Shown here one piece after another: positions 1-64,000 of a DNA stretch of 64,000 nt. Positions within the stretch are counted from its first letter, which is position 1; the number at the start of each line of letters is the position of its first letter. Source of the DNA: an uncultured Chitinophagaceae bacterium (GTDB lineage Bacteria > Bacteroidota > Ignavibacteria > UBA10030 > UBA8401). The stretch spans positions 8,713 to 72,712 of the forward strand of contig CAYPEM010000015.1 of the NCBI GenBank assembly GCA_964409765.1, written 5' to 3'. The position numbers and the translations under genes are program-made. The notes under the pieces were generated by a model. That model was not told the origin of the DNA and did not search any database. It saw only the letters and a program-made list of their open reading frames with translations.

Positions 1-485
1 GTTTTAGCGTACTGTTGCAAATCAAGACGTTTTCCATCCGGCCAATCTTCCCAATATCCCGTTCCCCAATCTTCGATCACATATAATCCGTTAGGCTTCA
101 AATGATTAGTAAACAAATGCCAAAATGTTGTTTTCGTCACCTCACCTAAATGAGATGCATCGTCGATAATGATATCAAAACCTTCGGGTGCGGTTTGTTT
201 TGCAACATCGGATAAAAATTTTGTATCGGCTTGATTTCCTTCAAAAAGTGAGATACGTTCCGTCTGTTTGAATCCTTTCGGAAGTTCTATATCGATTCCG
301 ATAATTTGCGCCTTGGGAAAATAATCCTTCCATAGTAATACCGACCCACCATGACGAACTCCAACTTCAAGAAGTGTAATATTTTTGTCCAGCCAAGTCT
401 GAAAGATCGGATCGTAGTGATCCAGATAGTGGCTTGCAATTTTATCGGAATTGTATTGTTCTAAGTTAAGTTCTTTGCTGCGCAT
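1..485 (-). CDS. class I SAM-dependent methyltransferase, C-terminus cut by window edge
   Basis: Absent from the ORF track because it runs off the edge. Hand translation of the minus strand from ATG (483-485) gives MRSKELNLEQYNSDKIASHYLDHYDPIFQTWLDKNITLLEVGVRHGGSVLLWKDYFPKAQIIGIDI...GFDIIIDDASHLGEVTKTTFWH. It has a glycine-rich motif I (LEVGVRHGGS) and an acidic IIDDASH motif, as in Rossmann-fold methyltransferases. It starts 13 nt after the carA stop on the same strand. Confidence 0.55.
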   Translation of the reverse strand, partial: MRSKELNLEQYNSDKIASHYLDHYDPIFQTWLDKNITLLEVGVRHGGSVLLWKDYFPKAQIIGIDIELPKGFKQTERISLFEGNQADTKFLSDVAKQTAPEGFDIIIDDASHLGEVTKTTFWHLFTNHLKPNGLYVIEDWGTGYWEDWPDGKRLDLQQYAK

Positions 486-498
486 CGGAATGGCACTG

Positions 499-1638
499 TT
501 AGTTTTTCTGTTTTTCCATCATTGAAATGAATTTAGAAAAAAGATAATCGCTGTCGTGAGGTCCTGGTGATGCTTCCGGATGATACTGCACGCAGAAAAG
601 CGGGAATTGCTTATGTTCAAATCCTTCTACCGTCTGGTCGTTTAGATTGATATGCGTCAGTTCGATCTGTGATTGGTCCATTGATTTCCAATCCACAGCA
701 AAACCATGGTTCTGTGAAGTTATTTCAATCACATTGGTGCGAAGATTCTTAACGGGATGATTCCCGCCGCGGTGACCGAATTTTAATTTATATGTTTTTC
801 CTCCGAGTGCTAGACCGAGAAGTTGATGGCCGAGGCAAATTCCGAAGATCGGTTTTTTTCCGATCAGTTTTTTGATATTCAAAATTGCATACTTCACCGC
901 ATCAGGATCGCCTGGACCGTTTGAAAGAAATATCCCGTCCGGATTCATTGCCAATACCTGTTCTGCCGAATAGCTTGCCGGAACGATCACTAAATCGCAG
1001 CCATACGTTGCAAGGCGGCGGAGAATATTCTGCTTCACTCCGTAATCAAATACTACCACTTTATATTTTGCATTATTCGTTTCGCCATTTTTTGTTGTCA
1101 ATGCATAGGCTGTTGTATCTATTGCACTCCAGTGATACTCTTTTTGTGTGGTGACCTTTTTCGCAAGATCAAGTCCATTCATGTCCGGAGATGCTTTGGC
1201 TTTTGCGATCAGACTATCGTCGTTCAGATCTGTAGTGGAAATAACGCCGCGCATTGCACCTTGATCGCGTAAAATTTTCGTCAGCATCCGCGTATCGATC
1301 CCCTGGATCGCAAGAATATTGTTTTTCTTTAACCAATCTCCCAGCGATGAATTTGCACGCCAGTTACTGTAAAAATCAAAATATTCCTTCACAATGAATC
1401 CGCTTACCTGCGGTTTTACTGATTCAAGATCATCCTCGTTCACACCATAATTTCCAATCAACGGATAGGTCATGGTGACGATTTGTCCCGCGTATGAAGG
1501 GTCAGTAAGGATCTCCTGGTATCCAGTGATACTCGTATTAAAACATACTTCACCGTATGTTTCACCTTCGGCACCGAAATGTTCTCCGGTAAAAATTGTT
1601 CCGTTCTCTAATGCAAGTTTTGCGATCATTGTTCTCAA
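499..1638 (-). CDS. carA: carbamoyl-phosphate synthase small (glutamine amidotransferase) subunit
   Basis: 379 aa. The N-terminus LENGTIFTGEHFGAEGETYGEVCFNTSITGYQEILTDPSYAGQIVTMTYPLIGNYGVN is typical of CarA. The class I amidotransferase core is present (GICLGHQLL ... YHPEASPGPHD). Confidence 0.95.
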   Translation of the reverse strand: MRTMIAKLALENGTIFTGEHFGAEGETYGEVCFNTSITGYQEILTDPSYAGQIVTMTYPLIGNYGVNEDDLESVKPQVSGFIVKEYFDFYSNWRANSSLGDWLKKNNILAIQGIDTRMLTKILRDQGAMRGVISTTDLNDDSLIAKAKASPDMNGLDLAKKVTTQKEYHWSAIDTTAYALTTKNGETNNAKYKVVVFDYGVKQNILRRLATYGCDLVIVPASYSAEQVLAMNPDGIFLSNGPGDPDAVKYAILNIKKLIGKKPIFGICLGHQLLGLALGGKTYKLKFGHRGGNHPVKNLRTNVIEITSQNHGFAVDWKSMDQSQIELTHINLNDQTVEGFEHKQFPLFCVQYHPEASPGPHDSDYLFSKFISMMEKQKN

Positions 1639-1690
1639 ATAATATGACGATGGTATCGTAGTTGTTCATCATGAAAATACAAAATATTTG

Positions 1691-1719
1691 TTGACAACTG
1701 AAATACAATTTTGTTTATT
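1691..1719 (+). promoter_or_regulatory. candidate sigma-70-type promoter for the L-box/dapBAD transcript
   Basis: Perfect TTGACA at 1691-1696, a 17-nt spacer, then TTTATT at 1714-1719 (alternative TATTAC with a 19-nt spacer). It would start transcription just before the riboswitch core at 1731. The region is AT-rich, so a chance match is possible. Confidence 0.35.
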
Positions 1720-1727
1720 ACTATAGT

Positions 1728-1905
1728 CTTAGAGGAGCGGTGCACACGAGTAATCACGCTGAGAACAGAACAGTTCAATGATGCGCGATGAAAAGGTTTG
1801 CTGGTAGTACCGCCGAAAGATGGAATGTGTTTCCATTCCATGCTTGGGATGCAAGAATACGACTTGCAGACTGTTGTTTCGAGATATCGGAACAATGAGC
1901 TATTG
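1728..1905 (+). promoter_or_regulatory. lysine riboswitch (L-box) aptamer
   Basis: Ordered conserved cores: AGAGGAGCGGT (from 1731), CGAGTAAT, GATGAAAAGG, GTACCGCCGAAAG (GCGGT pairs with ACCGC), and GCTTGGG followed by the hairpin TGCAAG-AATACGA-CTTGCA. These are followed by ACTGTTG and the hairpin TGTTTCGA-GATA-TCGGAACA (1875-1894). They match the L-box cores as I recall them (GAGGnGC, GAGUA, CUGAAAGG, GCCGAAG, CCUGGG + GAAUAC-loop hairpin, ACUGU). The element sits directly upstream of lysine-pathway genes. Confidence 0.8.
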
Positions 1906-1957
1906 ACGATCTGCCAGAATCTATTTTACCGAATTATTTCGGTGCATTTCATTCAAA

Positions 1958-1992
1958 CGTGGAGAGTCCTTAGCGAACCCTCTGCGTTTTTT
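1958..1992 (+). terminator. probable riboswitch expression-platform terminator
   Basis: CGTGGAG ... CTCTGCG can pair (7 bp including two G-U) and is followed by TTTTTT (1987-1992), 18 nt before the dapB start. Confidence 0.4.
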
Positions 1993-2009
1993 CATTTTAA
2001 ACCAATTGG

Positions 2010-2768
2010 ATGAATATGAATATTGCATTGATCGGATATGGCAAAATGGGTCACGAAATTGAGACTATTGCAGTCCAGCGTGGACATTCACTGAGAGAAG
2101 TTTTTTCCTCCAGTTTTCCTCTTCCGCCGGCATCATCAGATTTTTATAAAACCCATTCCATCCAATGTTGTATTGATTTTTCTCAACCATCACTTGTTCG
2201 TGCACATAGTGAAATTTGCAGCTTGGTAGGAATTCCGTTGATCGAAGGAACAACGGGCTGGCAACATCAGAGGAATGACATCCTTTCTGCTGTTAAAAAA
2301 CAAAATGGTACTCTTATTTACGGAAATAATTTCTCCATAGGAGCACAGATATTCTTCAGAATTATACGAAACGCAGCAAAACTAATGGATGGTTTTACGG
2401 ATTACGATGTATCTATTCATGAAACACATCATGTCAAAAAGAAAGATGCACCAAGCGGCACGGCGGTTACCATTGCACAAGAAATTCTGTCCCAACTGAA
2501 TCGAAAATCTACGATCAAAAAAAACAATGATCTTTCGATCATCACACCCAACGAGATCGCTATTTCAAGTTCACGTATCGGAACCGTGTATGGAAATCAT
2601 TCTGTGTTATTCCATTCACCGGCGGATGAAATTGAATTGATCCATCGTGCTCACAATCGTTCTGGTTTTGCTCAAGGGGCACTTCTTGCGGCAGAATTAA
2701 CGCAAACGATCTCGGGAATTCATTCCTTCGAAGAACTCATCTTTGAACACACATTTACTCATCACTAA
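2010..2768 (+). CDS. dapB: 4-hydroxy-tetrahydrodipicolinate reductase
   Basis: 252 aa. Has an N-terminal NAD(P)-binding IALIGYGKMG, EGTTGW, and the DapB signature HETHHVKKKDAPSGTA. An alternative ATG lies at 2016. Confidence 0.9.
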   Translation: MNMNIALIGYGKMGHEIETIAVQRGHSLREVFSSSFPLPPASSDFYKTHSIQCCIDFSQPSLVRAHSEICSLVGIPLIEGTTGWQHQRNDILSAVKKQNGTLIYGNNFSIGAQIFFRIIRNAAKLMDGFTDYDVSIHETHHVKKKDAPSGTAVTIAQEILSQLNRKSTIKKNNDLSIITPNEIAISSSRIGTVYGNHSVLFHSPADEIELIHRAHNRSGFAQGALLAAELTQTISGIHSFEELIFEHTFTHH

Positions 2769-2780
2769 AGGGATTCAAAT

Positions 2781-3683
2781 ATGTCATCTCAATTTTCATT
2801 TCGCGGTGTAGCAACTGCACTGGTAACACCCATGCAGTTAAACGGAGAAGTCGATTCCGATTCTCTTCGCCGGTTGGTTGAATATCAAATTATCAACGGT
2901 GTGCAGGGACTTGTTCCATGCGGCACAACCGGCGAAAGTGCAACCCTTTCTCATCCCGAACATCACCATGTCATGGAAGTTGTTGCAGAGCAGGCCAATG
3001 GAAGGGTTCCCATTATTGTCGGTGCCGGTAGCAATTCAACTCGTGAAGCTATCTCATTAACACAACATGCAAGAGCAATTGGCGCTGATGCTGTTCTTTC
3101 TGTTGCACCGTATTATAACAAACCAACGCAGCAAGGATTCTTTGAACATTACAAAGCAATCGTTGATGCCGTAGATATACCTGTCTTTGTCTATAATGTT
3201 CCCGGAAGAACAGGAAGCAACATCAACGCAGAAACTACGCTTCGACTATCAGAACTTTCGGGGATTGCCGGGATCAAGGAAGCATCTGGAAATATACCGC
3301 AAGTGATGGAAATTTTACGGCATCGTCCGGAGAATTTCGTGGTGTTGTCCGGTGATGATGCGCTGACACTTCCGATGATGGTTCTTGGTGCCGATGGAGT
3401 TATTTCCGTTGTTGCAAACGAAGTTCCATCTCTATTTTCAATCATGGTGCGACTTTGTTTGGAAAGTCAGTTTATTGCTGCACGGAAAATCCATGAACGG
3501 CTTCTTGATCTGATGAATTTGAATTTTATTGAATCGAACCCGATTCCGGTAAAATCCGCATTGTCGATGATGGGAATTATCTCCGAAGCGTATCGATTGC
3601 CTTTAACTCCGATGTCGCTAGATCATAAATTCCAACTACGACGTACATTGGAAGAATTATCGTTAGTGGAGCATGTTGCATGA
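2781..3683 (+). CDS. dapA: 4-hydroxy-tetrahydrodipicolinate synthase
   Basis: 300 aa. Contains GVATALVTPM, GLVPCGTTGESATLS and YNVPGRTG; the catalytic Lys context is IAGIKEASG. Confidence 0.92.
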   Translation: MSSQFSFRGVATALVTPMQLNGEVDSDSLRRLVEYQIINGVQGLVPCGTTGESATLSHPEHHHVMEVVAEQANGRVPIIVGAGSNSTREAISLTQHARAIGADAVLSVAPYYNKPTQQGFFEHYKAIVDAVDIPVFVYNVPGRTGSNINAETTLRLSELSGIAGIKEASGNIPQVMEILRHRPENFVVLSGDDALTLPMMVLGADGVISVVANEVPSLFSIMVRLCLESQFIAARKIHERLLDLMNLNFIESNPIPVKSALSMMGIISEAYRLPLTPMSLDHKFQLRRTLEELSLVEHVA

Positions 3684-4510
3684 AAAAAGCGATTACAATA
3701 CAAGAATCAATTGAACAGGAATTTAGTAAACCGACAAGAAATGCTGGCAAAATATTCTCTGAGTTTATCACATTGTTGGATCACGGAACGATTCGAATTG
3801 TAGAAAAGAAACAAACTGAATGGGTCGTGAATCATTGGGTGAAAAAAGGAATTCTGCTCGGATTTAGATTGGGGAAATTACATTCCGTCATTCCGGCAAA
3901 ACCATTTACGTTTTTTGACAAACATACATTTCCATTAAAAAAAATAGTTGCAAAAAATAATGTTCGTATTGTTCCGGGCGGGACTTCTATTCGCAAGGGT
4001 GCGTATGTTGCATCATCAGTCATCATTATGCCTCCTTCATACATCAACGTTGGAGCATTTGTTGAAAAGAACGTATTGATTGATTCACACGCGCTGGTCG
4101 GTTCATGTGCATACGTGGGTGAACGTGTACATCTCAGCGCTGCTTCGCAGCTTGGCGGCGTGATCGAACCGATTGGGGCACTTCCTGTGATCATTGAAAA
4201 TGACGTATTTATCGGAGGAAATTGCGGGATTTATGAAGGAACCATTGTTCAAAAGAGAGCAGTGCTTGGTTCCGGAGTTATACTTAACGCCTCCACACCG
4301 GTGTATGACCTGGTCAACGAAACGGTCATTCAAAAAAACTCAAATGGATCGGTAGTTATCCCTGAAAATGCCGTAGTTGTTGCAGGTGCAAGGAATTATA
4401 ATTCCTCGTTTGCCCATAAGCATGGATTACATCTTTACACACCGTTGATCGTAAAATACCGCGATGAAAAAACAGATGCGCGAACAGCGTTGGAAGAGAG
4501 CTTGAGATGA
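3680..4510 (+). CDS. dapD: 2,3,4,5-tetrahydropyridine-2,6-dicarboxylate N-succinyltransferase
   Basis: 276 aa, with a 4-nt overlap with dapA. The hexapeptide-repeat core VRIVPGGTSIRKGAYVASSVIIMPPSYINVGAFVEKNVLIDSHALVGSCAYVGERVHLSAASQLGGVIEP aligns by eye with E. coli DapD as recalled. Confidence 0.85.
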   Translation: MKKAITIQESIEQEFSKPTRNAGKIFSEFITLLDHGTIRIVEKKQTEWVVNHWVKKGILLGFRLGKLHSVIPAKPFTFFDKHTFPLKKIVAKNNVRIVPGGTSIRKGAYVASSVIIMPPSYINVGAFVEKNVLIDSHALVGSCAYVGERVHLSAASQLGGVIEPIGALPVIIENDVFIGGNCGIYEGTIVQKRAVLGSGVILNASTPVYDLVNETVIQKNSNGSVVIPENAVVVAGARNYNSSFAHKHGLHLYTPLIVKYRDEKTDARTALEESLR

Positions 4511-4515
4511 TGATT

Positions 4516-5892
4516 TTATGCTTCTTTTAGATTGTATTGTTGGATCTTAGTATAGAGTGTCTTGAGAGAAATACCAAGGATTTTCGCGGAGAGATTTTTA
4601 TTCCATTTTGTATTATTCAATACTGCTGCAATGTGTTCAGTTTCCAACTCCTGAATGGAGATTGCAGAGCCGATCTTTCCATTTCCTCCGGAAGAACTAT
4701 TCTGGGAGGAGGATAAACGCAATGGCAGTGCGAGATCTTTCGGACGAATGAACTCATCATTACACAATACAATTGCCCGTTCGAGTACATTTTCCAATTC
4801 GCGAACATTACCGGGCCAGGGATATTCGATCAATGCCTGGAGCGCGTCTGCATGGAGCTGTTTTTTAACGGTCTGTTTATTCTTTCGATCCAGGATACTT
4901 TGCGCAAGTAATGGAATATCTTCTTTGCGATTTGTCAGCGATGGTATAATCAGTGTGATCACATTGAGACGATAGAGAAGATCTTCACGGAACCGTCCTG
5001 CTTTCACTTCCTCTATAAGATTTTTATTTGTTGCAGAAATAATTCTTACGTCGGATTTGAAATTCTTATTTCCTCCAACCCGGCGATATTCACCGGTCTG
5101 GATGAAGCGAAGCAGTTTCGGTTGAAATACCGTACTGACTTCTCCAATTTCATCCAGAAATAATGTTCCTCCATGGGCAATTTCTACCAGACCTTGACGC
5201 ATCGCTTGAGCATCAGTGAACGCTCCTTTTTCGTGACCGAATAATTCACTTTCGATCAATGTATCGGGAATAGATGCGCAATTAAGTGCTACGAATGGGT
5301 TCTCCGCACGCGGCGAATTTTTGTGAAGAAAATTAGCAAAGAGTTCTTTTCCGGTACCGCTTGCACCTTCAAGCAACACCGTAGAATCACTCGGCGCAAC
5401 TTTGCCGGCTAATTCCAGCACTTTCATAAACTCAACGCTCTGCCCGATCAATTTTGAGGATTGTGCTAAACGGGAAAGTTCAGATTTTAATACTTTGTTC
5501 TCTATAACTAGTGTGCGTTTTTCTATTGCGTTATTTACGAGTGATAATAATTCATCGACCGCGTATGGTTTTGGAAGAAAGTGGAACGCACCCATTTTCA
5601 TACAATCAACTGCCATCCGAACGTCAACCACCGCCGTTAACATGATCACTTGCGTATCGATAAAATTCTGTTTGATGAAATTGAGAACTTCAATTCCATC
5701 TACTCTCGGCATACGTACATCGAGCAGCACAAGATCGAACGGTTTTTCCTGCAATTGATTGATCGCAGCTACTCCATCTTCGGCAGTCATAACCGTATGA
5801 CCTTCAGCGGTGAGAAGTGAATGAAGCATCGTTCGAAAATCAGCTTCATCATCAACAACAAGTATACGAGCAATATTTTTAGTCTTAGCCAT
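4516..5892 (-). CDS. sigma-54-dependent response regulator (NtrC family: REC + AAA+ + Fis-type HTH)
   Basis: 458 aa. REC domain (ILVVDDE ... LLDVRMP ... PKPY), Walker A GASGTGKE, the sigma-54 contact loop ESELFGHEKGAFTDA, and a C-terminal HTH (AKILGISLKTLYTKI). No kinase gene is adjacent. Confidence 0.9.
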   Translation of the reverse strand: MAKTKNIARILVVDDEADFRTMLHSLLTAEGHTVMTAEDGVAAINQLQEKPFDLVLLDVRMPRVDGIEVLNFIKQNFIDTQVIMLTAVVDVRMAVDCMKMGAFHFLPKPYAVDELLSLVNNAIEKRTLVIENKVLKSELSRLAQSSKLIGQSVEFMKVLELAGKVAPSDSTVLLEGASGTGKELFANFLHKNSPRAENPFVALNCASIPDTLIESELFGHEKGAFTDAQAMRQGLVEIAHGGTLFLDEIGEVSTVFQPKLLRFIQTGEYRRVGGNKNFKSDVRIISATNKNLIEEVKAGRFREDLLYRLNVITLIIPSLTNRKEDIPLLAQSILDRKNKQTVKKQLHADALQALIEYPWPGNVRELENVLERAIVLCNDEFIRPKDLALPLRLSSSQNSSSGGNGKIGSAISIQELETEHIAAVLNNTKWNKNLSAKILGISLKTLYTKIQQYNLKEA

Positions 5893-6015
5893 AAGAGTGT
5901 GTGAAAATATAGGTGTTTATCCCTTCACCTGCAAAGTCATTCTTTCACCGTTGTTAATATTTTAGTATTATTCATTATATACAAGACTTCAACATCCATT
6001 GCCGGGAATTAACCT

Positions 6016-6345
6016 ATGTTTACCATCGTTCTTTTAACTGCTTCAAATATTTTTATGACATTTGCTTGGTACGGTCATTTAAAGTTTAAGGATGTTTCAT
6101 TATGGAAAGTAATTTTAGCAAGCTGGGGAATTGCCTTTTTTGAGTATTGTCTTATGGTTCCGGCAAATCGTTATGGTCATAGTCAATTTAACGCTGCAGA
6201 ATTAAAGACCATTCAAGAGATCATTACATTGATTGTTTTTACTATCTTTTCAGTTGTCTATCTCAAAGAAGAATTGCGATGGAATTATATCGTTGGATTT
6301 TTATTTATCATTGCTGCCGCATTTTTAATTTTCAAAAAATGGTAA
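6016..6345 (+). CDS. small DMT-superfamily membrane protein (DUF486-like)
   Basis: 109 aa and very hydrophobic, with about 4 predicted helices. The N-terminal NIFMTFAWYGHLKF matches my recollection of the DUF486/EamA-like small protein family. Confidence 0.55.
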   Translation: MFTIVLLTASNIFMTFAWYGHLKFKDVSLWKVILASWGIAFFEYCLMVPANRYGHSQFNAAELKTIQEIITLIVFTIFSVVYLKEELRWNYIVGFLFIIAAAFLIFKKW

Positions 6346-6527
6346 ATACTCCCCTTAGCGCTATATTGTTTAAATTTACCGATTCCCCGCCTGAATTCAC
6401 CGAAAAAAGTGCATCTTTTATGTTTTTTCAAAGTAAATTTATTTAGTAGTTCTTTGAAAAGACTTCTTTATCCGATTTATTAAATTTCTTTCATCTCATT
6501 GTAATAACAATGAAACTTAATTATATT

Positions 6528-6555
6528 GGAAACCGTAGAAACTAATCAAGTTTCC
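6528..6555. promoter_or_regulatory. inverted repeat GGAAAC-N16-GTTTCC, candidate TetR operator (copy 1)
   Basis: Read directly: TGGAAACCGTAGAAACTAATCAAGTTTCCTA, preceded by TGAAACTT (6511-6518). A same-sized 28-bp unit recurs at 6620-6647. Confidence 0.35.
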
Positions 6556-6585
6556 TACAATATAATTAAGTCTATAACGTCAAAC

Positions 6586-6608
6586 AATGCAGGAACTCTG
6601 CATTTTTT
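6586..6608 (+). terminator. hairpin plus T-run (rho-independent terminator-like)
   Basis: AATGCAG-GAACT-CTGCATT followed by TTTT. It lies 240 nt after the DUF486 gene stop and between the two GGAAACC inverted repeats. Confidence 0.4.
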
Positions 6609-6619
6609 ATTGAAACTTC

Positions 6620-6647
6620 GGAAACCAAAAAAACGTAACAGGTTTCC
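6620..6647. promoter_or_regulatory. inverted repeat GGAAACC-N14-GGTTTCC, candidate TetR operator (copy 2)
   Basis: Perfect 7-bp arms, preceded by TGAAACTT (6611-6618). It ends 27 nt before the TTG start of the TetR gene (RBS AGGAGAG at 6663-6669). Confidence 0.45.
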
Positions 6648-6673
6648 ATATTGCAAAGCAATAGGAGAGAAAA

Positions 6674-7315
6674 TTGTCCGATTTAGAATTGAAAGAACGA
6701 ATTCTTACAGCTGCAAGAGAATATTTTTTTACCAACGGATTCAGTAAAGTCACTATGGAAGAGTTTTCCCATAGTATAGGAATGAGCAAAAAAACTATTT
6801 ATAAGTTCTTTCCCAGCAAGGATGAATTGGTAAAAGCAATCACACACGAAAAACTTGTCAATATCCATAATCGTTGTGAAATGTTTAGAAATGATTCATC
6901 AATGGAATTTATCGACAGGATCAAATCAACCATCGGGTACCTAACCACCGAAATGCAAATGATGAAACCGCAGTTCTATATTGACGTGCAACGTAATATG
7001 CCCGACCTCTGGAAAGAAGTTGATAATTTCCGAAATGAAAAAGTCACCAACGATTTTGCGATTATGGTTCAACAAGGTGTAGATCTCGGTATTTTTCGGA
7101 GCGATGTGAATGTGCAAGTATTTGTTTTGATGTATGCAAACGCAATGCGGAGTATCGTCAATCCCGAAACACTTTCTCATCTCCCTCTTAATTTAAGCCA
7201 GGCGTATCAAGCTGCTGTTACAGTCTTTTTTGAAGGAATGATGACCGATGACGGCAGATCAAAATATAGGAACAAATTAAATGAACCAATTAAAGAAAAG
7301 GTATTAGCGCAATGA
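6674..7315 (+). CDS. TetR/AcrR family transcriptional regulator
   Basis: 213 aa with a TTG start. The N-terminal HTH is ILTAAREYFFTNGFSKVTMEEFSHSIGMSKKTIYKFFPSKDELV. Its stop overlaps the start of the downstream efflux genes by 4 nt. Confidence 0.88.
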   Translation: MSDLELKERILTAAREYFFTNGFSKVTMEEFSHSIGMSKKTIYKFFPSKDELVKAITHEKLVNIHNRCEMFRNDSSMEFIDRIKSTIGYLTTEMQMMKPQFYIDVQRNMPDLWKEVDNFRNEKVTNDFAIMVQQGVDLGIFRSDVNVQVFVLMYANAMRSIVNPETLSHLPLNLSQAYQAAVTVFFEGMMTDDGRSKYRNKLNEPIKEKVLAQ

Positions 7316-8661
7316 GTACAAAAACAATCATCACAATTATTATGATCAGTTCAATGGTGGTAGCACAGAATAAACTGTCATTGACCATCGAACAAGCAGT
7401 TCAAACAGGATTAGAGAACAGCAAAGCGTTGAAATCATCGCAATTCAAAGTTGCTGCTGCTGAAGCAAAGACAAGTGAAGCCAATGCGGCAGGATTACCT
7501 TCGGTAAAATTGAATGCGGCTTACACCAAATTAAGCGAAGTTGATCCATTTAAATTAAACTTTCCTGCATTCGGCACTCTTCAGCCAGACAACAAAACCG
7601 TTCTATTCAATACGGTTGAAGCACAACTTGGCGATAATGTGACAAATAATTACACGTTACGAGCAACGGTACAGCAGCCATTATTTACCGGCGGTAAGAT
7701 TTCAGGAGCAAAAGATATTTCAGAAGCCTCTTACGAAGCGACAAAAGAAGATTTCAAAAAAGATAAATCCGATCTAATCTATAACATTAAAAGCGCATAT
7801 TGGAATTTATTTCGCGCCAATGAATTTAAAAAGATGGTTGATGAAAATGTCGGACAGATCAAAGCGCATGCTGCAGATGCAGAGAATATGATGAAACAGG
7901 GATTATTAACGAACAATGATCTCTTAAAAGTTCAGGTACAGTTATCTGATGCATTGGTCCGGCAGATTGATGCAAAAAACAATGTTACGTTATCAATGAT
8001 TGCCTTAAATAATACTCTTGGACTTCCACTAACAACGGAAATTGAAATTCTCTCTCAATTACAAACAGGTATTTCAACATCCGCTGATATCAATGGACTT
8101 GTCAAAAAAGCAGTGGAAAATCGACCTGAAATATTAGGAATGAATGCCCGTCTTAAAATGAGTGAATCAAATCTTTCCATTGCTCGTTCTGGCTGGTATC
8201 CGCAGATATTCCTGGTGGGAAATTATAATTATTTGAATCCAAATCAACGCATTTTTCCATCAAAAGCGGAGTTCAAAGGAACATGGGATGTGAGTATTTC
8301 TCTTTCATACGATCTGTGGAATTGGAATACTTCCGGAAGCCAGTCTGCACAAGCGGAAGCTCAATTATCGCAAACGGAGCAAGCATTGTCACAAATGAAA
8401 GATGGAATTTTATTGGAAGTGACTCAAAGTTATTTGACACTCAACCAAACCAATGAACGCGCGGCTGTAGCCCGCAAAGGAGTAGAACAGGCAGAAGAAA
8501 ATTATCGCGTGACCAATGAACGATACAAAAAAGGATTGAATGTCAATTCTGATCTTTTGGATGCCGAAGTCGCCTTATTGCAGGCAAAGTTAAATTTAAC
8601 TCAATCATTGATCGATTACGAATTATCCAATGCGCGGCTCTCCCGCTCAATTGGTGAATAA
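7312..8661 (+). CDS. TolC-family outer-membrane efflux protein
   Basis: 449 aa. Has a signal peptide and two long coiled-coil/beta repeats typical of OEP proteins (LSLTIEQAVQTGLENS ..., PEILGMNARLKMSESNLSIARSGWYPQI). It is the first of three efflux components. Confidence 0.85.
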   Translation: MSTKTIITIIMISSMVVAQNKLSLTIEQAVQTGLENSKALKSSQFKVAAAEAKTSEANAAGLPSVKLNAAYTKLSEVDPFKLNFPAFGTLQPDNKTVLFNTVEAQLGDNVTNNYTLRATVQQPLFTGGKISGAKDISEASYEATKEDFKKDKSDLIYNIKSAYWNLFRANEFKKMVDENVGQIKAHAADAENMMKQGLLTNNDLLKVQVQLSDALVRQIDAKNNVTLSMIALNNTLGLPLTTEIEILSQLQTGISTSADINGLVKKAVENRPEILGMNARLKMSESNLSIARSGWYPQIFLVGNYNYLNPNQRIFPSKAEFKGTWDVSISLSYDLWNWNTSGSQSAQAEAQLSQTEQALSQMKDGILLEVTQSYLTLNQTNERAAVARKGVEQAEENYRVTNERYKKGLNVNSDLLDAEVALLQAKLNLTQSLIDYELSNARLSRSIGE

Positions 8662-8704
8662 CTTTTTATAATACTTTACACTAAAATATTAAGGATAAAT
8701 ACAA

Positions 8705-9769
8705 ATGACCAAATATAAGTTAATCTCAATCAGTGTGGTGTTGCTAGGTGTTTCACTGGGCTTCATGATGAACAGTCAGGAAAAAAATGAAACCAAATCA
8801 TCAGCAAACAGCAAGATAACGACAGCGTACTCTGTTTCCGTTGTTACTGCTGCAAAACAGAGCGTTTCAGATAATTTTTCATTAATGGGAACAATTGCGG
8901 CAAATAATGATGTCGTCATTATGTCCGAAACTCAGGGACGTGTTGTGAAGGTGAATGTCCAAGTCGGTGAATATAAAACTGCCGGATCTGTCATTGTTGA
9001 AGTCGACGACGAGTTAAAAGAAGCAAATTATAAAGCAGCAAAAATGAGCTATGAAAAAGCTAAAAATGACCTTGATCGGTATGAAGCACTCTATAAAGAT
9101 AAATCAATCTCTGAATCCCAAATAGAACAAGCTCGCTGGGCATTTCAAAGTGCTGAATCACAATACATTGTGGCACGACGTCAATATCGTGATACAAAGA
9201 TCACAACACCAATTTCAGGAATAATCACCTCCCGCCCGGTTGATGTAGGATCAATGCTCCAGGGATCTCCCCAACCAAGTGTTGTTGCAAATGTTGTCGA
9301 TATTTCAAAATTGAAGGTGAAGATCAACGTTGCAGAAAAAGATGTGTTCAAATTAAAACTCGGTGATAAAGTCGAAGTAACAACAGATATTTATCCTGAT
9401 GCATCCTTTGAGGGTAATGTAATTTCTATTGCCGCAAAGGGTGATGATTCCCATACATTCCCTGTAGAAGTGCGTATTGATAACAGTAAGACACATCCGT
9501 TAAAAGCGGGTATGTTCGGCCGCGTGAATTTTACGTTGAAAAGCCGTGCGGATTATATCATCGTACCCCGCGAAGCGATCGTTGGAAGCTTAAAGAGCGC
9601 AAAGGTCTATGTTGTGAACGATAATATTGTAAATCTTCGACCTGTAAAAGTTGGAAATGATATCGGCACCAATGTTGAGATCATCTCAGGTCTCAAAGAA
9701 GGCGAAACGATTGTTGTGAACGGACAAAATAATTTAAAAGAAAATGCATCCGTTATTGTGCGTAAATAA
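8705..9769 (+). CDS. efflux RND periplasmic adaptor (MFP/HlyD family)
   Basis: 354 aa with an N-terminal anchor. Has a lipoyl-like segment (ETQGRVVKVNVQVGEYKTAGSVIVEVDD), a coiled-coil hairpin, and KITTPISGIITSRPVDVGS. Confidence 0.88.
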   Translation: MTKYKLISISVVLLGVSLGFMMNSQEKNETKSSANSKITTAYSVSVVTAAKQSVSDNFSLMGTIAANNDVVIMSETQGRVVKVNVQVGEYKTAGSVIVEVDDELKEANYKAAKMSYEKAKNDLDRYEALYKDKSISESQIEQARWAFQSAESQYIVARRQYRDTKITTPISGIITSRPVDVGSMLQGSPQPSVVANVVDISKLKVKINVAEKDVFKLKLGDKVEVTTDIYPDASFEGNVISIAAKGDDSHTFPVEVRIDNSKTHPLKAGMFGRVNFTLKSRADYIIVPREAIVGSLKSAKVYVVNDNIVNLRPVKVGNDIGTNVEIISGLKEGETIVVNGQNNLKENASVIVRK

Positions 9770-9783
9770 TTTAATACTGTAAG

Positions 9784-9802
9784 CCGAGAATTTTATTCTC
9801 GG
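9784..9802 (+). other. intercistronic stem-loop between MFP and RND genes
   Basis: CCGAGAA-TTTTA-TTCTCGG, a perfect 7-bp stem with no following T-run. It could be an mRNA processing or stability element rather than a terminator. Confidence 0.35.
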
Positions 9803-9831
9803 TGCTAAAAATAATATAAGGATTATGTAGA

Positions 9832-12800
9832 ATGACAATTACCGAATTATCTATCAAACGCCCAAGCATTATCGTAGTGATCTTCAGTGTGCTGGGCGTT
9901 TTGGGACTGTTCAGTTATTCATTATTGACCTATGAACTGCTCCCAAAATTCTCACCGCCGGTCATCACGATCAGCACGATCTATCCCGGCGCATCTCCGT
10001 ACGAAGTTGAAAATAACGTTACCAAACAGATCGAAGATGCTGTTTCCGGTATCGATAAGATCGATGCCATACGGTCGACTTCGTTTGAAGGAATGTCTCT
10101 GATCATCGTTGAGTTCAAACAATCTGCAAAAACAGATATTGTCCTTCAGGATGCATCACGGAAAGTAGGAGAAATCGTTTCAAAACTTCCAAGCGGCTCA
10201 AAACAGCCGACACTTTCAAAAATAGCAATCGATGAAGTTCCCGTACTCCGTATCGGAGTAACAAGCCAGATGGACTCTCGCGAATTTTATCAATTCATGA
10301 AAGACCGTGTGCAGCCCAGAATTTCAAAGGTTGCCGGTGTCGCACAGGTTGTGTTGAGCGGCGGTGAAGAGCGTGAAATTCAAGTGAATCTTGATGCAAG
10401 TAAACTTCGCTCGTACGGTCTTTCTTTACTCCAGGTAACGCAGGGTATTAAAAATGCAAACCTTGATTTCCCTACCGGAAAGATCAAGGATCATGATGGA
10501 CAATTTATCATTCGTGTTGCTGGTAAATTCACCTCAATAGATGATCTGCGTAATCTTGTCGTTGCGCGGTCGCGTCAAGGCGGTGATGTGCGACTTACCG
10601 ATGTAGCTGAAGTTCAAGATGGTATCAAAGAGTTCACACAGATGAACAGGGTAAACGGTACAACATCCGTTGGAATTCAATTACTGAAACAGTCTGATGC
10701 TAATGCAGTGAACGTAAGTGCGCTGGTGCGTACGGAATTGAAAAAAATTCAGGAAGAGTTCAAGGAGCAAGGAATCGTTTTTGATATTGCTCAGGATAGT
10801 TCCAACTTTACTTTGGAAGCAGCAAATGCCGTTAAATTCGATCTGTTCCTTGCCATCATCATGGTTGCAATTGTGATGCTCTTGTTCTTACACAGCTTCA
10901 GGAATTCGTTGATCATTTTAGTTGCCATTCCTTCATCGATCATTTCAACATTTGTTTTCATGTATGCAATGGGATTCACATTGAATTTAATGACATTGCT
11001 CGGTTTATCGTTGGTGATCGGTATTCTCGTCGATGATTCGATCGTTGTTCTAGAAAATATCTATCATCATTTGGAAAAAGGAGAAGAACAACGGGCTGCC
11101 GCACTCCGCGGTCGTAATGAGATCGGTTTTGCCGCTCTATCAATAACACTTGTGGATGTCGTGGTATTCTTGCCTCTTTCATTGGTTGGCGGTATTGTCG
11201 GTAATATTATGCGTGAATTTGCTCTTGTCATTGTAGGTTCTACATTGATGAGTCTGTTTGTATCGTTCACTATAACACCATTACTTGCTTCACGATTTGC
11301 TAAAGTTGAGCGATTAACTGACAGAACTCTCCTGGGAAAATTCGCATTGGGATTTGAAAAGCTCTATCATAAATTCCAGGACCATTATCTGAACATGTTG
11401 AAATGGTCTCTTGGGCATAAAAAATGGGTTGGTGCAATTGCTCTTATTTTATTCTTTGGATCATTTGCTCTTCCTGCAATGGGATTGATCGGCGTGGAAT
11501 TTTTTGCTCAAACTGACCGTGGTGAATTCAGTGTTACTGTTGAACTGCCTCCCGGTGCAAACATTGAGCAAACAAATCAAGCTTCGTTGACTGTTGAAAA
11601 AATTCTCTCTGAAATGCCGGAGATCAAAAAAGTATTTACTACAGTAGGCGTTTCTGCCGATGGATTTATCGGAACCTCAAGCAATAATGTTGTTCAATTG
11701 AATGTCGCTCTTGTTCCTAAAAATGAGAGAACAATTTCAACAACGCAGGTTGGTTTGAATATCAAAGAAAAAATCAATGAGATTCCGGGACTCAAGGTCT
11801 ACATCAGTCCCATCGGTATCTTTGGCGCTGCAGATCAAGCACCAATTTCAATTGCTGTTACCGGAACTGAAATGAGTGCTGTACAGGCAGGTGCTGATAC
11901 GGTAAAGAATCTTCTTGAAAAAATAAAAGGAACCGCAGACGTTCGTCTTTCATCTGAAGCAGGAAAACCTGAAATGCAGGTCGATATCGACCGTGCTAAG
12001 ATGGCACAATTTGGTCTATCTGTTGCAGATGTTGGTGCAACATTACGAATTGCCCTTGCCGGCGATGATGATTCCAAATTCCGTGATGGAAACAATGAAC
12101 ACAGTATTAGGATCCATTTAGACGAATTTGACCGTTCACAAACATCAGATCTTGGCAGTATCACATTTATGAATAATCGGGGACAGCAAGTTGAGTTAAA
12201 ACAGTTCGCATCGATCTATCAATCAGCCGGACCTTCAAAACTCCAACGTCAGGATCGTATCAATGTGTTATATGTAAATTCGCAGGCTGTTGAACGACCT
12301 TCGGGAACTATCGTTCAGGATTTCAGACGTGATCTCGCAAAAACAAAAATGCCCGAAGGGACTTCAATTGTCTATTTGGGACAAGAAAAGAACCAATCTG
12401 AAGGATTTGGAAGTATGGGATTGGCGATGTTGGCCGGTATTTTGTTTGTGTATCTGATCATGGTAGCGTTGTATGATTCATATGTGTATCCATTCGTAGT
12501 CTTGTTCTCAATTCCGATGGCAATCATTGGAGCATTTATTGCTCTTGCAGTATCAGGGAAAGCATTGAGCATTTTTTCAATGCTCGGTTTCATCATGCTC
12601 ATCGGACTTGTGGCAAAGAATGCTATCCTTCTTGTTGATCGAACCAACCAGACAAAACTGGATAGTGGCTTGTCGACTTACGAAGCATTGCTTGAAGCAG
12701 GCCAATCACGTCTTCGCCCGATCTTGATGACGACATTGACAATGATTATGGGTATGCTGCCAATTGCATTGTCAAGATCAGCCGGCGGTGAATGGAAAAC

Positions 12801-13026
12801 CGGTCTTGCGTGGGTTCTTGTCGGCGGGTTGACCAGTTCTATGTTCTTGACACTTCTACTTGTTCCTGTTGTTTATATGAAGGTTGATGACTGGAAAACA
12901 CGGATTCCTGCATTCTTCAAACGTCCTTCAGGAATATTCGCGCGATTCAAAAAGAATGGTGTGAATGGAAATGGTATTGGCGTAAAAATCGATGGACGAT
13001 TGGAAACCGCTGTTACAAAGAATTAA
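9832..13026 (+). CDS. efflux RND transporter permease (AcrB/HAE1-like)
   Basis: 1064 aa. Shows the 12-TM architecture with two large periplasmic loops. Motifs typical of the RND family: SIKRPSIIVVIF, GLSLVIGILVDDSIVVLENI, LIGLVAKNAILLVD, RLRPILMTTLTMIMGMLP. Confidence 0.93.
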   Translation: MTITELSIKRPSIIVVIFSVLGVLGLFSYSLLTYELLPKFSPPVITISTIYPGASPYEVENNVTKQIEDAVSGIDKIDAIRSTSFEGMSLIIVEFKQSAKTDIVLQDASRKVGEIVSKLPSGSKQPTLSKIAIDEVPVLRIGVTSQMDSREFYQFMKDRVQPRISKVAGVAQVVLSGGEEREIQVNLDASKLRSYGLSLLQVTQGIKNANLDFPTGKIKDHDGQFIIRVAGKFTSIDDLRNLVVARSRQGGDVRLTDVAEVQDGIKEFTQMNRVNGTTSVGIQLLKQSDANAVNVSALVRTELKKIQEEFKEQGIVFDIAQDSSNFTLEAANAVKFDLFLAIIMVAIVMLLFLHSFRNSLIILVAIPSSIISTFVFMYAMGFTLNLMTLLGLSLVIGILVDDSIVVLENIYHHLEKGEEQRAAALRGRNEIGFAALSITLVDVVVFLPLSLVGGIVGNIMREFALVIVGSTLMSLFVSFTITPLLASRFAKVERLTDRTLLGKFALGFEKLYHKFQDHYLNMLKWSLGHKKWVGAIALILFFGSFALPAMGLIGVEFFAQTDRGEFSVTVELPPGANIEQTNQASLTVEKILSEMPEIKKVFTTVGVSADGFIGTSSNNVVQLNVALVPKNERTISTTQVGLNIKEKINEIPGLKVYISPIGIFGAADQAPISIAVTGTEMSAVQAGADTVKNLLEKIKGTADVRLSSEAGKPEMQVDIDRAKMAQFGLSVADVGATLRIALAGDDDSKFRDGNNEHSIRIHLDEFDRSQTSDLGSITFMNNRGQQVELKQFASIYQSAGPSKLQRQDRINVLYVNSQAVERPSGTIVQDFRRDLAKTKMPEGTSIVYLGQEKNQSEGFGSMGLAMLAGILFVYLIMVALYDSYVYPFVVLFSIPMAIIGAFIALAVSGKALSIFSMLGFIMLIGLVAKNAILLVDRTNQTKLDSGLSTYEALLEAGQSRLRPILMTTLTMIMGMLPIALSRSAGGEWKTGLAWVLVGGLTSSMFLTLLLVPVVYMKVDDWKTRIPAFFKRPSGIFARFKKNGVNGNGIGVKIDGRLETAVTKN

Positions 13027-13042
13027 TAAATAATAAAAAAAC

Positions 13043-13080
13043 AAAACCCTGGAACCTTAAGAAAGGTTTTGGGGTTTTTT
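13043..13080 (+). terminator. rho-independent terminator of efflux operon
   Basis: AAAACCCTGGAACCTT-AAGA-AAGGTTTTGGGGTTTTTT: a GC-containing stem (AACCTT/AAGGTT extended by CCC/GGG) followed by a T-run. Confidence 0.7.
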
Positions 13081-13147
13081 ATGTACCGATAAATTTTAGC
13101 ATACTTATCATAATACTGATACCATCTAGAACAAATAGGGAGAAATA

Positions 13148-13465
13148 ATGCTTATTACCACAACCAATATCATCGAAGGAAAGAAGATTTCAAATTATTA
13201 TGGGCTTGTCAGCGGCGAAGCGATTCTCGGTGCAAATATCTTCAAAGATCTTTTTGCCGGAATTCGTGATATCGTTGGCGGGCGCTCTGCTGCCTATGAA
13301 GAAGAATTACGCAGAGCAAAGGATATTGCATTGGAAGAGATGCAAATGCAGGCCCGCTCGTTGGGAGCAAATGCAATTATTGGGGTTGATCTGGATTACG
13401 AGACTGTTGGAAACGGATCGATGCTTATGGTCAGTGCTTGCGGAACAGCAGTCACATTGGAATAA
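13148..13465 (+). CDS. ybjQ: YbjQ/UPF0145 family protein
   Basis: 105 aa. The family-typical sequence is [37 protein letters not shown] ... [22 protein letters not shown] lies upstream. Confidence 0.85.
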
Positions 13466-13473
13466 TGGATCAT

Positions 13474-13504
13474 AATGACCGTCATCGTGCAGATGGCGGT
13501 CATT
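13474..13504. terminator. bidirectional terminator hairpin between convergent ybjQ and rdgB
   Basis: AATGACCGTCATC-GTGCA-GATGGCGGTCATT, a 13-bp stem with one G-U, flanked by A/T-rich sequence on both sides. Confidence 0.6.
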
Positions 13505-13506
13505 TG

Positions 13507-14091
13507 TTAGATCGCTTTTAATACTTCAACTGCTTTTTCTAATGCCCGCGCACGATGACTTAATGTATTCTTTTCGTAGATCGTCATTTCTGCGTATGTT
13601 TTTGAAAAGCCAGTAGGAATAAATAACGGATCGTACCCAAATCCTTGATCTCCTCTCAGCGATTCAAGTATTGTTCCTTCAACAATACCTTCAACCGTCT
13701 TTTCAATTCCATTTCCAACTATAGCTACAACCGTACGAAACCTCGCTCCTCTTTTATCTGTCGTAACAATGGACAACTCTTCCAGTAACTTCTTATTATT
13801 ATCGGCATAGGTAACATTTTCACCGGCAAATCGAGATGAATAAACACCGGGTCTCATATCAAGAGCATACACTTCCAGTCCTGTGTCGTCAGCAAGTGAA
13901 AGTATTCCCGTCGATTGAAAAGTCTCTCTGGCTTTTTTCAGCGCATTTCCCTGCAATGTCGGTTGGTCTTCGTCCGTTTTTGGAATTGTAGTATCCCGAG
14001 CACTGTGAATTTCAAATCCGAGCGGCAGAAGGAATGATTGAATCTCTTCGATCTTGTGGAGGTTATTGGTTGCGAGGATGATTTTTTTCAA
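13507..14091 (-). CDS. rdgB: non-canonical purine NTP (dITP/XTP) pyrophosphatase RdgB/HAM1
   Basis: 194 aa with a TTG start overlapping the upstream TGA (TTGA). Motifs: ILATNNLHKIEE, DDTGLEV, PGVYSSRFAG, FGYDPLFIP. Confidence 0.9.
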   Translation of the reverse strand: MKKIILATNNLHKIEEIQSFLLPLGFEIHSARDTTIPKTDEDQPTLQGNALKKARETFQSTGILSLADDTGLEVYALDMRPGVYSSRFAGENVTYADNNKKLLEELSIVTTDKRGARFRTVVAIVGNGIEKTVEGIVEGTILESLRGDQGFGYDPLFIPTGFSKTYAEMTIYEKNTLSHRARALEKAVEVLKAI

Positions 14092-14348
14092 AACTCTTTC
14101 CTCGGGAATAAACCGTAAAAAAGATTAATAAGACTGGCTGCAGTCGTATAACTGTTCAGGAGAATTAACGGAAGGTTGTTGAGCCCGATTGCTTGCACCA
14201 TCAACAAGCCGGCGCCGAGTGCATACATCAACAAAAAAGATTTTTGCATCGCCACCCGTCCATTTTTAATCGTTTCAACAGTCTGGGGAATCCAACAGAT
14301 CGCCAAAAAAATAAATCCGCCGTATCCTAAAATATCCAATGTATTCAT
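14088..14348 (-). CDS. small three-helix PQ-loop (SemiSWEET-like) membrane protein
   Basis: The track ORF is 88 aa from a TTG. An ATG at 14348 gives MNTLDILGYGGFIFLAICWIPQTVETIKNG..., with a PQ motif in helix 1, about 3 TM segments and about 86 aa, as in bacterial SemiSWEETs. A LAB_N-like alternative is not excluded. Confidence 0.45.
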   Translation of the reverse strand: MNTLDILGYGGFIFLAICWIPQTVETIKNGRVAMQKSFLLMYALGAGLLMVQAIGLNNLPLILLNSYTTAASLINLFYGLFPRKEF

Positions 14349-14350
14349 AA

Positions 14351-14818
14351 TCAATATTGAATTTTATCTTGTTTTTGATCCCATTCATGGAATGCGGCGA
14401 GAGCTTCTTCCCGCATTAATTGTGTCGTGGGAATTTTTCGTTGAGAAAGTTTCGTGGAAAGTTCTTCATAAAGGAATTCGTCATCAAATCCGATCTTCGC
14501 AGCATCACTTCGTCCGTTGGCATAATAGATTCTATCAGGACGCGCCCAGTATATCGCTCCGAGACACATTGGACAAGGTTCGCAGGATGTATAGATCTCG
14601 CATCCGGAGAGCTGGAATGTCTTTAACTCTTTGCACGCATTCCGTATCGCTACAACTTCTGCATGGGCGGTCGGATCGTTGGTTGAAGTTACCGTATTCG
14701 TTCCGCGTGCAATAATCTTTCCATCTTTTACGATAACACAGGCAAACGGTCCTCCCTTGCCATCACGCATATTTTGAATGGATAATCGAATGGCTTCCCA
14801 CATATATTCTGCATTCAT
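14351..14818 (-). CDS. guaD: guanine deaminase (CDA-fold nucleoside/nucleobase deaminase, GuaD-like)
   Basis: 155 aa. GGPFACVIVKDGKIIARGTNTVTSTNDPTAHAEVVAIRNAC ... YTSCEPCPMCLGAIYWARP ... GFDDEFLY aligns along its whole length with B. subtilis GuaD as I recall it. The zinc motifs HAE and PCxxC are present. Confidence 0.75.
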   Translation of the reverse strand: MNAEYMWEAIRLSIQNMRDGKGGPFACVIVKDGKIIARGTNTVTSTNDPTAHAEVVAIRNACKELKTFQLSGCEIYTSCEPCPMCLGAIYWARPDRIYYANGRSDAAKIGFDDEFLYEELSTKLSQRKIPTTQLMREEALAAFHEWDQKQDKIQY

Positions 14819-16176
14819 GTTCCCACCAAATGTTTGATCGCTTCTTGAATAGTTTCAACACCAATGATCGTAATATCTTTTGTCGATTTCATTTTTTTAG
14901 CATTGGTGTTCGGTATAATAATATTTTTGAATCCTAATTTTGCTGATTCCTGAACACGTTTATCGCAATGAGCAATCGTCCGGATTTCCCCTCCCAATCC
15001 AATTTCACCGATCGCTACGGTTTGAGAATCGACTGGGATATCGCGCAACGACGATACGATTGACGCAGCAATTCCAAGATCCGCAGCAGGTTCATCAATC
15101 CTGATTCCACCGGCAACGTTCACAAATACATCGTGTGCCCCAGTATTGATACCGACACGTTTATCTAAAACTGCTAGAAGCATCTGTAATCGGCGGAGAT
15201 CGAATCCTGTTGAGGTTCGCTGGGGCATTCCATAATTGCTGGTTGAGACAAGAGCCTGTACTTCAATTAATAACGGTCTTGTCCCTTCCAGTGTCGCAAC
15301 AATAGTCGCACCGCTTGCTCCGTAGGTTCGTTCACTTAAAAATATTTCTGAAGGATTCAATACTTCGCGCAGTCCTGTATCATGCATTTCAAAAATGCCG
15401 ATCTCATTTGTTGAGCCGAAACGATTCTTTATTCCGCGCAGAATTCTATACGCATAATGTTTTTCACCTTCAAATTGCAGCACAGCATCGACCATATGTT
15501 CAATAACACGGGGACCGGCAATAGCACCTTCTTTGGTAACGTGGCCAATTAAAATAATTGGGATATTCTTTTTCTTCGCAATTCTCGTCAACATTCCTGT
15601 TGATTCACGCACTTGGCCGACACTGCCGGGAGCACTTTCAAGATTTGGATTATACAGGGTTTGAATCGAATCGACAATGACAAGATCGGGCATTGCTTGT
15701 TCGATCACATCGGTAATCAATTCAAGATTTGTTTCTGCAAGGAGTTGGATGTTATTGGAAGCTTTTCCCAAACGCTCGGCACGAAGTTTAACTTGCTTCG
15801 GTGATTCCTCACCAGTAACATATAAAATTACCTTGTCTTTTAGATGAAGTGCAACCTGCATCATCAGTGTTGATTTTCCGATTCCCGGATCACCTCCGAG
15901 AAGAATGACGCTTCCCGTCACTATTCCACCGCCAAGCACACGATCAAATTCTGCCATTCCGGTAACAAAACGAACATCAGCAATGCTATCAACATCAGTG
16001 AGTGAGATAGCATTCAGTTTTGATGCAACCCCTCCGCTTTTTCGAACTACTTTTAATGGAGTAGTGGCTTCTTCCACAAATGAATTCCATTCATTGCAGT
16101 TCGGGCATTTTCCTGTCCACCGTGCAGAAACGTAACCGCACGACTGACAGACATATTTTGACGTTTGTTTAGACAT
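14815..16176 (-). CDS. radA: DNA repair protein RadA/Sms
   Basis: 453 aa. Has an N-terminal zinc finger CQSCGYVSARWTGKCPNCNEWNS, Walker A GGDPGIGKST, KNRFG, and a Lon-like C-terminal domain. Confidence 0.95.
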   Translation of the reverse strand: MSKQTSKYVCQSCGYVSARWTGKCPNCNEWNSFVEEATTPLKVVRKSGGVASKLNAISLTDVDSIADVRFVTGMAEFDRVLGGGIVTGSVILLGGDPGIGKSTLMMQVALHLKDKVILYVTGEESPKQVKLRAERLGKASNNIQLLAETNLELITDVIEQAMPDLVIVDSIQTLYNPNLESAPGSVGQVRESTGMLTRIAKKKNIPIILIGHVTKEGAIAGPRVIEHMVDAVLQFEGEKHYAYRILRGIKNRFGSTNEIGIFEMHDTGLREVLNPSEIFLSERTYGASGATIVATLEGTRPLLIEVQALVSTSNYGMPQRTSTGFDLRRLQMLLAVLDKRVGINTGAHDVFVNVAGGIRIDEPAADLGIAASIVSSLRDIPVDSQTVAIGEIGLGGEIRTIAHCDKRVQESAKLGFKNIIIPNTNAKKMKSTKDITIIGVETIQEAIKHLVGT

Positions 16177-16258
16177 AAGGAAAGACTACACAGAGAAAGA
16201 TCGATGTTCTTAATCTAAAAATCTGCAGTATCACTTTCAATGAAAATGGTTTTCAAAA

Positions 16259-17521
16259 TTACCGCACCATCCACAAACTCAGCTCCGGTACATACGTAAT
16301 TAAGATCAATGCGATAAAGAGAACAAAGATGAACGGTAATGTTGCAATTGCTACTTCGCCAATTGTTTTTTTGAAGCGGAAACTTGCCATAAAAAGATTC
16401 AACCCTACCGGCGGTAACAGATAGGCAATCTCAAGATTTGCCAGGAAGATAATACCGAGATGAATCGGATCGATGCCGTACTGTTTTGCAACAGGAACAA
16501 TCAACGGAACCACGACGATCGCAGAGAAAATCTCCATCATCATTCCAATGATCAGGAGAAATATATTTAGGATTACAAGAAAGAATATCTTGCTAGAAAC
16601 AACCTGGCTGATATATTCAAATAATTTTTGCGGCACCTGTTGATCGATCAAATAACTGGTCAATCCCATTGCACATCCAAGGATCATCAAAATTGCACCG
16701 ACGAGCACCATACTCTCTTTCATCACTCGGGGAACATCCGAAAAGAACTTCAGATCTTTATAAATAAATACTTCAACAACAAATACGTAGAATGCTGTCA
16801 CCGCCGCAGCTTCCGTTGCGGTAAAATATCCGCCGTAAATTCCGAAGATGATAAAGAACGGCAGCGGAATTTCCCATGCAATGGCTTTGATCGCAGCCCA
16901 TGCTTTTTTTGCATCAAACGGATGCCGGGGTACGTGAGCTTTACTTCCCTGCTGGATACTGTACAACGCTACAACGATGATAAGAATTGTGCCCGGAACG
17001 ATACCAGCTTTGAACAGATCATCAACAGAAACTTCGGCAAACGTTCCATAGAGAATAATTGGAAGCGATGGCGGGAACAATAGTCCCAAACTTCCAGAGG
17101 TTGTTACAAGTCCGAGAGCGAATTTCTCCGAATACTTTTCAGAAATAAGGATTGGAAAGACAAGACCACCGAGTGCAACAATAGTAACTCCCGAACCACC
17201 TGTAAACGCGGTAAAGATTGCGCAGCTGATAAGCACAACAATTGCCAATCCGCCCGGCATCCATCCGATCAACGTTTGCGCCAAGACAACAATACGTTTC
17301 GGTGCATTACTTTCGGCAAGAAAATATCCTGCAACTGTGAACAACGGAATCGCAAGCAGAACAGGTTGACTTGCAAGACGGTATAATTCGATCGTTACAG
17401 CCGCAGCATCAATTCCTTCTTGAGAGAATCCATATAAAGAAATAGCACCGATGATGGTGAATAGCGGAGTTCCGATGAGAATAAGGACGACAAAGGCAAG
17501 AATAATAAGAACGATCGGCAT
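16259..17521 (-). CDS. TRAP transporter large permease (DctM family)
   Basis: Highly hydrophobic, about 420 aa. I prefer the ATG at 17521, which gives MPIVLIILAF... and overlaps the dctQ stop as TAATG, over the track's TTG at 17548. The sequence is DctM-like throughout (LAIPLFTVAGYFLAESN, GGSGVTIVALG). Confidence 0.88.
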   Translation of the reverse strand: MPIVLIILAFVVLILIGTPLFTIIGAISLYGFSQEGIDAAAVTIELYRLASQPVLLAIPLFTVAGYFLAESNAPKRIVVLAQTLIGWMPGGLAIVVLISCAIFTAFTGGSGVTIVALGGLVFPILISEKYSEKFALGLVTTSGSLGLLFPPSLPIILYGTFAEVSVDDLFKAGIVPGTILIIVVALYSIQQGSKAHVPRHPFDAKKAWAAIKAIAWEIPLPFFIIFGIYGGYFTATEAAAVTAFYVFVVEVFIYKDLKFFSDVPRVMKESMVLVGAILMILGCAMGLTSYLIDQQVPQKLFEYISQVVSSKIFFLVILNIFLLIIGMMMEIFSAIVVVPLIVPVAKQYGIDPIHLGIIFLANLEIAYLLPPVGLNLFMASFRFKKTIGEVAIATLPFIFVLFIALILITYVPELSLWMVR

Positions 17522-18033
17522 TAGTGCGTTACCTCCGCTGTTTCCCAATTACCCCGGAAGATCTCTACAAGCCAATTCAATGCACGAACAATAAATCGGA
17601 ATGTAAGCATTGCATAGCCGATGGGAATAATGATAATGAAATACCATGTATGCAGATCAAGGATCAAGGTGGATTCGGATTCCATTTCCAATTGCACAAA
17701 GGATATCGCAGCCTGCATCAAAAAATAGCAGATCACTCCGGCAAAAATACTGGTGATGATGAAAAATATTTTGCGGATCTTCTGCGGTACCAACTTACTG
17801 ACAAATTCTATACGAAGGTGGCGTCCTTCACCCGTTGCAATGACTGCACCAAAATAGCCGACCCACAATACAAGGTGACGAAGGAAAATATCTCCCCATT
17901 CAATACTTGAATCAAAAAAATTACGGAGGATAACCTGACCAAATGCCATGGCGATCATAATCCCCAATAACAGTACTAAAATCCATCCCGAGATTTTTTC
18001 AAGCCATTTATCAACAAGCAGTATAGGTTTCAT
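17521..18033 (-). CDS. TRAP transporter small permease (DctQ family)
   Basis: 4-TM protein. The ATG at 18033 (MKPILLVDKWLEKISGW...) avoids overlap with the dctP stop at 18041. The track's start at 18084 would overlap dctP. Confidence 0.8.
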   Translation of the reverse strand: MKPILLVDKWLEKISGWILVLLLGIMIAMAFGQVILRNFFDSSIEWGDIFLRHLVLWVGYFGAVIATGEGRHLRIEFVSKLVPQKIRKIFFIITSIFAGVICYFLMQAAISFVQLEMESESTLILDLHTWYFIIIIPIGYAMLTFRFIVRALNWLVEIFRGNWETAEVTH

Positions 18034-18040
18034 AGTATCG

Positions 18041-19036
18041 CTATTTATTCTTCGCTCTAATATCCGCCAATGCCTTTTCAACACGATTTAACAGATCTTC
18101 CGAATACAATTTCCCAATCAATGCTCTGCGTGCTTTTTTTCCGATCTCTTCGTACGATTTAACTTCATTCGCATCAGGTTTATTGAAGGTCATTTTGTTC
18201 TTCTTCATCACTTCAAGTGATTTAATGTTATCCTTTCGGCTTTGCTCAGTCAGTTTACGCATGAATGCTTTGCCATGCTTTAGCAGAATCTGCTGCAGAT
18301 CGGCTGGGATCTTATCAAAATCTCTTTTTGAAATAACAACTGCACCGGACGCATTCGTCAATGGATAGTCCATTAAATGACTCGTTGCGGTATTCCATTG
18401 CAGCGAAACGATTGCCAGCGGCGATGCATACGCACCGGTGATCAAACCCGTTTGCAACGATGTGACAACATCCGTGATGGAAAGCTGGATCGGATTAATA
18501 CCAATCGCTTTGAATGTCGCATCCGCAACAGGATCTCCTTCCCATTCCCACATTTTAATCGAATGAAGATCAGCAATTTTTGTTACCGGCGTCTTTGAGA
18601 TAATATAGACTGAACCAACCTCTGCCCAACCCAACAGAACAAATCCGCCGCTGACAAATTCATTGGTAAACTCACCATCGAATTGCGTTAATATCTGGTC
18701 AACTTCACCGGTATTTTTAAATAAAAACGGTGCATCAAGCACGCGGGCTGATTTTGCAATTTCTCCAATTCCAAATCCTGTAATTCCTGCGCTGTTAAAT
18801 TGACCGAGTCGGATCTTCCGCATCACATCTTTTTCATCACCGGCAACTCCGCCTGCGTAGATGGTGAATCCAAGTTTACCGCCGCTCTCTTTGCGTACAG
18901 CGGCATCATATTCTTTCATTATGTTGATCCAGGTACTTCCTTCCGGCGCAAGTGTTGCAAATTTAATCTTATACTCTTGGGAGAATAATAACGATGTGAA
19001 AATAACAATCTGAAGTAATAGAATATATTTTTTCAT
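18041..19036 (-). CDS. TRAP transporter substrate-binding protein (DctP family)
   Basis: 331 aa with a signal peptide. YKIKFATLAPEGSTWINIMKEY ... is typical of DctP-type SBPs. Confidence 0.85.
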   Translation of the reverse strand: MKKYILLLQIVIFTSLLFSQEYKIKFATLAPEGSTWINIMKEYDAAVRKESGGKLGFTIYAGGVAGDEKDVMRKIRLGQFNSAGITGFGIGEIAKSARVLDAPFLFKNTGEVDQILTQFDGEFTNEFVSGGFVLLGWAEVGSVYIISKTPVTKIADLHSIKMWEWEGDPVADATFKAIGINPIQLSITDVVTSLQTGLITGAYASPLAIVSLQWNTATSHLMDYPLTNASGAVVISKRDFDKIPADLQQILLKHGKAFMRKLTEQSRKDNIKSLEVMKKNKMTFNKPDANEVKSYEEIGKKARRALIGKLYSEDLLNRVEKALADIRAKNK

Positions 19037-19057
19037 GAACTTTCTCTGAGAATGGGT

Positions 19058-19933
19058 TTAATAGAACAAATCATCAATTTTTTCCGACAACTTTCTAGCT
19101 TTTCGTTTTGCAATCGCGTTTACCAGCCGTTGTTCAGGAAGTGAATCAAGTGACGCTTCTTCAACTGTTGTCAATAATTTTTGGAACAATTCTTTATCCT
19201 GCATCTGAACACAATAACTTTTGGCCATATAGACATGCGGAAGAACGAATTGATTTTTACCGATCTCAAAACATTTTTCAAAATGATATCGTGCACTGTC
19301 GGGTTTGCCGCCAAGATTTTTCGGTGTGGTTGCCAGAATCGCCGCAAAATATAGATGTGCACTACCATAGAAATATGTTTCATCATTCTTCAACACAAAT
19401 TCCATCATAGCGTTTACTTTAGGAAGATCACCAAGCACCGCAGGATCTGAAATACTTACGTTGATAAGATTCCCCCACGCATTTGCGGTCCAGAAAATCA
19501 TGGGAACATCGGTCTTATCAAACTGTTCGAGACTTTTTTTAAATGCTGCCTGATCCTGTTCGAAAGCTGCTGCAAATTGATTGTTCTTTTTCAATGCTTT
19601 CAGTCCATAGTCCCGAGCACGCGTATACAATACTTTTGCACGGTCAGCATCAACATCTTCAACAAATCCAAGCGTATAACCGGTATATCCTTGAACCAGT
19701 AGAAAGGCAAGATGGTCATCATCTTTGTCTTTTGCTCGATACAGAGCTTCTAATAATGTGAGATTTCCCGGAATTGCTTTTTCCGCAAAATCCAGATCGG
19801 ATTCTTCAAAAATTGAGACTAATCCGTAATCTACAATGTTTGTTGTAGCATTGACAGCAACTGAGTTCACAATGCCGCATGAAATATTGAGGAATGAAAA
19901 GAAGAACAGAAAGAGAAGGAATAAGTGTTTCAT
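19058..19933 (-). CDS. TatT-like TPR lipoprotein associated with TRAP transporter (TPAT T-component)
   Basis: About 291 aa from the ATG at 19933 (MKHLFLLFLFFFSFLNISCG, lipoprotein-like). The protein is all-helical and TPR-like (AEKAIPGNLTLLEALYRA ..., YFAAILATTPKNLGGKPDSARYHFEKCFEIG). It sits immediately upstream of dctP-Q-M, as in the Treponema TatT/TatP systems as I recall them. Confidence 0.55.
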   Translation of the reverse strand: MKHLFLLFLFFFSFLNISCGIVNSVAVNATTNIVDYGLVSIFEESDLDFAEKAIPGNLTLLEALYRAKDKDDDHLAFLLVQGYTGYTLGFVEDVDADRAKVLYTRARDYGLKALKKNNQFAAAFEQDQAAFKKSLEQFDKTDVPMIFWTANAWGNLINVSISDPAVLGDLPKVNAMMEFVLKNDETYFYGSAHLYFAAILATTPKNLGGKPDSARYHFEKCFEIGKNQFVLPHVYMAKSYCVQMQDKELFQKLLTTVEEASLDSLPEQRLVNAIAKRKARKLSEKIDDLFY

Positions 19934-20080
19934 ACAATAGAAAATATAAAAACGTTGCTGAATATCCAAGATTGATTATTCGTTCTAAAATGAATAATTA
20001 TTAAGAAAAATCGAATGTTTACAAGAAGAATACTTGCTTCCTTGTTTGTAATCGGGTACTTTTATCATAACAATTACAGA

Positions 20081-20779
20081 ATGACTATGAAAGAACAGAA
20101 AGCAAAGATACTCATCATTGAGGATGAGAAAAAAATCTCAGCACTGATCCGAAAAGGATTGGAAGAGGAAAAATATTCCGTGGATGATGCTTTTGACGGC
20201 GAAAAGGGTGAACAACTGGCTCTGAAACATCAATATGATCTTATCATTCTTGACATCATGCTCCCGAAAAAGGATGGTATCCAAGTTTTATCCGCACTTC
20301 GAACGTCAAACATTGAAACCCCGGTATTGATGTTAACTGCAAAGGGAACCGTTGAAGACCGCGTCAAAGGGCTTGATACCGGTGCCGATGATTATCTCGT
20401 AAAACCGTTTGCAATTACAGAACTTTTGGCGCGGGTTCGATCATTGATGCGCAGAAAAAAGGGGGCAGAAAAGTCTGTCACGGTATTGACGATTGCAGAT
20501 CTTACAGTTGATCTCGTCTCACGTAAAGTGATTCGCGATGGAAAAGTGATAGATTTAACGACGAAAGAATTCTCACTGCTCGAATTTTTTATCCGCAATA
20601 AGAATAAAACTCTCAATCGCAGCACTATCACCGAACATATTTGGAACTATAATTTTGATACCGGGACGAATATTATTGATGTGTACATCAACCATTTACG
20701 TGCGAAGATCGACGGTGAGTTCGAAAAGAAATTGCTGCACACTATCCGCGGTGTCGGTTATGTTATGAAAGATCATTAA
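20081..20779 (+). CDS. OmpR/PhoB-family response regulator
   Basis: REC domain (KILIIEDE ... DLIILDIMLPKKDG ... DDYLVKPF) plus a winged-helix domain (LTTKEFSLLEFFIRNKNKTLNRSTITEHIW ... TIRGVGYVM). The ATG at 20081 is preferred over the track start at 20015, which adds a hydrophobic 22-aa extension. Confidence 0.9.
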   Translation: MTMKEQKAKILIIEDEKKISALIRKGLEEEKYSVDDAFDGEKGEQLALKHQYDLIILDIMLPKKDGIQVLSALRTSNIETPVLMLTAKGTVEDRVKGLDTGADDYLVKPFAITELLARVRSLMRRKKGAEKSVTVLTIADLTVDLVSRKVIRDGKVIDLTTKEFSLLEFFIRNKNKTLNRSTITEHIWNYNFDTGTNIIDVYINHLRAKIDGEFEKKLLHTIRGVGYVMKDH

Positions 20780-20792
20780 CAGAATTTTTTGA

Positions 20793-22325
20793 ATGAAAAA
20801 CCTTCAGCGCTCAATTCGTTTCAGGCTCACGCTATACTATTCTCTTATCGTCGGCGGAACTCTGCTGGGTTTTGCTGTTGTCTCCTATTTTTACACTGAA
20901 CAAAATCTTCTTTCCAGCCTTGATCGTTCGCTCTATCAAGAAGTCGTCACCATAAAAAATTATATCGAGCCGCAGGCAAAAAAGGTACGTTTAAAAAAAC
21001 AACGCACCCGGCAAAAACCGCAAGCATCAATTGATAAAAAACTATCGACAGAAGCAGTACGGAGATCCGACGAAGTTGAGATGAAAAATGTCGATTCCAT
21101 TGATGTTGAGTTTGATGAGTTATGGAATAAGATCTACGAACACTCACTGCAGGTTTCCAAGAAACAGATCGTTCAAATTCGGGACCGTAACGGCGATATC
21201 TTGTATAAATCCGGTCTTGGTAAAGAAGAAAATATCACTTTTGACGATGTGCCTCAGGATATAACAAAACTTGTCACTATTTGGAATGCACAGGGACAGC
21301 CGCTCCGGCTTGCTGTAAGCCAGGATCGAACGATGAAAGTGTATATCGCATATCCAATATCAGAGATCAACGAAGTATTAGGAAATCTATTTTCAATTTT
21401 TTTGCTGCTGATCCCAATTGCCGTTGTAATTTCAATCGGCGGGGGTTGGTTTCTGGCTGCTCGTTCGTTCAAACCGGTGGATGATATTACACGAACTGCG
21501 CGCGCAATCACAGCACACAACCTTGATCAACGGATAAAATCTTCGGGAGTTGATGATGAACTAGGTCGGTTAGTTGCTACATTCAATGAAATGATCAGTC
21601 GCCTTCAATTATCCTTTGCTCAGATCCAGCAATTTTCCAGCGATGCATCCCACGAACTTCGAACACCATTAACGATTATGCGTGGAGAACTGGAACTTGC
21701 GCTTCGAAGTAAAAAACAATCCCCTGAAGAATATCGGACCGTACTTTCAAGTTCATTGGAAGAAACTCTCCGAATGTCATCGATCATCGAAAATCTGCTC
21801 TCCCTTGCGAAAGCAGATGTCGCTCGTCCGACTGCAAATTTCAGTGATGTGTGGCTTCGTCCTATCATTCAAGAATTATACGAAGATTCGACCATGCTTG
21901 CAGAGAATAAACATATCACTGTTACTCTCGGCACACTGGATGATGCATTGATCCTTGGCGATGCTGTCCGGCTGCGTCAATTATTCCTGAACCTAATTGA
22001 TAACGCAATAAAATATACAGCAGAGAATGGATTGGTGGAAATCTCATTGTTTCGCGAAGGGACCAATGTTAAAGTTCGGGTTAAGGATACTGGAATGGGA
22101 ATTCCAACGGAAGATCTTGCAAAGATATTTGACCGGTTCTATCGCGTTGATAAGGCACGTTCCCGCGAACTTGGCGGCAGCGGACTTGGTTTATCAATTT
22201 CTAAATGGATCGTCGACATTCATGGCGGAACAATTTCCGTCGAAAGTGAGATCAACGTCGGCTCTATTTTCACCGTACTTTTACCGCTTAAAATTCCTTC
22301 ACCCCAGCTAGAAATTTTCAAATAA
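20793..22325 (+). CDS. sensor histidine kinase (2 TM, periplasmic loop, HAMP, HisKA, HATPase_c)
   Basis: 510 aa. H-box FSSDASHELRTPLT, N-box LIDNAIKYT, G1 DTGMGIP, G2 GGSGLGLSISK. Confidence 0.92.
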   Translation: MKNLQRSIRFRLTLYYSLIVGGTLLGFAVVSYFYTEQNLLSSLDRSLYQEVVTIKNYIEPQAKKVRLKKQRTRQKPQASIDKKLSTEAVRRSDEVEMKNVDSIDVEFDELWNKIYEHSLQVSKKQIVQIRDRNGDILYKSGLGKEENITFDDVPQDITKLVTIWNAQGQPLRLAVSQDRTMKVYIAYPISEINEVLGNLFSIFLLLIPIAVVISIGGGWFLAARSFKPVDDITRTARAITAHNLDQRIKSSGVDDELGRLVATFNEMISRLQLSFAQIQQFSSDASHELRTPLTIMRGELELALRSKKQSPEEYRTVLSSSLEETLRMSSIIENLLSLAKADVARPTANFSDVWLRPIIQELYEDSTMLAENKHITVTLGTLDDALILGDAVRLRQLFLNLIDNAIKYTAENGLVEISLFREGTNVKVRVKDTGMGIPTEDLAKIFDRFYRVDKARSRELGGSGLGLSISKWIVDIHGGTISVESEINVGSIFTVLLPLKIPSPQLEIFK

Positions 22326-22367
22326 TTTCTTCTATGCATTGCATCTTGCAATGTGAATGACTATTTT

Positions 22368-22396
22368 TTTCGAAGTATTTATATAGTTGTTATAAT
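22368..22396 (+). promoter_or_regulatory. candidate extended -10 promoter for the permease gene
   Basis: TGTTATAAT (perfect TATAAT at 22391-22396 with an upstream TGn) and a weak -35 TTTCGA 17 nt upstream. RBS ACGGAG lies 7 nt before the ATG at 22417. Confidence 0.45.
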
Positions 22397-22416
22397 CATC
22401 ACCAACGGAGTTTTGA

Positions 22417-23814
22417 ATGTCAGCTGACCAGCATGGAACAACACTTGCCCGCCGATTAACGCTCACCAATGCAATTATGGTAGTCATCGGATCCGTGATA
22501 GGATCTGGAATTTTTCTTACCCCTCAAAATGTTGCCGCCAATGTTGATATTCCAGGATTGATGATCGGAGTCTGGATCTTAACCGGATTGCTGACGCTTG
22601 CAGGAGCATTGACGAATGCAGAAGTTGCAAGTTTGATACCGGAAGCAGGTGGGCAATATGTTTTTTTCCGTGTTACGTTTGGTCAGCTAACAGCTTTTTT
22701 ATATGGTTGGACCACTTTTATTGTCTATCAGACCGGTTCCATCGCTGCAATTGCAGTTGCTTTTGCTAAATATCTTGGTTATTTCGTAGACCTTCCCCAC
22801 CTCGGACCTGAATTAGAAGCATGGCAGCTTCCGTTGCTCGGTAATATTTTTCCATTGAAGAATATTGGTGTTACAATGGTCGCGATCCTTGCAATCATCA
22901 CTGTTACAACGATCAATTATTTCGGTGTTCAATTCGGAGGAATGATCCAAAATGTATTCACTATTTTAAAGGTTGTTGCGATCGGAGCGATCATTGTTTT
23001 AGCATTTTCATCAGGAAAAGGAAGTGTCGATCATTTCTTTCCGTTGTGGGGAATGCCCTCTTCCGGTTCTCTGCTTGCAGCGGTCGGCGTTGCAATGATT
23101 GCAACCTTATGGTCGTATGACGGATGGAATTCATTAACGTATCTTGCCGGTGAGGTAGTTGATCCTCAAAAAAATATTCCTCGTGCTCTTATTATGGGAA
23201 CATTGGCAGTTATCGTTATATACGTAACAACAAATCTTGCCTATCTCTACATTCTTCCTATTGGTCAGATCGCTCAATCAAAATTAGTTGCGGCAGACGT
23301 GATGAATGTTGTCTTTTACGGATGGGGCGGTGCAATCATCTCCGCAATGGTGATGATCTCTACATTTGGAACTGTCAACGCAACATCAATGACCACCGCC
23401 CGCGTATTCTACGCGATGGCGAAAGACAAGATGTTCTTCAAAAATATGGGGGAAGTTCATCCTAAATTCAGAACACCGGCAAAGTCATTGGTCATTCAAG
23501 GAACTTGGGCTTCCATTTTGTGTTTGACGGGAACGTATGATCAGATTTTCACTTATGTTATCTTTGCGGGATGGATATTCTATGCTCTTGGCGGTGTTGC
23601 GGTTTTTATTCTTCGTGCTAAACAACCACACGCAGTACGCTCCTACAAAGTTCCGTTATACCCAATTATTCCAATCTTGTTCATATTTGTGGCAACGTGG
23701 TTTGTGTACAATACGATTGTTGAGCAAACAAGAGATTCAATGGTAGGATTGTTTTTGCTTGTTGCTGGTATTCCATTCTATCTTTATTGGAAGAAACAAA
23801 TGACGAAAGTATAA
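22417..23814 (+). CDS. APC-superfamily amino acid permease
   Basis: 465 aa with about 12 TM segments. The N-terminal IMVVIGSVIGSGIFLTPQNVA and WSYDGWNSLTYLAGEV are typical of APC/LAT-type permeases. Confidence 0.85.
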   Translation: MSADQHGTTLARRLTLTNAIMVVIGSVIGSGIFLTPQNVAANVDIPGLMIGVWILTGLLTLAGALTNAEVASLIPEAGGQYVFFRVTFGQLTAFLYGWTTFIVYQTGSIAAIAVAFAKYLGYFVDLPHLGPELEAWQLPLLGNIFPLKNIGVTMVAILAIITVTTINYFGVQFGGMIQNVFTILKVVAIGAIIVLAFSSGKGSVDHFFPLWGMPSSGSLLAAVGVAMIATLWSYDGWNSLTYLAGEVVDPQKNIPRALIMGTLAVIVIYVTTNLAYLYILPIGQIAQSKLVAADVMNVVFYGWGGAIISAMVMISTFGTVNATSMTTARVFYAMAKDKMFFKNMGEVHPKFRTPAKSLVIQGTWASILCLTGTYDQIFTYVIFAGWIFYALGGVAVFILRAKQPHAVRSYKVPLYPIIPILFIFVATWFVYNTIVEQTRDSMVGLFLLVAGIPFYLYWKKQMTKV

Positions 23815-23829
23815 AATGTTTGAACAACA

Positions 23830-23874
23830 CTACAATAAAAAACCCGAAGTGAATCTTCGGGTTTTTTATTGTAG
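23830..23874. terminator. bidirectional rho-independent terminator (perfect 20-bp-arm palindrome)
   Basis: CTACAATAAAAAACCCGAAG-TGAAT-CTTCGGGTTTTTTATTGTAG. The GC core is CCCGAAG/CTTCGGG with U-runs on both strands. It lies between convergent genes. Confidence 0.85.
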
Positions 23875-23885
23875 TTAAGCAGTAA

Positions 23886-26800
23886 TTAAAAATCCCCGCC
23901 AAGCGAGAAATAATATTTTGGCGTCGAGAAACCATCTCCAGTGTATGACCACGCAACATCAATCTTCAACGGAAGCCCAAACAGGAACATTCGTAGTCCC
24001 ATTCCGGTGCCGATCAACAGATCTTGAGTGACTGTTTTTCCGGTTGTATCTTTTCCAAAACCTCGAAACATGCTTTCTTTTGTCCACGACGATCCAACAT
24101 CAACAAATGTTGCACCGGTAATATTTCCAAGCGCTATAGGTACGCCACCGGTAACAAGATACTGGATAAATGGATATCGTAATTCATAGTTCACTAACGC
24201 GAACTTTGTTCCATTCTTTACATTATAATTATATCCGCGCAGCGGCAGGGCCGGTGTAAGAAACGCAAAATCTTCAATATTCCTGATCGGGATTCCGCCA
24301 TTCTCAAATTCGCGGTTGATCCATCCATCCGTTCCGCCGATAAAGAACTGTTGCGCATTTTTTCCTACGCTGATTCCACCTGAATACCTCATGACGAATG
24401 AATACGATTTCCAAAATTTGAAATATTTTCGATAGTCAGCAGTATACGTTTGAAAATCAAGTGAATTGCTTCCTAACGATGGACTGATCATTGCATTGAT
24501 ATTATATCGTGACCCATTGTTTGGCGAGGTATAACCCCACAAGGTATTATCATGCACATAACTGAGTGAAGGAATGAACATTGTTCTAGTTTGGCGAAGT
24601 GAATCGAGGCCAAAATCGAGGTTCTCTTTTGAAAGATTCATCCACGAAAGACCAAATTCAAGACGGTTAAACCGATCAAGAGGTAATGAAGCCGTTCCTG
24701 AAAGTCCCCATGTCCGAAAACGATACAATGATACTCCAATTGAAGGATCTTCAAGATATAAAAACCGTGCACTGTGATATCCCTGAAATCCATAATCAAT
24801 GAATGCCGGTAGATAAAAATATGCCAACACATAATCACTGTTCTTCAGATCGAGCAAAAGGTTCGTGAGAAAATATATTTGATGATCACCAAGCATATCG
24901 CTAAATGACATCATCGTTGTTCCTTGCACGCCGTAGAATGTACTGAATGCAGCGTTTCCATAGACGATATCAGGTGAAAAATTCAATTTATATTTGTTGA
25001 CCACAAAATTACTGTCGTCATCTACATTACCGGCAACGGCGATTGGTTTACTATTGACGGTTGGAAGTTCATCACTTTCTCCAGATTTTGCCGCATCATC
25101 GGTGAAGACATAATTATCAAAATCGATCCTGACTTTGTCGCCGTAGACACTTGCGGTATCTTTTTTCGATTCGGTTGCAGTGACAACAGTTACCGTGTCG
25201 ATATTTTTCTTCGATATGGGATTTTTCCGTTTGATATATTCAGTCGGCTCTAATTGCGTTTCAGTCAATTTTTTTTCAAATGGAGTTTTCAAGAGGAACA
25301 GATCAAATCCCGCTTTATTTAAAGCAGAATATGCCAGTTTATTTCCATCAGCAGACAGAGACAATTGGTACACTCCTGTTATCGAATTAGTGATTGGTCT
25401 GTCCTCCTTGGTAAGAAGATTTCGTTCATAAACATTTCCGGTGCCATTCCTGTCTGAAACATATAATAATTTATTGCCATCAGATGATGTCACCGGCGAT
25501 GTTTCATCACTATTCTCATCGTTGGTGATCCGTGTGATGCTTCCGGTTGTAAGATCATATGAATAGATATCCAATTGTTTATAATCGAACCGCACAATTC
25601 TAAAGTTTGCCGGAAGATTGTTCGCCGATGTATGCTCTCTTCGGTCGGAAACAAAATAGATCTTTTGACCGTCAGATGACCACGTTGGATCTGAATCAGA
25701 AAACAAATCGTTTGTTAAATTTGTCAGCTTTTTCGAAGCTATTTCATATGTATAAATATCGGATTGATAGGATGTGTTTCCGACAAAAACAAGTTTGTCG
25801 CCCTGGTGAGACCAATCAACCGTAAAGATTCCTTCCAATTCCAGTTCGATCTTTTCCTCGTCCCCTTCGTTCACATCAATAAGATAAATTGCATCGCGTT
25901 CACCGCTTTTGGCGGCAATTGCAATTCGTTTCCCGTCCGGCGACCAGCTCATTCCTGGTGTGAGCAGATGCAATTCTTCAAAATTATTCGTCCGCTGACC
26001 ATCCAGTACTTTGGTGATCGTATTGTCTATTGTTGACATCACATACACATCAAAATAATCATCCCGGTCCGAGATGAATGCAACCTTATCGCCCTGTGGG
26101 GAAATTGCCGGACTGGTGTTATAAAAATTATTCTCTTTAATGTGATTGGTCAATCGCGTAGAGAAATCTTCCGGTTCTTCCCGTTTTGCAATATCGGGCC
26201 AATACATTTTCTTTTGTTCTTTCTGCCACCGTTCAGATAATTCCTCTACTGTTAAACCAATAGAGCTTTTAAATCCTGCATCAACATTGCGTAAACTTTT
26301 CACTTTGTGTAAAATTTCACTGATCTTTTGTTCCCCATATTTGTTGGCGATATAATAGAATACCGACTGTCCTCCACGATAGGCAAAATAACCCCCTAAA
26401 TATTCTATCGGGGGAAGGTACGTATTGAGCGTAGCATCACGAATGAACATATCAGAATTGATATCCCATCGTAATGCTTCATATTCAGCAAATCCCTCGC
26501 TGATCCACAACGGCAGCTGGATTCGTATATTGTTTGAAATAATTGACTGAATAGAACCGCCATAGAACATATCATTCATCACCGCATGAACCAATTCATG
26601 ATGGATCACATGGCGAAATTGTTTATAATTTCCTTCAAATGGAATGACGACACGGTTCTTGAATAATTCTGTTACTCCGCCAATGCCTTCTTCAAGATAT
26701 TCACCGATAACATTGGTCTGTTGAAAATCGTTATGCGAGTTGTAAACCATGATCGCCACACGATTATTCAGCTGATAGCGCATTGTTTTGCTGATTGATG

Positions 26801-27017
26801 CATAGGCGGATTCTGCCGCAACAGCCGTGAAATTCGCGATTGGTGCTCCATCCTGATAAAAATAAATGTCGAAATGATCGGTTTGAATGAATGACCAATT
26901 GAAGCGTTTATATTGGACTTTATTCTTGCCAAAATTTCCCTCTTGAGCTGTCATTATTGACGCACAAATCACAATGAGCAACAATATTTTTCTCATATCC
27001 ACCTCGTTGTTCTTCAT
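23886..27017 (-). CDS. outer-membrane Omp85-family beta-barrel fused to an HExxH peptidase-like domain and a TolB-like PD40 propeller
   Basis: 1043 aa (alternative ATG at 26996). It has a signal peptide and HELVH at 26586-26600, with a downstream WISEGFAEY (gluzincin-like). Six PD40-like repeats are present (SPQGDKVAFISDRDD, WSPDGKRIAIAA, WSSDGQKIYFVSDR, SSDGNKLLYVSDRNG, SADGNKLAYSA). The C-terminal barrel carries Omp85 hallmarks LPLRGYNYN, NYELRYP, GLRMFLFGLPLKIDVAWS and a terminal F. Confidence 0.75.
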   Translation of the reverse strand: MKNNEVDMRKILLLIVICASIMTAQEGNFGKNKVQYKRFNWSFIQTDHFDIYFYQDGAPIANFTAVAAESAYASISKTMRYQLNNRVAIMVYNSHNDFQQTNVIGEYLEEGIGGVTELFKNRVVIPFEGNYKQFRHVIHHELVHAVMNDMFYGGSIQSIISNNIRIQLPLWISEGFAEYEALRWDINSDMFIRDATLNTYLPPIEYLGGYFAYRGGQSVFYYIANKYGEQKISEILHKVKSLRNVDAGFKSSIGLTVEELSERWQKEQKKMYWPDIAKREEPEDFSTRLTNHIKENNFYNTSPAISPQGDKVAFISDRDDYFDVYVMSTIDNTITKVLDGQRTNNFEELHLLTPGMSWSPDGKRIAIAAKSGERDAIYLIDVNEGDEEKIELELEGIFTVDWSHQGDKLVFVGNTSYQSDIYTYEIASKKLTNLTNDLFSDSDPTWSSDGQKIYFVSDRREHTSANNLPANFRIVRFDYKQLDIYSYDLTTGSITRITNDENSDETSPVTSSDGNKLLYVSDRNGTGNVYERNLLTKEDRPITNSITGVYQLSLSADGNKLAYSALNKAGFDLFLLKTPFEKKLTETQLEPTEYIKRKNPISKKNIDTVTVVTATESKKDTASVYGDKVRIDFDNYVFTDDAAKSGESDELPTVNSKPIAVAGNVDDDSNFVVNKYKLNFSPDIVYGNAAFSTFYGVQGTTMMSFSDMLGDHQIYFLTNLLLDLKNSDYVLAYFYLPAFIDYGFQGYHSARFLYLEDPSIGVSLYRFRTWGLSGTASLPLDRFNRLEFGLSWMNLSKENLDFGLDSLRQTRTMFIPSLSYVHDNTLWGYTSPNNGSRYNINAMISPSLGSNSLDFQTYTADYRKYFKFWKSYSFVMRYSGGISVGKNAQQFFIGGTDGWINREFENGGIPIRNIEDFAFLTPALPLRGYNYNVKNGTKFALVNYELRYPFIQYLVTGGVPIALGNITGATFVDVGSSWTKESMFRGFGKDTTGKTVTQDLLIGTGMGLRMFLFGLPLKIDVAWSYTGDGFSTPKYYFSLGGDF

Positions 27018-27041
27018 CTAAAAAACACAGCAACGTTGAAT

Positions 27042-29228
27042 TTAATTTCTTCCGTTCTTTTTCTTTTTTCTTTTTTTCTCTTCTTTAATATCCGTTTCTA
27101 CCAAGACAAAATCAATCTGTCTTCTCTCCGGTGTGACTTTTGCAACCTTTACAGTTATCGAGTCCCCAAGGCGAAGTTGTTTTCCGTGGCGTTCGCCGAT
27201 CAAAGCATATTGTTTCTCATCGAACACATAATAATCATCATTCAAGTCTCTGACATGCAGCATTCCTTCAACCAGCATATCGTTGATCTCTACAAATATT
27301 CCATACTGAATAACTCCGGATATGATCCCCTGGAATTCCGCACCCAAATGTTGACGCATATATTCCACTTGCATTACTTTAATAGAATCACGCTCCGCTT
27401 CAGCAGCAACTTTTTCCCGTTCTGAACAATGTTTACACATTTCCGGAAGGTCTTTATTGTGCTGATGTTTCCGTTTTTCACTCATACCGCCGGTATATTC
27501 CCATAACAGCCTGTGCACTATCAGGTCCGGGTAACGACGGATCGGTGAAGTGAAATGAGAATAATGATCGAATGCCAATCCAAAATGACCAATATTATCT
27601 GCTGAATAAACAGCCTTTGCCATGCTTCGCAGCGCGACTTCGTTAATAAGATTCTCTTCCTTTGTGCCGTGAACCTGCAATAAAAGCTGCTGTAATTCTT
27701 TTGACGTTGCCATTTGTGATAAGTTCAACTTATAACCGAACTTTCGTACAAATTCTTCTAGTGTCTTTAGTTTTTCTTTGTCCGGAAGATCATGGATGCG
27801 ATAAACAAACGGAAGCTGTTCACCATCTTTTTCCAATGTTGAAATATGTGCAGCAACCGTTTGATTGGCAAGCAGCATACATTCTTCCACTAACTGATTA
27901 CTTTTTAATCGTTTTTTTATGAAGATCTCAACCGGTTTTCCTTTGTCATCATATTTGAACTTTGCCTCTGGTGAGTCGAAATCAATACTCCCATTTTTCA
28001 TTCTTTTAGCACGAAGGATCTTTGCAACTGCCCATAGCTGTGTCAACTCTTCCGAATATTCCCCTTTTTTATTATCAAGGATTGTTTCCACTTCCTCGTA
28101 TGTAAAGCGCCGTTTTGAATTAATGACCGTTCTGGAAAATTCATATTTTCGCACTCTTCCTTTGTCCGTGACATTCATGAAAACAGAATATGCAAGACGA
28201 TCCTGATTGGGGACCAAACTGCAGATGTTGTTCGACAATTTCTCCGGAAGCATCGGTATTACTTGATTTGCCAGATAAACGCTTGTCGCGCGTGCGAATG
28301 CTTCCTGATCAATAATACTTCCTTCGGTAACGTACGCACTAACATCAGCAATATGTACTCCGATACGAAATGAACCTCCTTCAAGCAATTCTATTGAAAG
28401 AGCATCATCAAAATCTTTTGCATCGTGCGGATCGATCGTAAGAATGATCTCTTCTCGAAGATCCAATCGTTTCTGCAATTCCTCATTTGAGATTTGATTT
28501 GGAATTTCAGCAGCAGCCTGCTCCACCTCTTTGGGAAATGAGGTAGGCAGACGATACGATTGAATCACAGAACGTAGTTCAACAAATGGATCGCCTGCAG
28601 AACCTAATGTCTTTATAATACGTCCTTCAGGATTTTTATAAGGGTCTTCCCACTCAAGCAGTTCAACGAGAACTTTATCACCTGATGTTGCACCATTCAG
28701 ATCTTCAGGAGCAATATAAAAGTCTCGATGCATTCGCGGATCGTCCGGAAGGACAAAATAAAAATTCTTACTGCGCTGCAATGTGCCGCCGAATTCAGTG
28801 TGTGCACGGGAAATAACTTTCAGAACTTCTCCTTCGTTCACCGGAGCACTGTCTTTTTTTGCTTTTCGTGAGCCAAAGACTGCAACTTCAACGGTATCTC
28901 CATTAATTGCCGTTCCCATTGATTGTTTATCGATATAAACATCACCGCGGCTTGTAGTTACCGTGCCATTACCACGTTTGTCGATTACAATGGTACCGTT
29001 GATCTTATTGGAAGATTCCGCAAGATGGTACCCTCGGGCTTTCGTCCAACGTAATTCGGCATCATCCACCATCGTGTGAAGTACTTCGCGCAGTAATTGA
29101 AAATCTCTCTCGCTGGTCACACGTAATTGCCGACGTAACTGACGCGATTTATAACCGTCTTTGGAATGCTTTGCAAAGTACGAAAGCACCTGTTCACGCA
29201 GTTGTTCTGTTTTCATTTGATTGGTCAA
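27042..29228 (-). CDS. rnr: ribonuclease R
   Basis: 728 aa. Has cold-shock/OB domains and an RNB catalytic core (TIDPHDAKDFDDALS, RLAYSVFM, HFGLAFDHYSHFTSPIRRYPDLIVHR). An S1 domain (FQGIISGVIQYGIFVE) and a Lys-rich tail follow. Confidence 0.95.
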   Translation of the reverse strand: MTNQMKTEQLREQVLSYFAKHSKDGYKSRQLRRQLRVTSERDFQLLREVLHTMVDDAELRWTKARGYHLAESSNKINGTIVIDKRGNGTVTTSRGDVYIDKQSMGTAINGDTVEVAVFGSRKAKKDSAPVNEGEVLKVISRAHTEFGGTLQRSKNFYFVLPDDPRMHRDFYIAPEDLNGATSGDKVLVELLEWEDPYKNPEGRIIKTLGSAGDPFVELRSVIQSYRLPTSFPKEVEQAAAEIPNQISNEELQKRLDLREEIILTIDPHDAKDFDDALSIELLEGGSFRIGVHIADVSAYVTEGSIIDQEAFARATSVYLANQVIPMLPEKLSNNICSLVPNQDRLAYSVFMNVTDKGRVRKYEFSRTVINSKRRFTYEEVETILDNKKGEYSEELTQLWAVAKILRAKRMKNGSIDFDSPEAKFKYDDKGKPVEIFIKKRLKSNQLVEECMLLANQTVAAHISTLEKDGEQLPFVYRIHDLPDKEKLKTLEEFVRKFGYKLNLSQMATSKELQQLLLQVHGTKEENLINEVALRSMAKAVYSADNIGHFGLAFDHYSHFTSPIRRYPDLIVHRLLWEYTGGMSEKRKHQHNKDLPEMCKHCSEREKVAAEAERDSIKVMQVEYMRQHLGAEFQGIISGVIQYGIFVEINDMLVEGMLHVRDLNDDYYVFDEKQYALIGERHGKQLRLGDSITVKVAKVTPERRQIDFVLVETDIKEEKKRKKKKNGRN

Positions 29229-32200
29229 AAAGTAAAGCGGTAGAAAAGACGTGCCGTATATGTTGGCCGCGCTTGAATAATATCATAGTTTTCTATTTTT
29301 CGTTCAACCTCCGCCATAAAGCTGCGGTTCTGTCTGCCTAAAATAGGATATTGGATACTGATATTCGTGTTGTTCAAATCAGAAAGTACGTTTCCACCCA
29401 CGTTAAAAATAGCGGTCAATACTTCACCGCTGATATTCAGATCTGGTTTTGCCCGTTCAACATTCCGCAATTCGATCCGTTTCACGAATGGAATATTATT
29501 CTGCTTTACGAATTCCATCACAAGATCGGATAACATACTGTTGATGAACGTTCCGGTCAACGTTGATGTTAATTTCTCCCCTAATTTATTACGATCGAAA
29601 GCGGAAAGATCTTCTCGAAATTGTCCCGGTGTGTTCGGTGATGATGTCAATAGGAATGCAATGGCATCGTTTTCAACATCACCTTGACGTGGAATTTCGC
29701 GATTACTCTGATCGAGAGTGGCCAAGCCTATCTTCACTTTTGGATTCAAACGATTTCCGGTTATTTCTAATGATACGATAACTCGTTCCAACTCATCACA
29801 ATCCCCGGTCGTAACATTAGCGCTTTTACAATGTGTGCCTTCATACTTTGCAACGATATTCAACTGAGGGTTCTGAGGATCGCCGACAAAGGTCAATGAT
29901 CCGGATGCTTTGAACTCTTTGTAAAATCGATAGTTCGATTCACCGCTAATATTTATGGTTCCTGTCAACTGCTGGCCGGCTTCATCTTTTTTAAGAACCA
30001 TTTTGCCATTCAATTCGGCAGAAAGAGCTTCATAGGCACCAGCGTTTGCATTAAAGATCATATTGATATTAACGTTTCCCTGTGTTTTGATCGTCAACTC
30101 ATATCCAAATCCATCCAAAAAAGTGCGTTCAACTTTTTTGGGGGATATATTCTGTGAAAATGTTCGGGTGATTGTAGCCACACTGAGAGTATCAGAGAAT
30201 ATTTTTGATGTATCATCATAAAAAATAACATCATCAAATCTTGCATTTGATAATGAATTGGTCTGCTGGGTCTGCGGAAATATCAAGGAAGCCTCGCTGA
30301 TCAATACATCGCCGCTGATTCGAGATCGTTCAAAAGTTCCTTCAAAATGTAGTCCATTGGATCCTGTTTGTGCGATAAGGGTTCCAAAAAATGATTGATT
30401 GACTGAACGCGACGCATTCGAAAGCACCAACAGTTCGCCATTTGCTGAGAGGTGGTACTCCGATGGAGAAAATCCATTCATCGCAATATATCCGCTGACA
30501 TTGACCAATCCCGGAGAATAATCATTTTGTGTGTTTGTAATAACAAATTCCGGGAACATGATCTTTTGGTCGCCAAGGGTAACTTTTCCTTTAACCGCAT
30601 ATTGAATTCCTGTCATTTCAAGTTTGAACGAACCGTTCGCAAGAAGAACGGAGCCTTGAAGCGTCGGTTGTTTCAATGAACCTGTCAGGGATATTTCCCC
30701 TGTAACCAAACCGGTTATTTGGTCAACTTCCGGTACAAAAACATCAAAGATCTCTGCGGGAAGATTTTCTGTAACGATGTTTATATTCATTCCGGAGAGA
30801 CTGGTTCTGTCTTCCACTGCCGTAAAGCTGAGATCGATAGGGACATTGCCTTCAAGATTGAACGATCGAGAGATTGTAGTATCCACTCCTTGATGAAGTT
30901 CCACTTTCAATCCTGCATTCTGCTTCGCATAGCGAAATGCAACATCAAGATCCCCAAAATTACTGTTTCGATAGGCAATATTTGTTCCTTCCAACTGGGC
31001 AATAATAACTGGATCCTTGATCGTTCCAGAAATATTTGCAGTTGCATCCACCCTGCCTCCTAAAGCGTATGCTTCCTCCCGGAATTCCGATGAAGTATTG
31101 ACGAAAAAAATATCGGACAATGCAAAATTTTTGATCACTGCATTTGCATTCACAATTCCATGATAATTATACATTCCTTTTACGATAATTTCCTCTTCGC
31201 CACGGATGAACATTGAGGTATCGATCTGAATACCGCTACGGGTTGAAGTAACAACAAATGGGGTTGCATTTCGGATATCAAGTCCTTGATATTTTGCATA
31301 CAGATCGTTGAACGTAAATCGATTAAGGAAATCTGAGATCTCTACCGTTCCTTTGGCGGCTAATGTGATCGTCGTATCAATATCAACGGCGGCATCATAT
31401 GACCCTTGTTGATGATCAAAATCAAAATCAAGTTTTGCCGAACGGAACTTGGTGTTATCAATGTCAAACTCATCGCTGACCAAGTGCATGTTCATTTGAA
31501 GCGAGTACCCTGATTGTATGATTTGAGCAGGAGAGATATTGTTGATAGCATACTCTAATTTTGTATCGTGGAAACGAATGAATGCTGCTGTATCAGCATA
31601 GATTCCGTTCGAGACTGAGATCGTCCCTGTTGACGCTGCTGAGTTTCCGTTACTGCTCAATGTCCCTATCGCTGTTCCAACAATATCCAGTTCAGGAAAT
31701 CTAAAAAATGTTGAAAGAGGTTTAAGATTTTTCATCCGCAGATTATATGAAAGAGATGATTGATTGTTCTTGGTCATATCACCATCCCCGATGGTGTCAT
31801 TCAACACAACTGTCGATGAGTCAAATATTCCCCGCTGATATCCATAAATCTTCTCGAATCCTTTAAGGTGTGATTGAACTGCATCAACGATGTCGGTAAT
31901 TGTAAATGTACCTTCTAACTCACCGTCAACAATCGGCGAGGCAACAGTCAATTTATCGTGGTTTGCAGAATCTTTCAGCCAGGTAAGCAGAATTCTTGCA
32001 CTGTCGAACGATATTCCGTTGAAGTTTGATTGATAAAAATCGATCTTCATATCCGATTGTGCATCGAACAATGATAGATCTTTGCCTGAGCGTGTTATAT
32101 CGAAAGATAATTTGGAAGAGTAATAGTTGTCATTCACAATTGGAGCAAGATCAAGTCCGCGAACTTGAGCAAAGCCATTATATGACGGCATGGTATCATT

Positions 32201-33727
32201 AGTAAAATCGATCGTGGCTTGGGCGAGAATATCTCCGCTTGGTGATTGAATTGAAATATCTCCGTCAATCGTTTTATGATGCGCTTTTAATTCTATTTTT
32301 GACCGATTCAGCGTTATATTTCTAAATGATGATGAATCAACTTCAATTGTCGCATCGGTATTGAGTGTTGCAAGTGAAGTTCCTTCACCTTCAATAAATA
32401 TTCGTGTATTTAATCTGGAGACAAATTCGTTTGATGTAAATACTTTCTCTAAATTGACATTATTTCCTGCCAAAATTCCTTTGTAGTGAATGTTGTCTTC
32501 GGTGATAACCATTTGACCATCAATACTAACAGTTCCCGCAGCAGATTTCATCGTAGAAATAGCCAAAAAATCCAATGGTTTCCCGACAAATTGAAAATCC
32601 ATTGTAATTGGCCCCAAATCATTGTATTCCGGAATTCCAAAGTACGGCAGTAACATTGGAACATCAGGAGGATTTATCACACTTCCTTTCGATACAATAT
32701 TCAATCGTAATTCAACCGGTTGATAGATATTTGAGACCGATCCTGAAAGTGAAAGTGATGTTTTCCCAAATTCTGCAAGGAGTCTCTTGACAGACAGGTT
32801 CTCAAAATTTCCTTCAAATTCTCCCTCAAAAAGTACGTTTCCTTTCAAAAAATCCAATGATGGGAGGAATTTTTGAATGTCGTTTGTAACAATGTTTGAC
32901 GGTGATACGTTCAAAACAACTTGAGAGTGCCTGAGATCGGAAACATCTATAATTTTGAATACATCGATATTCTTCAATTCTACTGATGCTTCAATTAGGG
33001 AAGTGGGGGTTACTATCGTTAATTTTTTTACGGAGCTTTGCTGCTCTGTACGACTAATGTCCGCAGAGAATTTCGTCAATGTAAACTTTTCACGTTTTGC
33101 AATAAAGGAAAGATTCTTAATAGAAACATCCATTGTTTTTGAGGAATATATTCCATTCATTTCCAGATCAATATGTTCAATCTCCATATTGCTGTAATTA
33201 ATCACCGGCTGACCGCTGCGATCCGAATATGTTTTAGTATAGTCCCCTGTAGAATCGACCAGATGAAAGCGGGCATTCGTGATCTGAAGTTTTCTGGCAA
33301 CTATGATGAGTGATGATTCGCTGCTGTCGTCCGGCGTTGTCGATTTCGAAAGGTGGTCCACATTCCAATCGCCATTCTTCCATCGCGTAAGATGGATAAT
33401 AGGATTTTCCAGCTTTAATGAATCAATATTGATTTTATTTCTCAACACACTGATCAGCCGATAATGCACCGAAAGTTTCCCTGCTTCGATAAATGGGGCA
33501 CCATCGATATACATCATGACCGTATCTACTGAAAAACCGGAGAAGAGATTCCCATTGATCTCGCCGATGTAGATGTTTGCGTTGACCTCTTTTTCAAGCA
33601 GTGTATAGATTGTTGCACGGAGTGTACTCCGAAACATTGCTGTTTGCGTAAAGATCACCGTCCCGGCAACCAACAGCACAAGTATCAACAGTGAATAGAG
33701 AAATATTTTTGATACTTTTCTTGTCAT
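29225..33727 (-). CDS. tamB: translocation and assembly module protein TamB (AsmA-like, DUF490 C-terminus)
   Basis: 1500 aa with a single N-terminal TM helix (IFLYSLLILVLLVAGTVIF) and a long beta-rich body. The C-terminal segment LTGTINISGESNYRFYKEFKASGSLTFVGDPQNPQLNIVAKYEG fits the DUF490 pattern as I recall it. There is a 4-nt overlap with rnr and a 1-nt overlap with hldC. Confidence 0.7.
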   Translation of the reverse strand: MTRKVSKIFLYSLLILVLLVAGTVIFTQTAMFRSTLRATIYTLLEKEVNANIYIGEINGNLFSGFSVDTVMMYIDGAPFIEAGKLSVHYRLISVLRNKINIDSLKLENPIIHLTRWKNGDWNVDHLSKSTTPDDSSESSLIIVARKLQITNARFHLVDSTGDYTKTYSDRSGQPVINYSNMEIEHIDLEMNGIYSSKTMDVSIKNLSFIAKREKFTLTKFSADISRTEQQSSVKKLTIVTPTSLIEASVELKNIDVFKIIDVSDLRHSQVVLNVSPSNIVTNDIQKFLPSLDFLKGNVLFEGEFEGNFENLSVKRLLAEFGKTSLSLSGSVSNIYQPVELRLNIVSKGSVINPPDVPMLLPYFGIPEYNDLGPITMDFQFVGKPLDFLAISTMKSAAGTVSIDGQMVITEDNIHYKGILAGNNVNLEKVFTSNEFVSRLNTRIFIEGEGTSLATLNTDATIEVDSSSFRNITLNRSKIELKAHHKTIDGDISIQSPSGDILAQATIDFTNDTMPSYNGFAQVRGLDLAPIVNDNYYSSKLSFDITRSGKDLSLFDAQSDMKIDFYQSNFNGISFDSARILLTWLKDSANHDKLTVASPIVDGELEGTFTITDIVDAVQSHLKGFEKIYGYQRGIFDSSTVVLNDTIGDGDMTKNNQSSLSYNLRMKNLKPLSTFFRFPELDIVGTAIGTLSSNGNSAASTGTISVSNGIYADTAAFIRFHDTKLEYAINNISPAQIIQSGYSLQMNMHLVSDEFDIDNTKFRSAKLDFDFDHQQGSYDAAVDIDTTITLAAKGTVEISDFLNRFTFNDLYAKYQGLDIRNATPFVVTSTRSGIQIDTSMFIRGEEEIIVKGMYNYHGIVNANAVIKNFALSDIFFVNTSSEFREEAYALGGRVDATANISGTIKDPVIIAQLEGTNIAYRNSNFGDLDVAFRYAKQNAGLKVELHQGVDTTISRSFNLEGNVPIDLSFTAVEDRTSLSGMNINIVTENLPAEIFDVFVPEVDQITGLVTGEISLTGSLKQPTLQGSVLLANGSFKLEMTGIQYAVKGKVTLGDQKIMFPEFVITNTQNDYSPGLVNVSGYIAMNGFSPSEYHLSANGELLVLSNASRSVNQSFFGTLIAQTGSNGLHFEGTFERSRISGDVLISEASLIFPQTQQTNSLSNARFDDVIFYDDTSKIFSDTLSVATITRTFSQNISPKKVERTFLDGFGYELTIKTQGNVNINMIFNANAGAYEALSAELNGKMVLKKDEAGQQLTGTINISGESNYRFYKEFKASGSLTFVGDPQNPQLNIVAKYEGTHCKSANVTTGDCDELERVIVSLEITGNRLNPKVKIGLATLDQSNREIPRQGDVENDAIAFLLTSSPNTPGQFREDLSAFDRNKLGEKLTSTLTGTFINSMLSDLVMEFVKQNNIPFVKRIELRNVERAKPDLNISGEVLTAIFNVGGNVLSDLNNTNISIQYPILGRQNRSFMAEVERKIENYDIIQARPTYTARLFYRFTF

Positions 33728-34212
33728 TATTTACTATTTGAAAATCGGTTAACAATTGTTTCAACAATATTCGAAGTAGAACGGTTAGGAACAAATTCAA
33801 TCGTTTGAACTTTGCCCCCCGCTTGTTCAACAACATCTTTTCCAACAATTGCATCGATTGAATAATCAGCGCCTTTAACAAGAATATCCGGAACAACTGC
33901 TGAAATGAGATTCAGCGGTGTATCTTCATCAAAAAGACAAACAGCATCAACGCACCCAAGCTGGGAAAGGATGAATGCACGATCGTCCTCGCGTACAATT
34001 GGACGAAGATCCCCTTTGATCCGTTTCACCGAAGCATCCGTATTCATACCGACAATAAGAATATCACCCATCGATTTTGCTTTTAACAGATATTCAACAT
34101 GTCCGCGATGCAGGATATCAAATACTCCGTTTGTGAAAACAACTTTTTTATCCTGTTGCTTCCACAGTAACCGTTGATTAACCAGTGATATTCGAGTATA
34201 TACGTTCCCCAT
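33727..34212 (-). CDS. hldC: D-glycero-beta-D-manno-heptose 1-phosphate adenylyltransferase (RfaE domain II type)
   Basis: 161 aa. The cytidylyltransferase HxGH motif is VVFTNGVFDILHRGHVEYL; VKGADY is also present. Confidence 0.85.
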   Translation of the reverse strand: MGNVYTRISLVNQRLLWKQQDKKVVFTNGVFDILHRGHVEYLLKAKSMGDILIVGMNTDASVKRIKGDLRPIVREDDRAFILSQLGCVDAVCLFDEDTPLNLISAVVPDILVKGADYSIDAIVGKDVVEQAGGKVQTIEFVPNRSTSNIVETIVNRFSNSK

Positions 34213-34228
34213 GGATCCCTATGTAAAT

Positions 34229-35218
34229 CTATTGTTCAAAAATAGTTGCTCGAAGAATTGCAGGGTCGATCGTAATGATGCCCACTTCGCCGCATACAAT
34301 TCCTCCCGCATAATTGGCAAGCAGTGATGCCTCACCAATCGATGCCCCTGCTGCCAGCATTGTTGTCAAGGTTGCGATCACCGTATCACCTGCACCGGAA
34401 ACATCGGCAACATTTCGTGCATTCGTTGGAATGTGGGTAACGTTTCCGTTCTTTTCAAACAAGCTCATCCCTTTTTCACTTCGGGTCATCAAAATATTTT
34501 CAGCCTGAAGTTTCTCAAGAAGCACTTTCCCCGCAGCCAGTACATCAGCATCATTGGTCAATTTTTTTCCCAATGCTTCTTCGGTCTCTTTTTTATTCGG
34601 TTTGAATACGGTTACATTCTTATATTCAAAAAAATTATTGAATTTTGGATCGATCGCAATGATCTTTTTCTTTTTGTTTGCAAGATCTATGATGCTGCGA
34701 ATCAAATCTTTTATGACGACACCCTTGTTATAATCTTCAATGATAATGCCGTCGATCGAATCGATATTATTTTCGAGAGCGGAGAGTATCTTTTGCTGAA
34801 TATCAACTCCAATATCTTTTTTTTCTTCATTGTCGATCCGTACAACATGCTGGTGGTGGGCAATGACCCGCGTTTTCACTGTTGTCGGTCGAGAATGATC
34901 GGTAATGATACCAGCAGATGCTGCGTTCTGTGATTCAAGAATGGAGCGGAATTCCTTCCCCGAAAAATCATCTCCAACAATTCCGATCAGTAGTGCACTT
35001 GAACCAAGCGATACGATATTATTGGCAACATTTGCAGCTCCGCCTAAACGCGAAGATTCACTCTCTACTTCCACAATTGGCACAGGTGCTTCCGGTGAGA
35101 TTCTATTGACATTTCCCCAGATATACCGATCAATCATCACATCGCCAATGACTGCGATTCGTTTGTTACGTGCATTGGTTAATAGTTCATCAACTCTATG
35201 CTGAGTAATAGCTACCAT
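34229..35218 (-). CDS. hldA: D-glycero-beta-D-manno-heptose 7-phosphate kinase (RfaE domain I type, PfkB family)
   Basis: 329 aa. Contains IAVIGDVMIDRYIWG...RISPEAPVPIV and GGAANVANN. The PfkB C-terminal motif is DVSGAGDTVIATL. Confidence 0.85.
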   Translation of the reverse strand: MVAITQHRVDELLTNARNKRIAVIGDVMIDRYIWGNVNRISPEAPVPIVEVESESSRLGGAANVANNIVSLGSSALLIGIVGDDFSGKEFRSILESQNAASAGIITDHSRPTTVKTRVIAHHQHVVRIDNEEKKDIGVDIQQKILSALENNIDSIDGIIIEDYNKGVVIKDLIRSIIDLANKKKKIIAIDPKFNNFFEYKNVTVFKPNKKETEEALGKKLTNDADVLAAGKVLLEKLQAENILMTRSEKGMSLFEKNGNVTHIPTNARNVADVSGAGDTVIATLTTMLAAGASIGEASLLANYAGGIVCGEVGIITIDPAILRATIFEQ

Positions 35219-35250
35219 TCTAAGCTCATATATTTTGCATTATTAATAAG

Positions 35251-35279
35251 AATATACCCAATTTTGAAGCGACTATCAA
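35251..35279 (-). promoter_or_regulatory. candidate sigma-70-type promoter of the hldA-hldC-tamB-rnr-Omp85 operon
   Basis: The minus strand reads TTGATA (35279-35274), an exact 17-nt spacer, then TATATT (35256-35251), about 30 nt upstream of the hldA start. Confidence 0.5.
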
Positions 35280-35311
35280 TTTTCGTTAACCAAATCAAAA
35301 GGTTTAAAACA

Positions 35312-35340
35312 CAAAATCCCGCTGACAATGCGGGATTTTG
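35312..35340 (-). terminator. rho-independent terminator of the TonB-receptor/T9SS operon
   Basis: CAAAATCCCG-CTGACAATG-CGGGATTTTG, a perfect 10-bp stem, 23 nt downstream of the stop at 35363. The minus strand continues TGTGTTTT. Confidence 0.7.
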
Positions 35341-35362
35341 CGGATGACTCTGAATCTACGTA

Positions 35363-36706
35363 TTACTTAATCAGCAACATTTTCTTGGTCTCAGAAAAAC
35401 CATTGGATGTTTTTAATGTATAGAAATATAAACCTGCCGAGAGTTCGCTTGCATCGAAGCTGACGTTATACACACCTTCTTCATATGTTCCGCTAGCGAC
35501 CTGGGCAACTTCTTTTCCAAGAATATCAAATACTTTCAATGATAGTTCACTGGAAGTTTGAACTGAGAATCTGATCGTTGTCGATGGATTGAACGGATTC
35601 GGGTAGTTCTGTGATAGTTCAAACTTTGAAGCAACCATTCCATCAACCGGTTTTACAGAAGTAACTGCTTTACCGATAAATCGTTGAACAATTTCAAAAC
35701 CGCTGGCATTGAACTGAGCAACATAAACGGTATCCCCTGACGGACTGAATGCAATACCACGGGGACGCGGATCGATTGTTGTGTTCGCACCGTTGATAAA
35801 GAAACTGTCAACAGGAGTTGAAAATCTAGTGATTGGAGTTTTAAATGCATAGAATGCCCAATCACTCCATTTATATTTTGTATACAATGAATCTTTAATG
35901 GAAGGAGCAAATCCATTACCGGTACTTACCCATACATATTTTGTCACGGGATGAATTGTTATTGACTCAACCGTCATTCCAAACATAATTGTATCTTTCA
36001 ACACGTACGGTCCGAGTGAACCATTATCGCTGTGATAGATCATAACACCCGGCTGTGTATATGATGTCCAATAGACATCGTTGCCGTCGGGAGAAACACC
36101 GATCGTTCGGGAGAACCCACGTGATGTATCAACAACATTTCCAAGGAAGTTAAAACCATCATCATAAATCCGGATCGGACCGACAGAATTAAGAACATTC
36201 GCTACATACATTTCATTGAGGTCGTTGAATGCAGGCATCACCGGTGATGTTGCTTGCGGAATGACTTTATTCATGCCGGCACCGGTTTTGTAATTCATAC
36301 GATAATATGCGCCGGTTCCTCGTGAACCAACAATGTTTCCTTTTTTATCTTTTGCTATACCGCGATTATTACCGGTAAAGAATGTATCGGTAACTCCGCT
36401 TACAGAGATCATTTTAATCGGCGAAAAAGAAGCTGGTGTACCATCGGCTTTAAAAATATAGGCCAAAGGGATAACTGCTTTGTTCACTCCGCCGACAGAG
36501 ATACTATCCTTGTCCGGTTTGGCAAACGGTTGTATCCAAACTTTTCCTTCCGGATCTACCGCAACACCATGTCCGCCGCTTGCTCCTTTAAATCCTGTAT
36601 CAGGAAATGCTCCCTTGAACTGGTAATTATATTTTGTTGTTTGCGCAAAAGCACTGAACGCAAACAGCAAAACAACTCCTACCAAAAATGATAAACGTGA
36701 CTTCAT
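35363..36706 (-). CDS. secreted beta-propeller protein with T9SS C-terminal sorting domain
   Basis: 447 aa with a signal peptide (FAFSAFAQ). The body is a repetitive propeller-like unit (GVAVDPEGKVW, GIAKDKKGNIV, IGVSPDGNDVYW, GIAFSPSGDTVYV). The CTD is SQNYPNPFNPSTTIRFSV ... LSAGLYFYTLKTSNGFSETKKMLLIK. Confidence 0.8.
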   Translation of the reverse strand: MKSRLSFLVGVVLLFAFSAFAQTTKYNYQFKGAFPDTGFKGASGGHGVAVDPEGKVWIQPFAKPDKDSISVGGVNKAVIPLAYIFKADGTPASFSPIKMISVSGVTDTFFTGNNRGIAKDKKGNIVGSRGTGAYYRMNYKTGAGMNKVIPQATSPVMPAFNDLNEMYVANVLNSVGPIRIYDDGFNFLGNVVDTSRGFSRTIGVSPDGNDVYWTSYTQPGVMIYHSDNGSLGPYVLKDTIMFGMTVESITIHPVTKYVWVSTGNGFAPSIKDSLYTKYKWSDWAFYAFKTPITRFSTPVDSFFINGANTTIDPRPRGIAFSPSGDTVYVAQFNASGFEIVQRFIGKAVTSVKPVDGMVASKFELSQNYPNPFNPSTTIRFSVQTSSELSLKVFDILGKEVAQVASGTYEEGVYNVSFDASELSAGLYFYTLKTSNGFSETKKMLLIK

Positions 36707-36759
36707 GAATCCTCCATCTATTAGTGAGTGTTATTGTGAATTAGATCGAATAGAATTTG

Positions 36760-38004
36760 TTACAAATCTCCACGGCCGTAATATGGAGCGCCTTCTTTCC
36801 CTGTATTTACTTTAAGAATTGTTTTTGTTGTAACGCTGTTATCTCGACGCGAGATATATAATTCCGGTCCTGCACCCCAGGCGAAAGAAGTATGTTCTCC
36901 ATTTTTAACAAACAGTCCTGGATAATACTTTTCAATGGTAACTCCATCGGCTTTTACAAGTAAAACACCATCAGGACCATTTGTGCCAACATACATTTCA
37001 CCATTCTTATTGAACGTGATTGCAAAAACATTTGGTCCATTAAAACTATAACCGGGCTGTGCTGAAAGATCAAAATATTTTTGGAATAAACCAAGATTAC
37101 CCGAACCATCAATGGCAGCACGCCACACACCGTTTGTGGAATCGACAAGCCCTCCCAGATACAGATGATCGTTGTAAACCCTGACAGTTTTGATCTTCGC
37201 AGAAGTTTTAAAGAAAAATGTTTTAATTGTTTTATCTGGCGCGATCGAATAGACGCTGTCATCGGTTCCGCCAGTCCAGATATTCATATTCTTATCAAAA
37301 TCTAAATCATAAAAATTTGCACCGGATTTTTGAACGAATAACACCGGACTTGAACCAGGAGCTATCGTATACATCGCTCTTTGGTTTCGGCAGGAATACA
37401 ATATTCCTGAAGGTCCAATTTTCAAACCTGACCAAATATCAACCCCTCCGCGAGGTGCATATGTGCTGGTATCTCCAGCAGGAGTATATTTTCTTATCCC
37501 TATTCCTATACCGCTCGATGCCATTGCGGCATAGAGATTTCCTGTTTTATCACATGCAATTCCATATGCTTCTTCAATTGCCTTTACACCACCAAATTCT
37601 GCTACTGCCGCTTTTAGATCAAAATATTTTTCAGTGCTGAATAATTCTGCTCCTTGAATCGAGACTCTGATTTTTACCGAATCCTTCGAAAAATTCGGCG
37701 CTTTTACCGTTATCTCTGTTACTGTCGCACTGATGTTTTTAGCTCGAACTGCATCAAAGAAAACTATGATCTTACCGGTATCCGTGGAAAAATTATTACC
37801 GGAAATAACAATCGTTGACACTCCAGCAAGTCCGTCTCCGCCTCCAACTACAGCAATGGAATTGATGATCGGAGTTGAACCTGACGGTGCATTTGGATCA
37901 TAAATGGAATCTGCAGGATCATCTGCGCAGCTATGCAGTAACAGCATTGCCACCACGAGTCCGATAGAGTGCAAGAATGATCGAATCTTGTATGTTTGAT
38001 TCAT
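36760..38004 (-). CDS. lipoprotein with IPT/TIG domain and beta-propeller (NHL/YncE-like)
   Basis: 414 aa. Has a lipoprotein-like signal (VVAMLLLHSCADD) and an IPT/TIG-like segment (PIINSIAVVGG...VSTIVISGNNFS...IVFFDAVRAKNISATVTEITVKAP). Propeller blades follow (GIACDKTGNLYAA, GPSGILYS). There is no CTD. Confidence 0.6.
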   Translation of the reverse strand: MNQTYKIRSFLHSIGLVVAMLLLHSCADDPADSIYDPNAPSGSTPIINSIAVVGGGDGLAGVSTIVISGNNFSTDTGKIIVFFDAVRAKNISATVTEITVKAPNFSKDSVKIRVSIQGAELFSTEKYFDLKAAVAEFGGVKAIEEAYGIACDKTGNLYAAMASSGIGIGIRKYTPAGDTSTYAPRGGVDIWSGLKIGPSGILYSCRNQRAMYTIAPGSSPVLFVQKSGANFYDLDFDKNMNIWTGGTDDSVYSIAPDKTIKTFFFKTSAKIKTVRVYNDHLYLGGLVDSTNGVWRAAIDGSGNLGLFQKYFDLSAQPGYSFNGPNVFAITFNKNGEMYVGTNGPDGVLLVKADGVTIEKYYPGLFVKNGEHTSFAWGAGPELYISRRDNSVTTKTILKVNTGKEGAPYYGRGDL

Positions 38005-38029
38005 AATAATAGAGTTCTTTAAGTGAAAT

Positions 38030-39040
38030 TTATAAAGAGAGTTGAATAGATAATCTATTCACGTTACCAAAAATTCCAAATGGAGCATACGCATAATCGA
38101 TTCCGGCTGAGATCCCTTCAACCGTATGCCGGATACCGACTCCGGCTGTAAAACCATTCTCATCATTGTTGAACATATATCCCGTACGGACAGCGACAAG
38201 ATTAAGTAATGTATATTCTGCGCCTATATTAATCTGTTCGGGATAGTCACGGGGATGTGTTGCATCAACAGAAAGAAGCAGCTGATCGGCACCTTTATCA
38301 TCTGTTATGAATTCCATAGCATTCATCGAAATTCCAATCCTAAAAATGAGCGGGAGCTGGAATCCTTCACGCTGGAATTTCACTTCTTTGGAAAAATTCC
38401 GAACGCTCATTGCAAAGTTAAGACTTTTGTATCCGGTGTTATACAACATCCCGAAATCAAACGACAGAACTTCAACTGTATTCGAGGGTCGTTTTGAAGC
38501 ATCAGTGATACCGGCAGTAGTAAGAGGAGTTTTGCCAAGATCCTGATGAACAAAATTGATATTGCCCCCGACCGAAAATCGATCGCTCAATGCTCGAGCA
38601 TACCCGGCACCGACAGAAAATGCCGTCGGGGAAACATCACCAAGTTCACTATAACCGTCCGGCTGTGATGGATCCAATACAGTTCCTTCGATCAATCCAT
38701 AATCGACGGTGTGAAGTGAAAAACCGAGAACACCATAGTCTCCGTTAAAAGGTGCAAAACTGAGACTGGCGTGCTGATGATTGATATCCGCAATCCATTG
38801 GGTCGTGCTGAATGCCACATGAGTAAACGATGTCATTCGGGCCATACCTGCAGGATTATAAAACTGTGCCATGGAATTTCCGGTTACAGATGTAACTGCT
38901 TCTCCCATCGCAACTGCCCGGGGGTCAGCAGATACATTCATAAATTTAAAACCTGTCTGAGCAAGTTTCACATTTTCTTGTGCTGGTGTTATACAAATGC
39001 CAACACCCAATAGAAGCATTGCAGTGATTAGTCTCTTCAT
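38030..39040 (-). CDS. PorV/PorQ-family outer-membrane beta-barrel protein (T9SS-associated)
   Basis: About 336 aa from the ATG at 39040 (MKRLITAMLLLGVGICITPAQE). GFKFMNVSADPRAVAMGEAVTSVTGNSMAQFYNPAGMA matches the PorV/PorQ N-terminal signature (xDARxxAMGxA ... NPA). It has an alternating beta-strand pattern and a C-terminal ...RLSIQLSL. Confidence 0.7.
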   Translation of the reverse strand: MKRLITAMLLLGVGICITPAQENVKLAQTGFKFMNVSADPRAVAMGEAVTSVTGNSMAQFYNPAGMARMTSFTHVAFSTTQWIADINHQHASLSFAPFNGDYGVLGFSLHTVDYGLIEGTVLDPSQPDGYSELGDVSPTAFSVGAGYARALSDRFSVGGNINFVHQDLGKTPLTTAGITDASKRPSNTVEVLSFDFGMLYNTGYKSLNFAMSVRNFSKEVKFQREGFQLPLIFRIGISMNAMEFITDDKGADQLLLSVDATHPRDYPEQINIGAEYTLLNLVAVRTGYMFNNDENGFTAGVGIRHTVEGISAGIDYAYAPFGIFGNVNRLSIQLSL

Positions 39041-39062
39041 AATATTTATGGTCAAAAAAGAA

Positions 39063-41135
39063 TTAACGAATGACAATGAATTTTTTAATTGCTCGCTCAC
39101 CCGCAGGGGATTCGATTACTGCAATGTACACGCCACTGACTATAACTTGTTTTGATGATGTGGTAAGATCGTATTGTTCACTTCCGGTTCCATCATTATG
39201 ATCGATGGTACGGATCAATTCACCTAGTTCTGAATAGATCTTGATCGTACAGAATGCCGGAATATTTTTGAATACTATTTTGTCCTGCTCGCTTGGATAT
39301 AAGAATCCGCCGATATGATAAGGATTGGGGACAATTCGTATGTTACTTGCAACCAATGCTGTTGATGCTAAAAGTTTACGGTACGCTGCATCATATGTTT
39401 GAGTGTAATACCGATTGCTTACCAATGCACCGCTTGTTTGACCCACACCGGTATTCTGCGCGGCATCTCCGACAGCAATAATGTAATAATAGTGTGCAAC
39501 ATCCAAAGCTGCTGAGGTATCAGAGAACGATCGTGCAGATGCATCTCCGGAAAATACTTTATGATATGTACTGTCCGATCTCCCGATTGCACGATAGATT
39601 TCAAATCCTTTTAATGCAGGATCAGCTCCGTACGTTTCCCATGACATTTTGATCGCTCCTGCTCCTGAATTGACATTAAAAATTTTTGGCGGAAGAGGTG
39701 GTTGAGAAATTGTGTATCCGGAATTAAAATTTGCGATCGCTCTGCGAAATGTTTTGAAGAGAGAATCCCTTCCGGTATACACCCATTCATTCTTTGTTTT
39801 TGTAATTCCATTGTACGTAATAGGAGCAGCAGGATTTGCCTTGTAGGCTTTACCAATCTCAATGTTTGCTTCACGCGTCAATCCCGAAGCTCCTTCAGCC
39901 ATCACAATCCGAATTTTTTCGCCTGGCTTCAGAGTATACGGACCATAACCGTTGGCGAATGAAAAACCGCCGCCGCCGCCGTCAGAATTTGCTTGTTCGG
40001 GAAATCCATTGAGTCCAACTTTGTCTGCATGACGCGGAATCATATGTCCTTTGCTCATCCATCCATATTCCGATGTCATTTTTCCGTTGTTATACTGACT
40101 ATTGTCTCGATTGTTTCCAGCATCCGAACCTTCGTACGCTGTCGTTGACGGTTGTGCAATATCATCCGTAGTGTCTGTTGCAGATTTGTCAGCATGAAGA
40201 GTTGCAATACCTACGAACTGTGACCCCCCGAGACGTCCAGTCGTATCGGTTTTATCATAGAACGGAGTCCATATCGGTGCACCGATATTGTCATACCCAG
40301 GAGGGAATGTTCCAAATGATGCCTTTCCATGCCAGGAAATTTGAGCACGAATATCGTTATCAAGATTTCCGGGAAAAAATGTCGTTGCAACACCGGGGTT
40401 TGTAGTATCTCCCCGAGTATCGTTCATCGTATTCAAGCCCCACCCAGTCGGATTAATTCCCACTACATACCGAACATCAGCATTCACTGCTAAACGGTAT
40501 TGGAAATAGAAATAAACCCCTCGAAGCGTGGCGGTGTCACGTTTTACTTCTGCTTTATCAACGATACCAACAACACCGGAATTGGTAAAGGTATAGTCGT
40601 GAATGAAATAATTATCATGGAATTGCTGGCTGAATGCATGGATCTTCCTCTGCATCGTAATGCCAATCGATGTATGTACAATATTATCGATCATACGATC
40701 GGATTTGAGCGCAGGGTCAACTGAATCGTTGGTTACTGCAACAGTATACGAAGGATTTCCATCAACAAAAGTTTGCGGCGGTTCATATTTGCTAATCATT
40801 TTAAAACGCGCAGGGAAGAATTCCCCGTCGCCACGAACTCGAGGTCCAATGTGAACTACTTTATGTGCATATGAACCTTGTTGATCCGTAAAATCCTTTA
40901 CTCCAATCCACATCCCCTTCGCAGCCTGCATGTCCTGATATTGATAAATAGACGGCCACCGAAGCCCATTCTGCTGACCATCCAGTTTTCCCTGACTACC
41001 GAGTGCTAATTCAATTTCACTTCCGGGACTCATATAAAAATTAGTAAGGGAACCAACGTGCAGCCAACGAACTTCTTGACCGAGCAGCGATGTTGTGATC
41101 ACGGCGATTGAAATACAAATAGTAATTAATCTCAT
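39063..41135 (-). CDS. secreted protein of unknown function with FN3-like domain and T9SS CTD (VPNPY variant)
   Basis: About 690 aa from the ATG at 41135 (the track TTG start is at 41156), with a signal peptide. I recognise no catalytic motif. FN3-like segment: PPKIFNVNSGAGAIKMSWETYGADPALKGFEIYRA. The C-terminus is IRIVPNPYHIGG ... TIKIYSELGELIRTI ... SGVYIAVIESPAGERAIKKFIVIR. Confidence 0.6.
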   Translation of the reverse strand: MRLITICISIAVITTSLLGQEVRWLHVGSLTNFYMSPGSEIELALGSQGKLDGQQNGLRWPSIYQYQDMQAAKGMWIGVKDFTDQQGSYAHKVVHIGPRVRGDGEFFPARFKMISKYEPPQTFVDGNPSYTVAVTNDSVDPALKSDRMIDNIVHTSIGITMQRKIHAFSQQFHDNYFIHDYTFTNSGVVGIVDKAEVKRDTATLRGVYFYFQYRLAVNADVRYVVGINPTGWGLNTMNDTRGDTTNPGVATTFFPGNLDNDIRAQISWHGKASFGTFPPGYDNIGAPIWTPFYDKTDTTGRLGGSQFVGIATLHADKSATDTTDDIAQPSTTAYEGSDAGNNRDNSQYNNGKMTSEYGWMSKGHMIPRHADKVGLNGFPEQANSDGGGGGFSFANGYGPYTLKPGEKIRIVMAEGASGLTREANIEIGKAYKANPAAPITYNGITKTKNEWVYTGRDSLFKTFRRAIANFNSGYTISQPPLPPKIFNVNSGAGAIKMSWETYGADPALKGFEIYRAIGRSDSTYHKVFSGDASARSFSDTSAALDVAHYYYIIAVGDAAQNTGVGQTSGALVSNRYYTQTYDAAYRKLLASTALVASNIRIVPNPYHIGGFLYPSEQDKIVFKNIPAFCTIKIYSELGELIRTIDHNDGTGSEQYDLTTSSKQVIVSGVYIAVIESPAGERAIKKFIVIR

Positions 41136-41166
41136 AGTTTCTTCAAGCTTGAACAACAGTGAATAA

Positions 41167-44100
41167 TTATAGTTCTACTGAAAGTTTGATTCCGAAAAAT
41201 ATTGCCCGTGGATTAAGGAATACAAAATAATCCATGTTCGGCATGTCGATGTATGCTTTATCTTCAAGTACTTTGTCTAATTTCGATTGGTCGGCTTCAA
41301 CCCAAGCACTTCCATTGTACTGCATATATTTTTTTGTTGTCTGATCATAATAAAATGCCGTTGTTGAAGGACTGGCTTCGCTGCTCAAAGATTTTGTTGA
41401 AACAATAGGAATATATGCTGCACCTTCTTTTCGGACATCTCCCGGCGCATCATCTCCGGGAACATTTCCATATTGAAGCGGATCACCGATATCTGCAGGG
41501 AGATGGAGTGATTTCATGTATGCTTCAAAATCTTTTGTATCAACAAATCCATATCCGGAAAAGTTTTTAATGTTCAACGCATTATTCATATCAACAAAAA
41601 GCTGGATGTTTGCAGGACCGAAGTCAATTGATTTGCTGAATCGCAGATCCATGCCCCAGGTATCCCTGTACTGAACATTATTTTCCAATCCTTGTATCGC
41701 ATTTCCTCCGCCTCCAGCCCAAGTAATATATTTTCCGGCCGTCCAATTACCCGTAAGATTCAATCTCCAATCGCCAAGATATACACCATATTCTTTCGGC
41801 GTAAAAACATCAACATTCAATCGAGCATATGGTGAAGGAACCGGTTTAGTTTGATACAGATCTGTTTCACGATTTGTAATTTCGTATGAACGCTGAAGTC
41901 CTGAGCTTTCGTATAATTTTGCATAACCAAATCGACCAACAGTTCTTACCATATACGTATAATTCAAAAATCCTGTATACCACTCTCCTCGGTTTTTTGA
42001 TAAGGTTAATTCGAAACCACGAATATCCTCGTAAGAATTTGGAACTGAAAGGAAATATGCAACATCATTACTACGGCTGACATATTCTATAGTATTTATT
42101 TGATCTGACACATCTTTATAATATCCTGCAACCCGGATCAAAAATTGTTCGAACAAACTATGTTCATATCCTAACTCGTACGCTACTGTTTTGGGGAGCG
42201 GGTTATTTGGATTTGCCAATCGGGTTACTTTATTATCAAACCCGCTTCTTCGAACAAGGAAAAGATTTTCCGGTGTCGGCATTGAATAAAAATGGCCATA
42301 ATTAAAATAAAGTTTGGAATATTCTGTTACCGGAAAAGAGACGCCTAACCGAGGACTAAAAGTTGTTTGGTTTTCGGTATTCACATGTGTCAGCAGTGTA
42401 TCAAGACCCGGTGCTAAAGGACCGGAAAGTGCCTTATCGAACGTTAGAAAATCATACCAGTATCCACCAGGTGCGCTATGGTCCATGCGAAAACCAATAT
42501 TAGCGATCATTCCTTCGTATTCAAATTTATCCTGAATATACAAACCTAAACGTGTTGGATATGTATGCCAAACCGATCGCTGATTGCTTGTCGGTAAACC
42601 TTTGTCATATTGTCCATAGTTTACATTGTTGTCTGTATAGACAAATTCAAAGCCTGATTTCACCTGATGATATTGATTGAGTTGAGCAGTAAAGTCAATT
42701 TTTGACGTGAATGTTGTTACCGTACTTGTATCACGCGAATTGCTGAAACCTAGGCCAAATCGTATTCCTCCATAACCGGTGGTTGGATTCGGGTCTGGAG
42801 TAAAACCAAATGGAGCTTCATCGACATAATAATTGTTCCCAAATTTATAGATCTGCGCCATGTTCCTGTTTGTTCCCGGACTTGTATTGTATTTTGTCCC
42901 AACTTGGTTTAGGCTCGCTTCATAAAAAACAGCCGGTGAGAGAACATGCGTAAATTTTGCGCCATAACTATTTGTTTTGATGACGCTCGGTGCCCAATAA
43001 TCTGTCGCATAAATGCGGGTATCGATATAACTTACTCTATCGAGAACTGACGCAATATCTCCTGCTGTTTTAAATATCCCAGGGTTTCCGGCATTATTAT
43101 TATTCGTACCGGTTTGTTCACCCATGAGTCCCTGTACCATCAGTTTCATTCCCTGACCGATATCAGAAGTAAACTTGATTTGACCTGTATAATCATTATA
43201 TCCGTCTTCCGACAGCGGCAAAAGATACATCGTACGTTGACTTCGATATGAAGCAAAAAATCTTAGATTTCCTAAATACTCTCCGAATGGAACCGGTCCG
43301 CCAACACCGGCATCAATATCATAGTCAGGTTTTGTAATATCACCTTGTTTCCGATGTTGAAATAAAAATAATCGTTGTGCGGCTTCGGGAGTTAGATCAT
43401 TCGTTGGATCATTATCTTTCAATGATGCTTGGGATATAGCATTCCAGCCATCAAACTCCTGATATTGAGCTTGAACGAATTTATCCCATGTACCATTTTT
43501 CGTTCCAACCCAGGCAACTTCTGGATCGATGAATGGTCTAATCCAATACGAATCTTTATTGTAAACCGAAGGACCGAAATGTTTTTGAGTTGCAGGATGA
43601 TATCGGGCAGTAGCACTGACGGAATATTTTTCCGTCGAACCTTCTTTTTGTACAACATTAACAACTCCGGATCGGATATTTCCATATTCAGCATTAAATC
43701 CGCCGGTTTGCACCTGTACATCTTGAACAGAACTGAGACTAATTGAAGTGATGGGAGTATTATTGCGTTCATCGCGCAGCGTCATTCCGTCGATCATAAA
43801 TGCCGTTTGATCTGCATTATCAGAACCACGAATCACAAATCCCGCTTGAATTCCGGCTTGTAATCCGACAACGGCACTGATACTTGTCACCGGAAGTTTT
43901 TGAATTTCATCATTGGTAATATTCGCGGAACTGGAAGAGACATCTTTTTGAACTACCGGCCGGGTCGCAACCACAACAACTTCTTCACCCTGAACAACTT
44001 CTTGATTGAGAGAAAAATTCAATTCGGTGGTTTGATCGATACTTACCCGAACTTTTGTCTGAGTTACAGCTGCAAATCCGAGAGATGAAGCCCGCACCGA

Positions 44101-44310
44101 ATATTCACCCGGAGGAACGTTGAGAATAAAGAAATTTCCTTCTATATCGGAGGATGCTCCGTAGGTTGTTCCTGTTACGGTGATGTTCACACCAACAAGT
44201 GCTTCACCAGATTGTGCATCCTTGACCTTACCGGATATTTTTCCAGACGTTCCGGAAAGCGCTAGTGAAGTGAACAGTAGAAATATACAGAGAGTAGCAA
44301 ATGATTTCAC
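41167..44310 (-). CDS. TonB-dependent receptor with N-terminal carboxypeptidase-regulatory-like domain (Oar-like)
   Basis: 1047 aa with a GTG start and AGGAGA RBS. CarboxypepD_reg-like segment: GKISGKVKDAQSGEALVGVNITVTGTTYGASSDIEGNFFILNVPPGEYSVRAS. Plug domain: IQKLPVTSISAVVGLQAGI...FMIDGMTLRD...VQVQTGGFNAEYGNIRSGVVNVV. A very large barrel follows. Confidence 0.85.
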   Translation of the reverse strand: MKSFATLCIFLLFTSLALSGTSGKISGKVKDAQSGEALVGVNITVTGTTYGASSDIEGNFFILNVPPGEYSVRASSLGFAAVTQTKVRVSIDQTTELNFSLNQEVVQGEEVVVVATRPVVQKDVSSSSANITNDEIQKLPVTSISAVVGLQAGIQAGFVIRGSDNADQTAFMIDGMTLRDERNNTPITSISLSSVQDVQVQTGGFNAEYGNIRSGVVNVVQKEGSTEKYSVSATARYHPATQKHFGPSVYNKDSYWIRPFIDPEVAWVGTKNGTWDKFVQAQYQEFDGWNAISQASLKDNDPTNDLTPEAAQRLFLFQHRKQGDITKPDYDIDAGVGGPVPFGEYLGNLRFFASYRSQRTMYLLPLSEDGYNDYTGQIKFTSDIGQGMKLMVQGLMGEQTGTNNNNAGNPGIFKTAGDIASVLDRVSYIDTRIYATDYWAPSVIKTNSYGAKFTHVLSPAVFYEASLNQVGTKYNTSPGTNRNMAQIYKFGNNYYVDEAPFGFTPDPNPTTGYGGIRFGLGFSNSRDTSTVTTFTSKIDFTAQLNQYHQVKSGFEFVYTDNNVNYGQYDKGLPTSNQRSVWHTYPTRLGLYIQDKFEYEGMIANIGFRMDHSAPGGYWYDFLTFDKALSGPLAPGLDTLLTHVNTENQTTFSPRLGVSFPVTEYSKLYFNYGHFYSMPTPENLFLVRRSGFDNKVTRLANPNNPLPKTVAYELGYEHSLFEQFLIRVAGYYKDVSDQINTIEYVSRSNDVAYFLSVPNSYEDIRGFELTLSKNRGEWYTGFLNYTYMVRTVGRFGYAKLYESSGLQRSYEITNRETDLYQTKPVPSPYARLNVDVFTPKEYGVYLGDWRLNLTGNWTAGKYITWAGGGGNAIQGLENNVQYRDTWGMDLRFSKSIDFGPANIQLFVDMNNALNIKNFSGYGFVDTKDFEAYMKSLHLPADIGDPLQYGNVPGDDAPGDVRKEGAAYIPIVSTKSLSSEASPSTTAFYYDQTTKKYMQYNGSAWVEADQSKLDKVLEDKAYIDMPNMDYFVFLNPRAIFFGIKLSVEL

Positions 44311-44606
44311 AGACTCATCTCCTGATAGAAAAAGGAAAATTTAAAATACGAATCTAATTTTTTTTGGCGAGCAGTTCATATAGACAAAAGAGATTTTTTA
44401 CCAGCAGCACTGTATCGATGGGATATTTTCTACCGCAATGTTAAGAAAAATTTGACAAATAAAGCAACTTTTAAATAACTATGCACAAAGTAAATAATTA
44501 TACACGTTTTTACAATTGCCTCATTACAGCGGATTTTCGCTTGTTTTTAACGGTGCAGACAATATTAAAACCGAAACTCAACATTCAATTCTCGAATTCG
44601 ATTGTA

Positions 44607-46394
44607 TTATTTCTGTAACACCATTTTTTTCGATTGCACAAATCCTCCTGAAACGATCCGATAGATATACACACCACTGGCAAGATTTGCTCCGGAGAAT
44701 TGATACGAATGGGTCCCTTCTTTCAATTCACCATCAACAACTGTTGCGATTTCTCTGCCTAACAGGTCGTAAATTTTTAACGATGTGTACAAACTGTTCT
44801 GCAAAGTAAACTGAATAGTTGTGACCGGATTGAATGGATTGGGATAATTCTGTTCAAGCGCAAAAGTGAATGGTGACAGAGCCTCTTCTTCTACACCTGT
44901 TACCACAAGATTGATCTTCGCAGTTGCTTCGCTTTCATTGTGTAATCTGTCGAATGCCGTCACCAGGTACGAGTATGATGTTCCGTTGACAACAGCATTA
45001 TCAACAAATCGGGTCGTATCATTCGTTGTAATTTTGATGATCTGTTTTATATTGTTGATATCAATTGTATCAGGCGACTGCGCACGATAAATTGCAAAAT
45101 ATTTGACACTATCATTGTCTGATGCGGTCCCCGGCTTTTGCCATTGCAATTGTACTGTATTATTGACAACTGTTGAAATTAGATTGACGGGAGCCAGAGG
45201 TGCAACGTTATCCAACCATGGCATTGTTGGATGCAGAGCAGTATACTTGAATTGATTTGCGCGGAGGGAATCTTGAACTCCTTTTAAATTTCCGGTCACT
45301 GATTTTGAACTGAATGCGACAAAACCCTCTGCACGATTCTTTATTCTGTTGGAATCAATTTGTCTCTGAATTTCCGACGCCGGCCAGTTACTTTCTGATG
45401 CTGATAAACGATACACTGCATTTCCGCTATAAAGATGTCGCTGGTAAAATTTTGTATAGGCAGACCACCACGGCATCAGAACGGCATAATTTTGAGCTGA
45501 ACTAAATGCCCAATACATTTGCGGTGTAAGATAATCCAACTTCTTATTTGAAAGCCAGTTTAACGGATCGCAATAGATTACGCTGTATGCATCAAGTCCC
45601 GGAACCGGTGTTCCGCTTTTCCAAATTCCAAACGGACTGATGCCAAATTTAACCCACGGTTTTACGGTTTTAATACTGTCATGCACCCGTGCAATAAATG
45701 TATTCACATTATTTCTGCGCCAGTCTGCAATATTATTGAATGATCCTTTATACGCAGAATAGGTGGCACTATCTTGAGTGGTCATTCCGCCATACGGATA
45801 AAAGTAATCATCAAAATGAACACCGTCAATATTGTATCGACGTACAACATCCATAATCACACTTAACGAATAATTTTGAACTGCTGGAATTCCGGGATCA
45901 AGAAGTTTATACGGACTTGCGCCGTAGGTGATATTCCAGGAGGGCTGCGTCTTTGAAATATGAGATGCATGGACACTGCTTCCCGAACCAACAACGGAAC
46001 GGTACGGATTGAACCAGCAATGTAATTCCATTCCTCGTTTATGTGCTTCATCGATCCAGAATTGAAGCGGATCATAATATGAACTTAAATTTCCTCCCTG
46101 CACTCCAACCAGCCATTCAGAAAGAGGCTCAAGTCCACCTTGATAAAATGCATCACACGACGGCCGAACCTGGAACAGGATGGCGTTGATATTGCTTTGT
46201 TTATGCTTATCAAGGATTGCAATTGCTTCTGCTTTTTGAGCGGACGCAGTTAAACTCTTGCTGGAAGGCCAATCGATATTCGAAACTGTTGCAACCCATG
46301 CGGCGCGAAATTCTCGCTTCGGCGGTTGAATTTGAGCATAGAATAGTGTCGTGAAAACAAGAGAGAGAGAAATAATTATATAGATTTTTTTCAT
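44607..46394 (-). CDS. glycoside hydrolase-like family 10 (GHL10/DUF187) protein with FN3-like domain and T9SS CTD
   Basis: About 595 aa from the ATG at 46394 (MKKIYIIISLSLVF). REFRAAWVATVSNIDWPS and HCWFNPY are typical of GHL10/YngK-like TIM barrels. FN3-like segment: PLAPVNLISTVVNNTVQLQWQKP...YFAIYRA. The CTD is EQNYPNPFNPVTTIQFTL ... SGVYIYRIVSGGFVQSKKMVLQK. Confidence 0.75.
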   Translation of the reverse strand: MKKIYIIISLSLVFTTLFYAQIQPPKREFRAAWVATVSNIDWPSSKSLTASAQKAEAIAILDKHKQSNINAILFQVRPSCDAFYQGGLEPLSEWLVGVQGGNLSSYYDPLQFWIDEAHKRGMELHCWFNPYRSVVGSGSSVHASHISKTQPSWNITYGASPYKLLDPGIPAVQNYSLSVIMDVVRRYNIDGVHFDDYFYPYGGMTTQDSATYSAYKGSFNNIADWRRNNVNTFIARVHDSIKTVKPWVKFGISPFGIWKSGTPVPGLDAYSVIYCDPLNWLSNKKLDYLTPQMYWAFSSAQNYAVLMPWWSAYTKFYQRHLYSGNAVYRLSASESNWPASEIQRQIDSNRIKNRAEGFVAFSSKSVTGNLKGVQDSLRANQFKYTALHPTMPWLDNVAPLAPVNLISTVVNNTVQLQWQKPGTASDNDSVKYFAIYRAQSPDTIDINNIKQIIKITTNDTTRFVDNAVVNGTSYSYLVTAFDRLHNESEATAKINLVVTGVEEEALSPFTFALEQNYPNPFNPVTTIQFTLQNSLYTSLKIYDLLGREIATVVDGELKEGTHSYQFSGANLASGVYIYRIVSGGFVQSKKMVLQK

Positions 46395-46496
46395 CAAATT
46401 TTCTGAGAAGTGATCGTGATCGGTGAACTTACTGAGGAAATGTACGGGATAAAGAATGACAATGCAATACAAAGTCGTAACACGTAAACTAAACAA

Positions 46497-46539
46497 CCAT
46501 GCGAATGTTCATTGAGTTATTTGATAAACCTTCGCATGG
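46497..46539 (-). terminator. possible weak terminator/attenuator hairpin between scaffold-like gene and GHL10 gene
   Basis: CCATGCGAA ... TTCGCATGG, perfect 9-bp arms with a long 25-nt loop. The minus strand continues TTGTTTAGTTT. It lies inside the unlikely N-terminal extension of the GHL10 track ORF. Confidence 0.3.
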
Positions 46540-46550
46540 TTTGTCTATAC

Positions 46551-49500
46551 TTATTTAAGTAACATCAATTTTTTTGTTTCGGTAAATGCTTTTTCACCAT
46601 TTGATATCACCGTCAGTTTATAAAAATAAACCCCTGTTGAGACAGTATTTCCTGCATCATCTTTACCATCCCACTCCAATTCATAAGTCCCAATCTGTTG
46701 GATTGTATTCACTAATGATCGAACCCGCTGACCTAACATATTATAAATATCGAGTGAAATATTTCCGCTATGCCCCAGAGTGTAGCGAATTTGCGTTGAT
46801 GGATTGAACGGATTTGGATAATTCTGCATCAGTGCATAATCGACTGCAATAAGAGGAATCCCCTGCGTATTTTTCTCAATATATTCTTTCTTTCCGGCAA
46901 TCAACCGGAAATTTCGGCGTGACTCATTCTTCACCATTGAAAATTCATAGAGATACGTATCGTCGATCTGCATAACGCGTTCAGTCATTTTGTCAACTAT
47001 ATAAATAACAAAATCATTTGGAATATTGCCGAGTTGTTCCAGATTCAATGAAATACGAGCCTGTGCTTTTGAAGTAACTACATCAAAATCCCAGAACAAG
47101 CCTTCGTTATTGATGGAGCGAATATCCAATGCATATGATCCACTCTGTTGTTTCCAAGAACTGTTTTGAAAACGTACCATCACATAATCCGTCGGTGATG
47201 GAGGCGGTTCAGCAACATCAAATGCATCAAATTCATTTTTCGCGCCTTTCGCTACACCCGCATAATTTTCTATATCGGAAGATTTTCCCGATGAGGCACC
47301 AATACTGATTCTCCACTCCGCTTCAGCATACGCCGCAACAGCATTTCCGGATTTTCCAAGACCGGTGATATCTTCAGGATTGATGTAAATGGTAACACTA
47401 TCACTTGAAAGATTCTTGACGAAGTACCCGGCGAATGGATCAAGCGCAAGGGATTCCGCTTTGAATGATTCACCGTCGAATTTCCAGATAAGATTCTGCG
47501 TTGAATCATGAAGTGAATTTTTCCAGCTCACTTTATACGGGAATGGATTACCGACCATAGAATATCCCGGACCAATCCTTATTGGATAATATGTTTGCAC
47601 TGGAATGATGGTTGAATTACCAAGACTGAGGCCAAACGCACCACGGGTGATCAACCAATACGCCTCACCTCGTTTGAAGGATGTGAATTTCTCATTTGGA
47701 AATTCGAGGTACTTCAATGTGGTTGGATTATATCGACCGAACAATCTCCACGATAACGGGCTCTGCTCGCCTAATCCTTTGAGAACTGATTCGACATCGT
47801 TATTATCAAGATCGAACGGAATACTGACCAATTGATATTGCTCATTCAATGTTTTATTTGGAAGTTTAACTTCGTAATCTTCCGTTACACTAAACACATT
47901 AATGGCAAACGTGAGATTATCTTTGATCGAAATATTCGGAACTGTTTGCTGACCGTTACTTTGAGCAGAAGATTGTGCCTTCCACATATCGGCATCACCC
48001 AACAATAGAATTTTCCCTTTACCGATCTTACTAAGCCCTGCGACAACAGGTTGCGTGCGGATTGGATTACCTATTGTTCTTCCATTCACAGTCGTAGTGA
48101 TCAAAGGAATTGCTGTGCCGGTAACAGTAACACTTGCACTTCCAAAAAACACCACCGTATCAACATTTGCAAAAAACGGGTGTTTGGCGTCTGCAAAGGT
48201 TGTCAATAATGGAGTTGCCGGGACAGAATAAAAACTCGACGAATCGACAACAAGATTTGAATCAAGTGAAAGATTCGTTGACCAAGATGTGTCTCTCAAT
48301 AACGAATTCAGTGCAGAGGTATTATTCCCTTCTATTGAGGAATTACCGAGTGCAACCACTAATCCACCGTTGAGTACAAATGTTTTTATTGAATCGATCT
48401 CCTGTCGTGAAAACTTCTTTTGGGGATTTATCAGCAAAAGAATATCATTTCCCGATGGACGCAGATCTGTCCCTGTGAGTGTAATTTGAATTCCGCTCTG
48501 TTCAAAGAAATTAAACAGCCGATTGACACCGCTTGTAGTATCTGTCAATGACAGGAACGAATTATGCAGCGTGTCAACCAATAATTTTTTTGTCACAGCC
48601 AGCTTTGCAATAGCTGAACCGTTAGCAGTCAACACTATCGTTTGATTTTTAGGATCGTTGGTAACGAAAACAAAAGCGGTAAATTGTCCGCCGACAGATT
48701 TAGGGTGATAGGTTATAGTGACTGTTTTTTGTGAACCAGGAGCAATCGATGATATTCCTGCTGTATCAAGAATAAAATTGGGATCCGGTGTTAAATTGAA
48801 TTCCGTAAATGCGGACACAGTTAAGGGAATATTACCTGTATTTGCAATCGTTGCAGATAATGATTTTGATCCGCCAAAATTAATTGAACCAAAATCAAAA
48901 TTGTTTTGAGAGATCGAAACCCTCGGAAAACCAAATACCGTAACAATTGCCGTGTCAAGATTAATAAGAAAACCATCGCTAACTGCTACAACAATTGTAT
49001 CTCTTCCTATCTGTGATACCGAAGGCTTCCATGAAAATGAACCATCAAGAAGAATAACTGCACCTGCAGGGAATTTCACAAATGAAAAAATGAGATTATC
49101 GTTGTCAGGATCGAATGCACTATATTTAAAATTCAATGTTGAATCGACCGGGAAATTAATATCGGGAAGTGTTGAAGTAAATTGCGGTCGTAGATTGTTA
49201 TTTTGAACCGTAATGATCGCTGTATCCAATATACCACCTGAACCATTGGTGACACCTACAATAATGAGATGCTGTCCACCCTGAAAATTAGCCGGTGTCC
49301 ATTGTAACAGTCCTTTTGGTGAAACAGTTAAACCTTGAGGACCAAGGAATAGACCAAATATCAATGTGTCTGATACATTGACACTCGAAGCTGAATATTG
49401 AAATGAAAATTGATTGTTTACTTTAATCGTCGTATCGGGAAGTGTCTTTGTAAAGAATAACGGACTATTACTTTTTAACACCAAGATATGTGCAGTATCG

Positions 49501-51749
49501 GTCACGATCGATTTTCCATCGTTCAATTGCACATATACATAAAATAATCCTGTTTGATTCTGGAATGCTTTGAAAGTAAAGTTTCCATTGTTGTCTATAC
49601 TTGCGCCTGGCGGACTATTCAACAAAGAATATGAAAAGATTTCATTATCAAGATCGATGGCTGAATATTTAAATGACAGTTTTGTTGTGTCATATATAAT
49701 CGTATCCCTTAAAACTGAAATAAACTGCGGTGGGCGATTCGTATTAACGACATTAATGTTCGTCTGTTTTGATGCATTCCCCCCCTTGCCATCCACAGCG
49801 AATACGACAAAACTGTGGAGCCCGGCTTGATTGAAGTTTGGCCTCCAATTCAGCATACCGGTTACTGTATCTATTGTCATTCCCAGTGGTTGATTTTGCA
49901 AAAAGAATTTTATTTGATCGTTGTCGGGATCGGATGCATCGTAATCAAACGACAATTGTTGATCTTCATTGATCGTTACATCACCCATTGCATTAGTAAA
50001 GAAAGGATTCGTATTCAATGAGGGAAGAATCGTGATCGATCCATTCTTCAGTGTGGTCGTCGGTTGAACCGGTGACGGTTCATTATTCTGATATTCAATA
50101 AAGTTCAACGGAGAAGCTTGTCCCGGAATTGTAAACTGTTTGTGATGGAACCGTAGTTTTGCAAAAATTCCTTTCCCTGAAATAGGTATTGTTCCGGCAA
50201 ATGCCATACTAACAATTGAACCGGAATCTTTTACAGCCGGAACCATTCCGACACTGATCGTCCCTGCCGTGATTAATTCCGAGAACCGCACTTTTGCAGT
50301 GTCATAACTTATTTTTATTTGTGTCGACAGAATACCAAGACCGGTAACATCAGAAATATAAATTGGAACATCGACCGAATCACCCACGCGAACCGTCGTA
50401 TCTGGTATACCTGCAAAAAAATCGTTGATCTTGATTGTAAATACTCCATCGAATCCTTGAGCATCAAAAACTTTTAGTGTATCAATTCCTTTTGATATTG
50501 CTTTAAACTTTCCTGTAAGGGAATCAATAACTGCTTTTGTTGTATCTGATACAAACCATTTGTATGGAGAAGTACCTCCTAGAGCAGTGAAGGTCAGCGT
50601 ATCTCCTTTTGTCACTACTTGAACATTTGGCTTAAGTGTGATTACCGGTCCTTGTATCGGCGAAAATATACCATTGTCAACGGTTGCAGTCATCGATTCA
50701 TTAAAAAGAATATTCTGCAGATCAAGATTCGAATTTTGAGTTGCGAACCGTTTCACTTGAAAACGAACATATGCCAAAATACCTTTACCGGTGAGTGTAT
50801 CGGAACCCGCCATTGCAACATCCATTGTTCCTAATCCATAATTAACAGTCGGCACTCCCCATGATTGTGCTAACGTCCCGGCAGTGAATACACCTTTTGG
50901 CACAAGAGAGTTTGTATTATAGTTCAATTTCCATTGCGCTGAAATGATCCCAAGCGAAGTGACATCGGAAACTCGAATCGGAAGATCAAACGTAAGGTTT
51001 TGCATGAACGACGTATCAGGAATAGTCATTGTTAAACTATTCAACGAAGGAGAGTTGATCGGAAATATGTTTGACTGATCGAACAATCCTTGCGAATCTA
51101 AAACTTTTACAAATGTTTGACCAACTTTTTTCCCAACAAATTTTCCTAAAGAATTAATAGACGCAATGGATGTATCGCCTACACTCCAAATAACAGGCAG
51201 ATTTAAATCTCCTGTGACCGAAAAGAGTATCGAATCACCGACAACTTTATTTTGCGGCGGGTTTTTAGGATTGATAAAAATATCCATCGGACGGAATGAA
51301 CCATTTTGTAAAGCGACGGATGGTGTTCCCTCGTTCAGTTTTGCGATAGAGAGACTGAATTGTTCAGTGATATTAGGCTGAGCAGCCATATTAACAACAA
51401 TCATCAAATAAAATAGAACACCCTTTCCGGTGATCGGTTCTGCAACGGAAAATGCGATCTGTTTTGTTGCTGCGTTGAATAGAACATTTTTCCCATTGAG
51501 CAGTGTTCCTACCGTATCAATTCCAATCACGGTAAACACATTGTTTGGCACATAAGTAAATTGTCCCGCAACAACAGAATCCGATGTTTTCAACGAATCA
51601 TCACAATAGATCGGGTAGGCATATGTTGCGCCACGTTTACCAAATCCACTATACAAACGAAGATGAACAGAATCGATCTGTGCGTACACTGTTGTGGTAC
51701 ACACAGCAGTCAACAGGGCGATAAATAAATAGAAGAATGATTTTTTCAT
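46551..51749 (-). CDS. giant T9SS cargo: scaffold-like protein with 3 cohesin-like, 2 Big_2-like and 4 cadherin-like modules, plus an HYDIN/choice-of-anchor-D-like module and a GldG/DUF4350-like module
   Basis: 1732 aa with an ATG start and a signal peptide ending VYAQ. See the module features below. The CTD is MQNYPNPFNPSTQIRYTL ... TGVYFYKLTVISNGEKAFTETKKLMLLK. Confidence 0.9.
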   Translation of the reverse strand: MKKSFFYLFIALLTAVCTTTVYAQIDSVHLRLYSGFGKRGATYAYPIYCDDSLKTSDSVVAGQFTYVPNNVFTVIGIDTVGTLLNGKNVLFNAATKQIAFSVAEPITGKGVLFYLMIVVNMAAQPNITEQFSLSIAKLNEGTPSVALQNGSFRPMDIFINPKNPPQNKVVGDSILFSVTGDLNLPVIWSVGDTSIASINSLGKFVGKKVGQTFVKVLDSQGLFDQSNIFPINSPSLNSLTMTIPDTSFMQNLTFDLPIRVSDVTSLGIISAQWKLNYNTNSLVPKGVFTAGTLAQSWGVPTVNYGLGTMDVAMAGSDTLTGKGILAYVRFQVKRFATQNSNLDLQNILFNESMTATVDNGIFSPIQGPVITLKPNVQVVTKGDTLTFTALGGTSPYKWFVSDTTKAVIDSLTGKFKAISKGIDTLKVFDAQGFDGVFTIKINDFFAGIPDTTVRVGDSVDVPIYISDVTGLGILSTQIKISYDTAKVRFSELITAGTISVGMVPAVKDSGSIVSMAFAGTIPISGKGIFAKLRFHHKQFTIPGQASPLNFIEYQNNEPSPVQPTTTLKNGSITILPSLNTNPFFTNAMGDVTINEDQQLSFDYDASDPDNDQIKFFLQNQPLGMTIDTVTGMLNWRPNFNQAGLHSFVVFAVDGKGGNASKQTNINVVNTNRPPQFISVLRDTIIYDTTKLSFKYSAIDLDNEIFSYSLLNSPPGASIDNNGNFTFKAFQNQTGLFYVYVQLNDGKSIVTDTAHILVLKSNSPLFFTKTLPDTTIKVNNQFSFQYSASSVNVSDTLIFGLFLGPQGLTVSPKGLLQWTPANFQGGQHLIIVGVTNGSGGILDTAIITVQNNNLRPQFTSTLPDINFPVDSTLNFKYSAFDPDNDNLIFSFVKFPAGAVILLDGSFSWKPSVSQIGRDTIVVAVSDGFLINLDTAIVTVFGFPRVSISQNNFDFGSINFGGSKSLSATIANTGNIPLTVSAFTEFNLTPDPNFILDTAGISSIAPGSQKTVTITYHPKSVGGQFTAFVFVTNDPKNQTIVLTANGSAIAKLAVTKKLLVDTLHNSFLSLTDTTSGVNRLFNFFEQSGIQITLTGTDLRPSGNDILLLINPQKKFSRQEIDSIKTFVLNGGLVVALGNSSIEGNNTSALNSLLRDTSWSTNLSLDSNLVVDSSSFYSVPATPLLTTFADAKHPFFANVDTVVFFGSASVTVTGTAIPLITTTVNGRTIGNPIRTQPVVAGLSKIGKGKILLLGDADMWKAQSSAQSNGQQTVPNISIKDNLTFAINVFSVTEDYEVKLPNKTLNEQYQLVSIPFDLDNNDVESVLKGLGEQSPLSWRLFGRYNPTTLKYLEFPNEKFTSFKRGEAYWLITRGAFGLSLGNSTIIPVQTYYPIRIGPGYSMVGNPFPYKVSWKNSLHDSTQNLIWKFDGESFKAESLALDPFAGYFVKNLSSDSVTIYINPEDITGLGKSGNAVAAYAEAEWRISIGASSGKSSDIENYAGVAKGAKNEFDAFDVAEPPPSPTDYVMVRFQNSSWKQQSGSYALDIRSINNEGLFWDFDVVTSKAQARISLNLEQLGNIPNDFVIYIVDKMTERVMQIDDTYLYEFSMVKNESRRNFRLIAGKKEYIEKNTQGIPLIAVDYALMQNYPNPFNPSTQIRYTLGHSGNISLDIYNMLGQRVRSLVNTIQQIGTYELEWDGKDDAGNTVSTGVYFYKLTVISNGEKAFTETKKLMLLK
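48930..50015 (-). repeat. four tandem ~91-aa cadherin-like/He_PIG-like repeats
   Basis: Each unit begins with an N-x-x-P-x-F motif (NTNPFFTNAMGDVTI, NRPPQFISVLRDTII, NSPLFFTKTLPDTTI, NLRPQFTSTLPDINF). Most contain an acidic DxDxD-like cluster (SDPDNDQIKF, FDPDNDNLIF) and a W-x-P motif (LNWRPNFNQAG, LQWTPANFQGG, FSWKPSVSQIG). Confidence 0.7.
50025..50420 (-). other. cohesin-like module 3
   Basis: aa ~444-575: IPDTTVRVGDSVDVPIYISDVTGLGILSTQIKISYDTAKVRFSELITAGTI...ISGKGIFAKLRFHHKQ...LNFIEYQNNE. This parallels the GDTVxIPVxF...G...xFxxSYDxxxLE...GVFAxIxxKVK pattern of clostridial cohesins as recalled. Confidence 0.6.
50655..51035 (-). other. cohesin-like module 2
   Basis: aa ~239-365: LTMTIPDTSFMQNLTFDLPIRVSDVTSLGIISAQWKLNYNTNSLVPKGVFTAGTL...LTGKGILAYVRFQVKRFATQNSNLDLQNILFNE. 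Confidence 0.55.
51285..51677 (-). other. cohesin-like module 1 of the 1732-aa protein
   Basis: aa ~25-155: VHLRLYSGFGKRGATYAYPIYCDD...VVAGQFTYVPNNVFTVIGIDTVGTLL...ITGKGVLFYLMIVVNM...LNEGTPSVALQNGSF. It shows a cohesin-type pattern: exposed strand pair, x-Y-D/N-x-x-x-L/F, and GKG-hydrophobic-F/Y-x-hydrophobic. Confidence 0.45.
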
Positions 51750-51770
51750 TGTAGTAATAATTATCGAACG

Positions 51771-54700
51771 TTATTTCAACAACAGCATTTTTTTTGTATT
51801 CACAAAAACATTCTTTCCTTGTGATTGTGCAATGATCTTATAGAGATAGACTCCGCTGGAGACCGATCTATTATTATCATCCGCGGCATTCCACATCAGT
51901 GAATAATATCCCGCGCTTTGTTCCGTGCTGATCAGAGTTTTTACGATTTGTCCGATCATATTATAGATCGTGATAGTGACATAGCTTTCTTTCGGCAATT
52001 GATAACTGATTGTTGTTGCAGGATTAAATGGATTTGGATAATTCTGCTTGAGATCGAATACTGTCGGGATCACAGAGGGATCGTTTAGAGCAAGAGAAAT
52101 TCCACCAAAATCCTTAGCATAATCTTTTTCATTCAAAACAAATCTATCCATTGTAAAAACAATAGCATCAGTTGCAATAGCTGGATCCTTTACCGTGAAC
52201 GTGAATTGAGCAATATCTCCGGCAGTGTTCAATGGTTTAATTCCAGCCAATGCGAAATTTGCTGTCCCACGCGGGAAAAAATATGACATCATCATACTAT
52301 CGGTCAAAGCGGTTTGTTTCATGGTTTTTGGAACAATGACCGAAGAATCAAAGTGTAAACTCATGGTAATACCAAACACCTGTGATGGTTTGGTCACCGA
52401 AACATACATAGTATATTCACCTGTTGTTTGCGTTGGAGCAATTCTGAACGAGAATGCCGAGAACACGGCACTGGGTTGAGAATGTTTTCCAAGTCCGCCG
52501 GGAAAAGAGTTGATAAGTCCGACAACATATTGCAAAATCAATGATGCATCCGTTGATGAAATGGTGGAATCACCGCTGACATTTCCTACTCGTTTTTGTA
52601 CGGTATCAATCACAATTGCCCCGACTTCATTACGCAAAATCATTCCGGCATCGAATGATGTGATTGCTCCATTTCCACTCACATCTCCAAAACGAAATAC
52701 TTTGACAAGTACCGTATCATAGACATAAGAAAAACCGTCCGTTAACTGTACGATAAAACTAAATAATCCATTTGCATCAACCGGCGGATTCCATTGTAAA
52801 TCCCCCGTCGCCGATAATGTTGCCCCGGGTGGTGACACAAATAATGAAAAAGAGAGTTGCTGACTATCAGGATCAAATCCCGTGTAATGGAATCGAAGGG
52901 TATCAAACCTCGCAACGGATGTATCCGGCATTGTTTTAGTGAACAGTGGCAAATTATTAATATCGGTAACTGTAATAACAGCAGTGTCCAGCGCAAATCC
53001 GCCGAATTTATCAACTGCCAACACAATTACTGTCTCTATTCCTGCCTGTGAATATGATGGCTGCCATTGAAGATTACCCAATGCTGAAACCCACAACCCG
53101 GGCAAAGGAGTTAATGTTGCAAACGATACGGTGTCAAGATCAAAATCATCAGCAGAATAATTAAAGGTGAGCAATTGATTTTCTGTAATTGTCGTATCCG
53201 GTAATACTGATGTGAATACCGGAAATTGGTTAAGATTAAAAACGACAAATACAACCTCCTTAAAATCAAATGCATCTGATGGATCTTTTGCCTTAAAAGT
53301 CGAAGAGTAATTACCCGATTGTGTTAAATTCGGTGTCCATTGTATAAGTCCTGAAATTGAATCGACAGTCATTCCCGGTAAAAGAGAAACTGCGTAATAC
53401 TTCAGCGAATCGCCATCCGCATCAATAGCATCCATATCGAACGAAAAATTTTGGTTTTCTAGAAGATAAAACGTATCGGGAAAAGCAGTAGTAATGAGTG
53501 GAGCAAGATTGATATTGTTTACTGTTATCGTAAAAGAATGAGTCGCTGTACCATTTTCCTTACTATCAGTGATAACTATTGTTATCGGATAGATTCCGGC
53601 AAGTGAATTATCCGGTGTCCACGAAATTAAACCCGACATTGAATCCAATGTGAGCAGTGGTGGTTGGCCTGATTGAATGAAATATTTTACAACATCACTA
53701 TCCGGATCTGGTGCAACGATACTTACACTATATAATTGTCCTTCAACAATTATTGTATCATTAGGTACAATAGAAAATACTGGAGTCCGATTTGAATCGA
53801 CAACAGCGAATAATTGAGGATGAGAAGCACTTCCTCCAAAGAGGTCATGCGCTTCGATGACTCCAAGACGCATACCGGAATCCAGAAATGATGGGGTCCA
53901 AGTCATTTGTCCTGTAACGGAATCAATGGTCATCCCGCCTGGTGCTCCAATCAACGAATAATACACTGTATTAAGATCCGGATCATTTGCGGTTACTGTA
54001 AATGAAAATGCAATTCCTTCTTTTACAAAAAATGTGTCCGGAAAAATGGGGGAAAACGATGGTGGAAGATTTACGTTACTCACTGTTATAGTCAGTTGAT
54101 GCAGTGTAGTCTGACCGTTTCCATCATCGGCTGTTATTTCAAACACATATTCATTGGCACTTGCAAAAGAGGGTGTAAATAAAAATTGTCCGGTTATGGA
54201 ATCGATAGAAGCCTCATTCGCCGGAGCAGGATTTGTCGTTAAAAAATAATGCACAGTATGTCCGTTTGCATCGGTAGCGAAGAACAGTTTTGAATAAACA
54301 TCTCCTTCTTTTATTGTTGTGTCGGACGGTGTATTGACAAATACCGGCGGAGAGTTTGGGATCGGATCAACAGTCAATGATCCATCAACGTATGCGCCAT
54401 TAATACTTTCATTGACAATAAATTTTGTAAAGTGCAGAGTTTGAAAAGCAGAATTGACAATCGTTGATGTTGAGACAAACCGAAGTTTTAAAAAGAGTTG
54501 CTCATCGGTCACTCCTATCGGATTAATAGCAGCAACTCCGATTTTAAGCGTATCATATAGTTGATTAAACACTACAGACATAGAAGTTGTTAATGAGCTA
54601 TCGCTGTTTAATCCGATAAATTTAAAAAGGGTTGTATCATACGGTAGCGAAATATCGGCAGACAATAGACCAAGCAACGGAGAATTGTTCGAATAGAAGA

Positions 54701-55061
54701 CCCGGACTTCTGCGGTGTCGCCGTCTATAAACGTTGTGTTCTCAATTCGTGTTTTAAAAGCAAATGTACTGATCATTTGACTTCCGAAATTGCTTACACT
54801 GTCATTCACCGTAATTGTCACATTCGAGACCGATGTCATTACAACGACTTGAGCATCGGTTGCATTCAACGACGTAACAATCACTGAAGCTGGATGACTT
54901 GATGACCACGCATACGGTGCAGTTCCACCGGATGCAGTGATTGTTAGTGTATCGCCGATTTGAAGCGTTGATGGTAATCCATTAATACTTAATACTGGTT
55001 CAGCAAATGCAAAGACAATTCCACAACTAAGACATACTAGAGTGGTAAACAATATTTTCAA
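51771..55061 (-). CDS. giant T9SS cargo: Big_2-like + cohesin-like + 6 cadherin-like repeats + dockerin-like + cohesin-like + CTD
   Basis: 1096 aa with a TTG start (no in-frame ATG nearby) and signal peptide MKILFTTLVCLSCGIVFAFA. It begins 28 nt after the upstream gene and ends 21 nt before the next. The CTD is KQNYPNPFNPATTISYQL ... SGVYLYKIIAQSQGKNVFVNTKKMLLLK. Confidence 0.9.
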   Translation of the reverse strand: MKILFTTLVCLSCGIVFAFAEPVLSINGLPSTLQIGDTLTITASGGTAPYAWSSSHPASVIVTSLNATDAQVVVMTSVSNVTITVNDSVSNFGSQMISTFAFKTRIENTTFIDGDTAEVRVFYSNNSPLLGLLSADISLPYDTTLFKFIGLNSDSSLTTSMSVVFNQLYDTLKIGVAAINPIGVTDEQLFLKLRFVSTSTIVNSAFQTLHFTKFIVNESINGAYVDGSLTVDPIPNSPPVFVNTPSDTTIKEGDVYSKLFFATDANGHTVHYFLTTNPAPANEASIDSITGQFLFTPSFASANEYVFEITADDGNGQTTLHQLTITVSNVNLPPSFSPIFPDTFFVKEGIAFSFTVTANDPDLNTVYYSLIGAPGGMTIDSVTGQMTWTPSFLDSGMRLGVIEAHDLFGGSASHPQLFAVVDSNRTPVFSIVPNDTIIVEGQLYSVSIVAPDPDSDVVKYFIQSGQPPLLTLDSMSGLISWTPDNSLAGIYPITIVITDSKENGTATHSFTITVNNINLAPLITTAFPDTFYLLENQNFSFDMDAIDADGDSLKYYAVSLLPGMTVDSISGLIQWTPNLTQSGNYSSTFKAKDPSDAFDFKEVVFVVFNLNQFPVFTSVLPDTTITENQLLTFNYSADDFDLDTVSFATLTPLPGLWVSALGNLQWQPSYSQAGIETVIVLAVDKFGGFALDTAVITVTDINNLPLFTKTMPDTSVARFDTLRFHYTGFDPDSQQLSFSLFVSPPGATLSATGDLQWNPPVDANGLFSFIVQLTDGFSYVYDTVLVKVFRFGDVSGNGAITSFDAGMILRNEVGAIVIDTVQKRVGNVSGDSTISSTDASLILQYVVGLINSFPGGLGKHSQPSAVFSAFSFRIAPTQTTGEYTMYVSVTKPSQVFGITMSLHFDSSVIVPKTMKQTALTDSMMMSYFFPRGTANFALAGIKPLNTAGDIAQFTFTVKDPAIATDAIVFTMDRFVLNEKDYAKDFGGISLALNDPSVIPTVFDLKQNYPNPFNPATTISYQLPKESYVTITIYNMIGQIVKTLISTEQSAGYYSLMWNAADDNNRSVSSGVYLYKIIAQSQGKNVFVNTKKMLLLK
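52074..52466 (-). other. cohesin-like module following the dockerin-like module
   Basis: FSFRIAPTQTTGEYTMYVSVTKPSQVFGITMSLHFDSSVIVPKTMKQTALTDS...ANFALAGIKPLNTAGDIAQFTFTVKDP...IVFTMDRFVLNE. The pattern match is weaker than for the scaffold modules. Confidence 0.4.
52503..52688 (-). other. dockerin-like module (duplicated F-hand)
   Basis: GDVSGNGAITSFDAGMILRNEVG-(linker)-GNVSGDSTISSTDASLILQYVVGLINSFPG. These are two Ca-loop plus helix segments matching the type I dockerin pattern D-x-N/S-x-D/N-G-x-I/V-x-x-x-D-x-x-x-L. Confidence 0.65.
52692..54356 (-). repeat. six tandem ~93-aa cadherin-like/He_PIG-like repeats
   Basis: Units start at aa ~236, 330, 423, 517, 610 and 702 (PPVFVNTPSDTTI, NLPPSFSPIFPDTFF, NRTPVFSIVPNDTII, NLAPLITTAFPDTFY, NQFPVFTSVLPDTTI, NNLPLFTKTMPDTSV). 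Most have an acidic cluster (ANDPDLNTVYY, APDPDSDVVKY, AIDADGDSLKY, FDPDSQQLSF) and a W-x-P motif (MTWTPSF, ISWTPDN, IQWTPNL, LQWQPSY, LQWNPPV). Confidence 0.75.
54366..54764 (-). other. cohesin-like module (N-terminal) of the 1096-aa protein
   Basis: aa ~100-232: FAFKTRIENTTFIDGDTAEVRVFYSNNSPLLGLLSADISLPYDTTLFKFIGLNSDSSL...EQLFLKLRFVSTSTIVNSAFQTLHFTKFIVNE. Confidence 0.5.
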
Positions 55062-55089
55062 TAGAAGTACTTTCTCTTATGGTTGACCA

Positions 55090-58000
55090 TTATTTAACAA
55101 GGACCATTTTTTTAATCTGGGTAAAATGTTCTTTACCATTATAGCGTACATCAATTCGATAGAGATATACTCCGCTCGCAATCGATCGATTATCATTATC
55201 GGTACCGCTCCATTGAACCGTATAAAAACCTGCCGATTGCTGCTCATGAATCAGAGTTTTCACTTCTTGACCAAGCATATTATAGATCAATATTCTTACA
55301 TTACCGTCCTGAGGAATCTGATATTTGATCGATGTAACCGGATTAAATGGATTCGGATAGTTTTGTGACAATCCAAACGTTGTTGGAACATCGGTAATAT
55401 CTTCCACATTCAATATGATAGAGCCCACATCGGTGGTCAAATCATTTTCATTTATGACAAACTTCTTTACCGAGAAGATTGATTGCTGCTTAGCTTTTTC
55501 AGGATCACGAAGAATAAATGCAAATCGTATCACATCCCCTTCCGATTTCAAAGGTTTTGTTCCTGCCATTGCAACATGTGCAGAACCACTCGGGAAATAA
55601 GACACCATCGTCATACTATCGGTTTCGATTGTCTTTTTCATACCAACCGGAATAACCAATGTTGTATCAAATGAAAGATTAACATTCAGTCCAAATACAT
55701 TGGATGGCTTTGTAAGACGAATGATCAGATCATATTCGTTTGGATTTTTTCCTTTCTCAATGGAAAATGCAAATGATGAAGCAATATCGGCATCGTATGA
55801 TTGTTTCCCAAGTCCAGGAAATCCTGAGATCAATCCTACAACATAACGTAAAATGTATGAAGCATCAAGTGCACTGACCGTTGTATCACCGCTGACATTG
55901 GCAGCAATTTTTTGCGGTGTAGTAAGATTATGATTGATTGGATCGACTAAAAACTGCAAGATCATAGAACCATCAAATGCCGAGATTTGCCCGTTGCGGC
56001 TTACATCACCGGGTAAAATTCCTGATCGTGTGGTGAGGAATGGATCCCAATTAACATCCCCTGTACCGGAAATAAAAATCTGATTTCCTAATCCTGAAAG
56101 ATTTGATCTATTCGCTCCGGTCGCAGGACCGGTTATTTTTTTAGGACCGGTCACAGCTCCCCAATAATTATTTTGTGCATTGGTATTTACTCCGGTAGAA
56201 GACGAATAAAGTCCATAGGTAGTATTCTGATAAATATTATTGCCATTAATTGTTGGAACATTTGACCCGCTGACATATATTCCGCTCGCATTGTGATGAA
56301 TTTCATTTCCGACAACCATGGAAGGAGAATTATTAAACTGTATTCCCCATGTCTTTGCGTATGATACAAATGATGATTCGATCGATGCAGAAGATTGGCT
56401 TAAGTTCAATGAACCGGTATTGGATAAATCTCCATATCGAACAATGGTATTAAAAAAACGAGAACCGTTTGTTGTCGAGCCGGATAGTTGGATTCTATTC
56501 CAATCACCGGGAGCGGGAACTGTGGAAGCAGTGTCCCGATTCGTGTCATCTCCGTATGTATCATCCTTCCATGAAGTGAAAACGATCTTATTATTTGTCG
56601 TTCCTTCCGAAAGCAATGTTCCATTCACCAGAACATATCCGTTGCCGTATTCTTTGGGAAATTTAATGACGCTGCCGGGTGCAATCCGAAGTGTATCTCC
56701 TGATGCAACATTGAGATCACCCCGCACAGCAATAACCTTGGAATAGTTCGGTGGTAATGATGAGCCCAATCTCCCAAAGATGTTTTCTTGTGTCAGCATA
56801 ACATCATTGTACGTATTCCCAAGTATAACATTATTGTCATAGAAATTGCCCAATGCTGTACCGGTGCCGGCAAGTGATAGTTGTCCGATCAGTCCAATGG
56901 CATATCGGTTTCCTGAAATAGAATCATCGATCATATATGCTCTCGATGAAAATATTCCTGCGAGACCGTTATTCCGAACTTTATTTCCTGCGATCATTAA
57001 TAGCGTATCAATCGCATCATTACGAGCAAGTAAATACATTCCATGATCACCATTACTATTGATGGTATTACCAATCACGGACAGTGAGATAGTGTTGTTT
57101 TCAATGTAGAATCCTGTTTTTGTATTGTTAGAGATAATACAATTCGAGAGCACAGAGAGATTAGCAGGGCTTTGCACCCACACTCCGTAAAGGTTGTTTT
57201 TAATAATTTTTGAACTTCGTATTGATACTGTGTTAGATGCATTGGCACCAACATGAATACCGGATTCAGCACAACTATCAACAACAGTACTATCGATGAT
57301 GATTGGTGTACTATTCACATAAATCCCTGAGGACATTGATCGTCGCACCAAATTATTTGAAAAAGTTAATGCCCCAACATTCGTTTCAAAAAAGACTGTT
57401 TTTTGTCCATCCCTTCCGCCATATTTAAATTGACAATTTCTGACAATCGAAGATCCACTGCCATTACGAAAAGCAATATAATTCCAGTCTCCGGGTGCGG
57501 GCGGAACAAAATCCGTTTGAGAAGTTGTTTTTCCACCAACAGTACTATCCCTCCATGAAGTAAAAATTATCGGCTTTATCTGAGTTCCATTTGCAATCAA
57601 CGTACCGTAGACGTTGAATTGCTGCCAGTTATTTGCAGGTATCTGTTGGAATTTGATAATGACACCGGGTTCAATGACCAATGTTGTAGCTGCCGCCACT
57701 TCGAAATCATAAAGAGCAACGTACGTTTTGGAAGAAATGGCTAGTGGGAATGTTGCTTTTAAAGTATCTGAAATTTCTGCGTCCCATATAGCAATTGCAT
57801 TATAGACATTATTTGAAATAATATTTCCGTCCACACCGCTCGGATCTGTATAAATATTTCCGGTTCGCCTCCACACCGCAAGCGGAAATCGGTTTCGTTG
57901 TATGGTGTTATCAATAAAAGTTGCCCGACTGCTCAAAATACCTTCCTCTGCATTGTCGGTAATGGTATTGCCGACAAATCGAAGATTCGCAGGAAGAATC

Positions 58001-60741
58001 GGAGGACTGTTTGTATAAATCCCTCCATTAGCATTATTGGTTATCGTGTTTCCTTGATACACCTGATCGATAGTGCCATTCGAAGTACCAATTCCCCATC
58101 CATTATTTCTTCGAATGAAACAATTGGATACTTCACGGAATGCAGAATTATTTACTGCCTGCAAACCAGCGCCGTTATTATCCTGTATTATGCTGTTTCT
58201 CACAGTTATGTCGGATGGTCTATTTCCCGCTACATATACTCCATACGATGCATTGCTATCAAGTGTGATATTGTCAAAAGTAATCTGACAATCACTAATA
58301 TATATTCCCATCGATCCTGATTTTCTGCTAATGATATTTGTGATCGGATTTGCAAGAACGATATCATTGGTCATATATAAATTGCCAACACCATCCTGTC
58401 CGCCATATTTAAAAATGCAATTGTTGAATTTACTGCCGCTTGACGTGTTAGTATAGAGACGAACATAACGCCAATCAAGCGGTGCGGGTGCAGAATTATC
58501 AGAAAGAAGGTTGGTTTTCCCTCCATACGATGCATCTCGGTACGATGTAAAGACTATAGGATCTGTAGGCGTACCGCTAGCGATCAAGGTTCCATCAACT
58601 CGGAAATATATTGAAGGATACATTTTAATGATCACCCCGGGTTGAATAACCAGTGTTGTACCGTTATCCACAACAACTGAAGAATTAATATCAATAAGCA
58701 CATAGGTCTTTGAAGTAATTCCGGCAGGGAAAATTGTGCTCAGGGTATCTTGTAAACTTTCTTGAATTCGGTTGGCACGAAGTCCCAAGGCATTGTTATA
58801 TTGATTTCCAATAATAGTATTCCCGCTATAAGTACTATTAACTCGTCCTATTAAAGAAATTGGGTAGCTGTTTCCCTGAATAAGATTATTTGTGATATAA
58901 GCTTTTGAAGTAATAATCCCCTCTGCACCGTGATTAATGATCTTATTGCTGTCAATTGTTACAACAGAATTTACATTAAAACACCATATGCCGTAACCCG
59001 CTCCATTTCCCTCTATACGATTATAGGCAATTGTTTGAGCACCAGTACCGTACCAGAGATATATTCCGCCATTCGTGTTAAAAGAAATTACAGAGCTATC
59101 CAATGAAATGAGCGTTGCACTCGAAGCTCCTCCATCAGCAACAATACCATAGGTGTTACCGGACATGATTGACTTACGCACATTAAAGCGAGAATTTCCT
59201 GCTGCATAAATACCGTATGATCCATTACTGGATATCGTCGATTTATAAATAGAAGGATTAGAGCTTGGAATAAAAATTCCATATGTACTATTTGAACTAA
59301 AGGTTGAGTTTGTAACCGTAGAATTTGCACCACTATTTAAATACAATCCATAGTTTGAACTTTGAGTGCTATAGATACTATCGATAATTGGCGATGCACC
59401 ATCGACCCGAACATTTCCGTTTCCAGTTGAACCACCCCATTTGAAAATACAATTGTTCAAAACACTGGTGTTGTTTTGGGCAGCATTGAGCCATACCATA
59501 TCCCAGTTTCCTCTTGCGGGACCTGTAACACTACTATCGCCATTTGTATCACCGCCATAGGAATCGTCTCTTTCTGATGTAAAGACTACTAAACTGTCTG
59601 AAGTTCCAGTTGCGTCAATCGATCCGCTCACAGTCAATCGTACACCAAGTGCAAATTTAACGATCACTCCAGGTTTAATAGTAAGCTTAAACGTATTGTT
59701 CACAGAAATATCATTCTTTATCCAAAATACTCCGCTGGTCCAAGTTGTGTTGGCCGTAATATTTCCGGTCACAGGAATATAAGGTGATACTGGTGCAAGA
59801 ATTGTCCACGGTTGAAAATCAACAAGGTTGCTTACCTTATCTCCTAAACCAGTAGGGTTGTTGCTTGAATTATATGGTCCAGCATCACTCCCCCAATAAT
59901 TTCGTCGTGCTAAAACCGTTGTTGATGTACTGGTATTGAGAAATCCCCATGTAATATTATTGATGATCGTATCTTGTGTGATTGTTGGCTGCGTGGCTCC
60001 AACACCGGTAAATTGAATTCCAACATTATTACGACGAATATAATTTTTAGTGATTGTTGGAGCAGCACTGTTACTGATAAAAATTCCAATACCATTTGAA
60101 TCAACAGCAGAATTAGTAATTGTCGCTGTTGAATTCACACCTATAAGTACGCCACCAGTAGTATTATTGGAAATTGTACACGAGTCAACAGTATAGTTCA
60201 ACGATAAATCGGCAAAGATTCCATATCCTCCATTTTGTGTAAGAACAGTATTTGAAATGCGAGGAGATGACGACCGGGCATTAATACCGTGGCTGGAACT
60301 ATATTGGATTATTGAATTGGAGATATTAATAGCGGGAGCACCAGTTTTATAAAAAATATTTCCGGCATTTGGTCCACCGCCTGCAAACTCGACAATACAG
60401 TAATTGATCATTGAAGAAATAAGCGCAGAAGCCTGAAGTTCAATTCCATTCCAGATTCCGGGAAAGGGCACACCTGCATTCGAAGTGAACAGGATCAAAC
60501 TGTCCGATTTACCGTTAGCAGAAATCTTCCCTGCCACCGCAAGCATTTTACCCGTATTGAACTTTACGGTTGTGCCTGGTTTAACCGTCAGTGTAATGCC
60601 GACAGGTACAAATACTGAATCCGCAATAACTATTCCGGACCACGTCGTATCCGATATAATTGCACCGGACACAGTTTGTGCAGAAGAATTATTGAGAGCA
60701 AGAACTAATACTATGGACAACCAAAGTATCAAACGATTCAT
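55090..60741 (-). CDS. giant T9SS cargo: five right-handed parallel beta-helix (NosD/CASH-like) super-repeats + dockerin-like + cohesin-like + CTD
   Basis: About 1883 aa from the ATG at 60741 (RBS AAGGGTGA; the track start TTG at 60768 adds 9 aa). Signal peptide: MNRLILWLSIVLVLALNNSSAQ. Many short beta-helix turns are present (N-x-I-x-x-N-x-x-x-G-I). NYWG..GP motifs occur after repeats 1 and 5. The CTD is SQNYPNPFNPVTSIKYQI ... SGVYLYRIDVRYNGKEHFTQIKKMVLVK. Confidence 0.9.
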   Translation of the reverse strand: MNRLILWLSIVLVLALNNSSAQTVSGAIISDTTWSGIVIADSVFVPVGITLTVKPGTTVKFNTGKMLAVAGKISANGKSDSLILFTSNAGVPFPGIWNGIELQASALISSMINYCIVEFAGGGPNAGNIFYKTGAPAINISNSIIQYSSSHGINARSSSPRISNTVLTQNGGYGIFADLSLNYTVDSCTISNNTTGGVLIGVNSTATITNSAVDSNGIGIFISNSAAPTITKNYIRRNNVGIQFTGVGATQPTITQDTIINNITWGFLNTSTSTTVLARRNYWGSDAGPYNSSNNPTGLGDKVSNLVDFQPWTILAPVSPYIPVTGNITANTTWTSGVFWIKNDISVNNTFKLTIKPGVIVKFALGVRLTVSGSIDATGTSDSLVVFTSERDDSYGGDTNGDSSVTGPARGNWDMVWLNAAQNNTSVLNNCIFKWGGSTGNGNVRVDGASPIIDSIYSTQSSNYGLYLNSGANSTVTNSTFSSNSTYGIFIPSSNPSIYKSTISSNGSYGIYAAGNSRFNVRKSIMSGNTYGIVADGGASSATLISLDSSVISFNTNGGIYLWYGTGAQTIAYNRIEGNGAGYGIWCFNVNSVVTIDSNKIINHGAEGIITSKAYITNNLIQGNSYPISLIGRVNSTYSGNTIIGNQYNNALGLRANRIQESLQDTLSTIFPAGITSKTYVLIDINSSVVVDNGTTLVIQPGVIIKMYPSIYFRVDGTLIASGTPTDPIVFTSYRDASYGGKTNLLSDNSAPAPLDWRYVRLYTNTSSGSKFNNCIFKYGGQDGVGNLYMTNDIVLANPITNIISRKSGSMGIYISDCQITFDNITLDSNASYGVYVAGNRPSDITVRNSIIQDNNGAGLQAVNNSAFREVSNCFIRRNNGWGIGTSNGTIDQVYQGNTITNNANGGIYTNSPPILPANLRFVGNTITDNAEEGILSSRATFIDNTIQRNRFPLAVWRRTGNIYTDPSGVDGNIISNNVYNAIAIWDAEISDTLKATFPLAISSKTYVALYDFEVAAATTLVIEPGVIIKFQQIPANNWQQFNVYGTLIANGTQIKPIIFTSWRDSTVGGKTTSQTDFVPPAPGDWNYIAFRNGSGSSIVRNCQFKYGGRDGQKTVFFETNVGALTFSNNLVRRSMSSGIYVNSTPIIIDSTVVDSCAESGIHVGANASNTVSIRSSKIIKNNLYGVWVQSPANLSVLSNCIISNNTKTGFYIENNTISLSVIGNTINSNGDHGMYLLARNDAIDTLLMIAGNKVRNNGLAGIFSSRAYMIDDSISGNRYAIGLIGQLSLAGTGTALGNFYDNNVILGNTYNDVMLTQENIFGRLGSSLPPNYSKVIAVRGDLNVASGDTLRIAPGSVIKFPKEYGNGYVLVNGTLLSEGTTNNKIVFTSWKDDTYGDDTNRDTASTVPAPGDWNRIQLSGSTTNGSRFFNTIVRYGDLSNTGSLNLSQSSASIESSFVSYAKTWGIQFNNSPSMVVGNEIHHNASGIYVSGSNVPTINGNNIYQNTTYGLYSSSTGVNTNAQNNYWGAVTGPKKITGPATGANRSNLSGLGNQIFISGTGDVNWDPFLTTRSGILPGDVSRNGQISAFDGSMILQFLVDPINHNLTTPQKIAANVSGDTTVSALDASYILRYVVGLISGFPGLGKQSYDADIASSFAFSIEKGKNPNEYDLIIRLTKPSNVFGLNVNLSFDTTLVIPVGMKKTIETDSMTMVSYFPSGSAHVAMAGTKPLKSEGDVIRFAFILRDPEKAKQQSIFSVKKFVINENDLTTDVGSIILNVEDITDVPTTFGLSQNYPNPFNPVTSIKYQIPQDGNVRILIYNMLGQEVKTLIHEQQSAGFYTVQWSGTDNDNRSIASGVYLYRIDVRYNGKEHFTQIKKMVLVK
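55396..55785 (-). other. cohesin-like module following the dockerin-like module
   Basis: FAFSIEKGKNPNEYDLIIRLTKPSNVFGLNVNLSFDTTLVIPVGMKKTIETDS...AHVAMAGTKPLKSEGDVIRFAFILRDP...SIFSVKKFVINE. It is paralogous to 52074-52466. Confidence 0.4.
55816..56010 (-). other. dockerin-like module (duplicated F-hand)
   Basis: GDVSRNGQISAFDGSMILQFLVDPINHNLTTPQKIAANVSGDTTVSALDASYILRYVVGLISGFPG. It is paralogous to 52503-52688. Confidence 0.65.
56029..60666 (-). repeat. five ~300-345-aa super-repeats within the beta-helix protein
   Basis: Anchor motif x-L-x-I/V-x-P-G at aa 59, 361, 705, 1029 and 1359 (TLTVKPGTTVKF, KLTIKPGVIVKF, TLVIQPGVIIKM, TLVIEPGVIIKF, TLRIAPGSVIKF). Repeats 2-5 continue with G-T/S-L/I-x-A-x-GT...I-V/I-FTS-x-x-D-x-x-x-G-G/D-x-T-N, PAPGDW/PAPLDW/PARGNW, and C/T-I/Q-F/V-K/R-Y/W-G-G/D. 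Repeat 1 has a degenerate form (AGKISANGKSDSLILFTS, FPGIWNGI, CIVEFAGG). Confidence 0.8.
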
Positions 60742-60794
60742 TGTAATCACCCTTTCGACAATATCCAATTATGAAATATCAAGTACATTTTTTC

Positions 60795-60835
60795 TTAATA
60801 AAAAATAACAGATTACTATAATCTGTACTGTTATT
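60795..60835 (-). terminator. rho-independent terminator after rfbC
   Basis: The minus strand reads AATAACAG(TAC)AGATT-ATAG-TAATCTGTTATT followed by TTTTATT. The hairpin is imperfect and lies about 105 nt after the rfbC stop. Confidence 0.5.
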
Positions 60836-60939
60836 GCAATCACATTTATAATAATTATTTCAGCTTTTTTTTTGCTTCGTTTAATGAAAGTCCAGGGAAG
60901 GTGTGTTGTAAAACTGGCAATTTTACAGCAATAATGCAA

Positions 60940-61488
60940 TTATGAAATGGTAAAATCTTTTTTAATTTCGGTAAATAAGGGAGCAATCAAATCTTTGGGA
61001 GAAATAATAGGATTACTCACATTCCATTCTATATTAAGTGAGGAATCATTGAAACGAATTGAGCGTTCGTGTTCTCTAGAGTAATATGCAGAGCATTTAT
61101 AGTGAAATGTTGCTTTTTCTGAAAGCACTGAAAATCCGTGGGCAAAACCCGGAGGGATCCATAATTGCTTGTTATTGGTGGAAGAAAGTTCTATTGAATA
61201 ATATTTTCCAAAGGTCGGTGAGCCGAAACGAATATCAACAGCAACGTCAATCACTGATCCGAGCAACACTTGGCATAATTTTCCTTGAGCAAACGCACCG
61301 ACCTGATAGTGTAATCCGCGAATTGTATTCTTCACCGATTGTGAAATATTATCCTGAACAAAACGGACTCCGCAAATGTTTTCATACCGTTCTACACTGA
61401 ACGATTCAAAAAAAGATCCGCGTTCATCGGTAATGACCTTTGGCTGTATGACAACAAGACCTGACAACGGTGTGTATTGAACTTCCAT
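60940..61488 (-). CDS. rfbC: dTDP-4-dehydrorhamnose 3,5-epimerase
   Basis: The ATG at 61488 gives MEVQYTPLSGLVVIQPKVITDERGSFFESF, which aligns with the RmlC N-terminus. Contains RGLHYQ and PPGFAHGF. The track GTG start at 61500 would overlap rfbA. Confidence 0.92.
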   Translation of the reverse strand: MEVQYTPLSGLVVIQPKVITDERGSFFESFSVERYENICGVRFVQDNISQSVKNTIRGLHYQVGAFAQGKLCQVLLGSVIDVAVDIRFGSPTFGKYYSIELSSTNNKQLWIPPGFAHGFSVLSEKATFHYKCSAYYSREHERSIRFNDSSLNIEWNVSNPIISPKDLIAPLFTEIKKDFTIS

Positions 61489-61489
61489 C

Positions 61490-62353
61490 TTAATCCTCAC
61501 TCAAGATCTTTTCCAGATACGAACGATATGCAGAACGTGGTATTCCGTTAATCACCTTCTCGAACTGTTGTCGATTGATGAATTTCATCGTATAGGCGAT
61601 CTCTTCAATACAAGCAACTTTTAATCCTTGCCGATCTTCAATGACTCCAAAAAAATTCGATGCCTGTAATAATGCTTCGGGAGTTCCAGTATCAAGCCAT
61701 GCAACTCCGCGTCCGATCTTTTCAACATTCAATGCCCCTTCTGCAAGATAGAAATTATTCACATCGGTAATTTCTAATTCTCCGCGGGGTGATGGTTTCA
61801 TATTCTTCGATATTTCAACCACTCGATTATCATACACATATAAACCAGGAACGGCAAAATTCGATTTCGGTTGTTTTGGCTTTTCTTCTATGGAAAGTGC
61901 TTTTCCTGTTTTATCAAAATCGACAACTCCGTACCGTTCCGGATCGTTCACTCGATATCCAAAAATCGTTGCACCGTGTTTTCGTTTCAACGCATTGTAA
62001 AAGAAGTCCAGTTGTCCGTAAAAGATGTTATCACCCAATACCAATGTGACATTATCGTTACCGATAAATTGCTCGCCAAGAACAAATGATTCCGCAATTC
62101 CATTTGGTGCCGCCTGAAGAACATAGCTAATGGATAATCCAAGATGGGAACCGTCGCCGAATAACAATTGATACATCGGAATGGTTTCTTTGTTAGAGAC
62201 AATCAAAATATCTTTGACACCGCCCAGCATCAGAATAGAGAGGGGATAATAGATCAACGGCTTATCATAGATGATCGTTAACTGTTTACTATAGACTTTG
62301 GTAATTGGATATAAACGTGTACCCGATCCTCCGGCTAGTACGATACCTTTCAT
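61490..62353 (-). CDS. rfbA: glucose-1-phosphate thymidylyltransferase
   Basis: 287 aa. Contains MKGIVLAGGSGTRLYPIT, YDKPLIYYPLS, PNGIAESF and WLDTGT. Confidence 0.95.
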   Translation of the reverse strand: MKGIVLAGGSGTRLYPITKVYSKQLTIIYDKPLIYYPLSILMLGGVKDILIVSNKETIPMYQLLFGDGSHLGLSISYVLQAAPNGIAESFVLGEQFIGNDNVTLVLGDNIFYGQLDFFYNALKRKHGATIFGYRVNDPERYGVVDFDKTGKALSIEEKPKQPKSNFAVPGLYVYDNRVVEISKNMKPSPRGELEITDVNNFYLAEGALNVEKIGRGVAWLDTGTPEALLQASNFFGVIEDRQGLKVACIEEIAYTMKFINRQQFEKVINGIPRSAYRSYLEKILSED

Positions 62354-62427
62354 TCACTATTCCTTATAATTTTTTTTAAAGTTGGATGAATATACGAATC
62401 TTTTACGGAGAAGAAAATGAATAATCG

Positions 62428-64000
62428 TTACACCGAATATGTTTTGCGGATATACTGTTGAACAATTTCAAACTCTTTCAAGAGCGGTTGCAAAAAAGGT
62501 CTTGAGTTTTCAATTTCATTATTACGGGCAAAGTCTTCAATTGAAGAACAGATCTGCTGAAGTGCGCTGATGCCAAGATTGGCAGAACTGCCTTTCAGTT
62601 TATGTGAACTCTCTCGCAATAGCACTGCATCATTCGTCTTTAGACTTGTTTCTATTTCATTGATCGATATTTTTCCGTCAGCCAGAAACAATGCCAGCAA
62701 TTCCAACAATAAAGATTCATCCCCAAGTTCAATGATTTCAGCAATCCGTTTAGGATCGATCACTTGATGGGTGGTAGATGATATAGATTGCACTGTGTTG
62801 TTTGACTCTTGAATGTTCATGGAAGTCCATTTTTCGATCATTGCTTTCAGATCAGCTTGTTTGATTGGTTTGGAAAGATAATCATCCATTCCTGCCTCTA
62901 AACATCGTTCTCTGTCCCCCTGTAATGCATTCGCTGTCATTGCCACAATTGTAGTATGCAGAGGAGGTGTTTCTACCTCGCGGATTCTTTTTGTTGCTTC
63001 TAGTCCATCCATTTCAGGCATTTGTACATCCATAAATACAATGTCGTATCGTTTATTCCGTACGGCATTTACAGCTTCCACACCATTAATCGCAATATCT
63101 GCGGTGATATTCATTTTGGAGAGCATCTTCAATGCAACTTTTTGATTAATGGCATTATCTTCAGCAACCAATATACATACATCATTCATGATTTTTAATT
63201 GCTCCTGTTTTTTAGGAGTATGTTCAGTCTCCTGAGGTTGCTGTTCATGATTGAATAACCCGGAGACCAATAAAAAGAGGTCATGTTTTCTGATCGGTTT
63301 GAGAAGAAACGCATCGATACCCGCTGCACTCCATTCTTCCCGCGTCACTTTCATGGATGAGATCATGACAATATTAAATTTTCGACCGTAGATCTGTCGA
63401 AGATGTCGTGCAAGTTGTAAACCATCCATATCCGGCATTTGCATATCAACGATAATCAAGGAAAATGGTTTATTCATTTCCACTGATTGATCTATTTTTT
63501 TAATGGCCGATGATCCCCCAACAGCTTCATCCACACTCATCCCCCAGGAAGTCAGATGTTGATTGAGCGTTATACGATTTGTAGCGTTATCATCAACAAT
63601 CAGTATATTCATTGGTGGGGGCATTTCATTCTCGATCGGTGGGATATTTTCCTGAAGTTCAAATGGAATGGTGAACCAAAATGTGCTCCCTTTACCGATT
63701 TCACTTTCTAATCCAATCATCCCTCCCATTAATTCCACCAGTTGTTTTGAGATCGTAAGACCAAGGCCAGTCCCTCCGTATTTTCTTGTCGTCGATCCGT
63801 CTGCTTGCGTGAATGGTTGAAATAGTTTTTCCTGTGTCTTGACAGGGATTCCTATACCGGTATCACTGATAGTAAACTTCAACTCAATGGTTCGGTGGTA
63901 CTCTTTTACCTTTAGAACACGGATGATCACTTCGCCGTGATCGGTAAATTTGATGGCATTCCCCACAAGGTTCGTTAAGATCTGGCGGATGCGGATGGCA
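62428..64000 (-). CDS. hybrid sensor histidine kinase/response regulator (HATPase_c + 2 REC + HPt), N-terminus beyond window
   Basis: The reading frame stays open to the window edge: ...AIRIRQILTNLVGNAIKFT is the N-box, and the track's 'M' at 63966 is an internal GTG. G-boxes: DTGIGIP, GGTGLGLTISK. Two REC domains are present (ILIVDDN...IIVDMQMPDMDG; ILVAEDN...VFMDVQMPEMDG...DDYLSKP), plus HPt (SSHKLKGSSANLG). Confidence 0.9.
   Translation of the reverse strand, partial: AIRIRQILTNLVGNAIKFTDHGEVIIRVLKVKEYHRTIELKFTISDTGIGIPVKTQEKLFQPFTQADGSTTRKYGGTGLGLTISKQLVELMGGMIGLESEIGKGSTFWFTIPFELQENIPPIENEMPPPMNILIVDDNATNRITLNQHLTSWGMSVDEAVGGSSAIKKIDQSVEMNKPFSLIIVDMQMPDMDGLQLARHLRQIYGRKFNIVMISSMKVTREEWSAAGIDAFLLKPIRKHDLFLLVSGLFNHEQQPQETEHTPKKQEQLKIMNDVCILVAEDNAINQKVALKMLSKMNITADIAINGVEAVNAVRNKRYDIVFMDVQMPEMDGLEATKRIREVETPPLHTTIVAMTANALQGDRERCLEAGMDDYLSKPIKQADLKAMIEKWTSMNIQESNNTVQSISSTTHQVIDPKRIAEIIELGDESLLLELLALFLADGKISINEIETSLKTNDAVLLRESSHKLKGSSANLGISALQQICSSIEDFARNNEIENSRPFLQPLLKEFEIVQQYIRKTYSV

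Follow-up and report, generated by a model that had tools for sequence, protein, structure and literature searches.

A POTRA-less WD40-like Omp85 protein with a conserved gluzincin-type peptidase motif, encoded downstream of tamB in Ignavibacteria

The 64 000-nucleotide stretch of DNA analysed here (the window) encodes a fusion protein of the WD40-like Omp85 subfamily, a large and widespread group of no known function that was catalogued in 2014. With moderate confidence, we read this protein as an outer-membrane-anchored periplasmic metallopeptidase in envelope homeostasis. Two leads to its role emerge: strong selection on its peptidase motif argues for an active periplasmic protease built on an Omp85 scaffold, and its gene has stayed with hldE and tamB in one bacterial class and co-varies with TamB. 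The first-pass annotation had described a 1043-residue ORF with a signal peptide, an HExxH peptidase-like domain, a TolB-like propeller and an Omp85 barrel lacking POTRA domains, and this reading was borne out, with small corrections to the start codon and the linker. The ORF is laid out as follows.

23886..27017, minus strand: whole fusion ORF, 1043 residues, or 1036 from the probable start Met8 at 26996
26943..26996, minus strand: Sec-type signal peptide, MRKILLLIVICASIMTAQ, read from the sequence and aligned with homologue N-termini; cleavage predicted after AQ
26148..26942, minus strand: Peptidase_MA_2 (gluzincin-like) domain, residues 26-290 (Pfam)
25278..26132, minus strand: six-bladed PD40/TolB-like β-propeller, residues 296-580 (Pfam PD40, TolB matches, AlphaFold2 strands)
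25023..25277, minus strand: linker of about 85 residues, unconserved and predicted to be disordered (low pLDDT, low conservation, no POTRA)
23889..25022, minus strand: 16-stranded Omp85-type β-barrel ending in Phe, residues 666-1043 (PF01103 and Foldseek)

Translation probably starts at Met8, since close homologues begin MKKI... and a GAGGTGG Shine-Dalgarno sequence lies ahead of this codon. The signal peptide ends in ...VICASIMTAQ and is followed by EG; its Cys does not sit in a lipobox context and is missing from this position in homologues. As the signal peptide has no lipobox, the protein is not a lipoprotein. Of the whole protein (AlphaFold2 model, pLDDT 75.8), only the 16-stranded barrel at the C-terminus is membrane-competent, and the flexible linker joins it to a module composed of the gluzincin-type peptidase and the six-bladed TolB/tricorn-like propeller.

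The isolated peptidase domain matches Peptidase_MA_2 in Pfam with 49.8 bits (cut-off 32.4) and carries three motifs, the second of which lies exactly where it was first reported.

26667..26681, minus strand: GGVTE, an invariant loop upstream of HExxH (from homologue conservation; pLDDT is low here)
26586..26600, minus strand: HELVH, the predicted zinc-binding and catalytic motif, residues 140-144 (H140, E141, H144)
26481..26507, minus strand: WISEGFAEY, residues 171-179, in which E174 is the candidate third zinc ligand

The motifs are spaced as HExxH-X29-E. H140, E141, H144 and E174 are invariant in all 42 close homologues, as are W171, G175 and E178 of the WISEGFAEY motif. Among 113 full-length representatives, which sample the wider family at about 30-50% identity, 109 (96%) retain HExxH, and the W..EG.AE motif is conserved throughout; HExxH is degenerate in four representatives, so that catalysis is not universal in the family. 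The conserved HExxH with its downstream Glu forms a predicted gluzincin (MA clan) signature, and the GGVTE loop may be analogous to the GxMEN motif of M1 peptidases. The peptidase domain is also the most conserved portion of the protein, with a mean majority-residue frequency of 0.83 compared with 0.69 for both the propeller and the barrel. This conservation and the retention of HExxH...E in 96% of representatives together point to selection on catalysis. No peptidase structure in the PDB was matched by the domain using sequence or profile searches. Modelled alone, the domain gave a poor structure (pLDDT 46.8), and the M1-aminopeptidase matches found with this model by Foldseek were all non-significant (E ≥ 0.1).

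The six PD40-type repeats recognized earlier correspond to 24 strands forming six blades in the AlphaFold2 model (residues 300-577). PD40 repeats were found by Pfam in the fusion protein itself, and Tricorn_N and Tricorn_2nd match the propeller in homologues. The propeller is nearest to TolB: phmmer retrieves TolB structures with an E value of 8e-11, Foldseek matches TolB with a TM score of 0.5-0.56 and the NCBIfam TolB model TIGR02800 scores 144.9 bits, under its equivalog cut-off of 343 and at propeller positions only. The linker that follows had been called low-complexity; it is indeed a linker, but it is not strictly low-complexity, being instead unconserved and predicted to be disordered. 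Residues 601-657 have pLDDT values below 50, the conservation in the homologue alignment is 0.27 with a gap fraction of 0.43, and the length ranges from 78 to 125 residues in homologues.

The isolated barrel scores 49.1 bits against the Omp85 family PF01103 (cut-off 24); the family is not listed in the full-length Pfam scan of the fusion protein and is matched by 22 of 40 homologue barrels. The AlphaFold2 model places approximately 16 strands in residues 673-1043, for which the best Foldseek match is TamA (TM score 0.70-0.73), with BamA at 0.59-0.65 (E values of about 1e-11). The loop-6 (V/I)RG(F/Y) and (F/G)xDxG motifs are hallmarks of Omp85 barrels, and both are present.

24231..24239, minus strand: RGY, the loop-6 (V/I)RG(F/Y) motif, with R927 and G928 invariant in 42 homologues
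24093..24107, minus strand: FVDVG, the (F/G)xDxG motif, with F971, D973 and G975 invariant in 42 homologues

The further barrel segments singled out in the first-pass annotation, LPLRGYNYN (924-932), NYELRYP (943-949), GLRMFLFGLPLKIDVAWS (1007-1024) and the terminal Phe, are likewise in place. Pfam detected no POTRA domain (PF07244, PF08479) in the whole protein, nor in the linker scanned alone at E ≤ 10, and the earlier remark that none could be recognized before the barrel holds. By fold, PF01103 and motifs the fusion protein belongs to the Omp85 superfamily even though it lacks POTRA domains; recognized POTRA-less subfamilies are already included in this superfamily. To regard the barrel as an anchor only is an assumption, because it keeps the motifs of working Omp85 insertases.

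To our knowledge, the N-terminal module is periplasmic in every Omp85 protein with a determined topology. A protease displayed on the cell surface, whose N-terminal module would travel through or beside its own barrel, like a type V autotransporter, and act outside the cell, is very improbable. The order of an N-terminal enzyme and a C-terminal Omp85 barrel does resemble the original type Vd model for PlpD, and many proteins are secreted by the organism, cargo genes for type IX secretion lying near the fusion ORF. However, a 550-residue module with a propeller in it would make an unlikely passenger, POTRA domains are lacking, and the AlphaFold2 model has a disordered linker and places neither a helix nor an extended segment in the barrel lumen. 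The enzyme domain of PlpD has, moreover, been shown to be periplasmic, with the Omp85 scaffold re-used for a non-insertase function (PMC11116518), so that a periplasmic enzyme on such a scaffold has a precedent.

The architecture of the fusion ORF adds nothing new. The protein is a member of the WD40-like Omp85 subfamily because it combines PF01103 with a PD40/TolB-like propeller and Peptidase_MA_2 and lacks POTRA domains. This subfamily was defined by the presence of PF01103 and PF07676 without POTRA domains (domain profiles in Table S2 of Heinz & Lithgow, 2014, Front Microbiol 5:370; PMC4104836), and the best Phyre2 matches given for each member in Table S3 of that paper are TolB (2w8b, 2ivz) and aminopeptidase or collagenase peptidases (1z5h, 4kxd, 4ar1). 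The cluster, with listed members such as I0AH41, I0AJC6 and I0AKC8, includes accessions from Ignavibacterium album, which has three WD40-like paralogues (Tables S1 and S3; PMC4104836). The subfamily was still called uncharacterised in 2024 (PMC11116518). We found no structural difference from its members, with which the fusion protein shares the barrel, the PD40/TolB-like repeats, the N-terminal aminopeptidase-like domain and the lack of POTRA domains. The orthologue in an I. album metagenome-assembled genome is 60% identical, and 1746 representative clusters match the fusion protein at E ≤ 1e-30. We take the Table S3 accessions to come from relatives of the Bacteroidota, Myxococcota, some Proteobacteria and spirochaetes.

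For this subfamily, a BamA-BamB-like fusion was suggested by Heinz & Lithgow (2014; PMC4104836). In keeping with that suggestion, the protein might be a non-proteolytic Omp85 with a built-in scaffold, in which the barrel would act as an insertase or BAM-like module, the propeller as a BamB- or TolB-like docking platform and the HExxH domain would bind substrate rather than cleave it. The barrel keeps, invariant, the RGY and FxDxG motifs seen in functional Omp85 proteins, the propeller is nearest to TolB and a few family members have lost HExxH, all of which are consistent with such a role. We nevertheless judge it unlikely given the selection on catalysis described above, the lack of POTRA domains for receiving substrates and the BamA that, judging from the accession block, is probably encoded in Melioribacter roseus as well. 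For I. album, BamA is listed outright (PMC4104836).

The fusion ORF had been placed last in a string of genes with tamB two genes upstream, and the order hldE-I, hldE-II, tamB, rnr, fusion ORF agrees with this.

33727..35218, minus strand: split hldE (LPS heptose synthesis), the first genes of the string, kinase part 34229-35218, adenylyltransferase part 33727-34212
29225..33727, minus strand: tamB, 1500 residues, with an N-terminal membrane anchor, AsmA and DUF748 N-terminally and TamB (DUF490) C-terminally
27042..29228, minus strand: RNase R (rnr), directly upstream of the fusion ORF (TIGR02063, 810 bits, cut-off 598; Pfam RNB)
23830..23874, minus strand: strong intrinsic terminator (20-bp stem plus T-run), after the stop codon of the fusion ORF, closing the string

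The two parts of hldE match the NCBIfam models rfaE_dom_I (387.8 bits, cut-off 345) and rfaE_dom_II (203.6 bits, cut-off 181.5). Co-transcription of tamB, rnr and the fusion ORF is plausible because tamB and rnr overlap by 4 nt, only 24 nt separate rnr from the fusion ORF, no terminator-like sites are found at these junctions and the terminator follows the final stop codon.

Among 57 informative Ignavibacteria species genomes, tamB lies upstream of the fusion gene on the same strand in 45, in the order tamB-rnr-fusion gene, and this order persists down to 48% identity for the fusion protein and about 22% for TamB. From the tree, the linkage looks ancestral in Ignavibacteria. It has been lost in at least six clades within the class and is inverted in two loci, and tamB is absent near the gene in the Kryptonia loci and in all eight of the more distant contexts; the link is found only in this one class. 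No mention of the placement after tamB-rnr in Ignavibacteria was found in the literature searched. Elsewhere the neighbours are FtsW, Lgt and LptE (locus L083), EPSP-synthase-family genes, possibly MurA (L085 and L087), and MlaE with an ABC ATPase directly downstream (L089), which share an envelope theme with the hldE and tamB seen here. The partial distance correlation between TamB and the fusion protein (0.51-0.64) is the highest of ten gene pairs in the string, with cytoplasmic proteins as the only controls, and 500 permutations of the taxa never exceeded 0.20. Synteny and co-variation together suggest a tie to TamB in Ignavibacteria that is closer than a mere shared operon.

One interpretation of this tie, which we regard as having a small but real chance of being correct, is that the fusion protein serves TamB as its outer-membrane docking subunit in Ignavibacteria, with the last β-strand of TamB paired with strand β1 of the barrel and the N-terminal module standing in for the POTRA arm beside the TamB groove. 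In the linked loci no Omp85 gene other than the fusion gene was found within 10 kb of tamB, TamA is the best structural match to the barrel, and the TamB C-terminus (...RLFYRFTF) is conserved and resembles a β-signal. TamB is also received by strand β1 and the lumen of the TamA barrel, and not by the POTRA domains alone (PMC12800296). In E. coli, however, TamB touches all three TamA POTRA domains as well (PMC12800296), and the barrel is the domain of the fusion protein that co-varies least with the TamB C-terminus (0.22, against 0.49 for the peptidase domain). The repeated loss of linkage, the far wider distribution of the family and the equally good conservation in the string of the functionally unrelated rnr also weigh against it, as do the three paralogues and the BamA proteins mentioned above and a score of only 22.7 bits with the NCBIfam lipo_TamL model (cut-off 400; residues 857-1023 only). 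By our reading of the accessions, the family extends into Proteobacteria. Canonical TamA is present in most Proteobacteria (PMC4494059), and I. album and M. roseus have POTRA-bearing Omp85 paralogues, including the three-POTRA 'BamA-like(2)' (PMC4104836). The fuller form of the idea, a TAM variant in Ignavibacteria in which the conserved ...YRFxF strand of TamB would pair with β1 of the POTRA-less barrel, the peptidase-propeller would replace the POTRA arm and lipid or protein delivery would be coupled to proteolysis, we consider improbable.

An independent outer-membrane-anchored periplasmic protease, offered as the alternative in the first-pass annotation, is the best-supported reading given the conservation of the peptidase and a family wider than the tamB linkage. 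The Sec signal peptide exports the protein; according to this reading, the barrel would anchor it in the outer membrane and the peptidase-propeller module would lie in the periplasm, as the enzyme domain of PlpD does. The peptidase would be catalytically active, judging from its conserved motifs. The propellers of tricorn protease and of S9 peptidases select or gate substrates, and by analogy this one may do the same for unfolded polypeptides. The likely role would be to maintain envelope homeostasis through housekeeping proteolysis on the periplasmic side of the outer membrane (its inner face). Across the family, such a role would be independent of TamB, given the distant contexts and Kryptonia loci without tamB and the unlinked clades within Ignavibacteria, where the gene otherwise travels with hldE and tamB. 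A genuine TamB link would show that POTRA-less Omp85 barrels can serve as docks for AsmA-like lipid bridges. Otherwise, the string cautions against reading partnership from conserved gene order alone, which is weak evidence for it, since RNase R is kept in the string just as well.

Among known systems, TamA and TamL share with the fusion protein a 16-stranded Omp85 barrel, the RGY and FxDxG motifs and a gene in a string with tamB. They differ in having three POTRA domains and, in TamL, a lipobox, whereas the fusion protein carries a peptidase and a propeller and its gene is separated from tamB by rnr. PlpD, the patatin-like Omp85 of Pseudomonas aeruginosa, likewise has an enzyme domain N-terminal to its barrel; PlpD keeps one POTRA domain, its enzyme is a lipase and it forms a strand-swapped homodimer. 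The six-bladed PD40 propeller is shared with TolB of the Tol-Pal system, but the N-terminal domain of TolB is missing and the propeller shares its polypeptide with a barrel and a peptidase; with a score below the equivalog cut-off, TolB identity was rejected, and database labels like 'biopolymer transporter Tol' amount to over-annotation. HExxH with a downstream Glu in a W-x-x-E-G-x-A context is shared with M1 aminopeptidases (WLNEGFA) and tricorn-interacting factor F3. Membership of M1 was rejected on the absence of any significant sequence or structure match to M1; the spacing is also X29 rather than X18, and GGVTE stands in place of GxMEN. Tricorn protease similarly combines a propeller with a peptidase. 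BepA is a periplasmic metalloprotease that acts at BAM (PMC8423444). If the preferred reading holds, the fusion protein would resemble this M48 enzyme by analogy, as a periplasmic zinc protease situated at an Omp85 protein in outer-membrane protein quality control, although the two peptidase families are unrelated and BepA is a polypeptide of its own, with a TPR domain where the fusion protein has a propeller.

The open reading frame proposed at 23886-27017 in the first-pass annotation is present on the minus strand with 1043 codons. All of the motifs quoted for it were located where they had been placed, and the terminal residue is Phe:

HELVH: residues 140-144, coordinates 26586-26600, minus strand
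WISEGFAEY: residues 171-179, minus strand
LPLRGYNYN: residues 924-932, minus strand
NYELRYP: residues 943-949, minus strand
GLRMFLFGLPLKIDVAWS: residues 1007-1024, minus strand

Close homologues are 1034-1036 residues in length with an N-terminus (MKKI...) equivalent to Met8, and a GAGGTGG Shine-Dalgarno sequence lies 5' of the second ATG (26996). On these grounds the true start is probably Met8 at 26996 rather than the annotated ATG at 27017, in which case the protein has 1036 residues. It has a Sec signal peptide, which from the Met8 start reads MRKILLLIVICASIMTAQ, with cleavage predicted after AQ and no lipobox. At the mature N-terminus, the segment FGKNKVQY (residues 29-36; 26910-26933, minus strand) is near-invariant among the homologues, yet has a pLDDT of <50 in the structure model; it might serve in docking or strand exchange.

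The reading of the protein as an Omp85 barrel joined to an HExxH peptidase-like domain and a TolB-like propeller is borne out by Pfam, AlphaFold2 and Foldseek. Pfam recognizes Peptidase_MA_2 (45-50 bits; cut-off 32.4) and PD40 repeats. The NCBIfam TolB match to the propeller is sub-threshold (144.9 bits; cut-off 343), and that to TamL is very weak and covers only the last part of the barrel (22.7 bits; cut-off 400). PF01103 is absent from the Pfam listing for the full-length protein, but matches the barrel alone (C-terminal 380 residues) with 49.1 bits (cut-off 24), as well as 22 of 40 homologous barrels. Because the full-length scan misses PF01103, many family entries in databases lack an Omp85 annotation and are called 'biopolymer transporter Tol'. 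The TolB orthology implied by many database names is ruled out, as the match falls below the cut-off and the TolB N-terminal domain is missing.

The AlphaFold2 model, calculated from an alignment of 42 homologues (mean pLDDT 75.8, pTM 0.66), comprises a helical domain that begins with a sheet (residues 40-290), a six-bladed TolB/tricorn-like propeller of 24 strands (residues 300-577), a stretch with pLDDT <50 (residues 601-657) and a barrel of about 16 strands (residues 673-1043). Foldseek comparison with the PDB returned TolB (TM about 0.5-0.56) and the barrels of TamA (TM 0.70-0.73) and BamA (TM 0.59-0.65), with E values of about 1e-11 to 1e-12 in all three cases. By sequence, the propeller alone found a match in the PDB, to TolB; for the peptidase and barrel domains, neither phmmer nor profile searches identified PDB relatives. 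R927-G928 and F971/D973/G975, which are hallmarks of Omp85 proteins, do not vary among the homologues. The barrel has both the fold and the motifs of this superfamily. The absence of a POTRA domain before the barrel, also claimed initially, holds in the Pfam results, the model and the linker conservation. A POTRA domain concealed in the linker is ruled out: the linker scanned by itself gave no Pfam POTRA match at E<=10, is disordered in the model, has the lowest conservation of any part (majority frequency 0.27 among the 42 homologues) and ranges from 78 to 125 residues in length. It is a flexible, unconserved tether.

This three-part architecture is not new. Among the ten subfamilies that Heinz & Lithgow (2014) distinguished within the Omp85/TpsB superfamily is 'WD40-like Omp85', which has PF01103 and PF07676 in its Pfam profiles without POTRA (PMC4104836). 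Every member has an entry in their Table S3 for its best barrel match (BamA 4k3b or TamA 4c00), its best WD40 match (TolB 2w8b or 2ivz) and, as 'best aminopeptidase hit', a peptidase structure (1z5h, 4kxd, 4ar1 and others). These three parts make up the architecture described here. Three members are from Ignavibacterium album (I0AH41, I0AJC6 and I0AKC8) and three further accessions look like Melioribacter roseus (PMC4104836). In 2024 the subfamily was still among the Omp85 groups that 'have not been well characterized' (PMC11116518), and our literature search found no functional study of it. The first-pass observation is confirmed, and the protein is a further member of a known but uncharacterized architecture.

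Conservation is highest in the peptidase domain (0.83 versus 0.69 for the propeller and barrel). The gluzincin motif set is strongly conserved: His140, Glu141, His144, Trp171, Glu174, Gly175 and Glu178 are invariant among the homologues, as is a GGVTE loop upstream of HExxH. Searched against 1.84 billion cluster representatives, the protein matched 1746 clusters at E<=1e-30, the best 150 of which are mostly proteins of about 1000-1100 residues that align end to end. Of these 150, 113 have >=950 residues (about 30-50% identity); HExxH and W..EG.AE are retained in 109 of the 113, and their retention across such diverse sequences argues for selection on catalysis. In the other four full-length representatives (P0323, P0351, P0356 and P0376) the HExxH motif is degenerate (HGLAK, RELTR, HRLVL and HKLVH, respectively); these may be pseudo-peptidase variants. 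The tie to any specific peptidase family is weak. When modelled by itself the domain gives a poor model (pLDDT 46.8), and Foldseek matched this model mostly to M1 aminopeptidases, all with E>=0.1 and none significant, so that these matches are taken as a hint only. M1 membership is ruled out by the motifs and their spacing, which is HExxH-X18-E in M1 aminopeptidases and HExxH-X29-E here.

The gene is the last of a string with tamB two genes upstream, as originally described; the genes preceding it are as follows:

33727-35218, minus strand: split hldE (LPS heptose synthesis), kinase and adenylyltransferase genes, both above NCBIfam cut-offs
minus strand: tamB, 1500 residues, with an N-terminal anchor, N-terminal AsmA and DUF748 matches and a C-terminal TamB (DUF490) domain
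minus strand: rnr, RNase R, 810 bits (cut-off 598)

The second hldE gene overlaps tamB by 1 nt and tamB overlaps rnr by 4 nt, while 24 nt separate rnr from the last gene. There are no terminator-like sites at the junctions of the string, and a terminator with a 20-bp stem follows the last stop codon; co-transcription is plausible from this arrangement. The longest rnr frame, with a TTG as its predicted start, overlaps tamB at the stop codon (29225-29228). The hldE halves open the string, and the five-gene order is kept in most sampled Ignavibacteria. No second Omp85, TamA, TamL or BamA gene was present among the scanned ORFs of the 64 kb window. Elsewhere in the window, a long run of minus-strand genes (35363-60768) encodes C-terminal domains for sorting by type IX secretion (Por_Secre_tail, CHU_C and FlgD_ig). 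In this run are three giant proteins of 1096-1892 residues that contain cohesin, Ig and beta-helix repeats, as well as a PorV/PorP-like gene (38030-39100) and a gene for a TonB-dependent receptor (41167-44310).

The protein has at least 581 relatives (one genome per GTDB species), and the best 80 (48-92% identity; nearly all Ignavibacteria, with two Kryptonia) were examined for synteny. Upstream sequence extends for 7.5 kb or more at 57 loci, of which 45 have tamB upstream in the same orientation, two have it inverted and ten lack it; of 68 informative loci, 51 have rnr immediately upstream. The tamB-rnr-homologue order holds while TamB identity drops to about 22%. In a neighbour-joining tree, loci without this linkage form at least six separate clades interspersed with linked loci, which suggests that linkage is ancestral in this orthologue group and has been lost repeatedly. 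At unlinked loci the gene is preceded by unrelated genes, such as those for GH31, a TonB-dependent receptor, an S41 peptidase or an amidohydrolase. At eight more distant loci (30-47% identity), including Coatesbacteria, KSB1, Calditrichia and metagenome lineages, tamB was never nearby. The neighbours there are often envelope-related:

L083 (Coatesbacteria locus): FtsW/RodA, Lgt and LptE neighbours
L085:8605-9867 and L087:911-2164: EPSP-synthase-family gene, possibly MurA, preceding the homologue
L089:13097-15227, plus strand: MlaE and ABC ATPase (phospholipid transport), 9-nt gap downstream of the homologue

The L089 arrangement is a second lipid-transport association besides tamB, seen at one locus only. 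About 5 kb downstream of the L083 homologue, a 706-residue protein (8573-10693, plus strand) has a peptidoglycan transglycosylase domain and weak N-terminal matches, below cut-offs, to AsmA, DUF748 and YhdP-like families. The gene directly after the homologue in L087 (5655-6665), L088 (4898-7918) and L090 (10369-13335) ends in FlgD_ig or Por_Secre_tail, as in type IX cargo. The adjacency to tamB for which profiling was suggested is real but restricted to one class, and is a lead rather than a finding.

A barrel profile run against 1.67 Mb of related loci found further Omp85 genes at three loci only, all in one unlinked clade, where they are oriented opposite to the homologue and lie 4-6 kb upstream of it. 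Each is DUF5686-like, matching PF01103 and weakly DUF5686, without a POTRA match:

L043:3221-5395, minus strand
L044:4461-6221, minus strand
L049:4203-6095, minus strand

That the protein is the outer-membrane partner of TamB seems to us unlikely. It is encoded by the sole Omp85 gene found beside tamB in Ignavibacteria, but that linkage is restricted and repeatedly lost, and the unrelated rnr is kept equally well. In the 2026 cryo-EM structure of TamAB, the last TamB strand pairs with TamA beta1 and folds inside the barrel, in addition to POTRA contacts (PMC12800296); since docking extends to the barrel, the absence of POTRA is not disqualifying, and TamB here has a conserved beta-signal-like C-terminus (...RLFYRFTF). 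Against this, there are several WD40-like Omp85 paralogues per genome, and the family, as read from the Table S3 accessions of Heinz & Lithgow (2014), also occurs in Proteobacteria, most of which have a canonical TamA (PMC4494059). Also against it, the tables of the former study list other Omp85 proteins in I. album and M. roseus: a three-POTRA 'BamA-like(2)' Omp85 in both (I0AH83 and I6ZXI7), a one-POTRA paralogue in I. album (I0AL33) and, with organisms assigned by accession block, BamA-cluster entries from I. album (I0AGV2) and probably M. roseus (I6YX12). I7A4X8, from the 'Lipo' (TamL) cluster, may also be from M. roseus. In an exploratory analysis of distance co-variation (44 linked loci, ten gene pairs; linear, cubic and rank variants), TamB and the present protein gave the top partial correlation of the ten pairs (0.51-0.64; maximum of 0.20 in 500 taxon permutations), although it was controlled only with three proteins, all cytoplasmic, and rate variation common to envelope proteins could therefore contribute. 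Moreover, co-variation with the TamB C-terminus was lowest for the barrel (0.22 versus 0.49 for the peptidase domain).

We propose a role in envelope proteolysis or quality control. By analogy with Omp85 proteins generally, the barrel would serve as an outer-membrane anchor with the N-terminus in the periplasm, where that of the enzyme-bearing Omp85 protein PlpD is located (PMC11116518). The peptidase is presumed to be active. Its substrates, either peptides or unfolded polypeptides, may be selected by the propeller, as happens in the S9 peptidases and tricorn protease; Pfam Tricorn_N and Tricorn_2nd are both matched by homologues. On a tether of about 85 residues, the peptidase-propeller module could range over the outer membrane on its periplasmic side. 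Envelope proteolysis of this kind would follow a logic similar to that of BepA at BAM.

Follow-up and report, generated by a model that had tools for sequence, protein, structure and literature searches.

Cohesin and dockerin modules on three adjacent type IX secretion cargo genes: a candidate non-enzymatic surface assembly in a diderm bacterium

Could the plug-and-socket logic of cohesins and dockerins operate among type IX secretion system (T9SS) cargo proteins at the surface of a diderm bacterium? The question is raised by three neighboring genes—A, B, and C—within the 64-kb stretch of DNA analyzed here (the window), which comes from an uncultured Ignavibacteria-type bacterium. They lie on the minus strand, as do all features given with coordinates below. 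Gene A (55090..60768) encodes a signal peptide, five tandem right-handed beta-helix blocks, and a C-terminal cassette made of a dockerin, a cohesin, and a T9SS sorting domain (Doc-Coh-CTD). Gene B (51771..55061) encodes a signal peptide, a Big_2-like domain, a scaffold-type cohesin, about six He_PIG/cadherin-like repeats, and a Doc-Coh-CTD cassette. Gene C (46551..51749) begins with a signal peptide, a Coh-Big2-Coh-Big2-Coh block, and four cadherin-like repeats, which are followed by an ASH/DUF1573 domain, a DUF4350/GldG-like domain, a further region, and a CTD; it lacks a dockerin. The open reading frame of A spans 1892 aa, or 1883 aa counted from a likely start ATG at 60741, and those of B and C span 1096 and 1732 aa, with gaps of 28 nt (A-B) and 21 nt (B-C). 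This matches an earlier note on the same DNA, which had described three back-to-back genes of these sizes and spacings and whose quoted sequence strings were all found in the proteins.

The N termini of A, B, and C each read as signal-peptide-like. Pfam recognizes the beta-helix region of A (Beta_helix 211.9 bits, NosD 113.2 bits), in which an FTS motif marks five repeats (aa 94, 396, 740, 1069, and 1397), as well as the repeats of B (He_PIG 125.8 bits, Big_9 102.4 bits). No sequence relative of the beta-helix region turned up in the PDB at E<=1e-3, and an exact-sequence look-up of protein C returned no record. A promoter and terminator scan of positions 44000-61600 yielded sites no more numerous than in shuffled sequence; thus, co-transcription of the trio is suggested only by its short intergenic gaps.

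Are the modules true cohesins and dockerins? The earlier note had counted six cohesin-like modules, and Pfam, profile-profile comparison, and family HMMs together recover all of them: one in A, two in B, and three in C. The Pfam Cohesin model (PF00963, cut-off 24.1 bits) is passed by the third and second cohesins of C (50028..50411, aa 447-574, 47.4 bits; 50661..51038, aa 238-363, 37.1 bits) and by the tail cohesin of B (52098..52457, aa 869-988, 24.3 bits). The N-terminal, scaffold-type cohesin of B (54369..54752, aa 104-231) scores 17.1 bits, under the cut-off, and matches the cohS3 family HMM at 57.7 bits. Neither the tail cohesin of A (55405..55776, aa 1665-1788) nor the first cohesin of C (51291..51674, aa 26-153) is matched in a single-sequence Pfam search; the former scores 90.4 bits against the tail-cohesin family HMM, and the latter was placed by comparing its family profile with solved cohesins. 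Profile-profile comparison joins all cohesin module families at 99.2-99.9% probability, with the first cohesin of C matching the second and third at 99.9% (hhalign). In the tri-cohesin profile, module 1 aligns end to end with 2vn5_A (E=9e-7) and 1g1k_A (E=3e-6), and the profile of C's third cohesin matches the solved cohesins 3ul4_A, 5nrm_A, and 4ums_A. Structure prediction was applied to one cohesin, the tail module of B, whose AlphaFold2 (AF2) model is a beta-sandwich (strand pLDDT ~91-98); all of its best 50 Foldseek matches in the PDB are cohesins, which rules out an unrelated Ig or CBM fold for the modules.

The dockerins occupy aa 1587-1652 of A (55813..56010), with the two F-hand repeats DVSRNGQISAFD and NVSGDTTVSALD, and aa 791-855 of B (52497..52691). 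As isolated modules they score 28.8 and 28.1 bits, respectively, against PF00404 (cut-off 22.9 bits), and in the full proteins the scores are borderline, at 22.7 and 20.6 bits. The A dockerin reaches 90.4 bits against the family dockerin HMM, and among solved dockerins the profile of the family finds 4uyq_B (E=7.5e-15). The reading of two of the three proteins as carriers of a type I dockerin is therefore upheld, and the modules belong with true cohesins and dockerins rather than with Ig or CBM domains. Both dockerins contain a duplicated F-hand of ~22 residues with a helix after each copy; positions 1/3/5/12 of the calcium loops are D,S,N,D in repeat 1 and N,S,D,D in repeat 2. Serine at position 3 of an EF-hand loop is an accepted ligand, and both dockerins may bind calcium. 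AF2 predicts three helices for the B dockerin (pLDDT 95-98). Because profile-profile comparison, family HMMs, and alignments to solved structures agree, the identification of six cohesin and two dockerin modules is far beyond chance. Pairwise identity among the six cohesins is just 19-42%, the highest value being that between the tail cohesins of A and B, and the two dockerins differ from each other at positions known to set specificity in clostridial dockerins. Both features are compatible with distinct specificities.

How would such modules reach the cell surface? The earlier note's T9SS sorting tails were confirmed in all three proteins: a type A CTD extends to the last residue of A (55093..55380, aa 1797-1892), B (51774..52061, aa 1001-1096), and C (46554..46841, aa 1637-1732), scoring 35.4, 30.8, and 33.3 bits against TIGR04183 (cut-off 23 bits). 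As judged from this CTD family, the three proteins are probably secreted across the outer membrane and attached to it. Since A and B have CTD anchors of their own, a scaffold would not be needed to retain them. As genomic context only, a gene for a PorV/PorQ-family outer-membrane barrel (38030..39100; NF033709, 199 bits against a cut-off of 90) belongs to the same co-directional cargo cluster and may be linked to A-C; the core of the machinery, including SprA/PorU, is encoded beyond the window. The window also carries carA, a dap operon, RND efflux genes, radA, RNase R, and TamB—an ordinary chromosomal inventory that rules out a mobile-element or viral origin.

Each of the two dockerins sits in the same C-terminal order of dockerin, cohesin, and CTD, and this cassette recurs in hundreds of protein clusters across metagenome-assembled genomes (MAGs) of the FCB group. 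The Doc-Coh tandem matches 291 representatives of 50%-identity clusters at E<=1e-10; among the best 150 of these, 94 match dockerin and cohesin as a single stretch, mostly ending ~100 aa before the C terminus. Spacing within the cassette is fixed: each of the two junctions has a median length of 4 aa (n=245 and 231). In different phyla, the cassette is found on a wide range of passenger domains that are unrelated to one another. Read from pTM and pLDDT alone, AF2 predicts one rigid unit (pTM 0.88 for Doc+Coh and 0.83 for Doc+Coh+CTD, linker pLDDT ~80). Because a tail cohesin directly follows every dockerin and the model fixes the dockerin in place on that partner, the plug may already be occupied in cis. 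Mean-field direct coupling analysis of 222 Doc-Coh sequences was judged uninformative about cis contacts; its top inter-domain couplings formed adjacent-column blocks (Doc 35-37 with Coh 130-133) of the kind that shared indels produce.

These properties give substance to a different explanation, in which the dockerin binds or packs against its own tail cohesin. The pair would then form a rigid foot close to the membrane, or else a longer T9SS sorting or attachment module comparable to the Ig-like domain found ahead of the CTD in other cargo of this system. There would be no inter-protein code, and the cohesins of C would bind something else or serve as spacers. The confident AF2 models, the invariant spacing, and the many unrelated passengers are all in its favor, as is the rapid evolution of the tail cohesin (24-31% identity in distant orthologs), which a structural partner might show. 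However, this explanation accounts neither for the additional scaffold-type cohesin of B nor for the gene that almost always follows the cassette gene, a dockerin-less T9SS gene with three cohesins. We regard it as somewhat unlikely.

Is the neighborhood of plug and socket genes conserved? The tri-cohesin N-terminal block of C is the hallmark of a T9SS protein family whose members measure 668-970 aa, and we scanned related genomes, all of them MAGs, with a six-sequence alignment of this block, a 17-sequence version being too diverse. Of the 24 evaluable loci, 23 have a same-strand Doc-Coh-CTD gene as the direct upstream neighbor of the multi-cohesin gene. This neighbor resembles A in 20 loci and B in the other 3, and it usually encodes a beta-helix protein of 1,800-1,970 aa. 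One locus reproduces the full A>B>C order. The adjacency is kept in >20 species-level genomes, and in distant ones the genes flanking the pair differ. In one group of genomes, A is absent where the first cohesin of C is also absent. The co-occurrence of cassette and multi-cohesin genes, which the earlier note had proposed to look for, was found in relatives, and their conserved adjacency supports a plug-and-socket partnership. Among orthologs, conservation is highest for the dockerin (49-86%), and the cohesins drift; no clear signal of co-evolution emerges.

Conservation of the pair also bears on whether the modules dock at all. They might instead be structural or calcium-stabilizing spacers in giant adhesins, with gene adjacency reflecting a common adhesive function or co-regulation; no enzyme cargo is recognized, and most non-cellulosomal cohesin and dockerin modules have no demonstrated partner (PMC9012536). 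Against such inert modules, both partner types are kept together in loci whose beta-helix regions share just 31-57% identity, the calcium-loop residues of the dockerins are preserved, and the archaeal and clostridial non-cellulosomal pairs that have been tested do bind (cited in PMC9012536; shown in PMC4611034). This explanation therefore strikes us as very unlikely.

Do the genes then encode a true cellulosome-like complex—several enzymes degrading polysaccharides on a diderm surface, with A as lyase or hydrolase and C as the scaffoldin that integrates them? Many polysaccharide lyases and hydrolases are right-handed beta-helices. Downstream of C lie the gene for a GHL10 glycosyl-hydrolase-like protein with a T9SS CTD (44607..46496, 54 nt from C), which follows C in two related loci as well, and a SusC-like TonB-dependent receptor gene, both syntenic in close relatives. 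However, the matches of A are to the generic Beta_helix and NosD models rather than to any CAZyme family, B is built of Ig/cadherin-like repeats, and the GHL10 protein has no dockerin. As a scaffoldin candidate, C offers three cohesins and the DUF4350/GldG-like domain, and Pfam detected no CBM family in it. Among the passengers listed for relatives with the cassette, domains of binding or repeat type prevail (PKD, CarboxypepD_reg, VCBS, laminin-G), an FGE-sulfatase domain being one exception. Even with a comparable proposal for Cloacimonadota (PMC8542988) on its side, this reading seems to us very unlikely. The proteins that carry the dockerins contain only Beta_helix/NosD or He_PIG/Big_9/cadherin-like domains, and Pfam recognized no catalytic domain in A, B, or C that would explain the purpose of an assembly; thus, the term cellulosome, in its enzymatic meaning, does not apply. 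The label "cellulosome-style" in the earlier note is borne out for the logic of assembly alone.

What might the trio build instead? We infer, at roughly even chances, that A and B dock through their dockerins onto the cohesins of C to form a non-enzymatic surface assembly. A, B, and C would be Sec-exported T9SS cargo, carried over the outer membrane by their type A CTDs and probably attached there. C and the N-terminal cohesin of B would supply free sockets, and A and B would each present one calcium-type plug beside their membrane-proximal end. These plugs would dock in trans, on the cohesins of C and perhaps also on the tail cohesin of the partner protein (A on B, B on A), so that beta-helix and cadherin-like proteins become cross-linked into, for example, an adhesive or protective coat. 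The Doc-Coh-CTD tail, predicted to be rigid, is a prefabricated cassette common to many FCB-group cargo proteins. The division of roles proposed in the earlier note, a dockerin-less multi-cohesin scaffold with dockerin-bearing clients, thus gains from the gene adjacency in >20 genomes and is complicated by the possible occupancy of each dockerin by its own cohesin.

A bolder version of this proposal, which we consider rather unlikely, would make the tail an FCB-wide "surface-assembly tag." During export, each dockerin would rest on the cohesin of its own cassette; once T9SS processing at the outer membrane had taken place, it would pass to a free cohesin of neighboring cargo, whether one of the three in C or the tail cohesin of an adjacent molecule. 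Cargo would thereby polymerize into a calcium-dependent lattice held by cohesin-dockerin bonds, a modular coat with an S-layer-like role in diderm bacteria.

If docking is real, cohesin-dockerin assembly would reach from Gram-positive and archaeal surfaces to the diderm outer membrane, and T9SS anchoring and plug-and-socket assembly would be united in a widespread uncultured lineage. Present on hundreds of different cargo proteins, the cassette might then account for the way in which FCB-group bacteria organize their many giant surface proteins. The conserved A/C pair offers a small, well-defined test system, and the cassettes could yield novel orthogonal Coh-Doc pairs with which to display proteins on Bacteroidota cells.

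How does this locus compare with known systems? Cellulosome-like genes have reportedly been noted before in Latescibacteria. In the literature searched, no description of this system was found for cohesins or dockerins in Ignavibacteria, Melioribacter, or Latescibacteria, nor any experimental report of a T9SS-anchored cohesin-dockerin assembly. With the clostridial cellulosome (Clostridium thermocellum CipA and enzyme dockerins; PDB 1OHZ, 2CCL), the locus shares both module families, as judged from profiles and from fold, and the adjoining of a dockerin-less multi-cohesin protein (C) to dockerin-bearing ones; B, with both cohesin and dockerin, resembles an adaptor scaffoldin. It differs in its diderm host, in its type A CTD anchor in place of SLH domains or sortase, and in the absence of recognized catalytic modules or CBMs. 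Clostridial scaffoldins have long flexible linkers, whereas the cassette junctions here are short and fixed, with a cohesin directly after every dockerin.

Non-cellulosomal pairs likewise have cohesin and dockerin on one polypeptide. We compared those of Archaeoglobus fulgidus (2XDH), the GH84 toxin complexes of Clostridium perfringens (2JH2, 2O4E, 2W1N), and Amy4 of the Ruminococcus bromii amylosome; 2XDH is the solved cohesin that best matches the tail cohesin, in sequence profile (E=1.6e-13) as well as in fold. The Amy4 dockerin recognizes its own cohesin, with self- and cross-recognition shown experimentally, and can multimerize, an experimental precedent for recognition between modules of one protein that may apply here by analogy (PMC4611034). 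These pairs nevertheless belong to monoderm or archaeal hosts, are mostly enzyme-bearing, and include none with a T9SS tail or a fixed Doc-Coh-CTD order. In archaea of the ANME groups, scaffoldin-like multi-cohesin proteins of non-cellulolytic organisms have been proposed as organizers of surface proteins or cell-cell contacts, their function being unproven (Chadwick et al. 2022, PMC9012536); unlike the trio, these networks have an archaeal S-layer context and substrate-binding-protein cargo and lack a T9SS.

A further parallel is "Ca. Stygibacter" (Cloacimonadota), in which a CTD-anchored, cohesin-rich scaffoldin has been inferred in silico to hold dockerin proteins at the surface (Williams et al. 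2021, PMC8542988). Both cases concern an FCB-group diderm and a cohesin protein with a T9SS-type CTD, and both rest purely on computation. There, the dockerins are carried by GH18, GH57, and peptidase proteins and the scaffoldin bears CBM2/CBM3 (PMC8542988), whereas the clients here are beta-helix or cadherin-like proteins, each with its own CTD and its own cohesin, and the evidence extends to gene adjacency conserved across many genomes. The novelty of the concept is therefore smaller than the earlier note assumed, the more so as relatives already carry NCBI names such as "cohesin domain-containing" or "dockerin type I domain-containing" protein. With non-cellulosomal modules long known and a CTD-anchored scaffoldin inferred in 2021, we rate the novelty as moderate; added here are the fixed Doc-Coh-CTD cassette, the tri-cohesin T9SS family, and the conserved gene pair.

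What do the three giant genes encode? A (55090-60768), B (51771-55061) and C (46551-51749) lie on the minus strand, separated by 28 nt (A-B) and 21 nt (B-C), with ORFs of 1892, 1096 and 1732 aa; that of A starts at a TTG, while an ATG at 60741 opens a typical signal peptide and yields 1883 aa. All sequence strings quoted in an earlier note on this DNA were found in these ORFs. The C-terminus of each protein is a T9SS type A sorting domain (CTD; TIGR04183: A 35.4, B 30.8, C 33.3 bits; cut-off 23 bits). As isolated modules, the dockerins of A (aa 1587-1652) and B (aa 791-855) score 28.8 and 28.1 bits against a Pfam cut-off of 22.9 bits, and both fall slightly under it when scored inside the full-length giant proteins; acidic or polar residues are kept at Ca-loop positions 1, 3, 5 and 12 in both repeats of each. 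Two ORFs antisense to A are unsupported as genes.

Pfam by itself detected three cohesins and one borderline cohesin. We then aligned module families from database relatives and compared them profile to profile. The three cohesins of C are mutually related (99.8-99.9% probability) and are related to the cohesin in the A/B tails (99.2-99.5%); the scaffold-type model gives 57.7 bits for the N-terminal cohesin of B, and the tail-type model 90.4 bits for the cohesin in the A tail. Among solved structures, the dockerin profile matched 4uyq_B (E=7.5e-15), the cohesin profiles 2xdh (E=1.6e-13) as well as 3ul4, 1g1k and 2vn5, and the CTD the FlgD-type and PorU CTDs. AlphaFold2 modeled the B tail with a pLDDT of 91 (100-sequence alignment), and Foldseek searches of the PDB with B-tail models returned cohesins, which made up the top 50/50 hits for the dockerin-cohesin model. 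Profile matches to solved cohesins and Foldseek did not place the modules in an unrelated Ig or CBM fold, the outcome set beforehand as refuting, and the earlier note counted the cohesins (six) and dockerins (two) correctly.

The tails of A and B share one order: dockerin, directly adjoining cohesin, CTD. With the 314-aa B tail as query, we recovered ~100 protein clusters covering nearly the whole tail, from MAGs labeled Ignavibacteriales, FCB group, Marinimicrobia, Zixibacteria and Bacteroidota; N-terminally these proteins are diverse (beta-helix, PKD, CarboxypepD_reg, FGE-sulfatase, VCBS and others). An exhaustive phmmer search of 1.84 billion representatives with dockerin-cohesin alone gave 291 matches at E<=1e-10. 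Among the best 150 of these, in a table read by eye, 94 matched both modules as a single stretch, mostly stopping ~100 residues short of the C-terminus, and many of the 94 proteins are A-like in length (1,770-1,970 aa). Both junctions are constant: from dockerin to cohesin the median is 4 residues past the model ends (n = 245 proteins), and the cohesin-to-CTD spacing is likewise fixed (n = 231), with the last residue being the CTD end. Two further forms were seen: many database proteins (P0156, P0162-P0167 and others) consist of 5-10 dockerins in tandem, of a type related to that of A and B, and at locus L002 (1-10972) an ORF of 3847 aa shares 4 nt with one of 323 aa made solely of dockerin-cohesin-CTD, either a giant cargo gene with a frameshift or a cassette gene standing alone.

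Does the dockerin simply bind its neighbor? The AlphaFold2 pTM reached 0.83 with all three domains of the tail and 0.88 with dockerin-cohesin, a construct of which the cohesin is only ~60%; from this we infer a confidently predicted, fixed orientation of the two modules, which would make them a rigid cis unit. These values and the invariant spacing favor the main rival explanation, in which the tail cohesin holds the dockerin of its own chain, so that the two would act as a rigid pedestal or an extended sorting module, without any inter-protein code. We consider it rather unlikely; the dockerin-less tri-cohesin gene that almost universally adjoins the cassette gene speaks against it.

How conserved is the pairing of these genes? 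The first 580 aa of C (Coh-Big2-Coh-Big2-Coh) define a family whose members are mostly 668-970 aa with a T9SS CTD, some named "cohesin domain-containing protein" by NCBI; on their contigs a gene for a beta-helix, dockerin (plus cohesin) and CTD protein of 1,812-1,880 aa lies directly upstream. A scan of GTDB species representatives with the tri-cohesin gene as sole anchor, annotated with our own HMMs and BLAST, yielded 23 loci; with individually examined loci, 24 were non-redundant and evaluable. In 23/24, a cassette gene lies directly upstream on the same strand—A-like in 20 (beta-helix 31-83% identical to that of A) and B-like in 3—and in the exception, L001, it lies two genes further upstream. 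Flanking genes differed among the individually examined genomes with the pair. Close relatives are syntenic throughout the neighborhood (C 63-70% and RmlA up to 93% identical in the nearest loci), and L013 also has the order A>B>C. The short relatives with an A-like gene directly upstream point to a small three-cohesin T9SS protein as the minimal partner of A; the cadherin, ASH and DUF4350 regions in C are additions specific to its lineage. Residues 1073-1636 of C (46842-48533, minus strand), a DUF4350/GldG-like (GIFT-type) domain followed by ~380 aa without family match, are 60-81% identical in close relatives and may be a substrate- or surface-binding part. L016, L019 and L030 carry a B-like and then a C-like gene (rmlA-rmlC ahead in L016 and L019), with gene A absent and only two cohesins in the C-like protein, the first missing; this is only a hint that the A dockerin pairs with cohesin 1 of C, because the joint absence may be a single evolutionary event. 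L029 (1-6642, JAACEJ010000190.1) encodes a large scaffoldin-like protein cut off by the contig edge; its 2213 aa or more include eight or more cohesins in tandem and a tail that weakly resembles a CTD. The host is an uncultured Ignavibacteria-type FCB-group bacterium; record labels of locus-bearing GTDB-representative MAGs—Chitinophagaceae (L010, L030), Synechococcus sp. UW140 (L013), Prosthecochloris vibrioformis (L021) and the doubtful Actinomycetota (L029)—are probably labeling or binning errors.

A-C belong to a long co-directional run, with a hybrid histidine kinase, rmlA and rmlC upstream and, downstream, a CTD-bearing GHL10-like protein, a SusC-like TonB-dependent receptor and two more CTD proteins, then a PorV/PorQ-family barrel, an ADP-heptose-type kinase and transferase pair, and TamB. 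A 25-kb co-directional stretch (35363-60768) holds six T9SS type A cargo genes, and the barrel gene inside it (38030-39100, minus strand; NF033709, 199 bits) may encode a dedicated shuttle or attachment paralog. The remainder of the window is ordinary chromosome; a lysine riboswitch (1722-1910, plus strand; RF00168, 68.5 bits) lies directly 5' of dapB-dapA-dapD (2010-4510). A true enzyme-organizing cellulosome is unlikely, because no catalytic family was recognized in A or B, a dockerin is missing from the neighboring GHL10 protein and no CBM was detected in C; the earlier cellulosome analogy was overstated.

A type A CTD directs cargo already folded in the periplasm into the T9SS for export, many such proteins in studied Bacteroidota end up attached to the outer membrane, and dockerin-cohesin binding is Ca-dependent. 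On this family knowledge and synteny, the best-supported model, to which we give roughly even credence, is that A-C form a T9SS-displayed, non-enzymatic cohesin-dockerin assembly. The cohesins of C and the N-terminal cohesin of B would be free sockets, the dockerins of A and B plugs close to the membrane-proximal ends, and the beta-helix and cadherin-like surface proteins would be cross-linked as a set. A combination of this model with the cis pedestal, in which plugs are self-capped and passed on after export, seems quite improbable. Module conservation among orthologs does not settle partner choice: the dockerin is most conserved (49-86%), the tail cohesin least (24-31% in distant orthologs) and scaffold cohesins intermediate; DCA was uninformative. 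The system is clean, testable and worth a specialist's pursuit.

How does it compare with known systems? Non-cellulosomal cohesins and dockerins have ample precedent, archaea and C. perfringens among them, and archaeal pairs were shown to bind according to literature cited in PMC9012536. R. bromii Amy4 is a known case of a dockerin and the cohesin it recognizes on one protein (PMC4611034), dockerins are noted in rumen Bacteroidetes (PMC6487960), and no cellulosomal components are reported in the Melioribacter roseus genome paper (PMC3534657). The novelty was overstated earlier, as dockerin-bearing enzymes together with a cohesin scaffoldin carrying a T9SS-type CTD had been inferred in Cloacimonadota (PMC8542988). 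Our search of the searchable library found neither the dockerin-cohesin-CTD cassette nor the pairing of beta-helix and tri-cohesin genes described, and no experimental work on a cohesin-dockerin system linked to the T9SS. The parts and the general idea are already known; the new elements are the fixed cassette, the strongly conserved gene pair and non-enzymatic clients, each with its own anchor and its own socket.

Follow-up and report, generated by a model that had tools for sequence, protein, structure and literature searches.

Two neighbouring genes of an uncultured bacterium encode giant proteins with different bodies and closely similar C-termini, which raises the question of where this shared tail came from and whether it joins the proteins that carry it. 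An earlier note on this DNA read the tail as a portable cassette of a dockerin, a cohesin and a C-terminal sorting domain (CTD), moved by domain shuffling. We analysed the whole 64,000-nucleotide stretch that contains both genes (the window, to which all coordinates refer).

Comparison of the two tails

51771-55061, minus strand: open reading frame of the 1096-aa protein, which ends in tail 1
55090-60768, minus strand: open reading frame of the 1892-aa protein (gene A, the beta-helix giant) from its longest start, which ends in tail 2

The public gene call of A starts at M10 of this frame and gives a protein of 1883 aa. The span originally described (51774-56010) takes in tail 1, the entire body of the 1096-aa gene and tail 2.

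When the two proteins were compared by BLASTP, a single HSP was significant (E 4e-89), and it lay entirely within the C-termini. All remaining HSPs had E > 2, and the bodies are therefore unrelated by this search, as had been proposed. Global alignment of aa 792-1096 (window 51774-52688) with aa 1587-1892 (window 55093-56010), i.e. of 305 with 306 residues, gave 151 identities in 307 columns (49%) with two small gaps, and a score of 772 against -54 +/- 17 for 300 shuffles (z = 47.7). The likeness noticed by eye thus extends from end to end, and every peptide string quoted for it is present in the two proteins. Since identity per 30 columns ranges from 37% to 71% and is spread over all three modules, the similarity is not limited to the CTD. 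At the nucleotide level the tails are 57.6% identical and their longest exact run is 15 nt, which indicates old paralogy and rules out both recent conversion and an assembly artefact as the source of the likeness. Judged from their sequences, the tails represent a single C-terminal cassette in two old, paralogous copies.

Modules of the cassette

52491-52688, minus strand: tail 1 dockerin, aa 792-857 (Pfam Dockerin_1, HMM, AF2)
52074-52490, minus strand: tail 1 cohesin, aa 858-996 (Pfam Cohesin, HMM, AF2 with Foldseek)
51774-52073, minus strand: tail 1 T9SS type A sorting domain, aa 997-1096 (TIGR04183), followed by the stop codon at 51771-51773
55810-56010, minus strand: tail 2 dockerin, aa 1587-1653 (Pfam Dockerin_1, HMM)
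55393-55809, minus strand: tail 2 cohesin, aa 1654-1792 (tail-cohesin HMM)
55093-55392, minus strand: tail 2 T9SS type A sorting domain, aa 1793-1892 (TIGR04183), followed by the stop codon at 55090-55092

By its sequence, the first module is a calcium-loop dockerin of about 66 aa in the two-loop form. It has the build of a dockerin (about 60-70 aa in two segments, each with a 12-residue EF-hand-like calcium loop and a helix): in tail 1 the loops are DVSGNGAITSFD and NVSGDSTISSTD, a helix follows each, and AF2 places helices at residues 11-21, 29-35 and 45-55 (pLDDT 92-98). Pfam Dockerin_1 (PF00404) gives 20.6 bits for tail 1 and 22.7 bits for tail 2, just under the gathering cut-off of 22.9. 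The orthologue L037 is also below it (20.5 bits), L017 and L074 are above (28.3 and 29.0 bits), and the homologue P0123 reaches 60.7 bits. An HMM built from 53 homologous tails scores 96.1 bits (E 1e-29) on tail 1 and 88.2 bits on tail 2, and a family profile of 54 tails matches the dockerin 4uyq_B in the PDB (E 9e-14). The loop pattern D-V-S-x-N-G-x-[VI]-x-[AS]-[YF]-D is conserved, with D47, A48 and Y54 invariant. In 55 tails both loops could be located, with D/S/N/D at positions 1/3/5/12 of loop 1 and D or N/S/N or D/D at the same positions of loop 2; the second loop of the window's copies begins with N, not D. AYDASLIL occurs in both segments of the consensus, a near-symmetry of the two halves. 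Between phyla, where overall identity is 27-35%, the residues of the calcium loops and helices vary hardly or not at all.

The middle module of tail 1 scores 24.9 bits with Pfam Cohesin (PF00963; cut-off 24.1), and the orthologues reach 49.0, 28.7 and 44.9 bits. Pfam Cohesin reported no match on the tail 2 cohesin at E <= 0.01; this module is about 44% identical to that of tail 1, and the tail-cohesin HMM gives 112.1 bits (E 2e-34) for it and 120.5 bits for tail 1. The best cohesin match of the family profile in the PDB is 2xdh (E 1.9e-12). In the AF2 model the module forms the independent nine-stranded beta-sandwich of about 140 aa that is typical of cohesins, with strands over tail residues 78-198 (pLDDT about 90-97). 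Foldseek with the dockerin+cohesin model returned cohesins as all of the top 50 PDB matches (TMt up to 0.66; 0.64-0.66 for 2jh2, 0.59 for 2xdh), the whole-tail model matched 2w1n best (E 2.9e-09) and 2jh2 with TMt 0.64-0.68, and the CTD part of the profile separately matched the FlgD/PorU CTD. As modelled, the cassette cohesin (~135 aa) is therefore an independent cohesin-fold domain separate from the CTD, and the possibility raised in the earlier note that the middle module belongs to the CTD fold does not hold.

Both tails carry a type A sorting domain (TIGR04183 / PF18962) at the extreme C-terminus, with TIGR04183 scores of 34.1 bits (tail 1) and 37.9 bits (tail 2) against a cut-off of 23. 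Tail 1 also matches Por_Secre_tail (27.6 bits) and FlgD_ig (37.9 bits), and the domain reaches the last residue in 55 of 79 tails. The three-module composition first proposed is thus borne out by Pfam, NCBIfam, the profile search of the PDB and AF2 with Foldseek.

38030-39100, minus strand: PorV/PorQ-family outer-membrane protein, a T9SS component (NCBIfam NF033709, 199 bits, cut-off 90)

This gene belongs to the same-strand gene run. The window encodes five further CTD proteins, and a GHL10 neighbour protein has a CTD and no dockerin; the T9SS core genes porK/L/M/N, sov and porU were not found within the 64 kb. Type A CTD cargo is not always kept on the cell, so surface anchoring of the tail proteins is an assumption.

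The neighbouring genes

46551-51749, minus strand: gene B, 1732-aa protein (Pfam, cohesin HMM, TIGR04183)
52689-55061, minus strand: body of the 1096-aa protein (Pfam, cohesin HMM)
56011-60768, minus strand: body of gene A, a signal peptide and five ~330-aa repeats of right-handed beta-helix (Pfam)

The three genes are separated by 28 and 21 nt. The body of A matches Beta_helix (211.9 bits in 9 stretches) and NosD (113 bits), and its repeat motif recurs at aa 59, 361, 705, 1029 and 1359. Protein B begins with three cohesins (HMM: aa 97-151, 236-361 and 448-560) with Big_2 between them, followed by Ig repeats, a HYDIN-like Ig domain, DUF4350 and a T9SS CTD (Pfam Cohesin 62.8 bits, TIGR04183 33.3 bits). 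A is orthologous along about 1600 aa in 72 genome loci, and the N-terminal 570 aa of B are conserved in 74. B lies directly downstream of a tail-bearing A, on the same strand, in 72 of 81 loci (80 genome loci and the window's own contig) distributed over Ignavibacteriota, Bacteroidota, Balneolales, Cloacimonadota and Calditrichota. Together the two genes encode four cohesins and one dockerin. In the beta-helix protein the tail is ancient and belongs as a fixed component to a conserved family and gene pair; it did not move there recently. The cohesins of B and the conservation of the pair had been overlooked.

The body of the 1096-aa protein consists of a signal peptide, a Big_2-like domain, an N-terminal cohesin (aa ~103-219, window 54405-54755, HMM iE 3.5e-12) and He_PIG/Big_9/cadherin-like Ig repeats. 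It aligns colinearly to residues 360-941 of protein B (E 5e-49 and 6e-44). These alignments identify the gene as a local chimera, in which the N-terminal part of a B copy is joined to the tail of an A copy. The underlying duplication is old (the 57.6% nucleotide identity given above). The proposed domain shuffling is therefore supported in a specific local form, the combination of two neighbours. Neither the N-terminal cohesin nor the chimeric origin had been recognised before.

Distribution and constancy of the cassette

The search for the same tail on other proteins was made with a dockerin+cohesin profile (E <= 1e-30) and matched 1271 cluster representatives, with LamG, PKD, fn3, beta-helix, cadherin-like and other bodies. 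Among the 101 top representatives that carry the entire dockerin+cohesin unit, the unit ends 93-113 aa before the C-terminus in 92, in proteins of 322 to 4626 aa; in 35 representatives, LamG, PKD, fn3, beta-helix and Ig make up most of the bodies. The cassette is thus portable, as suggested earlier, and FCB-group bacteria carry it on a large number of bodies that are unrelated to each other and for the most part non-catalytic, also where there is no multi-cohesin neighbour.

Module order is fixed and the size is 288-317 aa (79 tails). Dockerin and cohesin are always adjacent; their linker spans 5 to 33 aa (median 13 aa), some homologues carry inserts of 50-70 aa, and in P0123 the two modules are duplicated as a whole. 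Five loci have two dockerins per one tail cohesin (dockerin-dockerin-cohesin-CTD), so that at least one dockerin must bind elsewhere. Proteins with a dockerin and a CTD in which no cohesin was detected occur in the same organisms.

Possible function of the cassette

AF2 gave a pTM of 0.86 for dockerin and cohesin in one chain, and a pTM of 0.77 with pLDDT 88.2 for the entire tail, from shallow alignments of 18 and 54 sequences; we estimate that the two pTM values would be about 0.6 and 0.45, in this order, if the domains were independent. The arrangement of the two modules within one chain is accordingly predicted to be fixed, their contact being read from pTM alone. Together with the constant adjacency and the whole duplication in P0123, this argues that dockerin and cohesin are one unit. 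Such an arrangement would fit self-complementary binding, in which cis and trans are not separable by it; it fits equally the two states considered in the earlier note, head-to-tail polymerisation and an intramolecular closed state.

The shared tail probably joins its proteins on the cell surface. In our preferred reading, which we hold to be evenly poised between right and wrong, the cassette of dockerin, short linker, cohesin and T9SS domain is a self-complementary plug and socket for surface clustering. The CTD would carry each protein through the T9SS and then be cleaved off, so that the mature protein would end in the cohesin, close to the surface. The dockerin would bind a cohesin in a calcium-dependent manner and would recognise the cassette type, clasping it in cis by default and possibly swapping in trans to a neighbouring molecule, while the additional cohesins in B and in the chimera might offer further sockets that cluster adhesin-like proteins on the outer membrane. 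Counting against it are the four cohesins per one dockerin in the A-B unit, which self-complementarity leaves unexplained, the two-dockerin loci, the sub-cut-off Pfam dockerin scores and the N-starting second loop. A more elaborate form is doubtful, and we offer it tentatively: the unit may daisy-chain T9SS-exported FCB-group proteins with each other and with small multi-cohesin hubs, for example B, into a non-covalent, calcium-dependent outer-membrane lattice or adhesin array, a cis-clasped closed state before or during export opening by domain swapping.

Alternatively, the dockerin and cohesin of the cassette might be non-cognate. The tail dockerin would then bind the N-type cohesins of B, a small anchored scaffoldin, and the tail cohesin would be a socket for dockerin proteins encoded elsewhere. 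This is possible, if on the unlikely side. It agrees with the A-B adjacency kept in 72 of 81 loci across phyla, with the three cohesins and absent dockerin of B, and with the scores of the tail-cohesin HMM (112-120 bits on tails, 13-60 bits on B), since divergent tail-type and N-type classes are expected of different specificities. The two-dockerin variants, the dockerin+CTD proteins and the adjacent Chlorochromatium genes Cag_2037/2038 with complementary modules (bioRxiv 10.64898/2026.03.19.712371) point the same way. However, AF2 confidently sets the dockerin against its own cohesin, the two travel and duplicate as a single unit, and many proteins bear the cassette without a multi-cohesin neighbour.

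It is distinctly improbable that the two modules are a purely intramolecular clasp, i.e. a permanent rigid stalk or folding unit before the CTD, like the X-module-dockerin dyad, which would provide stability or a T9SS handle and no inter-protein assembly. The high single-chain pTM, the constant length and the position directly before the CTD in 92 of 101 representatives are consistent with it, but linkers of 5 to 33 aa and inserts of 50-70 aa would be unusual for a rigid dyad, and the conserved triple-cohesin partner and the chimera's extra N-terminal cohesin would be left unexplained. That the modules are degenerate relics which bind nothing, the tail being a spacer and export signal alike by common descent, is very improbable: the window's Pfam scores at or below gathering thresholds and the absence of a carbohydrate-active enzyme on the dockerin proteins here would suit it, but the dockerin residues are nearly invariant across phyla, most orthologue scores exceed the Pfam cut-offs and both modules are kept together in 1271 representative clusters.

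Comparison with known systems

A cellulosome was rejected: the dockerin proteins show only Beta_helix/NosD or Ig/cadherin-like repeats and no CAZyme. Pfam found no CBM family on the triple-cohesin protein B, which thus does not qualify as a cellulosomal scaffoldin.

The non-cellulosomal pair of Archaeoglobus fulgidus likewise has no cellulase context, and its cohesin 2xdh is the best cohesin match of the tail profile and the top Foldseek hit. There, one protein reportedly combines a cohesin with a dockerin, a gene next to it encodes another cohesin, and the dockerin binds both cohesins (work attributed to Bayer, 1999, and Haimovitz, 2008). Unlike our system, this pair is archaeal, lacks both a T9SS sorting domain and a giant adhesin-like body, and is found in single copies instead of being spread as a cassette over many proteins. 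Clostridial scaffoldins (CipA/ScaA) also combine cohesins and a duplicated two-loop dockerin on one chain and have a multi-cohesin partner, but their dockerin is of another type than the same-chain cohesins, which excludes self-binding; they are anchored to the Gram-positive wall by SLH or sortase and carry CAZyme cargo. The cohesin-FN3 modules of Clostridium perfringens GH84C (2w1n, 2jh2, 2ozn) are non-cellulosomal cohesins followed by an Ig-like domain as well, but they belong to Gram-positive toxin/glycosidase complexes with the dockerin on another protein and no T9SS.

Within the FCB group, the cellulosome-like system of Ca. Stygibacter (Cloacimonadota), inferred from genomes only, combines cohesin/dockerin proteins with a T9SS CTD on a scaffoldin-like protein (PMC8542988). 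Its dockerins are on enzymes (GH18, GH57, peptidases) and its 3755-aa scaffoldin has tandem cohesins and CBMs (PMC8542988), whereas in the window the dockerin proteins are non-catalytic by Pfam, no CBM was found, and the dockerin is next to a cohesin in the same chain, directly before the CTD. Cag_2037/Cag_2038 of the Chlorochromatium aggregatum epibiont, also in an FCB-group phylum, are adjacent giant Ig-repeat or beta-helix genes, for whose complementary modules a role in keeping a surface protein attached to the cell has been proposed; in contrast, they are exported by T1SS (RTX), lack the tripartite tail and carry one dockerin and one cohesin on separate proteins (bioRxiv 10.64898/2026.03.19.712371).

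Conclusions

The system described here is a non-cellulosomal cohesin-dockerin system coupled to the T9SS; its parts are known, and the literature searched describes no such arrangement of them. Few known non-covalent protein links are as strong as cohesin-dockerin pairs, of which protein engineering makes wide use; to our knowledge, what is understood of them comes almost entirely from Gram-positive cellulosomes. In the present case the pair is fused with a T9SS signal in one small cassette, shared by over a thousand protein clusters from environmental Bacteroidota, Ignavibacteriota, Cloacimonadota, Calditrichota and relatives, and one deeply conserved two-gene unit couples it with a triple-cohesin protein. 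The chimera neatly illustrates the assembly of multi-domain surface proteins from genes that lie side by side. Provided that the modules do bind in the predicted manner, the cassette would be a general way for these bacteria to organise large adhesin-like outer-membrane proteins after T9SS export and a source of new orthogonal cohesin-dockerin pairs. Should the plug-and-socket lattice prove true, it would be a Gram-negative, non-enzymatic counterpart of the cellulosome principle.

Genes of the locus and the shared tail

From 23.9 kb to 64 kb, the window has genes on the minus strand only, and the three large ones among them are separated by spacers of 28 and 21 nt. The genes named individually below are as follows.

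55090..60768, minus strand: beta-helix giant (A), 1892 aa if the longest start is taken; 1883 aa, starting at M10, in the public gene call
51771..55061, minus strand: cadherin-type, chimeric gene, 1096 aa
46551..51749, minus strand: triple-cohesin gene (B), 1732 aa; next gene after the 1096-aa gene
38030..39100, minus strand: PorV/PorQ-family outer-membrane protein (199 bits)

BLASTP comparison of the 1096-aa and 1892-aa proteins yielded one significant match (E 4e-89), located at both C-termini, with all other segments at E > 2, which corroborates the claim of the earlier note that the bodies of these proteins are unrelated. The tails, which had been matched by eye, proved alignable from end to end: in a global alignment of aa 792-1096 (window 51774..52688) with aa 1587-1892 (window 55093..56010), 151 of 307 columns were identical (49%), there were just two small gaps, and the score exceeded that of 300 shuffles by 47.7 standard deviations. 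In blocks of 30 columns, identity was 37-71% over the full length and 37-67% in the dockerin and cohesin parts, which rules out a similarity limited to the C-terminal domain (CTD).

At the DNA level the tails are 57.6% identical, with a longest exact run of 15 nt, which points to an old paralogy. Recent gene conversion or an assembly duplication was ruled out by these two values, by the third base being shared in only 58% of the identical codons, and by the retention of both paralogues (A-type and 1096-aa-type) in two of the loci fetched from related genomes (L005 and L007).

Identity of the three modules

The tail is composed of three modules.

Tail residues 1-66: dockerin, two EF-hand-like loops with a helix after each
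Tail residues ~67-205: cohesin (Pfam Cohesin, Foldseek and profile matches)
Last ~100 tail residues: CTD, T9SS type A sorting domain (TIGR04183)

Pfam Dockerin_1 scored 20.6 and 22.7 bits on the two tails, slightly below its cut-off of 22.9 bits; the cohesin of tail 1 (that of the 1096-aa protein) reached 24.9 bits against a cut-off of 24.1, and the CTDs 34.1 and 37.9 bits against 23. In the 55 tails in which both dockerin loops were found, the consensus is D-V-S-x-N-G-x-[VI]-x-[AS]-[YF]-D for loop 1 and [DN]-V-S-G-[ND]-x-x-[IV]-[TS]-[AS]-x-D for loop 2, and dockerin residues D47, A48 and Y54 are invariant across the alignments. A profile built from 54 homologous tails matched a solved dockerin (4uyq_B, E 9e-14) and the solved cohesins 2xdh of Archaeoglobus fulgidus (E 1.9e-12), 1g1k and 2vn5, as well as FlgD Ig domains and the PorU C-terminus.

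The AlphaFold2 model of the tail (mean pLDDT 88.2) consists of three helices followed by two separate beta-sandwiches. According to Foldseek, its middle module resembles stand-alone cohesins (TMt up to 0.68), and all 50 of the 50 best PDB matches of the dockerin+cohesin model are cohesins. The profile and Foldseek matches rule out that the middle module is a piece of the CTD fold; it is an independent cohesin fold, and the earlier note was right in its assignment of all three modules.

Cohesins, CTDs and neighbouring genes

HMMs made from homologous tails were run against the six-frame translation of the window. Dockerins were detected in the two tails only. Six cohesins were found: one per tail, one near the N-terminus of the 1096-aa protein (aa ~103-219, iE 3.5e-12) and three in B (aa 97-151, weak; 236-361; 448-560), where Pfam confirms Cohesin with 62.8 bits. 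A T9SS CTD is present on six proteins of the same-strand run.

Protein A contains five repeats of ~330 aa, each of which opens with a TLxIxPGxxIKF-type motif (aa 59, 361, 705, 1029 and 1359 in a motif search); self-BLAST of the protein returned the identity match alone. It matched no catalytic family beyond Beta_helix/NosD, and sequence searches revealed no solved relatives of its body or of B. The variable middle part of B includes a DUF4350/ABC_transp_aux (GldG-like) region and a HYDIN-like Ig domain (aa 1073-1257, within 46551..51749, minus strand), and is common to the closest relatives only (L002-L007).

The three large genes are followed downstream by a same-strand run (35363..46496, minus strand) resembling a T9SS-cargo or PUL-like cluster. 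It includes a CTD-bearing GHL10 (glycosyl hydrolase-like 10) protein, a TonB-dependent receptor, a protein of 697 aa whose CTD is weak, the PorV/PorQ-family protein, a TIG-domain protein and a CTD protein of 447 aa. In other genomes, no conservation of this run was seen beside the A-B pair, and GHL10, the TonB receptor and rmlA/rmlC are common to the closest relatives only.

Conservation of the A-B gene pair

A GTDB scan (one genome per species) with the dockerin+cohesin alignment identified 351 relatives, of which the best 80 loci were fetched. Their MAG labels comprise Ignavibacteriae/-ales/-ota, Bacteroidetes/-ota (including Paludibacter, Lentimicrobiaceae and Chitinophagales), Balneolales, Cloacimonadota, Calditrichota, Chlorobiaceae, Neomarinimicrobiota and others. 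Two labels deserve a comment, both on contigs with a locus of Ignavibacteria/Bacteroidota type: L005 (CALRIY020000001.1) is filed under a "Synechococcus sp. UW140" MAG and L047 (CALRWV020000004.1) under a "Prosthecochloris vibrioformis" MAG; at least L005 looks mis-binned or mislabelled. The only exact match was a Logan metagenome contig (run SRR13076506), and the most closely related genomes are Ignavibacteriae and "Bacteroidetes" MAGs.

In an HMM census of 81 loci (the 80 genome loci and the contig of the window), dockerin-cohesin-CTD ends 79 ORFs, with a median tail length of 305 aa (range 288-317). The beta-helix family is partnered with a small multi-cohesin protein: in 72 of the 81 loci the next same-strand gene is a cohesin run, mostly of three cohesins and mostly ended by a CTD. 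By tblastn, the beta-helix body of A is orthologous over ~1600 aa in 72 loci (36-53% identity), and the triple-cohesin N-terminus of B is conserved in 74. Pfam gave the same composition in loci of Ignavibacteriales, Paludibacter and Calditrichota, namely Beta_helix repeats, Dockerin_1, Cohesin and Por_Secre_tail for A, and three Cohesin, two Big_2, fn3 or PKD and Por_Secre_tail for B. Together, the conservation of both proteins and their recurrent pairing indicate that the tail of the beta-helix protein is an ancient, fixed part of a widespread family. No other conserved neighbours of the pair were found; all-against-all clustering of flanking ORFs yielded spurious antisense ORFs only.

Some variants were also observed. 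Two Cloacimonadota MAGs carry a small cohesin+CTD gene (281-291 aa) between the beta-helix and triple-cohesin genes (L014, 7106-7948; L020, 6114-6986), and their triple-cohesin protein is without a detectable CTD. Tails with two dockerins and one cohesin (doc-doc-coh-CTD) occur in L024, L031, L032, L041 and L055.

Portability of the cassette

Searched against 1.84 billion cluster representatives, the dockerin+cohesin profile gave 36,500 matches at E <= 0.001, 10,461 at E <= 1e-10 and 1271 at E <= 1e-30. Of the best 150 representatives, 101 carry dockerin and cohesin complete and as a single stretch; their lengths vary from 322 to 4626 aa, and in 92 of them the unit ends 93-113 aa short of the C-terminus. 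The bodies, examined by Pfam in 35 representatives (Laminin_G_3, PKD, fn3, Beta_helix, Flg_new_2, Big_9/cadherin, CARDB, FG-GAP, CBM9, PD40), are mostly binding or adhesin-like domains rather than enzymes. This position near the C-terminus on many different bodies supports the proposed portability of the cassette. For three cassette proteins, whose bodies are fn3, LamG or unknown, no neighbouring gene encodes multiple cohesins, which indicates that the cassette also serves outside the A-B context.

In a word-indexed search, about 50 clusters among the matches listed span 97-100% of the tail at 27-64% identity, and their NCBI names are only "T9SS type A sorting domain-containing protein" or "cohesin domain-containing protein". 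The best 120 matches of that search are all <=530 aa and do not include the window's own 1096-aa and 1892-aa proteins; the list seems skewed to short or fragmentary proteins, given that the representative search reaches 4626 aa.

One representative (P0123) carries the unit duplicated whole, as doc-coh-doc-coh-CTD. In six homologues (P0028, P0029, P0035, P0038, P0047 and P0057) the dockerin is separated from the cohesin by an insert of 50-70 aa, which holds a third calcium-loop-like motif, "GDVSGNW".

Origin of the 1096-aa gene

Residues 14-791, the body of the 1096-aa protein, are colinear with residues 360-941 of its 1732-aa neighbour. The shared part, made up of Big_2, the third cohesin and He_PIG/cadherin-like repeats, is 29-35% identical (E 5e-49 and 6e-44), and the similarity breaks off at corresponding positions of the two proteins (...VFRF|GDVSG and ...VFGF|PRVS). 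In a neighbour-joining tree, the tails of the cadherin-type genes form one clade; its sister group is the beta-helix tails from that lineage, and it is nested inside those of more distant genomes. Colinearity with B and the placement of the tail within the A tails indicate that the gene is a chimera of an N-terminal part copied from B and a tail copied from A. The domain shuffling proposed in the earlier note is thereby supported, with the qualification that its route here was local duplication and fusion.

In the window, as in L005 and L007, the chimera is flanked by A and B. Directly upstream of the cluster are rmlC and rmlA (dTDP-rhamnose synthesis; 60940..62353, minus strand), which are 67-91% identical to the genes in the same position in L002-L004. 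In these three loci the chimera occupies the place of A, directly after rmlA/rmlC, and no beta-helix gene is found there.

Comparison with known systems

By analogy, the locus would work like a cohesin-dockerin assembly system that is not a cellulosome. A true cellulosome was ruled out, since Pfam revealed neither a dockerin-bearing carbohydrate-active enzyme nor a CBM-bearing scaffoldin in the window and the 35 representatives. The closest described cases are the non-cellulosomal pair of Archaeoglobus fulgidus, whose cohesin 2xdh is the best cohesin match of the tail profile in the PDB; the cellulosome-like system inferred for Ca. Stygibacter (Cloacimonadota), whose scaffoldin bears a CTD (PMC8542988); the adjacent cohesin and dockerin genes Cag_2037/2038 of a green sulfur bacterium (bioRxiv 10.64898/2026.03.19.712371); and the numerous dockerin and cohesin proteins of ANME archaea (PMC9012536). 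For Melioribacter, 0 cellulase genes with dockerin or scaffoldin domains were reported (PMC3534657).

All parts of the cassette are known and already labelled by automatic annotation. Full-text searches for dockerin and cohesin with T9SS, Ignavibacteria, Bacteroidetes or beta-helix, in a literature from which most subscription journals are missing, returned no description of the tripartite tail or of the A-B pair. What appears to be new is the recurrent cassette with dockerin and cohesin side by side before a T9SS CTD, the deep conservation of the pairing with a triple-cohesin protein, and the derivation of a chimera from neighbouring genes.

Possible function of the cassette

Type A CTDs guide Sec-exported cargo through the T9SS and are cleaved off by the sortase PorU; Porphyromonas joins the new C-terminus to anionic LPS, and in other species the cargo may be released. 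After cleavage of the CTD, which follows the cohesin by a linker of median 7 aa, the cohesin would become the C-terminal, surface-proximal module.

Across phyla, the dockerin has strongly conserved residues in its calcium loops and helices, and it travels and duplicates with the cohesin as a single unit. AlphaFold2 reached a pTM of 0.86 with dockerin+cohesin and of 0.77 with the complete tail, above the values of about 0.6 and 0.45 that we estimate for independently placed domains; at this pTM the single-chain model asserts a fixed dockerin-cohesin arrangement, which fits a cis clasp and a trans swap alike. Taken together, these observations suggest that the dockerin binds a cohesin, and that the modules are non-binding relics is highly improbable.

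Which cohesin is bound may be answered in several ways. We give an even chance to the cassette being a self-complementary plug and socket, whose dockerin would clasp the cohesin of its own cassette in cis or swap in trans; the additional cohesins in B and in the chimera would then serve as further sockets. A scaffoldin model, in which the tail dockerin binds the cohesins of B, is favoured by the conserved A-B synteny, by the divergence of tail-type and N-type cohesins and by the doc-doc-coh-CTD variants, and we regard it as possible at a lower level of confidence. A permanent cis clasp devoid of any assembly role agrees with the fixed arrangement as well, and seems unlikely. The head-to-tail polymerisation or closed state envisaged in the earlier note is a testable hypothesis, for which the AlphaFold2 model provides indirect support.
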